Source of the DNA: Bugula neritina | Lineage: Eukaryota; Animalia; Bryozoa | NCBI GenBank assembly: GCA_964035545.1 | Contig: OZ037766.1 | Span: forward strand, 1,984,001-2,048,000 | DNA length: 64,000 nt | Direction: 5' to 3' | Shown: positions 1 to 64,000 of the stretch, piece after piece | How the letters are laid out: every line of letters starts with the position of its first letter | Numbering within the stretch: the stretch's first letter is position 1 | Translations under genes and position numbers: made by a program | Notes under the pieces: model-generated | What the model was told of the DNA's origin: nothing | Database searches by the model: none | Seen by the model: the letters and a program-made list of their open reading frames with translations, nothing else

Positions 1-113
1 CCTTTTCTTTCGTAAATAATTTGCAATATCTTATGACATTGAGAGTCCTTCAAGGTTGATTATAGAAAATGCTTCATTTAAACGAATATAAAAAGGGGGC
101 TAATAAATAAGCA

Positions 114-225
114 ATACTGCTCTTGTGCCTCATCTAAATAAGTCCTTAGCCCCTTCTAACAAAAACCCTTTCCATCAGAGGTTTCTCACAGAGATAGCGA
201 CAATAAACTTGTGTGAGTGAGTTTT
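114..225 (+). mobile_element. 5'-truncated copy of the same SINE
   Basis: Matches the 3' half of 51483-51699 (AACAAAAACCCTTTCCATCA..TTTCTCACAG); 13-bp TSD TAATAAATAAGCA (101-113 / 226-238). Confidence 0.8.
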
Positions 226-3117
226 TAATAAATAAGCATATACCTAGGAGTGGACATAGGTTGGTAGAGGGGGGTATAGAATAGTAGCTGGTAAGGGGTG
301 GATATTTATATTAGTAGCTGGTAAGGAGGGGGTATAGAATAGCAGCTGGTAAGGAGGGGATTTTGGATTTGTGTCAAAGCTTTTGCCACAAGTTTTACTA
401 TTAATTGTAAGCAACACCAATTTGCACAGCACTTGCACCCCTTAAAGCAGCAAGTAAAGAACCTGATGAAAAACATAGAAGAAGTTATCTCCCCTATGGT
501 AGGTAAGCTCATCTCTAAAGTTAGCGTCTGACTTAGTAGTTAGGACTCAAATGTTATTCCTTAATGATGGAAAATACGTATAAATCTTGATATTGGTTGT
601 GGCTGTATAGAAATATGATTTATATAATGTTGAAATTTTAAGACTAGTGGTAAAAGATTAATTGGGATTTGGAACTTCAGTTGGTATTGGGATCAACCCA
701 GAAAACAAGCCCTACTCCTGAATTTCAGTCCATATCAGTTATTTATGTCACTAAACTTGATTTTGCGTCCAGCATTTCATGAAAGCTGGAAATTTAGTTT
801 TCCTGCATCCAATTTCAGAGAGCACACAACTCTACACTGCCTCCAGTTTAGTACAAAATAGCATCATTTGGAATGGGGGAATGCTCGTTGCATAGCAACC
901 GACTGACGAATCAGATTGCTTTGCCACTTTATACTTATCGCAAACGTTTGATGATTCTTCTAAGACCTAAGTAAACAGTAGATTATTATGTCTAAGTTAT
1001 ATGGGACAAGAATTGGAAGGGAAGAGGGGGCTAAGGGGCACAGATTTTTAATATTTCACAGTAAGATTCAAAGCTATTTAAATTAATGCAGTATTGCATA
1101 ATATTATAATACAATATATACGAGTATAATGTAACCCATTGTAAAATATAAAACATATACAGCACCATTTAATAAGTATATAACACTAAATATTGCCTTA
1201 ATATGTTCTGTCACATGATGTTTAATTCAGCTTGCACAAAATCCATTAAGAATTATCTTTGTGGTTCAGAAGTGAATTTCTTTGAAAACCATTTATATTT
1301 TTAATCACTTAGAATTAGTTGCAGCTATCTTATCTACTGCTACACTTACTTATAGGTTAAGTAGCTAATATTTCCAACATGTATCGTATTAATTATCATT
1401 GCAAATCAAACAAGTAAATGTGTATAATCAGTTTTCTAAGAAAACTGCTACAAGCCATTAATTTATTCTGGAATTTATAAAATATACAGACTCAAGCCTA
1501 GCAAATATTTCTACACTTGTGTTAAGGATGGGGGTGGCTATCACCCACCCAACCAATGTTATAATATAATGGCTTCCAACCAACTTGCTATATCTATTCA
1601 TTGTATTCTCTACCTCTAAGTTATATATTACTGCAAGTGTATACCAGCACTGAGCAAGATTTCACTACCAGTTTCCACCCCTATCTGCATTGCATCACCT
1701 TAGCAGTATTTATGCCAAATTAAGCCTGCAGCTGACACCTGTCTCCCACACATCTGACACCACCTGACTCATATTTGCTGACGGCTACATGCCTGTTAGA
1801 GTCTAATGTTACACAAGGAATTTATTGATATAAATAAGCTGATTCATTTGTAAAAAATGCGCTGTCAAAAATGTAGAACAAATTTAACGCATCTTGTCAC
1901 TTGATGTCCGTATTTAGAACTAGTCCTGGAAGCCGTTGCAAAGTTGACATGTGATTGCTGAGATCGATGACAAACTGGCTAATAGAATGCATTCCTGACA
2001 CAAGTTTCTAATATTAACACTAAAAGCACCTTCTCATTCCTCAACAGAGTGGGGCGTTGTCAAGAACCCCTTCCTGTTTTGACATATACTTCGATGCTCT
2101 TAGCCTATTTTAACAACTACTTCTAAACCCAAAAAGTTACAGTTACTCTTTGCTTACTACGAAGTATTTACCATATTATTATATGCTATCAAATACATAC
2201 TACACACTGCGTACAGGAAATAGCTTAAGGGCAAAAGTTCAGTAGCCTTAGTAACCAAAGTCATTGCGCTCACAACAGCAAACTTTGCAGGGATACAAAG
2301 ACCTATTAATACACTTTCCTGGAACTGCATAAGTTTAATAGTCCCAACCAGATGTACTATTATTGCCTTTTTTGACCTACTTCTTTGAACTATAATGTTT
2401 TCACCATACAAGACTTTTGAGGATGAGAGGCTATATTAGTCCTAAAATATTCACAGCTGTGAAGGTAGTGGTGGGAGGTGTCATTATCATACGAGCTGTG
2501 GTTAATAGAACTGTTGGCCCCTTTGATTATTGTCTTCTTGACTGAATAAACATTAACTCACTGTTCTGTAGTCTATGAACAGAGTGCAAATACATTTAGA
2601 TTTTGTAAGACACTTAATAATTAACACTGTTGAATAATGGAGATATTCATGTTTATATGTATAAAGATCTACCAGTTCTAGTATTTAGTATTTATAGATG
2701 TCATATCCATAGTAGTTACTTTCTACAGTATTATGGTAGCTATAGAATATAGATGCTATTCTGTAACTAATAAATAGCAAAGTAAAACTTTGTAGAGAGA
2801 ATAAACTATAGCACTGATTCATGAATATAATAATATAATGCTTGTTTCTATCAGCCATTCTGAATACGTGGATTGAGATTATTTTGAAAGCATATGCACA
2901 ATATTACTAAGTTTAATCAATGGAGCTAGTGGCAAAATTATAGTTACAAGAGAACATAACCCTGCTTATATGACTTCTCTAGAAAATCATATAATAACGA
3001 TGAAGACATTTTCGTAACTTTATACCATAACAGTATATTGATTACAATATAATGCCGTATACAAATAGCATTGCTAAATGTGTTTATGAAGCTGCATTAT
3101 ATACAGAATATTATTTA

Positions 3118-3215
3118 TTTATTTATAGAACCTATGATCATATTTATAGAACATATGATTATATTTGTAGAAAATAATATGATTATATTTATAGAACATA
3201 TGATTATATTTATAT
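3118..3215. repeat. About 21-bp AT-rich tandem repeat
   Basis: ATATGATTATATTTATAGAAC units. Confidence 0.8.
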
Positions 3216-3731
3216 AAGAAATATCCGAAGAAAGTAAAAGAGTGGAAGACATTGGGGATGGGAAGGGGAAGGAGAGGGGGGAGGGGATGGGAAGACGGTA
3301 CCAGGGGGAGGGGGGCTTCTGGGGATAGATGTTCAGAAAAGAAAATCCTGCAACTGATTTGTGAACTGCTAAAAATGAGGAAAAATGTAAAGATATAGTT
3401 ATTAGTGTTTTCCAACTACATCAATACATAGCTCTTAGCAGCAACTAAATATTTGCACAGTGTGCTAATAAAGATGCCCTGTGAACATGAACACCATGTA
3501 TTTTGTTATCTTCAAAGTGTGATTAGCATGTTGCTTGCTGTGAGATAATCCTTTACTTTGCCAACCAAACCTGTTAACTGCCAACACAAATTCAGGAAAT
3601 GCAACAACTTCAAATTTGGAGATTTTCCAAAGTGGTTTTCTAGGAAAACATTTTGCTTTGGAATTTGGTTTAAAAATAAAAAGATAATTTCTGTAACAAC
3701 AAACCCTGGAGATCAAGGGGTCAAGATTTTC

Positions 3732-3735
<4 letters not shown>

Positions 3736-3803
<68 letters not shown>

Positions 3804-3850
3804 GCGTGTGTGTGTGCGCGTGTGTGTGCGCGCGCGTGTGTGTGTGTGTA
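3736..3850. repeat. (TG)n / (CG) microsatellite
   Basis: Directly visible. Confidence 0.98.
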
Positions 3851-6049
3851 CGTGTACAAGTATCATAAGACACAGTACCAGAGTGTAACCTAGTTGCTTT
3901 ATACATAAATGTTTTACTAACAGCTGAATATTCTACAAGAAATCTAGAAATAATATGGATTTGAAGATATATTATGCAATTTGGAAAAGTGAAACTAGCA
4001 CATGGGTACATTTCTCTGAGTGAGAAAAACATATGTCGGGAAGTTATTGCAAAGTTAGTATCATGCCCCCTATTGATTATGTATTTCAACCTAAAATAAA
4101 ATTGAATCTATAAATCTATATAATATACTTTATAAAATATATTATATTCTATAACACATAAATTTTATATATTATATATAATATAAATTTTGGATTGTAT
4201 AAATTAAAAGTTATGTTGTAGTACATATAAAATATTGTATAAATCTATTACGTATATGTATATGTATTTAAAAATGAATGACCTTGAAAAAATATATCCC
4301 TTCTATGTTATGTCACATCATATTAATATTTAAGCAAAAGCACACAACACCATTACATGCTGTTTCCCATCTAAATTGAACTATCTCTAATATAATATAT
4401 AAATACAAAATTTTTAGCAAATCATGAAATTATGGTATTGTAATCTAACTTATCAATTTTTTGTGAGAATTATACATAATTGGTTGATGAATAGGCTACT
4501 TGGAGCTATACAGATAGTGTCAGATATTATACTAATAGTGTCTAGGATATACAACTATATATTATGGGGACTCTAACTTCTAGCAAAATACAGTTTCAAA
4601 CTCATTTAATATGTTAATAAGCTGAAAATCAAATATAGCTACTAACTTGAAATTATATTATTAAATATTAGAGTTTCATTTTTCTACATAGTAACAATTG
4701 AGTGTATAAACTATACTATATTTACACTCTACTGCAATGCATTTCTCATCTCTACGTCTTACAACAAATTTACACCTTTTGCACATGTTGCCTGTCACGT
4801 ACTCTTGTACGCAAATCTGATCTTTTGTTATCTCATTTCTTGAAACTTCAACTTCCTGAAATGATAAGAGAAAGCACACGGCTCATGCAGAGTAGGCCTG
4901 CGCATGAGTCGTGTGACTCTTTATTTGGGACTAAGATTAGACTTAATAAAAATCAGCTGATGTTAGAAGCATGCAGTTGACAAGTCAAGGAAGATTTCTT
5001 TCGCACGTAGTGGTGTTAATTGACCAATCAAATGCATTCCTGCAAGATTCGTATTCTAAGAAACTAATCTGACATGAAAGACCAGCAGATAACCAACCAT
5101 AAGGTGATGTGGCCACATGCGCGTTGAATCACATGACCAAGCTGGAGGTTTTCATAGAAACACCAATTAGCTACATCCCTGATCATCACAAAGCAAAAAA
5201 TGTTGATGTATGCAATAAAGCAAAAATTCAGTCCAATTCCGAGTTGTTTCTTCTAAATTAATTTATTGCTGCAAGTGAAAATGGTTTTAATGACTTTTTC
5301 AATTTTTTAAGCTCCACTAATGAGTTATTTTTTGACTAGTAATTCATTAGCTCTTTTGATTATTGCTTTGCTCAGTAAAACTGTTGGAACTATTCTAAAG
5401 TTTCCAATGTACCTACTACTATTTCCAGTTTTGATTTTAGTCAAGAAGACACAACTCCTGGGTACATGACTGTACTTTCTTAGTTTTTGACTTTACAAGT
5501 ATGCTACAGTGAATTTATTTTTACTTTATTTACTTTTTGTTAAAAGTTGCATTTCAACTTAATTCCAAAGTGGTCCAATACTTTGATAGGCTCTATATTT
5601 CTGAATGAGTTAAGAATATTCAAGCTTTATGACTTAAAAACTTAAAAAACTGGTTGCTATTGCTCAAACTACACACAGTTATGTTTGCATGTGTATGTGT
5701 ACACACATTACAACATCAAATTCTAAACTCAATCCTATTGTCAAGTGCTTTATTCTATGAAATGCGGATTTACAAGCTCTAGAAAAGATAACCAGAGATT
5801 TTATCTTTAGTAAACATCTTATCAACATTGGCGGTGCTCTGTGCCAGACAGTGTGTAAATAACATGCTGGGGAAAAATTGAAGCTTGATAGAATTATTAT
5901 CTTGACATTATATGAAACAAATGGCTTTACAATTTGAAATAGTATATGTAATATACAATATAGCACAATATAGTAGCTTATTGAATGCTACAGCATATTA
6001 GTTTACAATATATGCACTATAATATAGTGTAATATTATAAGCAGGTGTG

Positions 6050-6350
6050 CAGCTGTGGGCGACCTCAGCTACGCTACAAAGATGTCTGCAAAAAGCTATC
6101 AGCATTGACAGAGCTACCTGGGAGGATGTCGCATCCGATCACACAATTGTTGGAAGGGCAAACTAAAATACTATCTCACATCCAGGGAAGAAAAACCTTT
6201 CAGTGCAGCTGCTGAAAAGAGGGCACACAGAAGAGCTCAGGACATCACCAACAGACTGGAGTCCACTTACAAGTGTGACCTTTGTGGCAAGGACTGCCCC
6301 GCACAGCCACAGGCTCAGCTGCTTAGCCCAATCATAGGGTGCATTCCATG
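6050..6350 (+). mobile_element. Decayed 3' end of an RTE-type LINE
   Basis: Translates in pieces to GRPQLRYKDVCK..TWEDVASD..AEKRAHRR..YKCDLCGKDC, typical of RTE-clade ORF C-termini. Confidence 0.6.
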
Positions 6351-7247
6351 GTCAAATAATAATATTATATGATGTCATTGTATATGTAATATAGTATATA
6401 ACATATGTAAGATGCAATATAATATATTAAAAGGGATATGGTAGTATTACAGTTAAATCAAGAAAGCTGCATTCACCCTGGCTTCGAAAACTCACATGTG
6501 GTTAGATTATTTAAAGAACAAGATATGTCTATTGTTAGTTTATATTCGGCTTTTAATTATCATGTAATGATTTATTATCAAATATGAATTATAATAAAAT
6601 AATAGACTGATGCATGCCGGCACACGCACATGAGAATGCACATTATTAGTATAGTAAGCAAGCAAATTATAGAGGTAGCATAAAAGATTTTTCTTAAATA
6701 TCCATTAAATTTTATACTGTACATATTATTTTTACTTAATTATAAAAGAGTTTTATAGCTATATAGTGAGTTGAAAATATAAAAATTCGAATTACTAAAG
6801 TTAAAATTATACATAAAAACATATTATAGGCTGAATCTAATTATGTAATGCTACCTTAGGGATTTCACAAAAACAAAAATGTGCAAACATTTAGGAGTTG
6901 TCTTCATCTTGCTTAGTAAATACTATACTTAGGCCTTGTAAACACAGAAGGATAACGGGTGAAATTTCTTTGAAACCGCAAGCTAAGTTATGATACAATT
7001 AAACCAAACAGACTCGCTGAATTTGTATCCGCTTCTTTGTTACTGGTTGCTACCCGATATGTATATAAAAATGAAATCCACGTTCATTTTGTTTGGATTT
7101 TGATGTACTTATGGAGTACATCTTAAAAATTATTCATTAACCAAACTTATTTAAAATATTTAATTTTAAATGCAATTATAATAGTTTCATTAAATTATTT
7201 TTAATCTAACCATTCAGATTATGAGAATCAGTATCACTGGCAGTCTA

Positions 7248-7350
7248 GTAATACTAATAGTAATACTAATACTAATAGTAATAGTAATACTAATAGTAAT
7301 AGTAATACTAATACTAAGTTTAACAGTAACAGTAATGGTGATAGTAATAT
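7248..7350. repeat. (TAATAG/TAATAC)n simple repeat
   Basis: Directly visible. Confidence 0.9.
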
Positions 7351-9261
7351 AGTAACTCTAGTCTCTAGGAAAATGACTTAATAAAAAATGTTAGTCTTAC
7401 ATAGTTATCAAAAACTTAATGCTTATATTTTTAGCAATATTAAATCACAATGCTACAGACCTAAAATCAATGCAAAACTGAATATGGCTAATTTCAATTT
7501 GTGAATGGTTTTAAAATTGAGGCTATAACACTTTTTTAATCTTCAAGTTTTCTCCGAACCTCAAAGTGAGACGGTGACGCTGAAAACAAGTGTGATCAAA
7601 TTTGTTAAATTTTAATTGTTCAAACTCAAAGTTTGTTATAAATATTTAAGTAGTAAGTTGTCATTACCTACTTTGGTTTTACATTTTAAAATAAAAATTG
7701 AAAACGTTGCATAGCTTGTAAAATTGCTATTAATACTATATATTAATGTGATTTATTTTAATTGTTATTATTGTTATTTGTTACTATTTGTTTATTGCAA
7801 CAGCTTGATAAAATGGGTGCTAACAAACTTTAGTGAAGTCCAAATTTTAGCAAATTTTATACTGCAAATTATTTTTGATCCTGAATTTTAAATTCACATT
7901 TAAAGTTTTTATAACTTACTTGTTTTTGCTGCAATTTTCTATAATTATTAACAAGCACACTATCTAAGTTTGCTCTTTGATCATCTATTAGCTAACTCAG
8001 GAACAGTTTGTTGCTAGTTAGCAAATCTTCTTAACTAACTTTTAAAAGTTATGTACAGACAATACTGGGCATTACTCTAACTCTGATTTTATACATCATA
8101 CCTACTTTTATTATAAGTTTACCATTGTGTTTACCTGTTTCTATTTTCTCTTAAATTTTGAAATCATTTAGTTTAGCAATATCATTTATTGTAGTCACTG
8201 TACTCTATTTATGAACAGTAACTAGTCAGTAGTTTTCATTACTCCAATTGCTCTCATATCCCTAAACCTACTCAATACTATCATCATTTGCTGTAGTCAA
8301 ATTACACTCACACACTTCACAAGGTTGTCATCGACTAAGAAATGCTAAGACAATTTGTCTCTTGATTACATTTGAGTAAGCTCAAACTCAATTAAATATA
8401 CTGATACTGCTTTTTCTTAAGATTCACACATTCTACATTTTGCTGTCCTTGCTATTTCATTCTTTTAAATCTGTAACTTTTAGCAAACACTCCGATTGAC
8501 TTTAATTAATCAGTAATCTAACAAATGTTAGTAGCATTTTTATTTCTCATGTTGATTTACTCCTTTCTTGAGTCAGTGTTTGATGGATATTAACCTATAA
8601 CTCTTTACTCAATATGGCTAAGACTTTTCACAGCATCCATATTAGTTTTAGTAGAGCAAAAATGACACGGTTTATCAGCTTTTTTTGTTTGAGTTACCAG
8701 CATTTTCTAGTTTTGCTGCTGAGGTTTTGCTAATAGTTACAGCATTGCTTTACTGGTAATTACTGTTCATGATCTTCTTTCTTAGCTTCTTTGGCAATTC
8801 TTTTTACTCTTTTTTTCTGTTCTGCTGTCTCAAGATCAATTTATTTGCAAATTACTTATAATTTGTTTGAAATTTACTTGGTGTTACTTTACTTGTTGTC
8901 AATTTAAAATCATATTAAAATGTTGTAACCCTCCATTGTTAATTGAAGGGATATTCGAATCACAATACTCTACATTATAAGAGTGTTGTTTTTGTCACCC
9001 AAAATATGTAGAAATATGATTATAATGTTGCTTAAAACTATACTAAATTCAAAATGGCCTGTTTCAATGTGTTGTAGAACTTTATATATTTGATTTTTAA
9101 TACTAAAAATCTGCAAATTACTTTAAATTAAAAACATTTCAACTAAAAGACTAATTTTGATAGTTAAATAGCTTTAAAGTTATGATGGACCACCAATTTT
9201 ATATTAACGGAATGCTGCTTTACTGCGATTTGTTTTAGAAATGAGGCTTTAGTGTTGTAAG

Positions 9262-12200
9262 ATGTCTGAAGATGACCTAGACCTCAATGGTACTTATACA
9301 GTGCGTCAAGGGTTGCCTCCCCTGAATGTTGATAGTCGGCACCGAGAGTCGACTGACCATGTGATTACCATGCCACTTACTCCCCGGGACAACAGCGAGA
9401 CTGTCCAATCAGGTATTCTACAACAGACACACACCCATTGTGATGACATTGACAGCGCTTGGCAAATTGCCCAAGACAAAATTTATTGCTGGAAACATGG
9501 GATGACTGCTTTTAATTTTGAAAATACTAAAACTTTGCTAGTAAAGTTCAATTTAGAAAAATAGGCACCCTTGTTCTAAGTATGTCCCAAAATCAGAACA
9601 TTTATGAAAATTGAGTTAAAAATAGAGTTATCTTAGAAATATGACACAGAAGCATAAAACGTCTACTATTTATACTATACTGAGTAGCTAAATAGTTTAA
9701 TGTTGATCTAGTAGCCATGACAGGCATAATTAGTAGAAGATAACTGCTAACTGACATGGTGCAGGTACTCAACACGAGTTTAAGTCAGTCTGAATATTCT
9801 AGAACAGGCTTAATGTTGGGGATGAGAGACCAGCATAGGCATTAAGCTATTATTCATTGACTAATACTTTTTCTTTTCAGTGAAATAGTAGGCACCTTCA
9901 GCATACCATAATACAGCTATAATATAATATGCTATTAGGTTATAAAATTGGTTAATAGTAGAATAACAACACTTAAATTCCGTGAGTTAATTCCTATTCA
10001 GTAAGTTATAGTTGTTACTAATCTTTGATAAAGTTTATTGAAAGCAGATGATAGAATTATTGGCCATTGAATTTAGCTGTGTAACAGTCAATAAGGGTTT
10101 CAACTTTTATTTGATTTTCTAGAATAATATCTTGTTATTTTGGTTTGCCTAATAAAAACAAGTTCAACTAATCACATTTGGAGCAGAAGAAATCTCGATA
10201 GTAAAACTTTAGATAAAAGTATTGTGAGATACGAAAATATTTATAGAATCTAAAAGAATTGTTAAATAGAATTATAGTCCCAGGGTGTTGTATTTACTCA
10301 AATAAAATGTGCAATCAGACTTGTCTTCTCTTTACTGCTAACTGATAATTTACTTTATTGCTAATTAAAGGCAGTAAATGAAAGGTCAAAGGTCTCACCT
10401 GTCACTAGACGTACAGGAAAGAGTTCTTTTATCTCATTTTAGAAAAACCTCCGAAGCACAAGAGTTCAGAAAGACACAAGAAGAAGAGGAAGCACAGCAG
10501 AGACAGGTCTAGTCGTCATGCTGACAGCGTGCCCTTTGTTGATGCCGAGTCTGACAGCCTTGGCAGCCCGTACCAGGTGGTAGCCACAAGCTCTGCTGAT
10601 GGTATGTATATATCACCATATTTTATATTTTATAAATATTGACTTATACAGATTTAGAAGTAATCTGTCAGATTGGGTATTGGAAACGCTGATGAATTCC
10701 TTTGATTTGTTTTTTCTAGCACTTGAGTTATTATTTTCAATTTGAAAACATTGATCAAGTTTTTATTTGATTTTACAACATATAGCATCAAGTTTTATGA
10801 TAATTAATTACTCTTACTAAATTTCTTTGGATTTTTTTTATAATTCTTCACCCTTAATCATAAGTTATAGCATACATGCTGATTAGTGAAAAAAAGTTTA
10901 AATGACTGGTTTTAACTCAGTCTTTGATAACAAACTTTTTAGTTTTAAGATACAAAATTATTTTGCTGACTTTAGTTGGTAAAATTATATATTTTAGCCA
11001 TATTCATAGATAATGAGTAGATTTGATTTTGACTCAATATTCTTAAGAAAACAATGAATTTTTAACAAAAATGTCTCAGTTTATGTAATTCTACACAATA
11101 ATGTACTTAGGTTTTAGTTATGCTGTCTATGCAATCTCTATGCGCCTTATTTTGTATACATTTAACTTCCTGTAGATGAAAGACTCCCCAGAGCAGCTCG
11201 ATCTAGCAAACTGGAACCTATTCTTCAGGAGCACCCACTGATTTCACCACCGATAGAGCGAAAAGTACCTATTATAGAAAACCCCCCTGAGGTTCCCCTG
11301 CAGACAATTAGACGAAGGAGTGTAGCCAGCAGAAAGGGGGATGATGAGATTAGAGAAGGTTTGTTCTAGAATGTTCCTACTAGATGAATAGAGATACCAT
11401 ATGCCGTATATGATTGCTGTAAGGTAGAGAAGTTGAGAATAGCTTAGACCTTAGGCCTTAGGGTGTATGAATAACCTCATTGGTTCCTTGCTATTTCAGT
11501 GGAGTCTTGATATGAAAGTGGCCAACAAATTTATTGTTTACTAGTTTTATTTTTTTAGTTTTTCATCTCTAAAATAGTTTTTGGTAAAGAAAATAATTAA
11601 GTAAGAAAGTAATTTTATTTTGAAAAAAGTCCTAAAAATAATATTAATTCATTTGCTTTATTATACTAAATCTGTTGTAATCTAAAGCATTGGAAAGTTG
11701 ATGTTGGCTGCAGCTTATAGAAAATGACTTGATGATATAGTATTAGGTGTGACAATTTTTCGACTATTATTTTTAGTTGTTGAGACAATTTGCCTGGACC
11801 TTTGTTTATCATTTTAGTTGCAGGCTTGTTGTAGTTTAGTGTAATCAATGCCATTGTGTATTCATTTCGACCACATACTCAATGCATGTACCACACATGT
11901 ATATCTTTAATTGATTGTAGAACAAGAAAATAGTCTGGATAAACTAGATAAACGTAAGAAAGCATGAGTTCTATGCTATGTCAAGGCCTTCCTCTGTAGT
12001 TTCCTGGTTATTGAGATAACTTTACATGACTGTTGCTGTGTCTATTATTGAAAATTAAGGCTAAGCATTTTCTGTGCTTTCTTAAAATATGAGTTTCATA
12101 TAAAAGATTTGGAGTTACTCTTCTATAGTTTTACAAATGGGCAGGCAACTACTATAAGTGTGTTACCTATTGGAATTCTTATTATGTAATATGCTATATA

Positions 12201-15200
12201 ATATATGCTATTTCTATTGCTTTATCTCTGTTAATATTGCTAAACAGAAAAAGTGTTATGCATGTGAATAGGTTTTTGAAGCGGGCATTTGTTGAAAAGA
12301 ATTCATTCTAAAATAAACTTTTATTTCCTGCCTCAGTCATGTACAACGCTGCCATGTCTTGTACAATGCTGTCAAACTATGCAGTTATTCAGTTTTATAG
12401 TAAATTATATTTTGTTACATTATTTGACTTTTTGTTCTCTGTTTTATAATGTCATGATTATTGCGTTTTTATTTGATTTGAAACTTGATCTTAGTTGTAT
12501 CTTTAAGGCCTATTACAAGTACTCTAACTACTTCACTTGAATAAAGGAAATTTTTAATTTTTTTATGCAGCGGAAAGTTCGAAAATGTTTAGAAAAAAGA
12601 GAAAGAAGCGATATGAAAAGGAGCGAGATATCGAGCTGATAATGGCAGAGTGGGATATTTGTAAATTCATCACCTCAAACTTTCACCAGACGCCGTAAGT
12701 GACTCAGTAATACTAGACTTAATGTCGCTGCTTTCAATTTTTCAGATTCAATCAACTGCTGCCGTGAATGATCACCTTAAATTGCTGACTTTACTAGTTT
12801 TTTGGCTAATGTTGTTTTAAAAGTCTTTTACCATTTTTAACCTTTTAAATTTTGCAATGCTAATTTTTATAATAAAATGTAAAAATATATTCTATTATAT
12901 GAAGATATATAATTCCTACAAGGTATAATATAATTTTATATTATATATTTTGTTCTAGCAATGGTTGACTATAATTGTAAATGTTCTAATAATGGGTATG
13001 GTGTGGTAAAACTAGATTGCTAGTAACTCTGTGTTTGAGATTTTTAAAGAATTTTTTTACCAGTTTTTAATAAACTTTTGCTATGGATTTTAGGGATGCT
13101 GAACAGACAGACATTGCTGGTGGCCGAAAGAATAGTCTGTCTGTCTCACCGAATCAGAAAGATTGGAAGACCACGTCAGCTTTCGGTAGAATCAACTTTC
13201 GTAAGGATGCCAAGTCTACATACGAGCCTCCAGTAAGTCTTGGATTTTCTGTCAAAATATATTTATGATGTTCTGATGAATGTTTGTTATTTGTTTGTAC
13301 TAGTTTATAGGTAGTATATTATATATAACAAGATTTACTAGGGTGATGTTGAATGCTTTGCCTGAAAGAAGTAAAAAAATTCAGTGTCCAACACTCAGAT
13401 TACGTAAATCTAATGTAACATAAGTTGTCATTGGTTTAACTTAAATGTAACATAGTTGCAATTTGATAATAGAGTAACAAAGAGCAGTTTTTTAAATATG
13501 TCTTAGATTTATATTATAACCTTTTGCTATAATAGTAAATAATGAATATATGCCTGTCTTTAACATTCATTTTTCTATATTATGTTGATCCAAATCATTT
13601 AGCTACATGTATTTTGAAAAATATGTTGATAATATTTTTAAAATTTTCAAAACTCATTGCAAATTCTAGAAAATACCAGCTCTGTAGTCATCTGCATGCA
13701 TAGCTTGTTTGTGTGAATCCTTGCATCTTTTTTACTCACAACAAGATATGCGAGAGTATACGGTTCTTTCACCTAATTTATATTATATGACTCAGTATAC
13801 AGCCAAAATGAAGTAGGACATCTAACTAACTATCACCGTGTGACTCACTCACTTGCAGTGAGCAATGTAACTTACTATGACAGTGTGAGGTCATTTACTA
13901 TTTGATATATATTCTCATTCCAATAAATATTTCATCAGATATTGTATTGTGTTTTCAACTTTATTTCCAGTATATTCGCCTTCACAAAGAAGATAGCAAG
14001 GATGCTCTCCTAGAGCTAATGTCAGACCATTGGAAGTTGCCTGACCCTAAACTCATCGTTTCAATAGTGGGCGGAGCTAAAAGGTTTCACTTTGCCAAAA
14101 CTAGACTGAATGCTTTGTTTAAGCAGGGCCTCATGGACATAGCGAAGACATCTGGTGAGCTACCCTAACATATCATACGAATCACAGACCACTATGATAT
14201 CTTTTGTCTTTTAATTAAATGGTCCTGATAATTCTGCCATATGAACATTTACTCTGTAAAGAAATTATTTGAAATTTTTTTCATGATCGAAATTAAATAT
14301 AATTAAATTAAATATACCTGGTAATTCCGTTATATGAAAATGTATTGTATAAAGAACCAATTTATTTTAATTGATTCGATATAATACACTTGGCAGTATT
14401 AAAATGGAAGTTGTGTATCGTCCGAGTACTAGTGTATAGATAAAACTAAGCACGACCGAATAAGTTTTTAATCTGAGGTCGAACTGTATTGGTCAGGAGC
14501 GTGGATACTAACCCCTGGTTCCAACACTGGTGTATACAAGATGATTGGGTCGGCTGTAAAAGACCATATAGACTCAGCTGGATCCGCTGCTATGAACGAC
14601 CTTGTCCTATTAGGGATTGCTTCCTGGGGGTCAGTGGCCGGCAGAGATCTGCTGGTAGACACGAAGGTGAGTTTACAGAGTGTCCCAGCTCTAGATGTAC
14701 TACTCTGAACACTGTTTCAGCTCTACCTCACTGCTTTTGTCCCACACTAGTCCACCAATCTGAATGAAGATACCTTGTAGGAAGGATTGTGACTCTAATC
14801 ATAACATTTCTCTGGATGTGTGTTTAAAGAGACAAGGGAAGAATCCAGCCATGTACCCCATTACAGATGTTAATGTTCAGAAAGGTACACAGCCCCTAGA
14901 CCCAAACCACTCTCACTTCATACTTGTTGATGATGGCTCTAGAAATACTTTTGGCGGAGAGATCAAATGGAGAGCTGATTTTGAGAAATTTCTCACTCAG
15001 CACGTGCTCTCTGACTCTAAAGGTATGAATACTCTCAGTCTATAGTTTATACTAATGCTACATGCAGGCACCTCCCCCTACTAATAGTATACTCTCAGTC
15101 TATAGTTTATACTGTTGCTACATGCAGGCACCTCCCCCTACTAATAGTATACTCTCAGTCTATAGTTTATACTGTTGCTACATGCAGGCACCTCCCCCTA

Positions 15201-18200
15201 CTAATAGTATACTCTCAGTCTATAGTTTATACTGTTGCTACATGCAGGCACCTCCCCCTACTAATAGTATACTCTCAGTCTATAGTTTATACTGTTTCTA
15301 CACGCAGGAACTGAAGAGGTTCACATCCCGATGGTGACCTTGATAGTGAATGGCGGAGAGGGCTCTCTGGAGGCGTGTTCAGAGAGTCTGAGTGTAGAGA
15401 TCCCCCTGGTGGCTATCGCCGGCTCTGGGAGGGCTGCCGAGGTCATCATTCTCCTCCATGACCTCATGTCTCAGTACTCAGAGGACGACACCGATGCTTC
15501 TAGGTAACTTTCAAGGACAATTGAAGGTCATCTTATCATTATCAACTGCAATATGCCTGGCATGGCAATATTTTTCTTGTCCAACTGCTGCAGTTATTGT
15601 ATCATTAGAGAGTGTGGAACTGAGTGCTAAGCAAACTATAAATATATTCCATGTTGTTGGATGACAAAATAATCATATAATCTGTTTACAAGAGGTATTG
15701 ATGGGGACTTTTACCCTCCTAAATTATGGAATTCATTTCCTACTGCACATATCTTTATGATAGGTTATTTTAATTAGTCTCTAACTTATAATATAGGAAT
15801 GTGTTACATGGCAGAAAGCCCTCTATTTCTACTTGCTATTAACTTATTTACACCAAGTAGATGCAAAGTCTTACATTAATTGCTCTGAAGTTAAACTGTA
15901 GATATGCAGACTCGGTTGTCTTGATAACTCTACTAATATTATTAGTGCTTACCGAGTAAAATCTACTTTAATTATAGTTTCTTATGTCTTGTGAAGTCAA
16001 ATATGTTTATATCAGTGATTTCATTGCTTAATGACAGTTTCTGTAACTTGAACAACTTAAGTTTAGTATGAGTTCTGTTTTTATATGTTTTTACTGAATG
16101 TTTGCTATTAGACCATCTGAAGAGGAACTGAAAAGCATTTACAAGCGGGCAATGGGTACTGAGGCTAAAGCTCACGTCATCAAATGGCTGCAAGTTATAT
16201 CTAAACACAGACAACTGGTAATTCTGTAACGACAGCATAAATATATGAGAAGCCAATTTTTTCTTACAAATTTTATGCTTCGACATATTTTTGTTGAGTC
16301 TTAAATTTTTGTCACATGAAGCAATAAAGGTTTGCGCTGTGACACGATGTCATGACCTTGTACTGAATGATGATGTAACCTAGTATTTTTGTGAAGAAAT
16401 TTTGATATAATTTATGTATTCTAATTCTGAATGTTTTATAATATATTTATCACATAAGAAGAAAATGATTCCCCAAAAACAAGCTTACTAATGCAAAGCT
16501 TAGTTTACATAATTTATTTGCGAAATGCGTTTGTCTTTTTGAATTGCAGAATGCATTTTTCTGGTGTACACAATATTTTATCTGCTACTGATTCCAGTAA
16601 ATACCCAAGTTTCTGCTGCTAAAAAGTTTTAGCTGGTAAACACTACTATGAGTTAAATTTCAAATATTGTGTCATACTTTATAGTTTATTCTGAAGAGCT
16701 TAGTGATTTTCAATGCTCATCCTAAAATTTTCTTCTAAATTTATTCATTCATTTATTTATTTCACAAGTTTGCATGCGTAATACTCTCAACACTTTATAT
16801 CCATGGCTTTACATGTAACTATTTCAGTAATTCTTTTATATTGTACCTTAGATTTCGGTATTTAATTTCATTCAACCCGGAGTAACGAGCGTTGAAGATA
16901 TCGGACTGGACAAGGCAATCCTCTCTGCACTGTACCGTAAGAGTACCATGCTGTCTCAGTCTACTGATGCCACTGCCAATATCTCAAAGAGAAAAGCTCA
17001 AATGAGGCTGGCTTTAGCTTGGAACAGAGTGGACTATGCTAGAGATGAGATCTTTAACTCTAACAACCCTGATTATATAGAGGTTTGTGTCACATGACCC
17101 TGATCACATGACCCCAGTCACATGACCCTAGTCATATAACCTTATTTTAATAAACCAAAAAAAGCATAACATCAAATTATTTTTGTTTTTTATTGATGAA
17201 ATGAGAACTTTGTTACACTTCTGATATACCTTCAATTTACGATAACATATAAAATGCATTATATTATTATATAGTAATGACATATTTCAATTTAATAACT
17301 TTCATAATTTAAATGTTTTTTTCCAAAGTAATAGATAAACAAGATGTAGTAAAGGAGAGTCATTGCATGTTCTACTTATGTGTTAGTTCACTCAAACTCA
17401 ATTCAGCACTTAATATTTTTTAATGCTTGAAAGTATAATACTTGCTAGTGTAGAGTTGTGTGCACTTCAAGAGATAACTTAACTATGCAAACAATACTTT
17501 GTATTGTGCTGTTGTTTTGGATAGATATACCAACATACATAATAGCTTTTATTTACACTTAGCTATACTTAACTATAGCTTAATATATGAATGTAAGATA
17601 CTAGGGTTCTAATTTATCCATCAGTTTGTTAATGAGCTTCAAAATGATGAAAGTTATCACAATTGTAATATTGTTATCGTATATTAAAATTTTATTATAG
17701 GCAAACATCAGCTTTCTCTAGTGACACTAAAGCTAGTCCAGCACTAAATTTCAGCACGAAAAACGTTCTAGTAAATTCTGATGTATATAGTGTGTTATTT
17801 AATTTCCATTCTTTTCCAGTTCATGAGGCAGAAAGCGTTCCTAAACGACGTGGCTGTAGAGGCCCTTATTGAGGACATGCCTGAGTTCATAGCTCTGCTT
17901 ATTGATAACGGGCTGGACCTGGACAAGTTTGTTACTTTTGAACGTCTAGAAAAACTCTACCGGAGGGTACGTTTTTTTGTTAACTTGATTTAATATCATC
18001 ATTATTAGTATATCTATAATTAGCTGATATGGTCGTAATTGTAAGGAGAAAGCTTCCACTTGTTTAGAATGGATTGAGTTGATGACATAAGAAGTTGTCT
18101 ACTTAGCTTTTTACTGCATGAAAAATAATTTTTATGATTGTTATGAGATATATTTGTGTGCACTCAATAGAACTATAGAACTAGCAAATATCATTATATC

Positions 18201-21200
18201 ATTCCGTTTATTTGTGTGCAAAGTTTCGAAAAGGGTGTTGAATTCTAGTCTTTAACTTAGCCCAGTTTCTACATTTCAGGCTATGCAGCGAGACGAGGCT
18301 TACTCCAGAATGGTTCGGCGATATTTTGATGATCAGAGGAAATCTACAAAAGTAAAAAAAGTTACTTAATAGAAAATATATGCATTTATTCTCTTTTTAT
18401 CTCAAGCAGTTTTCTATGAATAAAAATTATTTATATACTTTTTATCTATTTCTACAATTACAACACAAATCATGTTGCTAGCTGTTTTGAAGTAAAGATG
18501 ATGACATGTTTGAATATTTTAGCTGAGATTGTTCAATTCATTGATGTCTTCTACACCAGCACTCACACAACATATATGTAACTGTTGTAGGGCATGTGTA
18601 GAGGCTGTGTAAATGTAGCTGTAGATCCCAACACAGGTTACATGCATAATGTGGGTCGAATGGTGAAGAAACTGCTAGGCTATTCTTATCCTAACATATA
18701 CAAGCCAGGCAGTGAAGGTTCGTACTCACAATGAGATCTAGACACAAGAAGTCTCAAGTGCTGAAGTGTGAAGATATAAAAGCGATTTTTCAAATATTTT
18801 AATGAGTGTTTTTAGTTGTGAATTTGCTATTCAATTTGAATTGATTGTTTTTTTAAATAACCTGATTATTGTATTAAAATGTAACTGTGCGGAAGGATTA
18901 TATTTGCCAAAATACAACTTGTCTCTTATTTGCCGAAGTACTGCTTTCACTATGCTTATTGACTTAGTCAAGTTTTCAATCAGGATGTTTGGGCAACTCT
19001 TAGTTAACCTTGAAATGACCTAATTTTTCAGATGGTGACGCATCTAAAGCATATTCCAGAGATTTCCGAGATCCTGCGCAGCATCTCTTTATTTGGGCCA
19101 CTCTTTTTCACCGGATAGAGTTGGCGATGATCTTTTGGAAGTATTCACATGATCACATCGGTCAGCTGCCATTTTATTTATTTCTGACCTTTGAACTGAT
19201 CATAAAATCGTCTTATAGACAAACATTTGAGCTGACCTCTAAATGGCCTTGAGTCTGTATTGTATTTTTGTAGACTTGTAGATGAAACTGTAGATTGTCT
19301 TGTAGGCAAACTTGTAGATTGACTTGTTGATGACCTGTAGATAGATATGTAGATATAGCTGTATACTGACTGACCTGTAATTCAGCCAGCCACATTGGTT
19401 ATAAAACTACCTGGCATACAATATTTTATTTAAAGTGCACATAGGGCATGTTTAGCTGTTTAACATGAATTGTTAAGTAGGAGGTGAGAAAAGATGCATT
19501 TCTGCGAAGATAATGTGTAAATATGGTTTTAGCTGGTGCGATTGTGGGTGCGGCATTACTCCGAGGGTTGGCAAAGGAAAGTAACGACCATGAAGGAGGT
19601 GATTTACAAGCTGTGTATCTTGCTAGTTCATTGTAAGTAATACTAGGTCATAGTAAGTACAACTAGGTCACTATAAGTACAACTATGTCACTGTAAGTAA
19701 TACTAGGTCACTATCAGTACAGCTATGTCACTGTAAGTAATACTAGGTTACTGTAAGTACAACTAGGTAACTGTAAGTAATACTAGGTCACTGGAAGTAC
19801 AACTAGGTAACTGTAAGTACAATTATGTCACTGTAAGTAATACTAGGTCATAGCAAGTAATACTAGGTCATAGTAAGTAACATTAGGTCACTGTGAATGA
19901 AACTAGTTCACTGTAAGTACAACCATGTCATTGTAAATAATACTAGGCCACTGTAAGTAATACTAGGTCACTGTAAGTACAACTAGGTAACTGTAAGTAC
20001 AACTATGTTATTGTAAGTAATGATGAGTCACTGTAAATATTACTAAGTGCGAATAGAAGTCGTGTCAGTTCACTCTAGGTCATGTAGTAAATTATGCCCG
20101 ACCACTTCAGGCATAAATATTTCAAGTAACACAGTTTTGTTGAGGATAAAATTGTGTCAAAGTAAATAAACTTGTGTAAATAACTGTAAGTAAGTTCATC
20201 AGATGGTACTATATGTCACAATACCCGCGTCAGCAAGTCTTTAGTTTATTAGATTGTTGTATATGTTACAATACCTAATTACAAGTAATTTACTGGTCTA
20301 TTGTGGTGGCTCGTGGAGCTACCAGCAACACAATACGCAAGGTTGCGTATTGACCCGGAACAATGTATTAGCCAATTAGCTAGGCTGTTTTATAAGTAAT
20401 AGTAGCCGCTTCGCGCTACTAGCTCAGGTGAGGATAGTGCTGTAAATTAAATAGACGTGCGTATCATTACTGTTGTACATTGGATTTTATTATGTATTCT
20501 TGTATTAAATATAACGATATCTACTCAACTTAACTGGTGAAGTTTCTCTAGTGATAACAGACTCTCTTGGTGACACATCAACCCTAAATCTGAAAACTAT
20601 AACAGTGGTGGCAGCGGTGGGATAGTGTATATCAAAGATGGAGACTGAAAATGCTAGAATGCAACCACCCCCAGTAGAAGGTGAGCGTAGAAATGCTGTT
20701 AATCCTGTGAATCGTGAAGGAGAAGAAGCTTATAGACATTGCTTGAAAGCTCCCACCTTTACTGGGTCGGAAGATGTCGAACAATTTATACAAGAATTTA
20801 GAGAGGTAATGGAAGTTGCTCAATGGCCGCAGAGAGTGGCCCTTATTCAACTGCGGAGAGCGGTGACGGAGCAAGCCAAGCCGTACGGAGTGGGAACGGA
20901 CGTAGACGGCATACTGGCTGCGCTGCGGGCCCGTTTTGGCACCTCCGTCATAGACGCTAGGACCAAGCTGGAGAGATTGTGCCGCACCCCGCGGACCTCG
21001 CTGCAAGAACATGCCGCGACGGTGAAGAAGCTGGCGCAGATTGCATATAGCGATCTGCCAGCACAACACCAAGAGCGTTACACCTATGACGCCTTTGTCC
21101 AGTCCCTAAACGACCTGGGCCTAGACCATCACCTACGAGCTAAAGGGATAACCAGAATAGAGGATGCCCTGAAGGCTGGAGAAGCTTACCTGTTGGCTAC

Positions 21201-24200
21201 CCAAATGCATCGAGCACAAAGGAACCCACCAGTAGTTGGAGTCAGCGCTGCCAGGGCTACGACAGGCTCCGAAGCCCTCCCGCTGGAAGCCGAAGTGGAC
21301 CGTATGGTAGAGATGCTGGGACAATTGGTAACCATTCTGGCCGGTGCTGGCCCCGGTCAGGCCTTGCGGATGCCCCCAACACCTGTGGGGCAGGGCTGGA
21401 GTAGCGCTGATCAGGACCAGGGACAGAAAGGACGACCCCAATACCAGGGGGCGTTAAACTGTCACGGCCCGCGGACACACTCCCTCCCCGCGGGCCGCAA
21501 CTAAAGGAGTATGGTGGAACGCGCCGTCGTCTGTCCGTACGGACGCGGCGGAACATTCCACCCGAGTGGCAGGTACCACGCAGGACTAGTAGGCCCGCAC
21601 AACGGCCCAGTACCTTCTCCCTGCCACTCGCTAACCGGTTTCACCGGTTACCTCGGGAGGAGGAGCCCGCCACTGAAATGGAGCCAGAAGGCCCAGTGGA
21701 GAGGCCCAAACCCCGCCGGCACCAACCTCGCCGCCGGAAGCCCCGTAAACCACGGGTGAAACCCCCGCCGTCCTGTCAAACCAGGACAGCACATGCGGGG
21801 GGGGGGGGGTGAAAGTACAACCACATGGAGAGAGCTATTTCCTACCCGGAAAGGTGGCCGGCAACGCCGTCACTTTCCTGCTCGACTCCGGTTGTACTAC
21901 CAACCTTGTCAGTCGTAGAGTCTTTGAGGCACTGCCCCGCCGGGACAGGGATAGAGTACGACCGTATACTGGAGAACATGGCACCCTGGCAGACGGGTCA
22001 TGTATCCCTTTTTATGGTATTATCGAGCTCCCTGGGCGTGTCCGAGATCAGGCTGTACAGGAGACCTTTATCATAGGTCAACTGGAGGAAGATGCTATCC
22101 TCGGAATGCCCTTCCTGAAGCAACACCAGTGCCGAATAGATTTCAGTAAGTCGGTGGTGCTGATGGGCGGGCGAGAACTCGCCTGTGTGGATAAGTTTGG
22201 GCGTCCTCTGGTGGGCGGTGTTCAGGTAGTTCGAAACTGCACCGTACCCGGACGCTCCAGAGCTACTATCCACTGCCGAGTGAACAGCAACCGGATAGCC
22301 AGGCTCGGGGTCGTTGAAAGCGCGCACGAAAAGATCCAACTCGCCAGTAGTTTAAACCGACTAACTGAGCGAGGGGAGGTCTTAGTGCAGTGCGTCAACC
22401 CCTTTACCGAGCCCATTGAGCTCCCAGCTGGGTCGATGCTGGGCCGGTTCCATTCCGTCCAGGAAGAGGACGTGGGCCCGTCGCTGGGTGATGCGACGGA
22501 GGCACCCCCTCGACACCCTATTCAGGGACGAGGGGCCGTCCCAACACATCTCCGGGAGTTATACGAAACAGCCAGTGGCGGCTGCGCGAGTAACAGAGAA
22601 CGCCAAGCTATGGCCAAGTTACTACGCGACTACGGTGATGTGTTCAGCAGCGGAGAGCATGACGTGGGACTGACTGGAATTGTCAGACACGAAATACCGC
22701 TGACTGCAGGGACAGTCCCTGTCCGGCAGCCCACGCGCAGGCTGGGGCCGGAGAAAGAGAAGGAGGTTAGCCGACAAGTACGGGATCTTCTGGACCGGGG
22801 ACTGATAGAGCCCGCCCATAGTGCGTGGAGCTCGCCAGTCGTACTGGTCCGGAAGAAAGACGGCAGTTGGCGGTTCTGTGTGGACTACCGCAAACTCAAT
22901 AGCGTAACCATACAGGACGCCTACCCTCTACCTCGTATTGACGAGTCATTGGACGCCCTAGCCGGCAGCAAGTACTTCAGTACGTTAGACTTGCTAAGCG
23001 GCTATTGGCAGGTTCCTCTGAGTCCCGACGCCCAAGAGAAAGCGGCGTTTATCACACGGGACGGTTTGTGGAAGTGGAAGGTGCTGCCCTTCGGGTTAAC
23101 CTCCGCCCCAGCCACCTTCCAGAGGCTGATGGAACAAGTCCTTAGCGGACTCCATTGGAAGACACTGCTGGTCTACCTCGATGATGTCATCGTAATCTCT
23201 CCAGACTTCGAGACACATGTCAGTCGTCTGCAGGAGGTTTTCGAGAGACTCCGAGGTGCCGGTCTTAAGCTCAAACCTTCCAAGTGCGCTCTGTTGCAGC
23301 CGGAGGTCAAGTACCTGGGGCACGTTGTCGGTCGAAACGGCGTGGCAACGGATCCCGAAAAGGTACGGGCAGTAGAAGACTGGGTCACCCCCCAAGACTT
23401 GACCAGACTCCGGGCTTTCTTGGGGCTGGTAGGGTATTACAGGCAATACATACCAGACTTTGCGGGCATAGCCCAGCCGTTAAACCGGCTTACCGCAAAG
23501 GGAGTGACGTGGCAGTGGACTCCAGTCGAACAAGAAGCGTTCGACCGCCTCAAGGGCTGCCTCCTAACGGCGCCCATCTTGGCCTACCCAGACCCCACTC
23601 TGGAGTACATCCTAGACACAGACGCCAGTGACCAGAATGTTGGCGCTGTGCTGTCACAAGTGCAGGAAGGCCGAGAAGTAGTAGTAGCCTACTACAGCAA
23701 GTCTCTCTCTCCCGCTGAACGAAATTACTGCACTACCCGCAAGGAGCTGCTGGCAGTAATCAAGTCAGTGAAGCACTTCAGACCATACCTATATGGCAGG
23801 AAGTTCCGGCTGCGTACGGATCATGCCTCGCTGATCTGGTTGTGCAGGAGAGCAGAGCCCTCTAGTCAGGTCGCCCGGTGGCTCGAAATCCTAGCTGAAT
23901 TCTCGTACCGGATCGAACACCGGCCGGGCAAGAGACACAGCAATGCGGATGGGTTGAGTCGCCGACCTGACGGAGGTTGCAAACAGTGTCTCAACATCGA
24001 GAGGAGGGATGGAGGTCCCCCACGATGCGAGTTGGAGACGCTGGCTCATCACGGAGCACCGTTTGACTGGGATCAAGGTCAACTCAGGCAAAGAGTTGAT
24101 GAGTCCCCGGAGGATGTACAAAACCTCCGCGCCAACCCTGTACTGGCCGGCAATGTTCGAGAGCTGAAGAAGCTCCAAGAAGAGCTGCCTGGAGTCGTGG

Positions 24201-27200
24201 CAGACATATACCGGGCCAAAAGGGAAGGGCGACGACCCAGCGAGGAACGCATATGACAGGGATGCGCCGAGTTCCGGCTATACTGTCAGCGTTGGGTCTC
24301 GCTGCGGATCGGGCAGGATGGGTTGCTAACCATCTCTCTAGCTGCCAGCGGTAGACACCCGGAAAGGAAGAGGGTAGTCTGCCCCACGGCCATCCGCCGT
24401 GAGTTGATTTGGGATACTCACAAACAGGCCCACGCAGGGGTCAAGAGAGTGATATCCAAATTACGACTCCGGTGGTATTGGCCGCAGATGGAGCGTGACG
24501 TCCGGCTCAGAGTCAAACAGTGTGAGATCTGCCAGGCCAGTAAGCATAGCCGCCCCCCTGGTGAAGCAGGACGGCGGAGGCTATATGCTGGTAGGCCCTG
24601 GCAAGTAGTCGCTGTAGACCTGGTCGGACCCATGCCCCTGACCCCCAGAGGCAATAATTGGATCCTAGTACTAACCGACCACTTTACTAGGTGGGCGGAT
24701 GCTCTGGCTATCCCAGATGCATCAGCCCCAACAGTGGCCAGGGCGCTAGACCAACATGTATTCTGTTATTTTGGGCTTCCCGAACAGATACACTCTGATC
24801 AAGGCGCTCAATTCCAGTCTCAACTGATGAGCGACCTTTGCCACCTCTGGGGAGTAAATCAGAGCAGGACCACCCCCTACCACCCTCAAGGTAACGGGGT
24901 GGTGGAGCGCAACAACCGGATGCTAGGTGATGCACTCCGGAGTCTCCTCCTTGGACGAGGTCAAGAGGAATGGGATACGGTGTTGCCGCAAGTCATGCGT
25001 GCATACCGTAGCACCCCACACACCAGTACTGGTGAGACCCCAAACCTCTTGATGCTCGGGAGAGAGACTCGTGTCCCTGACCATCTCACCTATCACGTTC
25101 CAGAGCAAGACAACTCGGTTCACGAGTATGCCAGTGAACTAGTGGAACGGATGAAGGCCGCACACGATATACTGCGTCAACAGCAGTGGAAGGTGCGGCA
25201 CGAAGATTCCGATGAACCACCTCTCTATCAAACGGGAGATAAGGTGTGGATGGTCAATTACCGTAGGCGTCGCGGACAGGCTGATAAACTGAAGCCTAAG
25301 TTCGTAGGCCCCTACGTGGTCGTTGAGGCTATGCCCAATCATACGTACAAGATTGAGCGCTCAGGACAGGTGTCTATCCAGAATGAGTCTCGCTTGAAAC
25401 CGTATTGGGCTAGCCCTGACGGAGTGGGAGAAGCCCCCCCGTTGTTAGAGCCCAGGAGGCAGACAACGACGCGCGGGCGACGGCGGCATGGACCTGAATA
25501 CGAAGTGGTCATACCGCGGGAGGAAAACTTGGTGAGAGAGGAGCGGCAGCTTTTGTCAACAGAAGCGTGTCCGCCACCGCCAAGTCTAATTCCATCACTT
25601 CCAGAAACCGAGCCGGTTCCGGAAGTGCAAACCCCCACGGAGGGAGGGGCTCCATCCGGAGAACAAGAAGAGGTGACCGCTAACGGTGAAGTAGAGACGC
25701 CATTAGAGGCCCCTACTAACGAACCGGCAAGCATGTCACCCCCCCTAGAAAGGGGACAGCGTACGAGGAAACCCCCACCGTATTTGAAAGACTTCGTATG
25801 TGACTGCATTAGAAGCGGCGCACATGAAAGTCTAGGGGAAAACCGTACGATAAAATGTTGGAGTTGTGAACCCCACGCAAATATCAACTTTTGCGAGGGC
25901 GGAATAGTGGGAGGAATTAATGCGCGTAAAGCAAATAGTTCCGACCTCGTGCCTCAGAAACGATGCTCAGCCTTTTCTTATGCTGACATCGCCAAAGGCA
26001 GACGTATCTCACAACCAGCTCCAACCTTACCAAGAACGTTGAGTATGGACATTAATACCGAGTTCCCAGGTAAGCCAGTATAAGTCTTGTATTCCTATTC
26101 ATGGAAACGGGCTCGATGCCAGTAGATTCTGAACTAATTCAGCAGATTGAATCAGAATTACTGGGAACCACGTTTCATGTGAATGACGATGAAGACACTG
26201 TAATGGCCGATGGTCTGTTAGACCTGGAGCTAGACACTGTTCTTGGTCAGTCCACACATGATTCATCAGTTCCTCGAGTGCATTCCAAAAGCTGTGACTC
26301 TCAGGCTAGCAACGGTCGACAGTCACTAGAATTAGGTTGTAAAGATCCACCGCGATCTAACACTAATTCTACTTTTGTAGACACACTCGCGCCCGTCTCT
26401 CCGGGCATGCCTTCTCTAGAGATGGCGTGGGACTCAGAGCCGGCCCCAACAACTTCTACAACCAGGCAACTGCCACCCCAGTTGGAAGCAACCTCCAACT
26501 GGATTACCCCTGCCACAGAGAGAGAGATCAGGACCCATCAAGGAGGTGAGAGTAATCGTGAATGCAACCTCTGCCAGCAGCGATTCACGACCCACCGCAG
26601 ACTAAAAGTACACTTGCCGCAACACTACATCACCACTTTCTGCCCTTGCGGAGAATATAGCTACAATCGTGATTACCTGTTGCGGCACCAACGTACTATG
26701 CAGTGTTATCAAGGGCATGTCTATGAAGTAGACGAATCATCCTATCCTGCCTTTCTCAACGCCATCAAACCACTCATCACTGACTCAGCTCGGCTATCTC
26801 GCCTGGAGCAAGGCTTCCCTTCCCCGCGACCCATCATCTCTGGAGCCGCAGATAAACCTACCCAGTCTACTAACTCTCCACCCCACAGTCCTCTACGCAT
26901 GCCGCATACCTTTCCTCGTGTCGTACTACAGAGGGTAGACACAAATGCGTATACACTCCCTCCTCCCCTTCCATCCTCAGAGCGGAAAAGACACAGACAG
27001 CCGACTTCCTCTCGCTCGTCCCCCTGGGCCCGCAACCTACGTGAAGTAGAAGCTAGGGCGCACGACTTGGAGCAAGAAGTGTACAGGCTGGCCCCACGGG
27101 TACAGGCTGCATCCAGTGAACTCAAATACGTACAGGAGTCTATTAAACGCATGAAGCGTGCGGCCCGCAGTTAACTCGAGTCTACCTACAACTCCATACT

Positions 27201-30200
27201 ACTCATTCCCCTACCTCTCTGTGGCATTCCCTACCGTAATGGTGGCACGTACTCTACATGTAGATAGGACCTTCTCTTGCTTATTACTTAGTGTGCACGT
27301 TATATATACCTGTATATTTTTATCAGTTGTTGTTTTTTTTTTTGTATATACTTTTATACTGTTCTCTTACCCCCCACAACGAAGTATACGTTTTTTTATG
27401 TAAATTTTATTTTATCAGAAAGTGGGCTTTCTGCTGGAGGGGGCAGTGTGGTGGCTCGTGGAGCTACCAGCAACACAATACGCAAGGTTGCGTATTGACC
27501 CGGAACAATGTATTAGCCAATTAGCTAGGCTGTTTTATAAGTAATAGTAGCCGCTTCGCGCTACTAGCTCAGTTGAGGATAGTGCTGTAAATTAAATAGA
27601 CGTGCGTATCATTACTGTTGTACATTGGATTTTATTATGTATTCTTGTATTAAATATAACGATATCTACTCAACTTAACTGGTGAAGTTTCTCTAGTGAT
27701 AACAGACTCTCTTGGTGACACATCAACCCTAAATCTGAAAACTATAACACTATTAGGTTGTAAATGTTACAATACCTAATTACAAGTAATTTACTGGTCT
27801 ATTAGGTTGTAAATGTTACAATACCTAATTACAAGTAATTTACTAGTCTATTAGGTTGTATATGTTGCTATACGTACAGGAAGTTTGAGTCACAAGCGAA
27901 TGGAATCTTGAAGCAATGCTGGGCCAAGGACCGTCAGTACACGTCTGAACTATTGGTGAGAGAAGCAAGCAACTGGGGGGACTGCACCGTCCTCTCATTG
28001 GCTTACAACGCTGAGATGGAAGAATTCCTGGCACAGCCGGCTTGCTATAATAAGCTAAACAAAATATGGAGAGGAGATATCTCACTACAAACACCGGTGT
28101 GGCGGGTGAGTCATGAGTAGCTACTGTAGAGATCAGTGTGGAAGATAAGTCATGAGTACTGTAGAGATCAGTGTGAGGGTGAGTCATGAATATTGTAGAG
28201 ATCAGTGTGGAGGGTGAGTCATGAGTACTGTAGAGATCAGTGTGAAGGATGAGTCATGAGTACTGTAGAGATCAGTGTGGAGGGTGAGTCATGATTACTG
28301 TAGAGATAAGTGTGGAGGGTGAGTCATGAGTACTGTAGAGATCAGTGTGAAGGGTGAGTCATAAGTACTGTAGAGATCAGTGTGAGGGTGAGTCATGAGT
28401 ATTGTAGGCTTTGTTATGCTAGAAAAGTTTTAGTACGCTACATAATACATTTCGGACTGACAACTTCTTGACGCGAAAACAAGTTTTGAGTTATTTACCT
28501 GCAAATTTCTTTTGTTTTTTTCAACTGCAGATATTCTTGTTTTTACCTGCAGATATTTCTGTTTGCCATACTACCAATCATGGTGCCTCTACTGAAGTTT
28601 GTTCGTAAGAAGGATACGGACCCCCGTATGGACGAGAGAGAGGGTGACCCCGTTTACCTTGCTGACCTCACCAGAAATGACGACGAGGACAAGTCTCCCG
28701 TGATGCTGAAACCTTTGATTAACGTGAAACTGAGAGCCCGGAACGAGAAAGAGATTTCTTACTTTAAGGCCATTTACAGGGCGTTCAGGTCTCCCATTGT
28801 CAAGTGTATTCACTACTCAGTAAGTAGTGCCTTAGCAGTGTATTCACTACTCAGTAAGTAGTGCCTTAGTAGTGTATGCATTATTCAGTAAGCAGTGCTT
28901 TAGTAGTGTATTCACTACTCAGTAAGTAGTGCCTTAGCAGTGTATTCACTACTCAGTAAGTAGTGCCTTAGTAGTGTATTCACCACTCAGTAAGTAGTGC
29001 CTTAGTAGTGTATGCACTGCTCAGTAAGTAGTGCCTTAGTAGTGTATTCACTACTCAGTAAGTAGTGCCTTAGTAGTGTATGCACTGCTCAGTAAGTAGT
29101 GCCTTAGTAGTGTATTAACTACTCAGTAAGTAGTGCCTTAGTAGTGTATTCACTACTCAGTAAGTAGTGCCTTAGTAGTGTATTCACTACTCAGTAAGTA
29201 GTGCCTTAGTAGTGTATTAACTACTCAGTAAGTAGTGCCTTAGTAGTGTATTCACTACTCAGTAAGTAGTGCCTTAGTAAGTTTTTAATGTGATATTATT
29301 TGCACAAAAATAAAATAAGTAATATTCTCACTGAGTACATATTTGGTGCACTTATCAGAAAACTAAACTTTACAATCTCAATGTTGTATGTTTTGTAAAG
29401 TAAGAAGAAATCTATCTGAGAGAGAAAATGTTTAGTACTTAAATTTAAGTATTACATACGTGCTTTTCTTTGGAAAGTTTTACACATCATAATATTACTT
29501 TGATGTACAGATTTACAGCTACATCTATAATCAGTGCATTATTCCTGCAGTTCTCTTAATTTAAAAAATATATTCTTAAGGTGATACAGTAGGCTACGAG
29601 GGAATTTGAGAAAGCCTGTTTTCTAGTTGAGCAGTATTGCAAAAGAAGTTATGTTCTTATAACATTTTCAAACCTTGCTCTAAACCAATCAAAGAACTTG
29701 GGCTGAAGATATTTTGTGTCACTGAATCTAAATAGTCTGTCTGTTAGCACTGAAGACTTCAAAACTTACGAATTGTAGCTGGCATAAACAGAAAGATAAA
29801 TTTCATAGTATAGGAATCTTGACTGTTGTACAGCTTGGGATTATGTAAGGTTATAATATATTGATGCTTTTAAAACTTTGTTGATGACGCTTTGCTTGCC
29901 TACATCATAGAATACTTCTTTACGGTTTTGAAAACAATGTTTTAGTTAATTTCAGAAGGTCTTGGATTTTCCAAGGATGCAGAAGACCTTTTTCCTTGAT
30001 CTTTTCACCATTTTCACCATTTTCATATTTTTTATCGTTATTGTAGATGTTATTCATCTTCTTCCTGATAATCTACTCGCTGTTCCTAATGACTGAGTTG
30101 CGACCCTTCACCGGGCTGGTTGCTGACATGAACACAACGTGCAAGATCTGTTGTATCGGTACTACATCTGCACATGTCGGCTGCTTCGAGACTATCACTT

Positions 30201-33200
30201 ACATAACGGCTTTCTCCATGCTTCTGGAAGAAATCCGCCAGGTTTCTATCTTAATCAAACAAGTTTACAATTGTTAATTTTTTTGAATAATATTTTACTA
30301 TATTTTGTTATAATGCTTATTAAATTATTAGAATGAGTTTATATATTACTATTCATTGCTGTAGCTATAACTCCTAGATTTATTGAAGTCATTATCTTGT
30401 AGGTGTTATTCAGAGATGATCGACCAATCAAGTACATCCGTCAGAAGGTAGAGGATTGGATACGAGATTTCTGGAACCAGATAGACATTCTCTCCTATGC
30501 ATTGTTTATTACAGCTATAGTCCTGAGGTTCACCTTCTCTACCCGCAAGTTTGAGTGGGCCAGGGGACTTTTCTGTTTCTCTTTTATGATCTACTTTATC
30601 AGATTCAGTCAAATTTTGTTCGTCGTCGAGCAACTTGGACCGAAGATTATCATGATTAAGAAAATGGTGAGTGATATTTTTTTGAAGTTATAATGAAATA
30701 CTTACTATGAATTGATTTACTTTGGGAATCTAAGCTAAAGTTGATTAAACTATTTTATGTAAAAAAGTATTTAAAAAAATTAAATTCATAAAAAGCTATT
30801 TCAGAAATTTGTCCCCAATCAAGTCATTTGCATTATGTAAACTTAAAGTTTCACAAGAAAAATAATTAAAATTTAATATTTATCACAAAAAGTGGTAATT
30901 ATTGAAAGTTTAAATTACCTTGTTGATAAATTATTTTGAAAGCAATAAATACTTAGTGCAGCGTAAGCTTTACTATGGCATTGCAAGGTGAATATACGAG
31001 TAATTCAAAGTTCATTTCATGTGGTTGTGCAGTCCAAAGTTACTCAATAAAATATACCAGCTAGTTTCAAGTATATAAATATTATGTTAGTCTGGAAGAA
31101 GATTGCAGCTATAATGCAGAGTAAGGGTGATGCACCTCTCGTCCCTATATCTTGCAGATGGTTGATTTGATATTCTTCCTGGTTATCTTGTTGATGACAA
31201 TCCTTGCATTTGGAGTTATCTGCCAAGCCATTCTCAATCCTGAGGCTTCCCTTACTTGGAATATTATCAAAGATGTTATCTACTGGCCGTACTTCCAAAT
31301 GTATGGAGAGTTGTTCTTGGAAGATGGCTTCCAGGAAGGTTAGCAAAATAAGTAAAGTTTAGCCATGCAGCTAAACTCTAACAGCAGTTGCTGAGTTTGT
31401 GGAGAACAGTGTTTGCCACATTTGTTCAAACTCATGTGAATCAACTAAAAATAGATGCTGCAATTGATTTTTTAAAATAAATTTCTATTAGAAAATCAAA
31501 TACTCAATAAACTAGATATAGTTTGATATGCTAGTTCAGCTTAAATAATTTCTCGCTGAGATATTTATGTAGATGTTGAAATAGAGAATTTATTTTTAAA
31601 GGATTGCTCAATCTTAGTTTATTACAATCACATTATAATTATGAACTATAATTTAATGTGTATGCAAACAATTGTGACTTTGCAAAGGGATATGTGCCTA
31701 GAAAACAGCTTTTCAAAATTCCAATTTTGAGGGCGATAAAATTTTCAGCCATGAAAAAGAATAGCCTAATACGTGACGTGTGAACGCCAGTAACTATGCT
31801 GCACGTGCTAACTATAACGCTAGTATTCAAGGTTGCTGAGCACAATATCAACCAATAACGCTCAAGCAGTTACAGTGCGCTATATAGGTCAACTTTGGTG
31901 CGCCCGTAATATTGCACAATCTGACCTAGTTTAGATCGATCGCAGGCATTCATCCTAAAGAATGCATGTTTTTGCAATGCTTTTTTCTAATGGTTACAAG
32001 CAAAATATAGCCTAATGTTATTACATACATGTTATTTAAAATGTCAAAAAACTATAGATTAAGAGAATTCACATTTGCACTTCTATAAATATACAAATTA
32101 CGAGCTGAAAGATCACATCTCACAGTCATATTTCTATAGTTATTCATTTGTATAGTCACGTGACCAGCAGGAATGCTGGCGCTGTTACGTCACAGTTCCC
32201 AGCTCATTTCAAAATCGGCGTTTTGGCTGTTACCAATCTACACCCTCAACTTCAACTAACTTTTTCTACCTTTGGTCAAATGCTTTTTGTCAATGCATGC
32301 TTAGAAAAACACAATATTATGTGTGTTTGACCTAAATGGCCATTTATTAGACAAGATAGAGCAATCCTTTAAGACATTTTAAGTAGTTTTGTATTACTTA
32401 AAGAAGTGATTCAAACGGTTCAGTTTGCACTTAGATGAACCTTTGTTTTGTAGGGTATAGATGGGTACTACTTGGTATATACATGATACTAACAAACATT
32501 CTACTCCTCAACCTGCTTATTGCTATGTTCAGGTTTGTAGCTATTATATCAAATTTTCTCACTCTTGTCACCTGTCACTTATGTGTCCTGTCTCTCATGT
32601 CACCTGTTGCTCATCTCATCTCTCACTCATGTCACCTATCTCACTCATGTCACCTCTCACTCATGTCACTCCTTTCACTCATGTCACCTATTACTAATGT
32701 CACCTGTTACTCATGTCACCTGTCTCACCCATGTCACCTATCTCACCCATGTCACCTCTCTCACTCTTGTCTCCTGTTACTCATGTCATCTTTCACTCAT
32801 GTCAACTCTGGCTCATAGTCTTTGGTGTTTAAAATGCTATGCATTAGTAGGTCTCAATCTTTCCGATAATTTATAGAATGTAGCAGCAAATATTGGTTTG
32901 GAGTTTGGAAAAACATATTATATTATTATATCAATGCTTTTGTATCTGTTAGTTAAGTTCTATTTTCATTTGTTCCCCTTTTGTGATTTTTTCTGACCGT
33001 TTCGTGTTTACAGTTACACGTTTGAGCAAGTTCAGGAGAAGTCTGAGATACTGTGGAAGTTTAACTACTACGCAGTTGTATACGAGCACTTTGACAGACC
33101 CTATGTCCCTCTAATCGGTACTCTTGTTCAGATGTTGAGACACTGTAACTGTGGGAAATGTTCAACTATACTGGGCGGCCATCGGAATACAGACTTCAGT

Positions 33201-34664
33201 GAGTGGCAACACCTTTTTTCTTGCCTTTGGCTTACAGGGAAATAAGTTTTGATATTCATAACTCTTAATCAGAAAACATAGAAATTGCTCTAATTTTCTG
33301 GTAGTCTACATAGTGTACAGGTTTTACTGAGTGACTAGGAAATGGTGCTAAATTAGTCATTACTATCTGAGCTTCTTTAGAAAATTATGTGAAGTAGTGT
33401 TTCATTTGCTCCAGTGAGTAGTGATGTCATAACTTGTGTTTCCTGAAAATTTTCTGCCAGGCACATGAAAGGACATTAATGCAGTGTTGGCTTGTTTCTC
33501 TTTTACAACCAGTTTTTGCCATATCAAAAATTTATTCTATTTTTCCCCGAGATGTTTTATGCTAAAAAGTAATAATATTAACCTAAAATTAAATTAAATA
33601 TCTTTAGTTAAAATTTTTCTCCAGTCATATTTATTTGTAGACACTAAATTTTGTTATTTAAAATGCATTGCACCTTGTAACTAAACAGTTGAAAAGAAAG
33701 TTCCATACTATGGCATGTTTTAATAGCCGTGAGATAGTGAGCCAGTTTATAAAAAGTTAAAGTTGGACTCACTGATATAAATAAATTTTCTGATGACAAG
33801 AGAAATATATTCACATATTTGTTTTAAGGAAAAAAACTGGAGCCTGAGATGAACAAGAAAATAACAAAGTTTGTGAAGGTGTGTATGGAGAAGTACGTAG
33901 TGCAGCAGACGAGATTGTCCAGTGAAGATATTACTCACAAAGTTACCAATACTGCTCGCAGGTAAGGCAACAATGCCATATACTCTGTTCTATATTTTAG
34001 ATATACTTTGTATGATATATAATATATATTATATATTGCATATTATATTTATTATATACAGGTATGCTATTACATTATATATTTTAAATATATAATATAT
34101 AATATTATATATGTTGCATATGCTGACAGGTTAGAACTAGTTATTGAACAACTCGATGACTTGAGAGATGATGTGATCAAACAGCAGCAGTCTGAGTCAT
34201 CCTCTCTAAAGGAATCACTTCCAGAACCTTCCAGGTATGCTTTGCAACAGTACATACATATATAAACAGTCTGTTAGTTTACCTATGGTATTTGACTTTG
34301 CTGTGTGATTATTGTCATTATGTATATATATGTGTGTGTGTGCGTACATGCGTGTGTGTGTGTGTGTGTGCGTGCGCGCGCGTGTGTGTGTGTGTGTGTG
34401 TGTGATGTACATGCGTGTGTGTGATGTACATTATTGTATCACTCTTTACTTTATTGTAGACCAGCCCACCACTTGAATCAAGAAAACTTAGCCATCTTTG
34501 ATTCAAAACTCGAGAGTAAATTCAAAGCATTGGATACTCTGCAAACGAGACTCGAGAGTAAACTGTCGAGTCTGAGTAGCGTTGAGTCAAAACTCGATCA
34601 ACTCATGTCCATGGTGAGTCAGAAGAGTAAGAGGGTTGGTGACTCACCTTTTGATGACCTCTAG
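9262..34664 (+). CDS. TRPM: TRPM-family cation channel paralogue A (invertebrate TRPM2-like pore, no NUDT9H), multi-exon, about 1427 aa
   Basis: Phase-consistent GT-AG exons: 9262-9412, 10443-10601, 11176-11358, 11921-11953, 12571-12694, 13094-13232, 13971-14154, 14497-14666, 14830-15022, 15308-15503, 16112-16217, 16852-17082, 17820-17966, 18280-18351 (donor uncertain, may be 18360), 18591-18717, 19032-19160, 19533-19632, 27880-28105, 28553-28819, 30047-30241, 30403-30666, 31158-31338, 32454-32532, 33014-33198, 33829-33961, 34130-34234, 34460-34664. TRPM motifs: WKLPDPKLIVSIVGG, LGIASWG, LDPNHSHFILVDDG, LALAWNRVDYAR, LEEIRQ / DFWNQID (Ca site), LGPKIIMIKKM, YFQMYGELFLED, NILLLNLLIAMF, TRP box, C-terminal coiled coil. 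The first five exons are less certain than the core. Confidence 0.93.
15031..15307 (+). repeat. 60-bp minisatellite (about 4.6 copies) made of the duplicated 3' splice site
   Basis: Unit ACTCTCAGTCTATAGTTTATACTGTTGCTACATGCAG-GCACCTCCCCCTACTAATAGTAT fills almost the whole intron. Confidence 0.95.
19623..20045 (+). repeat. 20-bp minisatellite (about 21 copies) made of the duplicated 5' splice site
   Basis: Unit about CTAGGTCACT-GTAAGTAATA; the first copy is the true exon end and donor (CTAGTTCATT|GTAAGT). Confidence 0.92.
20302..20604 (+). repeat. 5' LTR of element 1
   Basis: TGTGGTGG...ATAACA; direct repeat of 27447-27749 (302/303 identical by eye). Confidence 0.97.
20606..20623 (+). promoter_or_regulatory. 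Primer-binding site complementary to the tRNA-Leu 3' end (element 1)
   Basis: TGGTGGCAGCGGTGGGAT is the reverse complement of ...AUCCCACCGCUGCCACCA (metazoan tRNA-Leu AAG/TAG 3' end); it lies 1 nt after the LTR. Confidence 0.9.
20638..21504 (+). CDS. gag: Gag of element 1 (288 aa), with a degenerate CCHC knuckle
   Basis: ORF directly after the PBS; LKAPTFTG..VEQFIQEF capsid-like region, collinear with element 2 Gag. Confidence 0.9.
   Translation: METENARMQPPPVEGERRNAVNPVNREGEEAYRHCLKAPTFTGSEDVEQFIQEFREVMEVAQWPQRVALIQLRRAVTEQAKPYGVGTDVDGILAALRARFGTSVIDARTKLERLCRTPRTSLQEHAATVKKLAQIAYSDLPAQHQERYTYDAFVQSLNDLGLDHHLRAKGITRIEDALKAGEAYLLATQMHRAQRNPPVVGVSAARATTGSEALPLEAEVDRMVEMLGQLVTILAGAGPGQALRMPPTPVGQGWSSADQDQGQKGRPQYQGALNCHGPRTHSLPAGRN
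21453..21497 (+). promoter_or_regulatory. -1 programmed ribosomal frameshift signal, gag to pol (element 1)
   Basis: G TTA AAC slippery heptamer in the gag frame, 5-nt spacer, 10-bp stem CGGCCCGCGG / CCGCGGGCCG with a 13-nt loop. The -1 frame is open and homologous to the element 2 pol N-terminus. Confidence 0.8.
21809..26083 (+). CDS. pol: Pol of element 1: aspartic protease, RT, RNase H, integrase; interrupted by an in-frame TGA at 24254-24256
   Basis: LLDSGC protease, YLDD RT, TDAS..GAVL RNase H, HHCC (THKQAH..CEIC), D-D-E core (VDLVG, SDQG, VERNN), GPY motif. ORFs 21809-24256 and 24323-26083 share a frame. Confidence 0.95.
26045..27174 (+). CDS. ORF3 of element 1: zinc-finger plus coiled-coil protein (unspliced 26101-27174, 357 aa; spliced 26045-26069 + 26381-27174, 272 aa)
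   Basis: CNLC-x12-H-x3-H followed by CPC-x12-H-x5-C; heptad-rich C-terminus; no evident signal peptide or TM segment; homologous to element 2 ORF3. Confidence 0.8.
27416..27446 (+). promoter_or_regulatory. Conserved hairpin plus polypurine tract (element 1)
   Basis: CAGAAAG-tggg-CTTTCTG, then GGAGGGGGCAG abutting the 3' LTR. Confidence 0.8.
27447..27749 (+). repeat. 3' LTR of element 1
   Basis: Direct repeat of 20302-20604, followed by TSD CTAT. Confidence 0.97.
27754..27870 (+). repeat. 49-bp minisatellite interrupted by element 1 (another copy at 20257-20301)
   Basis: TAGGTTGTAAATGTTACAATACCTAATTACAAGTAATTTACTGGTCTAT units on both sides of the LTR element. Confidence 0.9.
28097..28407 (+). 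repeat. 30/31-bp donor-site minisatellite (about 10 copies)
   Basis: GTGTGGAGG-GTGAGTCATGAGTACTGTAGAGATCA units starting at the exon end. Confidence 0.92.
28803..29280 (+). repeat. 34-bp donor-site minisatellite (about 14 copies)
   Basis: AGTGTATTCACTACTCA-GTAAGTAGTGCCTTAGT units; the first copy is the exon end plus donor. Confidence 0.95.
31600..32368. mobile_element. Non-autonomous DNA transposon (MITE) with TTAA TSD, Kolobok-like ends
   Basis: TTAA|AGGATTGCTC(A/T)ATCTT ... AAGATAGAGCAATCCT|TTAA terminal inverted repeats; no coding capacity. Confidence 0.75.
32560..32810 (+). repeat. Degenerate 17-19-bp minisatellite (TCACTCATGTCACCT core)
   Basis: Tandem copies just downstream of the S6 exon of gene A. 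Confidence 0.85.
34331..34425. repeat. (TG)n microsatellite
   Basis: Directly visible. Confidence 0.95.
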
Positions 34665-37600
34665 AACTTGTTTCTGGTTTCCGGAATGTTGGAGAATGCT
34701 AGAATATGTTGCATGAGGTGTCAGATGACCCCCTGGACTATACTATTGTGAGGGAAACATCTTTTTAAATAATTATTACAGAAAGTGCCTTTTGATGTCC
34801 TACTTCTGGCTGCTGCCATACCTTGTGCCTTATTCTAACTGCTGCCATACGTTGTGCCTTATTCTAACTCTACTAAATTTCTCTTACCTGGTTTAACTCA
34901 GTCTTCTCAGCTGTCAGGTTATAGATATGAGGTGAGAGATAAAACTACCTGACTGAGTACAATATATTGTACTTGATTGTAACTCCTTAGGTCAAGTCCT
35001 TCCTTAAGTGTCCTTGAGTATTGGAGTAGTTGGTTTAAGTAAGCCTCCACACTAACTGTGTTTTATATTCTCCTCTGAGACTTTAGTTACTGGTTATTAT
35101 ATTGAGATAAATTACCTGCCTGACAGCCTCTTTACCTGCTTGATCTCTATGGTCAGAGTTTTTAAAGTAAATTCTTTTTTAATGAATCTGTTTATTTATT
35201 TGACAACTCCCATATCAGATGTTTGGCATTACTTCTTTCTGGTAGTTGCCTTCCTTACATGCTCATTAAATGCCACAGTTCAGCCTTTACTGTTTTTTCT
35301 GGAATATTCCAAGTTCTTCACTTCTTACACTTTTCTACTCTTTCCTTCATCTTATTTTTTCATGCAATCAATTGTGATATATTTACCTTTTGAGCCTAAA
35401 TGATCTCAGCCTCCTTTTTAATACTTTTTTCTCTAAAAACAATCAATTTTTGCTAAAAAGCTGGTATGTAATGAAGTATTAGATAAATAGTGTGAAATAA
35501 AGCACCACAACTTGCTTCCTCAGTTCAACACAAGTCAACATGAATATTCATACAGTGTAGCAGTGAGTGGCAAGGTGTTACTGAACTATTTTCTAGTTGG
35601 TAGTGTTCTACAGGTTGTTTTGTTAATTCCGTGGTTGAAATATAAAAATCCAAATAATTTGTCAATAAACACTCTTTCAGTTTATATACTGCTTATATTT
35701 GATGAGAAAACTGTTCGCTGATCTTTTACAATGTTATACTATCATGAGGTAACAGCACCAATATGCAAAGTGTTAGTCTGTGATTTGCAAAATTAAGTTG
35801 AAGAAATCTTTCAAGAACTTCTGGTTATATTTGATTTCTTTTATTAAGTAATGAAAGTTGTTTGTGGTAAAATTACTATATGATTAGTAAACTCGTTGGA
35901 TAGCATTAACATTCCTGTCTCTTTGAGTAGTTATCAGGTGTACTGATTACAACTAGAAGACAATGGTTTTAAGTCTGCCTCTCATACCAGCTAGCATATA
36001 GTTTGGTTTAAGGTGGGAGGTTTTGTACCTTGGTAAGATTGGGTTTAAATTTAGTCTGTTTTTCTATTTTAAAATTTTGTAGATATTGACTAAAAGTTAT
36101 TCATTTATATATACAAATCTAGTGCAGTGAGTTGATTATGTCTGAATTTTTTATATACTTATTACTGAACATATTTATTACATAACAACATATTTGTTTT
36201 TATTGTCTTGTTTTTTACATGCATAGTTTCGTCCATTTTCAATTTTTTTATACATTTTATCTTTTGTTAAATATTATGCAGCGTTTCTTTGTAATTTTGT
36301 ATCTTTTAAATTTTATTTTATTTTTAAAATTACTCATCAGTAAAACTTGAAATTTATGTTCTCGTGAATTTCCAAGTAAAAATTCTGATATTAGATATTT
36401 TTTACAGGACATTTATGAGCCTGTTAATAAAATAAAAAAATTGTTGAATGCATTGGAATTATTTCTTAAATTTAGCTCATTTACCAAACAATATTGTCCA
36501 AACATAGCTTTCTTATTTATAACTACCAACCACTATGTTGTACTGTTACAAAGGCCAAAGGTTAAGGGCTAAAGCTGCACAAATTATAATTACCTAATCA
36601 GTGTGTTTTCTAATATAGAAATAGCAGCCTGTAAACTTCTACTATATTATTTGAATATTGTATCTGAAGCCTGAAGAAGATATTAGAAATTTAGGCGCTT
36701 TTGACAAAAAGTAGGACAAGTAGCTAAAAGGGTCTAAAAAGTATCCCTGCAGTTGCAACTTTTAGCCTTAGAACTTAGGCTAAGTGTATTAGCTGTATCT
36801 GAAACACCCAAGTTACATTCTAACCTGATCAGTATATTCTCGTTATCACGTCTCAACTTCCGTGCCAATTTGTCGAGTTTACCAGAAACAGAAGGTACTG
36901 CAAGCAGAGGCTATTGTTCCTAACGTGAGCTAGGTCTTATTCTGATTGTTTGTGATAACTGCTTCAATTCTAACAGCATGTGCATTATTGTTATATGTGT
37001 TGAATGAAGCCCCACAGTTACAAGTTTTCTTTTCACAGAAAATTGTTTGAGTAAACAAATATTGAATTTAGCATGTCTACATATGCTTATATAGAGTGCT
37101 TTAAATGTAGAATTATTAGTTACCTATCTTAAAACAATGCAAATTATCACAATTTGCGCTAATATAATATGCCCATTGTTGCATATTTTAGTAGCCAGTA
37201 GCAACCTGTACCCTATGAACTTTGCTACGCTAGACATAGCATATTTTAAATATGAACTTGAACAAAAAAATATTGATCCTCATTGATATGCTTTATATAG
37301 TGAACAAAAGCTTCCTGCATAACTACTGTTGTCATGATATTGAATAAATATAATAGTCATTCACTCACTTAATCGTTCGCTTACTCAGTTATTCTTTTAT
37401 TTTGTCGTTCACTTCTTGAATTAGTTTCTCAATGCACAAAGTCAAAGTTGGTTTTTATATTTAGGTAAAAGGTGAACGCAGGTAAGATGGGAATATAAGC
37501 TAGTTCTCTTGACAACTTAAGATTCTTAGTTTTTTGCTTCATTTAATGTTTCTAAAATTTCAACTAAAAATTAAAGTTATTTAAAGTCTATTGCTTTTTT

Positions 37601-38043
37601 TCTATCATGAGACAGAAATGTATTAAATATGTTAGACGCTTTATTATTTTGAGTGTCCAAAGGCACTCTTTATTATAGTAAATGAGATACTAAAGTGTGT
37701 AACTTTATATTGAATAGCTGTGGCTGCTTTTTAAAGTGTTAATCTTAGTAGCTTAACTCATGGGAAATTGGAAATGCTTAAGTATGATCACTGAAAAGCA
37801 TAGACAAGCTCTGCTATTACCTTTAATTTGTCTGTTTTAGCTTTCACAACTTAATAGCATTTTCTTGACCTGCTCATTTTGTCACTTTTTGTTCTTTAAC
37901 TGGTGTTGAATACCAACTGTTTTGTAGAAAGTGACTAGAACCAGACATTATTTGATAAAAATGTAAAACACAGGCTATACACAGGAAGAAAGACAACTAA
38001 TATCAAAATATTGAAACCAGGAACTATCGAATTAACTTTTACC

Positions 38044-41000
38044 ATGTCTCAAAGAAGATCCCACAGTTACCAAATGTCTTACAACTTTCAAAAATTCGAA
38101 GAACAATACTCATCTGACCTAATTCCAATTTCAGAACTCTCTGAAGGTAAGTGAGCAAACAACTCTTTTATACAGCCAGCTTGCTGCGGGGCCAACATAG
38201 TTTAGCTAATATAATTTATTAGTTCACTCTGTATGCGCACTTTATTTGCAACTCAATATCAAAAATACTTCGCAAAAAATTTGTTAGTCAGCCAGTAACT
38301 AGCATATTGAACTCGAATGTTATAAATATATTGAACAGCATAGAAAAACAGCAAACAGAAATGTTGTAATAAACTGCGCTTTACTCTAGGCAAAAGCTAA
38401 CCTCAAAAGCTTTTTCTTGAGCACCTAGTGCTTAAACTTCTACAGAGTTGTATTACTACAGTCAACGAATCCTTTAAACGAAATCCAACTTAGTACCAAC
38501 AAGTTGACCGAGATATTTTGCTTGGATTGTAGACTATGCGATACGTGCACCACCTAGTAGATCACTCCCGGCTGTAAGGTCTCAACTTGTAGAACCCGGA
38601 GAACTTGATTCAACACAGAGCCTCAGTCGGAGTCTTAAAAGGTCAAATCACGAATCATCTGAGAGAAGGCAGACTCAGTATGTATACATAAAATGACCTT
38701 GACCCTTGACATTTACTTTAATCTAATAATTCATCTCTGTATGTTACTGAATTTTGCATTTCGACCCTCAAATAAACATATTATACTTTGTGAATAAGTA
38801 AATTCTACTATTTCATGCTTTCTGTTGTCCTTTCAAGCAGTTGTGATTTTAAATAAAAAGTTGTAATTTATGCAGAGAGAATTCTGATGAAAAGACAATT
38901 CCCAAAGTAAATGAGATAAAGACTTCGGAAACTTTTAACGGTAAAATCAATTTTAGGAAGGATGCGAAATCTACCTATGAGCCCCCAGTGAGTTATAAAT
39001 ACATACACACACATGTATATCGCTTTATGTAATACTCTTACAGGTAACATTCTAGTTGATATGTAAAAAACAGCAGCGTTTTATTGAACTGCAATTGTGT
39101 ATTACTCCACAGCATGTTTCCTGTTATCAAATGTAATGTCTCTTTTATGCCATCTCTGTTAAACATCTCACCTGAGAGTAACAACTAACCTGACTCTGAA
39201 GCTCACTATTAGCAAGTTTGAACTTTAATCTTTTAGTATGTACGTCTGCACACATCAGATGATAAAAATACTGTCTTAGAGTTTATGAAAAATCGCTGGA
39301 ATATCTCATATCCCAAACTCATTGTTTCTATTGTTGGTGGGGCGAGGGAGTTTCAGTTTGCAAAGAGTAGAGTGGAACTTCTTTTCAACCAAGGACTTTT
39401 GGATATAGCTAAAACTACTGGTAAACCATAATATAATTCTATGTATAATGTATATCAACTATTGTTTTCAATTATATAGTACAGTTACTAAAATAATCAC
39501 AACTGAGACTAGATGTCAACATCCTAATGGTGTTATTTAAGCCATCAAAGCCTCTTAGAATCTGTTTTTGTAAGCCACAGCTCAAATAGGCTTTATTGTA
39601 GAGCATGTATATAGTCAATGCCTCCTATTCAAACATGACATTCGTTATGGGTCAGATTTAGTTATTGGTTGAAATGTGGTTTTAATATATAAATTAACCA
39701 CATAATGTTAACAATTATAGCTGTATTCTATTATAATAATTATAGTAAATTATTGTTAATCTGCTTATTGTTGCACTGAATGTCAAGGTTAGAACTAACG
39801 CTTTTAATTTTAGAAGCTTGGATCATAACTCCTGGCTCTCACACTGGTTTATACAAGAAAGTAGGATCTGCAGTAAAAAGCCACATCGAGTCTGCAAGCT
39901 CAACGTCGACCAATGAGATCGTTCTGCTGGGTATAGCTACTTGGGGTTCTGTGGCTGGCAAGGAACTTCTCGAGGTACCGATGAGTTGAGATCTGTAACG
40001 CCAATTGGCAAGCTTAAAATTTCAAAAATTATTTGCTTAAAAATAAACATGTTTTATTTTTTCCTTGTTTTAGCTTGTAGCTTGCAAATAATTGTAGCAG
40101 TTTGAACAAAAAGTTACAAAATTTTTAATAGATATTTAATAAATATATAATAGATATTTTAGTATTACAGAAAAAAATTTCTACTTTATTTTTTTCCATT
40201 TTTATTATATGAGTGTTATATTTTTTATGTTATTGGCCTTATAATTATATATAGTATAAATTGTTTTATTCTTAGATCAATTATAATAAAGATATATTCA
40301 CGTTAAGGTTGTGTTTGATGCTGCTCTTTTAGAAAGAAGAAAGAAACCCTGTCAACTATTCTATAGCTGATATCCCTCTAGTTCGAGGCATTCAGCCTCT
40401 AGACCCAAACCACTCTCACTTCATACTAGTAGACGATGAAGTGGGCAAGTTTGGCGGAGAACTCAAATGGAGGGTAGAGTTTGAGAAGTTTCTCACCGAT
40501 CATAGGATTACACATAAAGGTGAGGTTTCATTTCACTGTAGTTCTAAGAAGTTTGAGACGTTTTAAACTTAAAATTTCATCAATAAAGATCTGCCAAAAT
40601 CTGACACCAAAAAGATAAATTGATTTCATGATAAGAGTGGTTACGCAATCAAATTAATAGAAGAGTAACTTTTGACCTAATTGTTTGTTTTTACAGTGCA
40701 GAGAGCTCCGTGTTTGATAACATATTGTAGTGAGTCATGCAATGTACTAATATGAGAATCGTCCTCTCTCCGTTCGGGGAATACTAAGGCCCCTATGAAG
40801 TAACCAATCAGCAGCACCGGAAGATATGCTTCCGACTCATGTGACAATTCCCGGGCAATTAACATTGATCACGTTATTGTAAGCGAGGGCTTGAAGTAGA
40901 AACATGTGTTAGTAGTTGACTTATGTATAGGATAATTTGATGTAATGTTTGCTTTGTATTATATTGTGGATAATAAACATAATTACTCGACAGCTACCCT

Positions 41001-44000
41001 AGTAATTGCTAGTAAAATAGCCAACTAATACGCAAGTAGATAACTCACGCAAGTAGATAACTCACGCACAGTAATTACAAAAATTACTACAGTGGTGGCA
41101 GCGGTGGGATCTTGCGTATAACAGTCATGGCAGAAGACGGCACGGAGCTACCCATTCCACTGAATGAAAGTGAGGAAGATAATGTTGATATACCTGTGGA
41201 ACCAGTAGTGTTAGAAGAAGTGAGAATTCCTAGAGAGCCTGGTGAAGACAGATACCGGCTGAAGGCGCCCACCTTCACAGGCGAGGAAGCAGTAGAGCAA
41301 TTTATCCAGGAATTCCAAGATATGATGGAAATTGCACGGTCGCCACCGAGGGTGGCGTTGCTCAAACTCAGGATGGCGCTGACGGACAAGGCTAAGCCAT
41401 ACGGAGCGGGACCTGACATAGGCGGGATCTTTGCTTCTCTGCGGGCCCGTTTTGGTATCTCCCCCATAGATGCGCGGGCCCGCCTACAAAGACTGCGGCG
41501 TGATCCTCACACGTCGCTACAGGAGCACCCTGCCACGGTGTATCCACTGGCGCAGATTGCGTTCCGCGATCTGCCTCAAGTGCACCGTGAGAGGTATACT
41601 TATGATGCCTTCGTGCAGTCCATCAACGACTTGGGGCTCCACCATCAGTTCCAAGCGAGGGGAGTCACCACGGTCGAGGATGCACTTGCGGTGGGAGAAG
41701 CCTACCTCATGGCGACTCATATGCACCGCAACCGCGTGGCCTCCCGCCAGGTGGCCAAGGAGCACACTACTGCTCATACTGAACCAAACGCGGAACCCTC
41801 CGCGGTGGCTAATGTGAACCAGATGTCACTAGCATCGAAAGTCGCACAAATGACTGACATGCTAGATAAACTGGTCGCCGCATTAGCTCCCCCAAGCCAG
41901 GTAGATACCGCCCGTGAGCCTTGCGGGCCGCAGGTGCAATCACCAGGCATGGGGCATAACTTCTGCTGGGGATGCGGAAGGCCAGGACATTTCCAGAAGA
42001 ACTGCCCTCAACTTCAACAAGGGTTAAACTACCACGGCCCGCAGATGTTCCCACCTCCTGCGGGCCGCCGGTAAACCACCCAGAGAGGACCGCGTGTCTG
42101 CCGCCCCGCTGGGCGCCGCGCGGAGATGCTGTGAAGTGGCGACCCCCGCGGCAAGTAGGCTCAAGCCACTCGCCACCTGGGTCCTCTACGCCACTCCAAC
42201 ACGGATCCGGCAGACGGTTGACCTCAGAGCCTGCGAGAGAAACGGTACAGGTGCCGCAAGGCGTACCGCCCCAACCTCGGCAGCTGGTCAATAGTCGCCG
42301 CCAACCGTGGACCCCTCGACCCACAGCGAGGGAGGTGCAACCACGGCACACACAGCTGCAACCACACGGAAGTAGCTACTTCCTACCAGGAAAGCTAGCT
42401 GGCAAGCCTGCCAACTTCCTTCTGGACTCGGGCTGCACCACCAACCTCCTTAGCCGTCAATTCTTTGACACCCTCAGCGCTAAGGTCAAGGACGGGTTGG
42501 CACCATATGAGGGGGATCATGGCACCCTGGCAGACGGGTCGGGCATTCCCTTCTACGGCATTATTGAGCTGACTGGTTACATCCGTAACTAGGCCATCCA
42601 AGAGACGTTTATCGTCGGACAGCTCAACGAGGATGCTATCCTCGGGATGCCATTCTTACAACGACACGGATGTCGCATCGATTTCAGTAAATCTGCAATG
42701 ATCATGGGCGACAGAGAGCTCGCTTGTGTCGATAAGTTTGGTCGTCCTCTAGCGGGAGGAGTGCAGGTAGTACGGAGCTGTACGATACCAGGCCACTCCC
42801 GGGCTACCGTCCGCTGCAAAGTAGACGGTGGCCAAACCTCTAAGTTACGAGTTGTCGAAAGTACGCACTCAAGAATCCAACTTGCCCATAGCTTTAGCCA
42901 GCTTACGGGACAAGGAGAGATCTCAGTGCAGTGCGTCAACCCCTCCTCAGAGACGGTAGACCTCCCACCCAGGTCCATGCTGGGCCGCTTCCATCCTGTC
43001 CAGGAGGAAGCCATTGGGCCGTCGTTGGGAGCTGCGACGGAAGGTCCTCAGCAGAGCCCGTCTCCAGGGCGGAGGACCGTCCCAACCCACGCCTCCCGTC
43101 TGCCAGGGACGCGTGGCTACACAGGCAACAGAAAGCGCCAGGCTATGGCTATGTTGCCACACCGGTACAGTGGGGCGCCCCGCCACACAGACCACGACGC
43201 CCGCCTAAATAGAGCAGGCTGTCGCGAGGTACCACGGGCGGCGGAGACCGCCCCTACTCAGCAGCCCACGAGAAGGTTGGGCTCGAAGGAGAGGAGCAGG
43301 GTTCCCCCACGGAACTCGGGCCAACTCCAACAGAGGGCTGACATGCCCCCGGAGGCTGTCCAGAGCCTCCGCGCCAAACCTGTATGGGCTGGTAACGTCA
43401 GGGAGCTGCCGAAACTCCAGGAAAGCCTTCCTGGGGTAGTAGCCGACGTGTACCGAGCGAAACAGGAAGGGCGACGACCCAGTGGTAGACAACGGCAACA
43501 GGGATGCGCCGAGTTACGGCTGTACTGTCAACGTTGGAACTCCCTGCGAATTGGGCCAGATGGTCTGCTGACCATGACTTTGGCCGCCAACAGCAGACAA
43601 CCAGCCAGGAAGAGGATCGTCTGCCCAGCTGCCATCCGCCGGGAGTTGATACGGGACACCCACGAGCAGACTCACGGAGGAGTCCAAGGGGTGGTCACCA
43701 AGCTACAACTCCGGTGGTACTGGCCCAACATGGAGCGGGACATCTGGCGCAGAGTGAGACGGTGCAAAGTCTGCCAGACCAACAAGCATAGCCGTCTCCC
43801 TGGTAAAGCGGGGCGGCAGACGCATTGTGCGAGGAGGTCTTGGCAAGCGGAGACTGTCGTCCTGGCCGGAAACACCCCCATGACTCCGCAGGAAGACTTG
43901 GCGAGGCAGGAAAAGCCACTTTTGTCCTTGGAAGTGCGCCCACCGCCCCCAACGTCAAGCCTGCCATCACCACCACTTCCGGAACCGGAAACAGGTCCAG

Positions 44001-47000
44001 AAGTGCAAAAACACCCCGTGGGAGGGGCTCCGTACGGAGATACCAACGTAGGAACAACCGTCACAAACAGGCTGGAAAAACCACCAGTGAGACGTAACAA
44101 TCCACGGGTGAGCACACCGCCTCCCACAGTGACGACGCCTCCAGGACCACACACTAGGCAACCCCCAGCGTGTCTCGGAGACTTCGTACGTGACCGCGGT
44201 ACAAGCGGCAGTTATGAAGGTCTAGCGAGATCTCGCAGGGGAAAACAGGCAAAGAGACGTGGGAGTTGTGAACACCACGAAAATCTCAACTTTTGCCTCA
44301 ACGGAATCACACACGAGATTCATCCGCTGGAAGTAAAAAGCCCTAGTCACGCTTCACAACCATGCTGCCCGGTCTTTTCCTACGTTGATGCAGTCAAGAG
44401 TAGACGTGCCACTGAACAGTAATCATTTACTGCTCTCATTCCAAAATGTCTTACTATTCTGGATCGAAGGGTGAGTTAATTATGTTTTTGGTACGGGAAC
44501 TAGACTGCATCAGTCAGCTCTAGCTACACCAGTAGCGAGCTGGTGATTCGATAATGAAACGCAGTGGTGGGAACACACGTCGACTTTGATTTTAAATAAT
44601 CTGCCATAGCGAGTGTGTTCTCCATCAACTATTCATTAGCCTGAATCTCACGAGTGTAACTGAACAGAGTACCTGTCAGGCTGTACACGCCGGCGGTACC
44701 TCAGTGTATAATCTTTAACACTGCTACTCTTTCAGATCACACTCGAGTGACCACCTCCCGGTCCCGGGACCAGCCAACCCCTCTACCTATGGAGGAAGAA
44801 CCTGTAATGGAGAATGGCTTACCCGTAGTGCTTCGTCGACGACACCGCTGGGTGTCACCCACGGCGGAAAGGAGGATTGAGGAAGCCTGGGGACCAAGTG
44901 GACCCCACCGGACCTGCCAGGTCTGTTTCCAGGAGTGCCCGTCACACCGCTCCCTGCGTCTGCATGTAGACGCACACTTTCTACTACATTTCTGCCCATG
45001 CGGGTTCCACGATGTATACCCGTACCCTGTGATCGTCCACAAATTGAGCTGCATCGCCGGAGAGGGCCATGTTGTTGATGAGGACAGTTTCCCCCAATAC
45101 CTAGACACCATCAAGCCGGTCATCAAGAAGGCTATCACCCTGGCCGCACTAGCGTCAGGATTCCAAGTACTGCTGTTATCCACCCGCCATAAGTCCCCTA
45201 TGGTTCAGGGCCCATCCACTACCCCCATCAACCCTAGCAACACCCCCAAATCCGAAGGAACAACAATACCCCCAACAGCAGAGACTGCTACAACCCCACC
45301 AAGGCCTAGCCGAATGGCTAGTGTAGAAGAGCGGCTTGTAAAACTACAAGCCGAGTTTACGCAACTTGCCCCTGACCTGCTGGATACGACGACAGGTCTA
45401 TACCAGCTGAAGGATTCCGTGGGGCGACTGAAGAGGCGGCTACGTGCCCGACAGGCTCGACACAGATCACGCTCGCTACAAGAGTCAGAATCCACCCAAT
45501 GAGTATGCCTGGGGTAGGCACTTTTCGGTGAGCTGTATCCTCGTCTGGAAAGTGACGAGTGCACCGACATTGGCCCGCGTGCTGGTAAGCACCCTCTCTC
45601 TTTATAGCTGACTAGCTGTGTGTATTCGATCACCCTGTTTACTTCTGTATATAAATGTTTGTGTACTCAACTATTTCCCTTCTTCCTTTTTGTGGGTTTA
45701 CTTATGTATTCTTTTTTTTTGGATTATTGTATTGTTTTTCTTTATATGTGTTTTTTTTGTATTGTGTTATCAGAAAGTAGGGCTTTCTGCTGGGGGGGGG
45801 CGGTGTAGTGAGTCATGCAATGTACTAATATGAGAATCGTCCTCTCTCCGTTCGGGGAATACTAAGGCCCCTATGAAGTAACCAATCAGCAGCACCGGAA
45901 GATATGCTTCCGACTTATGTGACAATTCCCGGGCAATTAACATTGATCACGTTGTTGTAAGCGAGGGCTTGAAGTAGAAACATGTGTTAGTAGTTGACTT
46001 ATGTATAGGATAATTTGATGTAATGTTTGCTTTGTATTATATTGTGGATAATAAACATAATTACCCGACAGCTACCCTAGTAATTGCTAATAGAATAGCC
46101 AACTAATACGCAAGGAGATAACTCACGCACAGTAATTACAAGAATTACTACAATATAACTAAACGTCTGATTTTTTAATGACTCAAAATATGCGGACATA
46201 AACATTCTTTGACTGTAAATCTTCAAACTCAAGTAAATTAGGTACAAGCTATGTTAGCTGAATGATAGAATGGAAATGTTAAATTCATTTTTTTATAAAT
46301 AGTTATAACCCTACACAAAACAAATAACAAAAGATAAGCCCCAAGGCAACTGCTACTATGTCTATAGCTTCCTCTCCTAAGTTTACCATAGCTATGACAT
46401 ACTGCATTCAGTGAGAATCTGACCTAATTTAACTTTCACCACTCAAAGCCAACAGCATTTCATCATCGGGTTTGTTATAATTTTTAACAATTGTGATTAC
46501 CTTTATAGCATACCTGTGTGTAGACATAAATGCAGACATCATTTTTGTTATAAGTCAGTCTACTATTGCCTTGTGTACAGTTTTCTCAATTGAATAGCCT
46601 TGCCTATTTATATTCATGGACCAATGATCAATGCTAGTTGCTGAATATTTGCAATAAGTTGAGTTGAAAGTGCAAGCTTAATGGCATCTAATTTAAAAAT
46701 TTTGCTTCACCATTTTGTTTTAGATTTTGTTGATTTGAATGATTTTTGAAATTGCCTCGCACGGCTTTAGGTAAAAATGGCACGCATATTTTGAAATCAT
46801 TGAGCTAAGCATTGAGTTTTCAATCTGACAGATAACAAAGATGGAGTGAATATTCCAATAGTAACTCTACTAGTGAACGGCGGAGATGGTTCGCTAGAAT
46901 CGTGCCATGAAAGTCTTGGCGTAAAGATTCCCCTGGTGGCCATTGCAGGATCAGGACGTGCAGCAGAAGTTGTAGTACGTCTGCATAAACTGTGCAAGTC

Positions 47001-50000
47001 TCACTATGCTGACAAAGCAAACAGCTTTGATGACGGCTGGCGGTGAGTCATGCAGTGATTTGGTCTTTGATCAGAGAGGGTAAAATCTGTTCACCAAGTG
47101 AACTCAAGAAATCTTTTAGATCTTTAGGTTTGCTTTATAAATTCACCCTGATATGACATAACTTGAAACTACTATAAAAATCTAGACTCTAAAACATCAT
47201 ATGACTGAGACCATAAGACTTTTGGAGTGTATGACTAAGGCTGTGTGACTGAGACAGTGTGACTGACACTTTGTGACTAAAACTATGTGACTAAAGTGTT
47301 GTAATATGTTATTTTGATTGAATCCTGTAATTTTAAAAATGCCAATAAGCAACTTTCAGTGGGCCTAGCAAAGCAAAACTTAATACTGTTTATTGGATAT
47401 TTATTATTTAGCATTAAATAAACTAAATTGACTCAGCCAAGTGTCCTTGACATTGCAGAGCAAGTGCTTGATGTCAGATTTTAGTTGATAGGAAAACTTC
47501 TTAGAGATTACTTTTCTTATACTATCAGAATACTGTAAAACTACTCGTTTACATATAAAGTTATTTCCATTTTCTATTTCTTGCATATTGCCACACATTT
47601 TTAATTCAATAGGTTTAATTGTTTTTCTCTATAACACATATTACCTTTGTATATGGCAAGCAAGCGGAAACACCTCATTATGTATATGTGATAAACTGTC
47701 TAGTATCACTAATGTTTATAAACTACTAGCTGATTTAGAGATTGTATTTTGATTTACTGCAGTCCCTCTACGGCTAGTCTCTCGGAAGTATATGAGAAAG
47801 CAATGGGTGTTAAGCCAGTCACAGAAGTTCTTAAACATCTAGAAGTTATAGCTGAAAACCACCACTACGTAAGCTATAGTGACTGCATTAGTGTTCCCAA
47901 TGTTTAACTTCGACGTTCTTCTGGGGCATTTTTTGTGTCTTACCACAGAGAATTTCATGCAAAATAGCTTTACTGTTTACACATTAAATTTGAAAGGTTT
48001 TCTGCTACCATTCAAAGCTCTAATGGAAACAGGGTTGTGTAATGAAGATGAACAATAAACTAAAATGGCGTCATTAAAAAATTTCTGACACAATTTTCTA
48101 TGCAGTAATAAATTTATGATATTTTGATACAACATAAATGAGGTGTGTCAGGGATGATCTTAGAGATACATTCATAGGGCAGTTGTGTCTCCCAGTATGT
48201 TATACCTTATTTTCTGATTCATATATCTATATGCTAGAAATATGCAGTAAGACTCAAACTTCGTAACAACAGCATTTAATTTGTACAATGCTATTTATAG
48301 TTTGGACGTGGTTTATGTTTCCATATTATGTTTATAATAATTTCCTTTACAATGCTTATAGTTTGCAATGCAGCTAAGTTACCATACCATTCCAACTATT
48401 TTAGACTTCAAAAATTTGATTTAAATCTTAATTTCAAAGCAAGTCTGAAGAATTTAATGAAATATTTTTTTACTTTTAAAGCACAGGCAAGTTTGATTTT
48501 TTATATGGGCATTTACACAGTTCATTTTTGAGTTTTTATGCAGTGAATTCTTAATTTTAGATATCTGTGGTAGACTTTACCCAGGCTAGTTCCAGCTTCA
48601 TAAGTGACTATGGTCTCGATAAAGCCATTCTTTCTGCTCTCTTTCCCAAGAGTATATTGTCAAGGTCAACTGATGCTGATGCAATCATAGTGAAAAGGAA
48701 AGCTCAAATGAGGCTGGCCCTGGCGTGGAACAGAGTGGACTACGCTAGAGACGATATTCTCAACCCTTCCAACGCTGACTACAAAAAAGTGAGTTAGAAA
48801 CTTTGTGTCTAGACTTCTATGCTGTCTCGGACTACAATATCTCTGTAACGCTCAGCTTATTGCGTTTCTTGAATTGAATAGTTTGAAAATTTCTTGACCG
48901 AAGAATGAGAGTGGAAAGTTGCGTATATCAGTATAGAAAATTAAATGTTCACTGTGTAAAAATTTCAAATCAGTTGTAGAAAATTATGTTTTCACTGCAA
49001 AAAGCGACATAAAAATTAAATGTTGAGTGTAGAAAGAACAAATCAAACTCACGTGGATTTGTAGCTGCTATTTGTGTGCGAAGCTCCTGCTGGCAGAGTC
49101 TTTTTTAAGTAAACTAGAGACTTGTTTTCATTGTGGCACAGGAGCAATTATGACTAGAAACTCTTTCTAACGTCACCAATAATCTTTACCGAGACTCAAA
49201 AGGCGAACTTGTGTTTTCTAAGCTAGTGTTGTAACTATACTAGACCAGATTTACTCCTTTTTTTAAAAATAGGAACAGTTGATTAATACTCACACAACAT
49301 AAGCTGGTGACCTCAAAGTGGTGACATTATTTTGATTAGAAGCCATTCAAGTTTACGCATTTAAAATTGATTTAATAAAACTCAATAGGTTTTTGGCTAA
49401 TAATTTAGTTTCTGCAAGAGAAAGAATTCCTCAGTGAGATCATGCTAGAAGCACTTGTAGAAGATCTGCCGGAGTTTGTTGAGTTGTTCCTTGAGCATGA
49501 CTTTGACCTCCAAACATTTCTCACTGTAGAGTGTCTGGAGAAAATCTACAAACAGGTATATCATTTTTATGTCTAGATTCGTATATTTAAGCTGTTACAA
49601 CTATTGAATTTTATTGTTTAAATATTAGGACAATATATATTGACTTTCAGTAGAGTTCAAGCCAAATTATCAGAAAGGATTCTTGTGATCTCAAGTAATA
49701 TTATATCATGATTATACTGAGTTCAGATATTGCTGTAGTCTGATCATAACAAGTAATCGACTACAGGTATAACTTCTGCTTGCTTAAACTGAAGTGTAAC
49801 TAAACTTTCACACAAGAAAATGATGAAAAAAATTACGTTTTTGCTTCAAAAACTAAAAATGAAGATTAGTTGAACTGAATTAATATTTTTAAAAAGCTAC
49901 CAAAGATGTTTTTTCTCTTTTTTTCAGACCATGAAGCGAGACGGTGCTTTTTCAAGAATGGTGAGTCGCTGTTTGGAAGATGAGAAGGCAGCTGCTGACA

Positions 50001-53000
50001 AGGTTGGTGATCTGATGAGTCATTCATTGTGTGCATGTACAATTGCTTTCAAAACTCATGGCAACCAATTAAATTTGTATACATTTGACTGATTGCTAAA
50101 TTATGTGTACTAAACCGTAGCTAGTAAATTAAAGTGAAATACATTGGTTCAGAAAACAAAAATTTGTTAAATATCATGCACTTTATTAAATGCAATTTCT
50201 TTTGAACATATCTTATGACTATGATAAAATTTGTTTTAATTTTCTGTTCTACATGACTTAAATAATTATTTTACAAACATGTTGAGATTTCCTATATTTC
50301 AATTTTTTGACATTAATGGAGAAATTAAGCTTTTTAATAGTATTTAGACTATTAGGAGTTACAACCTCTATTACTAATCTAAACATAGCATCTGATTTAT
50401 GACAGAAAAACAACCGCACAACTGAACCTATCAGAATACATCTTCTGTATTAAACCTTAATTCATGACAGAATTATTTGCCTAATAATCATGTCAATGTG
50501 AGCTTTAAAATGTATACTTATTGAGGTTAGAATTATATTATCTCTGTAGTAATTGGGAGTTATCCTATCTAAGGATTATTACAGTGTGACTGTTGTGACA
50601 TCCTTTATTACAGTGTGACTAATGCGACATTTTCTATTACAGTGTAGTACTATTGTGACATCCTTTATTACAGTGTAGTACTATTGTGACATCTTTTATT
50701 ACAGTGTAGTACTATTGTGACATCTTTTATTACAGTGTAGCTGTTGCCTCAACCGTGTAAATCCTGAAACAAATTTCTTGCATTTCATTGGACTAACATT
50801 TAAGAAGCTGTTGGATTATGCTTACCCCAATGTGTATAAAAAAGGTATTTTATTGCATTATAATTTGAAGAGCACTTTAGGTAAATTAAGTAAATTAAGC
50901 AGTAAAAGTCTATCTTTGAAATTTTGACATGATGTGTTTATTTTGGACTTATGCTTTTTGATTCAATGTGTGTGTTTATCATGCTGATTTTGATGATGCC
51001 AATTAAGTACTATAAGGTCGAGCTACACACACAAGTAACCTGCATCAACTCAATACCTGCACAATATGTGTTAAACTGAGATTCTAAAAACCTGTCATTT
51101 CATTGTCAAAGAGTAAGGCTAATGTATAGCCAATAAGTGTAGTGTTACAGAGCGACAATGCAATAGGATGTTCAGTAGCAATTGATCTATTCATATGTGA
51201 TATAGCACAGCCAATGAGATTTGGGATGTGTCACCGTATAACCACTAAGATATGAGTACAGCTGCCATCTAGTTAGTGATAATCTAGGAATATCATAACT
51301 GTATGTCCAGGTAGCAAATCCTACGACTCCGAGAAAAACCCTACTCAATTCCAGAATGCTTATCAGCATCTGTTTATGTGGGCCATCATCTTCAACAGAA
51401 TGAATATGGCCACTCTCTTCTGGAGATACTCACAGGATCATATTGGTGAGGTTTAGACTTTTAATTCAGCTTAGTGATTAAGCAGCCGTGGTCTAGGGTT
51501 TAGAGCATTTGCCTAGTAAACACGAGGTCATGGGTTCGAGCCCAGACAATGACCATTGGGGATGTTAGGAAGAGCATCCAGTCATAATTGCTCCTGTGCC
51601 TCATTTAAATATTAAGTCCTTAGTCCGCTTTAACAAAAACCCTTTCCATCAAGGGTTTCTCACAGTGATAGTGACTATATAAACTTGCACGAGTTTTTTT
51701 TAGTGATTAAGTTTTGTGTTGGAATAGCTAAGAACTGTAGTGTCATGATTACCCAGTAGTCCCTGTGGTGTAATGGTTAGAGCACCAGCTTGCAAGCCGG
51801 CGGTCTAGGGTTCGAATCCCGATGGGGGCAGAAGTTTTTATAATAGCATGCGATGACAGTTAGCAATAAATAGTATTAGTTTTATAACACCACAGATTCT
51901 AGAGCCAAATGAAAACAGCTCAAGTACAAAAGTCATTAAATTGTTTGAGTATACAACCACAAACAGTCTGTAGGGAAGAGCTGGAATATGTATGGATATT
52001 TTGCATAAAGTGTGTCAGGTAGTTTTCAAGGTTGCTTTATGAAGAGTTTATAAGAAAAGTGCCACGGTAGATCAAGTATGATAACTATAGTGTGTTTTAC
52101 CAATTTGAAGTTTTTTTACAAAGCAATGCAACTGACTTTCAAAACTAAGCTTTAAGCTATCTTTGAATATAGTTATGTAATAGTTTATAGTCGCTTAAAC
52201 AGGAAACATTTTATGTGCTTGCAAAGTTGTATGCTAATTAAGGACTGAAATAGTAAATACATTTATTTCATTATATCTTCTTTCATTTTGCAGCTGGGGC
52301 AATATTTGGTGCGGCGGTTCTGAGAGGCTTAGCCAAAACAAGCTTAAAGTTTGAAGGGGCTGATATTCAAGCAATCTACACTGCTAGCTCACTGTAAGTC
52401 ACTCACAGCAGTTGAATTAGATTAATTAACTCACAATGATTTATTTACATTAAGTAAATCGCAATAAACTACTTACAGTGACACACCACTAAAAACTAGA
52501 CATAGCTATGTAACCAAACTTCCAGCCTCTAAGCAACTTTAGATTAAAAGTTGCCTAGTGGCTTAGAATAGCAACTTGGGCTTAAAGAAAACAAATGTTT
52601 CATATATAGATGAAGAATATTAATTTAATAGTTTAACCCAATGTTCTATATTATAATAATTTGGCCAAAAACAGTTCTACAAACTAGAAGCGAGATCTGA
52701 CGTGTTTGTGAAACTGTGGAGGATTATGCATGCCATGCATGTAAGTGCATGAATGCTGGTTGTAAGTTTCTTTGTTATATAACCAAGTTAGGTACTTATA
52801 GGGTAATAACTGTAAGTGGCTGAGTCATATGTAACCAAGTTACCTATGGAGTAGTTACTGTAAGTGGCTGAGTCATATGTAACCGATTTGACTATAGAAT
52901 ACTGACTGTAAGTGACTGAGTCATGTAGCTAAGTTGACTACAGAATACTATAGTAGAATTGTAAGTTCAGAATAAATTAGGCAGAGAACATAACTCCTTG

Positions 53001-56000
53001 TATGGTGAGAGAATTAAGAGGTTGTATGGTAAAAATAAAAAAATTTTTATTGTGGTATAAGTAGATCCTTCCTCTATGAGCTCCAGCTGTAGACTGAATT
53101 ACAACTGCGAGCTCTTTATATAGTAACACAAAGGCTGGTTCCAGAAACTTCGACCAATCTTCGGCTCGAACACTTTCGGAGTGTCGGAGCCTGACATGAC
53201 CGACAATATTCTAAACTAGCTGAAAGCCCGACACTCCGACATGCCAATCTTCGGTCGAAGACTGGTTTACACAAAGAAAAAGAGATGAAGTATTCACTAC
53301 GATAAAAGTTTAACTATAATTACAATACTTAAGGCATTTAAAAAAATACACAACGCAAATAGTTACTAAAACTTTTCAGAACATAGTGATGATATTTCTC
53401 AAAATTCATTAAACCACTAACTGTAGATGACTCAGTTGTATAATAGCTGATCTGATAATAAATAAATAAACTAAATTGGTGAAATTTTCTCACTTTGTTG
53501 AATAATTAGGATCACAGAACCAACATATTTATTTACTAAACTTGACAGGGAATTTGAAGTAATAGCCAACGGAATCTTAGAGTTATGTTGGTCTAAGGAT
53601 CATCAGCTCACGTCAGACATGTTGGTAAGAGTGAGCGATACTTGGGGGAGTTCAACTGTTCTGGCAATGGTGTACAACGCTGAGATGGAAGAGTTTATGG
53701 CGCAGCCGGCCTGTTACAGTAAACTGAACAAAATATGGAGGGGAGATATTTCCCTCCAAACACCATTGTGGAGGGTGAGTCATGAGTAGCTACTGTAAAG
53801 ATCAGTGTGAGGGTGAGTCATGAGTACTGTAGAGATCAGTGTGAGGGTGAGTCATGAGTACTGTAAAGATCAGGGTAGAAAGTTATATTTTACAGCCAGC
53901 TTACACATTTGCTGTTGAATATATACTGTTTCCAATTTAGTTTATAAATTGTAATTTACTACTTGTCTATATACAACTGCATCATCTATCCATCATATGC
54001 TTGCCAAAATTATTGCTAACCGTTACCTATTGCAAGGCATTTGAAATATTACTAGCTATTATATTTCCCATTCAATGACCTGTGTTCCTTTGCAGATATT
54101 TGTGTTCGCTATCATGCCATTTATGGTCTGGTTGCTCACCTTTATCCGGAAGAATGACTCAGACACACGACTGGATGAGCTCCACAAACAGCTCCTGGGA
54201 GAGGAAGGCATGCTGAATAGAGAAGCCGACTCTGCCAACTTAAAGCCGACAATATCTGTGACTTGCTCCTCTCAGGAGAAATACGAGATATCCTACTTCA
54301 GGGCAATGTATAGGGGGTTCACCTCTCCTATTGTCAAGTGCATTCATTATTCAGTGAGTATAGAATAATTATCAGCAAATATGCGAAATAAACACAAACC
54401 TAATAGATAATGGATAACAAAATTTTAATAAAACACATTTCTTTCGATATAGCCTTTACCTAGCAAATGTAATTTTTTTTATTACACACATAAATTTTTC
54501 TAATCACCTAAGCCATAAGCTAAAGTGAAAATTGTTTGCCTTTAAATCGTAAACTGCTGGTGGGTTTTTTCATCATGTTGTCTTTTTTTCCCATTTGCAT
54601 TTCAACATTTCTTCATTTGTTGAAAAATTATCAACAATCGTTCGACACTATACGAGTCAATTATATGCGTTTACATTCATGGACAAGGTACACTCATGAA
54701 CTGTATTCTCCTTTAGATGATGTTCCTGTCATTTCTCTTCATCTACTCCCTCTTTCTCATGACTGAACTCCGTCCACACATCATTGCTGTCGCCAACAGC
54801 ACCGACTGTGACTACAGATCAAAAGATGTCTGCTGCAAGACTGACACTTCCTTTCGCATCGGATACCTAGAGGGCGCCACTTACTGCTTTGTGTTTGCTA
54901 ACTTCCTGGAGGAAGTGAGGCAGGTATGGGCGGAGCTTAGCTAGCTTTAGCAGTTTCAGACTATTTTAGCATGTATTGGTAATTTTTAAAGTCGACATAT
55001 CAATATCTATTTAAATTAAAGTAAAGGATTTAATTAGAAACTGCTAATAACGGAATGCTGAAGACGCATGGAAATACACTGAATACTTTTTGCTGAATAA
55101 ATTGAAGGAGTAAAAAGTGGACATCAAATGTGTTTGGTATAGTCACTTGTCTAGGATTGGCTAACATAGCAAATAATCAATGCAGTGCAATACAATAATT
55201 ACTTCAGTTTCTTAAACAAATATATTTTAATTGGAAAGCATCCATCACTTGCAGTAACAATAATTTTCATTTCCTTAGTCATTTTTATAATTCATATCAA
55301 CTCATGCATCTGTGTTGTTAAACTAGGTTGCTTCTGTAATCTAGGTCATTTCTTTTATCTAGGTCATTTTTAGAGACAGAATGCCAATGCGCCTATTGGG
55401 CCCAAAGATTTCTAATTGGTTGCGAGAGACTTGGAACAAGGTTGACCTGTTGTCCTATATTGTGTTCATTCTGGCAGTAGTTCTCAGACTCGTACTGTGT
55501 GAGACCAACTTTGAATGGGCAAGGATTTTCTTCTGCTTCTCTCTTATTGTTTTCATCATCAGATTCAGTCAAATATTCTTCGTTGTGGAAAACTTAGGAC
55601 CCAAGATAATCATGATTAAAAATATGGTAAGCTGCTATAAATTTATTATATTCTACTATGTTTACAACAATTGATACCCTTACCAGTATTAGCAACACTC
55701 ATGCAGGAGTAGAAGCTTAAAGGAAATGACTAATATGCTGTGTTCTAGCTCTATGATCAGAAATATAAACTATAGTAGTAAACAAAAGAAAAAGAATAAT
55801 TTTTTTTTAGTTGTTTTAGGAAGCAGCAGCAGCAGGGGCAGCAGCAGCAGCAGCAGCAGTGGCTGTAGTAGCAGCGGCTGATAGTAGCTGTGGCCTGTGG
55901 TAGCAACAAAGTAATAACTAAACATAGAAAATAACTTGCTGAATTAAGACAAGCTGCGGTATAATTATTCACTGCCACTATTCATTACCTATAGATTTAA

Positions 56001-59000
56001 TACTAAATTTTGTAGATTGTAGACCTGATGTTCTTTTTGGTTATCTTGTCCTTGATGATTTTAACATTTGGAGTTGTGTACCAGTCGATACTTCACCCTG
56101 AAACAACCTTAACCTGGGGACTAATAAATAGTGTGATATACAAGCCCTACTTCCAAATGTATGGCGAGCTGTTCCTCGAAGATTTTGGTGATGGTAAGAT
56201 TGTCTTTCCTCTCCGTATATCTTGTATCTGCCAACAATTGCTGCAATTACCGTATTAATTAGCAGAAATAGTTTTGTCCTTTTGATCAGCGTTTTACCTT
56301 CAGTGATGTGTTTAGAGTTTAAATTTAAACAAGTCTAGCTGATTCTACTAAATACTTTTGATGAAACCCTTAAAGTATTTTCTTTGTGCCAAATCCTGAA
56401 GAGAATAGTTAAAATTAAATGTTTAAATTTTTTGGAAAAATTCAAGTATAAATACACTAAAATCTAGTACGGTACATGCAAAGCATACGGTCTTTCCTAT
56501 CTTATTTTTAGAATGCATTGTGAATCATTACAGTGATAGTGTTTACTTTCTATTACTGATTGACAACTTTGATGATTTTAAACTAAAGATTATAATACTA
56601 TTTTAATGTCTTTTGCTTTCTTATTGATTAAAAGTAGTAAACTATCAGGTTTCTTAATCTAATTTATAGTTTTTATATTGCTTATGCTCTTAAGATCTGA
56701 TACTATTTAACTTGTAGGATATAGATGGGTACTACTTGGTATATACATGATACTAACAAATGTTCTACTCCTCAACCTACTTATTGCTATGTTCAGGTAA
56801 GGTTTGTGTAGTGTTGAGTTTACCCAGTGGCCTCCGTGGTGTAATGGTAGCACACTTGCTTGCAAGCTGGTGGACTCGGGTTCGATTCCCAGTGGGGACA
56901 ATTATTTTACAAGCTATTTCGGCCTCAAGTGAAGTGTAGTGATAGTACCCTGAGAGAGTTGAGTGGCCAGGAGAGCCTGATGACTGAAGGAGTAGTAGAT
57001 AGGCCAGTGGAGTTCAAAGAACTGGGTGGGATGTAGGGTTGAGCTACCCAGTGGCCTCCGTGGTGTAATGGTAACACACTTTCTTGCTAGCCAGAAGACT
57101 CGGGTTCGATTCCCAGTGGGGGCAATTACTTTACAGTTTGTAGCTCATAATTACATAGAAACATATCTGCACAATGCTGAATACTTATTTACTGCAGTCT
57201 AGTTGTCTATATTATACCAGTTTCCATGACAGCTGGTGCTCTTCAGTATTATAGTATACCTGCTAGTTGAAGAATTGTGTATAAATTACAGAAAAACATC
57301 AAAACATGTTCACAATAATTCATTCAGTTAAAGACAGTAGCAGAGAAATTTTAGTAGTCTAAGCTCCTTAATTATACAAATGAGTTTTGGTTTGGGTTGT
57401 GCGTTGAAAATCCAATACTATGAAACATAATAAAATTGTACTAAATATTATACCGAAGTCTTTTCACTTTTTACCCAATCGAGTTTGTTAATTTGTTTTA
57501 GCTACACGTTTGAGCGTGTGCAGGAGAAATCTGAGATCCTGTGGAAGTACAACTATTACGGGGTAGTGTACGAACATTTTGATAAGCCATACATACCACT
57601 CTTGGGTACTCTGTTTCAAATGCTAAGAACTATTCGTGGTCGCAGCGAAAAAATCAGCTCTAACTTTAGTAAGTCTTCTGGAATATTCACTTGAACATTA
57701 AATACTTACATACATATACTTGAACATTAAAGTTTTCATTTAATATTCGAAGTTATATTATTTTTATAGAAAATTATTTTCAAATTAGAAAAAATTCAGT
57801 TATGTATAAATTTTTGAGGTTTTATAGATTAAATTTGCCAATTGATACAAATTTGTCTGACATGCAATATTGTAAATATAACAAAAGCTAACCGAACAAA
57901 AGTTATACTTATTACCTTCGTCATAAGTTAAGTGAATTGCTTCAAACAACTTTCTTTCTTACCATATAATATCATGATATTATATAATGTTATATGATGT
58001 CATGTAATAGCATATAGTATCATATAATATTATGTAATATTATATAATATTTCATAACATCATATAATATTACAGAGTATCATATAGTATTAATGTACAT
58101 AATATAGTTTTATTTGTCAATTAATACATATTTTAAAAAATACAAAATTATGAATACTGTAATATAATATTTTCAGAAGTAACATTAAAATGGCATTAAA
58201 AGTATTGACTTGGAAATTATCATTATAAGGTATTATATAAACAATCAAAATTAAACATTGTTGTCATATTTGAAGTTTTTGCCTGCTAAAAACCTATTAA
58301 CCCATTGTTGAAATAATATAGTTTTAAGATAATACAATGTTGAGATAGTATAACATTTTGAAAAAGTATAACATTGTTAAAATGACTACTTTCTATTGTT
58401 GACAAAGTGCGTAGCTATGTTGCACCACTTTTCCGTCTTTAGGAAGGCACTTGGATGATGACCCGAACAATAAGGTGACCGATTTTGTGAGAGGCTGTAT
58501 GCTGATTTACATGTCACACCAGACCAGGTTGAAGCAGGAGGACATAACCCATAAAGTCAGCAACACAGCCCATAGGTTTGCTATTGTCTGGTTTCCAATT
58601 AGTCAATTTGTCAAGGAGTTCGAAAGATTGCTGATATGTGAAAATTGTAGCGACTTTTTACAAATTCGATTGCTAAAAACTGAGCAGTGAAAGAGAGCGC
58701 TACCATATGCTTGACTTTGCTTTTCGTTATTTTATTTAGTCAATCGTGAAAGAAATACATATAACTAAAAAAATGTTGGCAAAGCTTTGTGGCAAAATAG
58801 AAGTGTTTCTATGACAGTCATTTATTAGCTTTATGCGGATAAATAAAATTTTGTAGATAACATACAAATAAATGTGTCCTAAAAGCTTGTATATAATAAG
58901 AAGCCTTGTAGTTGGAAACTTTGCCCTTTGAGCTTTGACTTTAATAAAATTAGATGCGGCTACTTGCCAACTGTTTCAGGCAGTTACTAAAACTAATCTC

Positions 59001-60185
59001 TTCGTGTTGTACATTATGCTAATAGCTAAATTCCCATTTAATAATGACCAAGTTATACAATGTTCCATATATGACTTTTTAACAAATAATCGTTTGTAAC
59101 AATTGTTATCATTTATGTATATAGTTTCAACATGTGCTTGGCTTTTAACTTTTAGACTGGAGCTGGTAATAGAACAGTTGGAGGATCTAAAAGAAGACGT
59201 GAACAAGCAACCTGAGTCTGACTCACCTCCCACTCACCCTACTTTTACTGGGAACGTATCAAAGTATGTCTGACATTAAGTAATTACTAGTAACACTTTA
59301 TGAATGCCAATTGACAATGGTTTAACTAATCAACATCTAGTATACTTGATATCATCAACTATCATTATTCTTTACTACCACTAATTGCTTTTGAGTGTAA
59401 GTAATTTAATTTAAAGATAGTTTTATTTTATCCATGAAAAATCAAAACTTAAAAAAATTGGGATTTTAAATTTTAAAGCATTATATAAGGCTGGATTTAT
59501 TCAGGTTTATTACCATTCAAGTGATTACTATGATATTATATAACTTAGATTATATAGTTTATACTACTATTATGCAATAAAGATTCAGTAAATAAAACTT
59601 ATCACTTATTGTCAAAAAATATGTTACTGTTTGCTCAGAACAATTAGTACCACCCTCTCATGGCCACATGATTATCTACAACATTACTCAATTACTTGAT
59701 TCTAATTTTTCTTCATCAATTGGCATACAGCTGTTTATAAATAGAATAAAAAGCTGTGATGGCTGTGCTACACTCCTAAAAATTAACAATTTAGAGAAAA
59801 TTTACTGTTGAAAAATAATTTTGCCCCCACTGGGAATCGAACCCGAGACCTCTAGCTCGCAAACAAGTGTGCTAACCGTTGCACTATGGGGACAAATAGG
59901 TAAACTCGTCACTACAACTGCCACTTTGCTCAACTAGTGAAAAGTTCTTTAACTTTTTTTTCCAGACATCTGGACCCTGTAGCTACGATGGGATCCCGTA
60001 GCGTAGAGTCGAGACTGGAGGCCAAACTGAGTGCATTGGAAAGTCTCCAGTTCAATTCAGAGACCAAGTTTGATGCAATGGATGGCCTCAAGTCTCAGCT
60101 GAACCAAGAATTACGCAGGCTGGACAGTCTTGAGACCAAGGTGGAGACAATCCTCGAACTTCTTCTTAATAAACTGGAGAAATGA
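38044..60185 (+). CDS. TRPM: TRPM-family cation channel paralogue B (tandem duplicate, shorter N-terminus), about 1280 aa
   Basis: Exons: 38044-38146, 38533-38677, 38876-38987, 39237-39420, 39814-39974, 40333-40519, 46832-47042, 47763-47868, 48561-48788, 49409-49555, 49928-50002, 50736-50844, 51311-51445, 52294-52393, 53549-53774, 54096-54353, 54717-54923, 55363-55626, 56016-56193, 56718-56796, 57502-57668, 58443-58575, 59156-59263, 59966-60185. Intron positions and phases match gene A from the INFRKDAKSTYEPP exon onward, with the same TRPM motifs. The summed length is divisible by 3 and I saw no internal stops. Confidence 0.92.
40726..41091 (+). repeat. 5' LTR of element 2
   Basis: Direct repeat of 45804-46152; contains CCAAT, AATAAA and a duplicated CGCAAGTAGATAACTCA. 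Confidence 0.96.
41093..41110 (+). promoter_or_regulatory. tRNA-Leu primer-binding site (element 2)
   Basis: The same 18-mer TGGTGGCAGCGGTGGGAT, 1 nt after the LTR. Confidence 0.9.
41127..42074 (+). CDS. gag: Gag of element 2 with an intact CCHC zinc knuckle
   Basis: ATG at 41127; CWGCGRPGHFQKNC at 41964-42005; collinear with element 1 Gag. Confidence 0.92.
   Translation: MAEDGTELPIPLNESEEDNVDIPVEPVVLEEVRIPREPGEDRYRLKAPTFTGEEAVEQFIQEFQDMMEIARSPPRVALLKLRMALTDKAKPYGAGPDIGGIFASLRARFGISPIDARARLQRLRRDPHTSLQEHPATVYPLAQIAFRDLPQVHRERYTYDAFVQSINDLGLHHQFQARGVTTVEDALAVGEAYLMATHMHRNRVASRQVAKEHTTAHTEPNAEPSAVANVNQMSLASKVAQMTDMLDKLVAALAPPSQVDTAREPCGPQVQSPGMGHNFCWGCGRPGHFQKNCPQLQQGLNYHGPQMFPPPAGRR
42023..42067 (+). 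promoter_or_regulatory. -1 frameshift signal (element 2)
   Basis: G TTA AAC, 5-nt spacer, stem CGGCCCGCAG / CTGCGGGCCG, 13-nt loop; the pol ORF lies in the -1 frame. Confidence 0.82.
42023..44422 (+). pseudogene. pol: Internally deleted pol of element 2: protease (one TAG at 42590-42592), linkers, integrase HHCC domain and C-terminal tail; RT, RNase H and integrase core missing
   Basis: LLDSGC is present. The alignment to element 1 jumps from QPTRRLG to GQLQQR (about 43295) and from VLAGNTPMTP to QEDLARQE (about 43885) with the frame kept. Confidence 0.9.
44446..45502 (+). CDS. ORF3 of element 2: zinc-finger plus coiled-coil protein, two exons (44446-44470, 44736-45502), 263 aa
   Basis: ATG mini-exon MSYYSGSK, GTGAGT donor, TTTCAG acceptor in frame; CQVC-x12-H-x3-H, CPC-x12-H-x3-C, C-terminal heptads. 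Confidence 0.78.
45771..45803 (+). promoter_or_regulatory. Conserved hairpin plus polypurine tract (element 2)
   Basis: CAGAAAG-taggg-CTTTCTG, then a G9 tract before the 3' LTR. Confidence 0.8.
45804..46152 (+). repeat. 3' LTR of element 2
   Basis: Direct repeat of the 5' LTR, followed by TSD ATAT. Confidence 0.96.
50575..50740 (+). repeat. 29/31-bp acceptor-site minisatellite (6 tandem TTACAG acceptors)
   Basis: AG ends at 50584, 50613, 50642, 50673, 50704 and 50735; only the last gives the TRPM frame without a stop. Confidence 0.9.
51483..51699 (+). mobile_element. tRNA-derived SINE, apparently full length
   Basis: A box TGGTCTAGGG, B box GGGTTCGAGCC, T-rich tail, 12-bp TSD TTAGTGATTAAG (51471-51482 / 51700-51711). 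Confidence 0.85.
51736..51842 (+). mobile_element. Solo tRNA-containing LTR of the same TRIM family (diverged)
   Basis: TGTAGTG..TTACCCAGT leader, A and B boxes, GGGGGCA..TTTTTATA end; TSD degenerate. Confidence 0.65.
52808..52950 (+). repeat. About 48-bp tandem repeat (3 copies) containing CTGTAAGT and TGAGTCA
   Basis: ACTGTAAGTGGCTGAGTCATATGTAACC.. repeated. Confidence 0.75.
53768..53872 (+). repeat. 30-bp donor-site minisatellite (3 copies), same unit as 28097-28407
   Basis: GTGAGG-GTGAGTCATGAGTACTGTA(G/A)AGATCA in the equivalent intron of gene B. Confidence 0.9.
55822..55875. repeat. Intronic (CAG)n repeat
   Basis: Directly visible. Confidence 0.9.
56807..57135 (+). mobile_element. Miniature LTR element (TRIM) with a tRNA-like sequence inside each LTR
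   Basis: Direct repeats 56807-56911 and 57032-57135 (TGTAG...TTACA), each with an A box (TGGTGTAATGG) and a B box (GGTTCGATTCC); 120-bp core ending in purine-rich GGGTGGGA; 5-bp TSD GTTTG. Confidence 0.85.
59809..59916 (-). mobile_element. Solo tRNA-containing LTR of the same TRIM family
   Basis: The minus strand reads TGTAGTGACGAGTTTACC..GGGTTCGATTCCCAGTGGGGGCAAAATTATTTTTCA; flanks ACTGT / ACTGC (4 of 5 TSD match). Confidence 0.72.
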
Positions 60186-61680
60186 CAAGAATGTTCTCTC
60201 AAACTTACAATCCAAGCTAGATTTATAAAAAAACTACTACTGTCACTATATTTATATTTTAGTTAACAGAACTCAATAATACTGAGATATTTGTAATGAC
60301 CTGACGCTAACATGACCTTGACAATACTAATATTGACCTTGTCTAAATGGCTGCTTTCTTGTAAGGTGACAACCTGTAATTACTTGCTTCCTATAAACAT
60401 TGGATAAAAGCATTTTGCTCACTGAGATTCCATCCTGCCTTTATTATCCTTTATTATCCTTTCCTATTGTTGTTTATTGCAACTCTATTTTTTTAATGAT
60501 TTCTTAAACTGGTTTGAAACTTTAAATTTGTTACTTATCATCTTTTGTATCTTTAAAAACAATGAATTATAGTATCATAAATACTTGATATTACTTTTAA
60601 TAATGCTTATGCATTAGCAATACTTCTCCTAAAATAATTTCGAGAAACAAATGCTAAATGCCACATTTTTTTAAAAACAGAATTTTTAACGAGTATTTAT
60701 TTTTGTATTAACAAAATATGTTTTTAATTACAATAAGCCTGCTTTTATATTAAGCAAAATACTACATAAAAATACTTTAAATGAGAAAAGAACTCTAAAG
60801 TTTATATATGTTCCTTGTCAAACATATTTTAAAATGGAGTAAACTAAAATAGCATTTGGTGCCTCTTTAAATGGTAAATTAGCAAAACTGTTAGTTTGCA
60901 CAAGTGAATGTTGTTATTTATAAAAGTATTTTAACAGAAGCCCTTTTGCTCATTTACTTTTTATCTAAGTGCCTTTTTGTTTTTGGCGTACTTCCTTGTG
61001 TAAAGTATTAATCCACACTACATCTTTGGTTGCGAAGTTTACCCAACTCAACACACGATATACAATTACACCTTCATTAAATATTCAACTGTCTTCTATA
61101 ACTATAAAGTCAATAATAAACCTGAAAATGAAAAATAGACAAGAAGTTGGCGTTAACATTCTGACTAATAACTCAAATTCAATACTCTCTAAGGCCTAAG
61201 CTATGGTTTTTATTGTAATATGAGATTTGAAATGGATAATAATAATTCTGCTATAGGCTACCATAAATTTTGGAGTGTATTAGTTAGCGGAGGCTACAAA
61301 ATATTTGTTTAAGTAGAAAAGTTTAGGAACATGGTGAATTTTGAGTGAAAAAACATGGAAAATCATAAAATAATTTTTGCACACACAAATTCAGTTCTGA
61401 GTAATATGCCGCGTAGAACTAAGAGTTGTTACTTTAGCCAGTTTAACTTATAACTTATAATTTTAGTTGTATAGATCTAATAAAAAATTTACATTTAAAA
61501 TTTGTAGCAATTCCGAAATAAATTTATTATACTGGAAATATTTTGGTCTACATATAAGAATATAACATATTGCACTAAATTGATATAATACACCATATAC
61601 AAGTATTATTTTAATGATATAACTAAGTTTTAGGGTAAAAATCAGATATAATAGCATGTTTCTTTTACACATAACTGCAT

Positions 61681-61750
61681 CTGAATAAGTCCTTAGACGA
61701 TTTAACAAAAACTCTTACAGGGATGGCGCTATAAACTTGCATGAGTTTTT
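61681..61750 (+). mobile_element. Short decayed 3' fragment of the same SINE
   Basis: TAAGTCCTTAG..TTTAACAAAAAC..TATAAACTTGCATGAGTTTTTT, flanked by ACATAACT(G/A)CAT repeats. Confidence 0.6.
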
Positions 61751-62653
61751 TATACATAACTACATTGTATAACTTGTTACAAATTGAAAATATATAATTT
61801 ATCTCTTACATTTTTCTCTGTTGGCCGTTGGGTGGGTGTTGTCATTAGCTTTGTTTATCAGAATGTGTAGTAATGCAGTATGTAACTTCGAATTTTGTCA
61901 GTTTTTGCTAGTAAACAGATATGGTTTAGAATTTTAATAAATTGAAATAATTTGTTATAGCAATATAATATTAAAATAGGTAGGTATAATGAAAAATATC
62001 TTTAGTAGCTTTCACACACCACACATTAATATTGTTTTGTTATGATTATAACATAGTTGGAACTTATGAAAACATTGTATTAAATGTTTTAGTAAGTTTC
62101 CTTTCTTCCTGTTTGTGCAATTCCATGTTTGTGGGTAAACCTGTCAAAATGCTGTTTACTTATTCCCTTATCGACCTTACATAAGTTATAAACCATCACG
62201 ATAATAATAATAATATTATTATATCATGTACCTATATCTGCCCTTTAACCTTATGTAGTAAACAAAATAGTTACAGCGGACGCCTGTAAAACGTCTAATT
62301 TTACTAGAGCGTTTTATTGAAAATTATTGCAGTGTGCGCACTTTGAGATTCGACTGTACTATTGCGCAAATTGACCTCTTAACGCATGTTTACGGAGTAC
62401 CACAATTGTTGGCACAAACAGGCTTTGTTTGAACTTGTATATAAAACTAAGACCTCAAAGTGATCGCGTAATTCAAGAAAGTGAAACTGCTGAGATTGAC
62501 ACTTCCATAAGCTACAAGTATGTATTATATTAATTATTAACATCAACAAGTTGCAACATCAAAAATCAAAATGAATATTTCGATAATTATAATATTAATA
62601 TTCAACTTCAACTGCTATTGCTTTATCACCCTTCTTAAAACTAAAAAGAGGTT

Positions 62654-62790
62654 GTAGTACTAGTACTAGTAGTACTACTACTACTAGTACTACTACTAGT
62701 ACTGTAGTAGTACTACTAGTACTACTAGTACGTACTAGTAGTAGTAGTACTACTACTAGTAGTACTAGTTAGTTATTAGTAGTTACTGTT
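62654..62790. repeat. (TAG/TAC)n low-complexity, partly palindromic repeat
   Basis: Alternating TAGTAG / TACTAC blocks. Confidence 0.85.
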
Positions 62791-64000
62791 AGTGTTAGTA
62801 ATACTTACTAAAAGTAAAACAAGGTGAAAGATAGTTAAACTTAAAGTTCATGTTATGAATTAATTTTATACATATGTGATATGATAATGGATATTGAATA
62901 CTCATAATCATATTGATTTTGATATATTTTAACTTAGTCTTATAGCTATACTTACGGTTAATGTTATACTTCATCTTTATACTCTTCATCATTATGAGAA
63001 TCAGATTGTGATCATAGTCATTATGATATGATTGAAGCAATTTTTGGTTTAGGAATTTAGCTATAATTATAATAAATATAATAATTAAAAAAATATTCGT
63101 AATGATAAACACGAAATTACATAATGCTAGTACTAGTAGTAATAATACTATAAATAATATTTGATTTACTAATACTACTAATTTGTATTATAATAGTAAC
63201 AGTCATACATTGATATAATCATAGTTATAATCATTGTTTATTATGGTTATAATTATTTATTATCATTATGACTATAGACATACTCTTACTTAGATCTATA
63301 CTTATAGTCAATGTCATGATGTTACTGGTAGTTTAAGTTGTAGTAATTAATGAATAATCATAATGGTTATGAGGATGTGCGAAATAATTCTTGTTTATTG
63401 CATTAGGATTATAGATTGGGATTACATTGATTCAATTTCATTATGATCAGTAGTCATATTTTTATTTATTCACGTATAGTTATCCTTGTCTTTTGGTATT
63501 ACTATTAATATTAGTCATGTTATTAGCCTAAGTTGTACTTATTTGAAATTTGTGTTTGCCAACTCCTATAGTAATAGTAGAATAATATTCGATAATAGTA
63601 ATAGTAATTTAATTAACAATAGAGAGACTAGTGCCTTAGGGCTTAGCCTATTAGTAACAATACATATGCCATATATGTCAATGATTGATTACTGACATTG
63701 TAACTGTAAATTTCCATTTTGTTATGACAGCATTTTGCAATGAATCTGCTTTAGCAAAAAGCCCATTATAAATGAAATTTGAACGATTGTAACAAAGTTG
63801 ATTTTTATGACTAGTGGCCATGATTCTTGAAGGAAGTAGTTATCAGTGAGTACCTTACCAGGAGTAATGGCTTGAGCTTAAAACCCTATCAGTTATTGTG
63901 ACTTGGCTACCTGGTATTTATTGTGTATCAGCTGGAGTTGATGGTGTGATTAAAAAATTCAGATAGATGGACACATTCATTCACTAACTGTGTTAAACTT

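Follow-up and report, generated by a model that had tools for sequence, protein, structure and literature searches.

A Helenus-type TRIM in a TRPM-like gene of the bryozoan Bugula neritina, probably primed by the first 12 nucleotides of tRNA-Phe

The 64-kb stretch of Bugula neritina DNA analysed here (the window) holds a tandem pair of TRPM-like channel paralogs (~13.9-34.2 kb and 39.2-60.2 kb), each with an intronic Gypsy element, and Pfam SLOG and TRPM2-like domains are present in both gene copies. The exon at 55375-55629 is 98% identical to B. neritina EB796_012489, the sole match among 30 candidates scored, and further exons of EB796_012489 were mapped at 56016-56195, 56717-56794, 57485-57673 and beyond. 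One exon is 95% identical between the paralogs and others are 68-80% identical, an unevenness that suggests gene conversion or strong constraint. Behind one and the same exon both paralogs have a minisatellite with a 35-nt unit (28071-28419 and 53764-53879), and others have units of 60 nt (14969-15328), 20 nt (19563-20108) and 34 nt (28701-29380). The Gypsy elements, one recent (20302-27749, LTRs 99.7% identical) and one with disrupted frames (40726-46152, LTRs 93% identical), are ~70% identical inside with unrelated LTRs, encode RT, RNase H and integrase domains, and have 4-bp target-site duplications (TSDs; CTAT and ATAT) and a primer-binding site (PBS) for tRNA-Leu's 3' end. Another repeat, SINE-like and headed by a tRNA (~51470-51711; related pieces lie at 118-236 and 49126-49200), ends ~25 nt before an LTR copy at 51736 described below; its body appears to resemble the conserved Meta-SINE domain.

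Within an intron of the second paralog, in sense orientation and 10 nt past the intron start, lies a unit of 329 bp flanked by GTTTG. The channel exon just 5' of it (56718..56796, forward strand) was placed by tblastn of P0121 (26/26 identical) and by reading its splice sites. On the forward strand the unit has the arrangement LTR(105)-core(120)-LTR(104) with TG...CA LTR ends, comprising a 5' LTR at 56807..56911 (105 nt, from TGTAG at 56807-11 to TTACA at 56907-11), a non-coding core at 56912..57031 (120 nt, one copy only in the window) that ends in the PPT GGGTGGGA (57024..57031) flush with the next repeat, and a 3' LTR at 57032..57135 (104 nt, from TGTAG at 57032-36 to TTACA at 57131-35). 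The forward-strand copies of GTTTG occupy 56802..56806 (host intron positions +6 to +10 of the TRPM-like gene) and 57136..57140. The first-pass annotation had proposed just such an LTR-core-LTR element with TGTAG...TTACA ends, PPT and perfect duplication, and every piece was found in place. An alignment of the two LTRs shows 11 differences over 104 sites and one gap, and because of this divergence (K2P 0.115, i.e. 11.5%) the copy is judged old, and probably inactive.

When the flanks are compared at k = 3-8 they match perfectly at k = 5 only (2/4 at k = 4), and a 5-mer flank match at such spacing arises by chance at 0.2% of window positions. The other paralog offers a comparison, as its corresponding exon, 95% identical over 87 nt, is followed at the intron start (32533..32542, forward strand) by one GTTTG and the same five bases that form the right flank of the element, and this paralogous intron serves as a proxy for the empty site of the 5-bp duplication. 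Between exon and TSD the occupied copy has five extra nucleotides (56797-56801) that make up a consensus 5' splice donor and are absent from the paralog, where the GTTTG target serves as donor (32533-32542). Possibly the insertion struck the old donor and the new one arose by a short duplication.

Two more LTR copies lie in the window, 71-83% identical to the paired LTRs, and a search with a profile of the four LTRs revealed no further full copy in the 64 kb. The earlier claim of solo LTRs at 51736 and 59809 holds insofar as nhmmer recovers an LTR at both positions. That at 59809..59916 (minus strand, Rfam tRNA match 59822-59893) is a solo LTR whose flanks agree at 4/5 positions for 5 bp vs 0/4 for 4 bp. 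The copy at 51736..51842 (forward strand, Rfam tRNA match 51759-51830) is diverged and without core, and is probably a solo LTR; its solo status was not borne out by a TSD, as its end is decayed and the flanks at the expected end match at 3/5 positions, giving no convincing duplication. The 5-bp TSD length is thus supported by a perfect match in one copy and a 4/5 match in another, the third copy being without a TSD.

All four LTR copies of the window score above the gathering threshold of the Rfam tRNA model (RF00005, 31-44 bits). In the 5' LTR the tRNA-like segment (56830..56900, forward strand, 35.4 bits), a predicted Pol III promoter, has its predicted A box at 56837-56847 and B box at 56879-56889, and in the 3' LTR the segment spans 57054-57124. 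A-box-like and B-box motifs are present in all four copies; box A reads TRGTG here, where the usual Helenus form is TRGCY. Close to the end of the 5' LTR a run of four T (56905..56908) is a candidate weak Pol III terminator, equivalent to three T in the second LTR and five in both the 51736 and 59809 copies. In the accessible parts of PMC10886601 Pol III transcription of published Helenus elements is likewise predicted, not demonstrated. It is unlikely that the LTR heads are functional tRNAs, because heads and core fold no better than shuffled sequence (z 0.93, -0.06, -0.12, -1.84 and 1.00), and no snoRNA or other credible Rfam match besides tRNA was found between 49 and 61 kb of the window. 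A sense-strand likeness of the core at ~56970-56990 to the D and anticodon arms of tRNA-Phe, seen by eye, was dropped, as other copies differ there.

Over the equivalent of the anticodon loop the 5' LTR carries a 10-nt palindrome (56858..56867, forward strand), which recurs at 51788-51797 and in loose-end majorities of contigs and is lost from the second LTR and the 59809 copy. A 10-nt palindrome appears anywhere in 7.8% of shuffled LTRs. It is possible that this one acts as a kissing-loop signal for RNA dimerisation. The same palindrome is found in Synergus Helenus-1 (PMC10886601 Data S1), and by eye 25 of 26 complete LTRs of rust-fungus Helenus are palindromic there, with CTAG (10) or CATG (15) (PMC10886601, supplement part 1); those rust-fungus families are inter-related, and only about half of the animal Helenus families examined have an anticodon-loop palindrome. 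The accessible parts of PMC10886601 make no mention of palindromes or dimers.

Other copies of the element were assessed through contigs from six of 17 sequencing runs, with four runs per stretch. The region 56600-57350 is covered by 1340-2056 contigs per run in four runs, and because 139, 171, 168 and 179 of these stop at 56807 and continue into mutually unrelated flanks (agreement 0.36-0.38), the family has a sharply defined 5' edge and is scattered across well over a hundred sites. Contigs show the core and PPT region, too, to be multi-copy, purine-rich tracts precede the LTR start in other copies (contig ends), and summed contig depth is hundreds-fold above that of the flanks, a figure that does not equal copy number. 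The first-pass annotation had raised the case of copies never occurring as LTR-core-LTR; LTR-core junctions recur in other copies, in 11-191 contigs per run, and core-LTR junctions recur as well. A joint from 57031 to 56807 was considered as a sign of tandem arrays and rejected, being the 3' LTR mapped onto the 5' LTR, and no empty-site joint is present among the 15 of 64 contig joints listed. Contigs in runs X7 and X11, guessed to be RNA, span the junction of LTR and PBS, which without a silent control is no sign of expression. Scans for other copies or for a helper gave 58 chance matches in phage DNA among viral contigs (further scans 0, 0 and 1 chance match), one chance match in a prokaryote-like coding stretch among metagenome contigs, and two chance matches only in a genome contig collection.

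The first-pass annotation was correct that no TGG-type PBS stands behind the 5' LTR, but its conclusion that the PBS is missing was mistaken. Flush with the LTR, at core nucleotides 1-12 (56912..56923, forward strand), is a putative non-canonical PBS, AGCTATTTCGGC, which on a test of equality is the exact reverse complement (12/12) of nucleotides 1-12 of human tRNA-Phe(GAA), as given by the primer sequence in PMC10505166. The human tRNA-Phe gene starts with the complement of the 12-mer (PMC11706605) and the last 12 letters of a 5' probe for Drosophila tRNA-Phe are the 12-mer itself (PMC7038984), so that the match rests on human and fly sequences, identity of the bryozoan tRNA-Phe being assumed. 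The predicted duplex (-18.7 kcal/mol) ends at tRNA nucleotide 12, and this nucleotide faces the base that directly follows the terminal CA of the LTR. An exact match of this kind has a chance probability of about 1.5e-5 (50 tRNA 5' ends x 5 offsets), or 1e-3 if any tRNA position is allowed. The 12-mer does not complement a tRNA 3' (CCA) end, as animal Helenus PBSs do, and lacks the TGG start; nor does its match, to tRNA-Phe nucleotides 1-12, correspond to an anticodon-cut half of that tRNA. The core contains no other candidate PBS, no match to the 12-mer within two mismatches lies in a meaningful context elsewhere in the 64-kb window, and no tRNA-Phe locus was recovered from viral contigs with a published 22-nt primer.

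Contigs from other copies indicate that the 12-mer has been retained. Over the stretch 56884-56970, represented by 113, 191, 91 and 11 contigs in four runs, no alternative letter reaches 4% at 56915-56925 in any of the four, whereas 56926-56939 has seven variant rows at six places. No majority change falls in 56899-56925 among the 40 of 137 rows listed, on which rows the statement for 56912-14 rests, the variant listing of this stretch leaving out ~30 nt at its ends (the majority changes at 56898, 56942, 56949 and 56955 are absent from it). Contig depth peaks at the junction of LTR and PBS (56911-13) in all four runs, and groups of 2-4 contigs retain the PBS and then diverge past 56923 or 56925. 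This conservation is inflated by seeding bias, as contigs with a different PBS may be missed, and decay is also seen, with one contig matching at 8/12 positions and four X6 contigs breaking at 56920.

TRIMs with tRNA-like LTRs constitute the Helenus group, TRIMp3, of Kojima 2024 (PMC10886601). The earlier proposal of a TRIM with tRNA-derived LTRs was upheld, as the element is short (329 bp) and non-coding, has two TG...CA LTRs with A and B boxes, and carries PBS and PPT at the two core ends, the PBS being non-canonical; the 3' tail, the variable-length TSD and the want of an LTR pair that characterise a tRNA-SINE are not seen. By the broad definition it is, from its sequence, a Helenus-type TRIM, and we regard this family assignment as secure. 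Like animal Helenus it is a short LTR-core-LTR element (published range 311-1263 bp) with a tRNA-like LTR bearing A and B boxes and a T run, TGTAG...TTACA-type ends, a PPT and solo LTRs (PMC10886601). It departs from them in its TSD, as the first-pass annotation had claimed from a single site, since Table S1 of PMC10886601 lists 115 animal families, of which two are undetermined and all 113 with a determined TSD have 4 bp. It departs also in its PBS, which pairs with a tRNA 5' end where the animal Helenus PBSs shown there pair with a 3' CCA end, and which is not shared with the Gypsies of the window. Bryozoa lie outside the six phyla listed for animal Helenus, and the accessible supplement of PMC10886601 contains no record beginning with the tRNA-Phe PBS and names neither Phe nor Bugula nor Bryozoa; no literature follow-up on Helenus beyond citations was found.

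Several of its traits recur, in other combinations, in known systems. Fungal and Selaginella Helenus, as small as 311-325 bp, make TSDs of 5 bp, and a truncated tRNA primer together with a PBS abutting the LTR is seen in the majority of fungal families, although their hosts are not animals and most use anticodon-cut halves (PMC10886601). Ajax and Cassandra share a Pol III-type promoter in the LTR (predicted here), and Ajax, too, is a TRIM of animals whose TSD is 5 bp long, but both carry 5S rather than tRNA-derived sequence and the Ajax PBS is that of a tRNA-Leu 3' end (PMC10886601). The biv-TRIM of bivalves is likewise an animal TRIM without canonical PBS, but no tRNA-derived LTR or 5'-end tRNA match is described for it in the accessible parts of PMC6934838. 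In Tf1/sushi elements, as here, the PBS is complementary to the outermost 11-12 nt at the 5' end of an RNA, and that RNA must be cut to give a 3'-OH (PMC7175516, PMC6317226); the Tf1 primer, however, is the element's own RNA, whereas in the present case a host tRNA would serve in trans, self-complementarity being at chance level. In the LTR the closest likeness is to a gall-wasp element, the 51736 copy agreeing by eye at 34/38 nt with the LTR of Helenus-1_SyJa/SyUm from anticodon arm to T arm, and both this copy and the Synergus Helenus-1 LTRs have TACCCAG just before the tRNA-like part (PMC10886601). This suggests an LTR ancestor shared with gall-wasp Helenus and a later change of helper; convergence on the palindromic loop is a possible alternative.

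The Gypsy elements of the window are unlikely helpers because of their 4-bp TSDs and tRNA-Leu 3'-end PBS, in agreement with the initial view that an integrase other than that of the local 4-bp Gypsy family mobilises the element. No autonomous element with a tRNA-Phe 5'-end PBS was found in the window or in the contig collections scanned, no Copia or BEL domain among window ORFs of at least 62 aa (76 of 128 scanned), and no relative of the window Gypsies in viral contigs. The accessible parts of PMC554778, PMC6238403, PMC8556966 and PMC3118150 are silent on the kinds of PBS that invertebrate BEL or Copia elements use. Truncated tRNA primers are reported in Copia only (PMC10886601, PMC6317226). 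Because the junctions are flush and the published users of truncated tRNAs are all Copia, our guess at the helper puts Copia foremost, at a little under an even chance, with BEL clearly behind it and another Gypsy lineage slightly behind BEL.

We consider it likely that this non-coding Helenus element is primed by a 12-nt 5' fragment of tRNA-Phe(GAA), a reading well supported by the position, exactness and retention of the PBS. Pol III would start in the 5' LTR, a short way upstream of the A box (near 56820-30), read through the weak run of four T (56905-08) and terminate at the T run in the 3' LTR, as is reported for the 5S promoter of Cassandra (PMC10886601), and because such a transcript runs from the vicinity of the A box to the 3' LTR T run, most of the LTR would be R region. 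An autonomous LTR helper would package this RNA, which possibly dimerises through the palindromic loop. The 5' strand of tRNA-Phe would then anneal to the PBS and be cut after nucleotide 12, a position suggested by the flush junction, since the 3'-OH of the primer defines the LTR end. The cut might be made by the RNase H of the helper, acting in trans as in the Tf1 reaction, or else a D-arm nuclease of the host might cut and trimming follow; the chemical precedent is the Tf1 RNase H, whose cleavage of a 5'-terminal RNA duplex falls between bases 11 and 12 (PMC7175516). Plus-strand synthesis would copy the primer up to tRNA nucleotide 1 and restore the 12-nt PBS, and we propose that conservation drops behind the PBS because primer copying regenerates 12 nt only. 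The integrase of the helper would produce the 5-bp TSDs. Against a tRNA 5' primer stands the fact that a 12-nt 5' fragment requires unwound acceptor and D stems.

Other readings must account for the same features. Each repeat taken alone scores as a tRNA, as it would were these two tRNA-SINE heads in chance tandem and no LTR element at all, but the TG...CA ends, the PPT, the 5-bp TSD with its empty-site proxy and the absence of a tail all speak otherwise, as do LTR-core junctions in 11-191 contigs per run, and this reading is effectively refuted by the recurrence of LTR-core and core-LTR junctions. The element might instead prime itself, as the first-pass annotation had suggested, the tRNA-like 5' end of its Pol III transcript folding onto the PBS and being cut as in Tf1. 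The best self-duplex of the first LTR (-11.4 kcal/mol) does fall exactly at the tRNA-like 5' end (56828-56841); it is equalled, however, by 32% of 300 shuffled LTRs, none of which reaches -18.7 kcal/mol, the heads of the two solo LTRs attain only -5.8 and -5.0 kcal/mol, and just 4-6 of 12 letters equal those of a perfect primer. Some pairing of this kind is to be expected from the likeness among tRNA 5' ends, and Kojima 2024 found no LTR-PBS complementarity in Helenus (PMC10886601). With self-complementarity at chance level, self-priming was rejected as the main reading and is most improbable.

Slightly less improbable, though still unlikely, are two readings that keep the TRIM and dispute the source or the role of the 12-mer. 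The primer might be the 5' end of another RNA sharing the 12 letters, contributed in trans by a Tf1-like self-priming helper or a tRNA-Phe-headed SINE. The geometry, 12 nt placed flush and matching the extreme 5' end of an RNA, is indeed that of the 11-nt self-primer of Tf1, and no helper was found in the sequences scanned, but an exact match to a tRNA 5' end would then be a coincidence of ~1.5e-5 unless that RNA derives from tRNA-Phe, and the 64-kb window yielded no such element. We give no more credence to the 12-mer being a captured antisense scrap of tRNA, or a binding site for 5' tRNA fragments, with priming achieved otherwise. The decay of the site in a few copies would fit this, as would the failure to find a helper and a primer role deduced from sequence, yet the 12-mer is placed and oriented as a PBS would be, with zero gap, the core has no alternative PBS, and conservation falls right behind the 12-mer. 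Priming by the 5' fragment of tRNA-Phe is thus the reading we prefer.

LTR retroelements are defined in part by their choice of primer, for which three modes are listed, a whole tRNA through its 3' end, an anticodon-cut half (the anticodon-stem half) and a self-primer, none of them 5'-terminal in the accessible parts of PMC6317226. A 5'-terminal tRNA primer was found nowhere in the openly accessible literature covered (including what could be accessed of PMC3601003, PMC6934838, PMC4139406 and PMC13570524; Repbase, Dfam, subscription journals and most supplements lie outside this scope), and a search of open full text for the PBS 12-mer gave, by title, no match on retroelement priming, that in PMC7038984 being the tRNA probe. 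We therefore put forward, tentatively and at somewhat less than an even chance, a fourth mode in which the PBS captures nucleotides 1-12 of an intact tRNA-Phe from the host, which are then severed in trans by an RNase H reaction like that of Tf1. It would be used both by an undescribed autonomous bryozoan LTR lineage with 5-bp TSDs and by its Pol III-driven parasite, the parasite having left a Gypsy helper while keeping an LTR related to that of gall-wasp Helenus.

If true, priming by a 5'-terminal tRNA fragment would be a fourth mode bridging tRNA priming and the self-priming of Tf1, and short 5' tRNA fragments would gain a replicative role. Elements described as having no PBS would then merit rescreening against tRNA 5' ends, because PBS finders look at 3' ends, and the PBS 12-mer itself provides a search handle for the helper. 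The element extends the range of Helenus to Bryozoa, where its 5-bp TSDs break the published rule by which animal Helenus means 4 bp and 4 bp means Gypsy.
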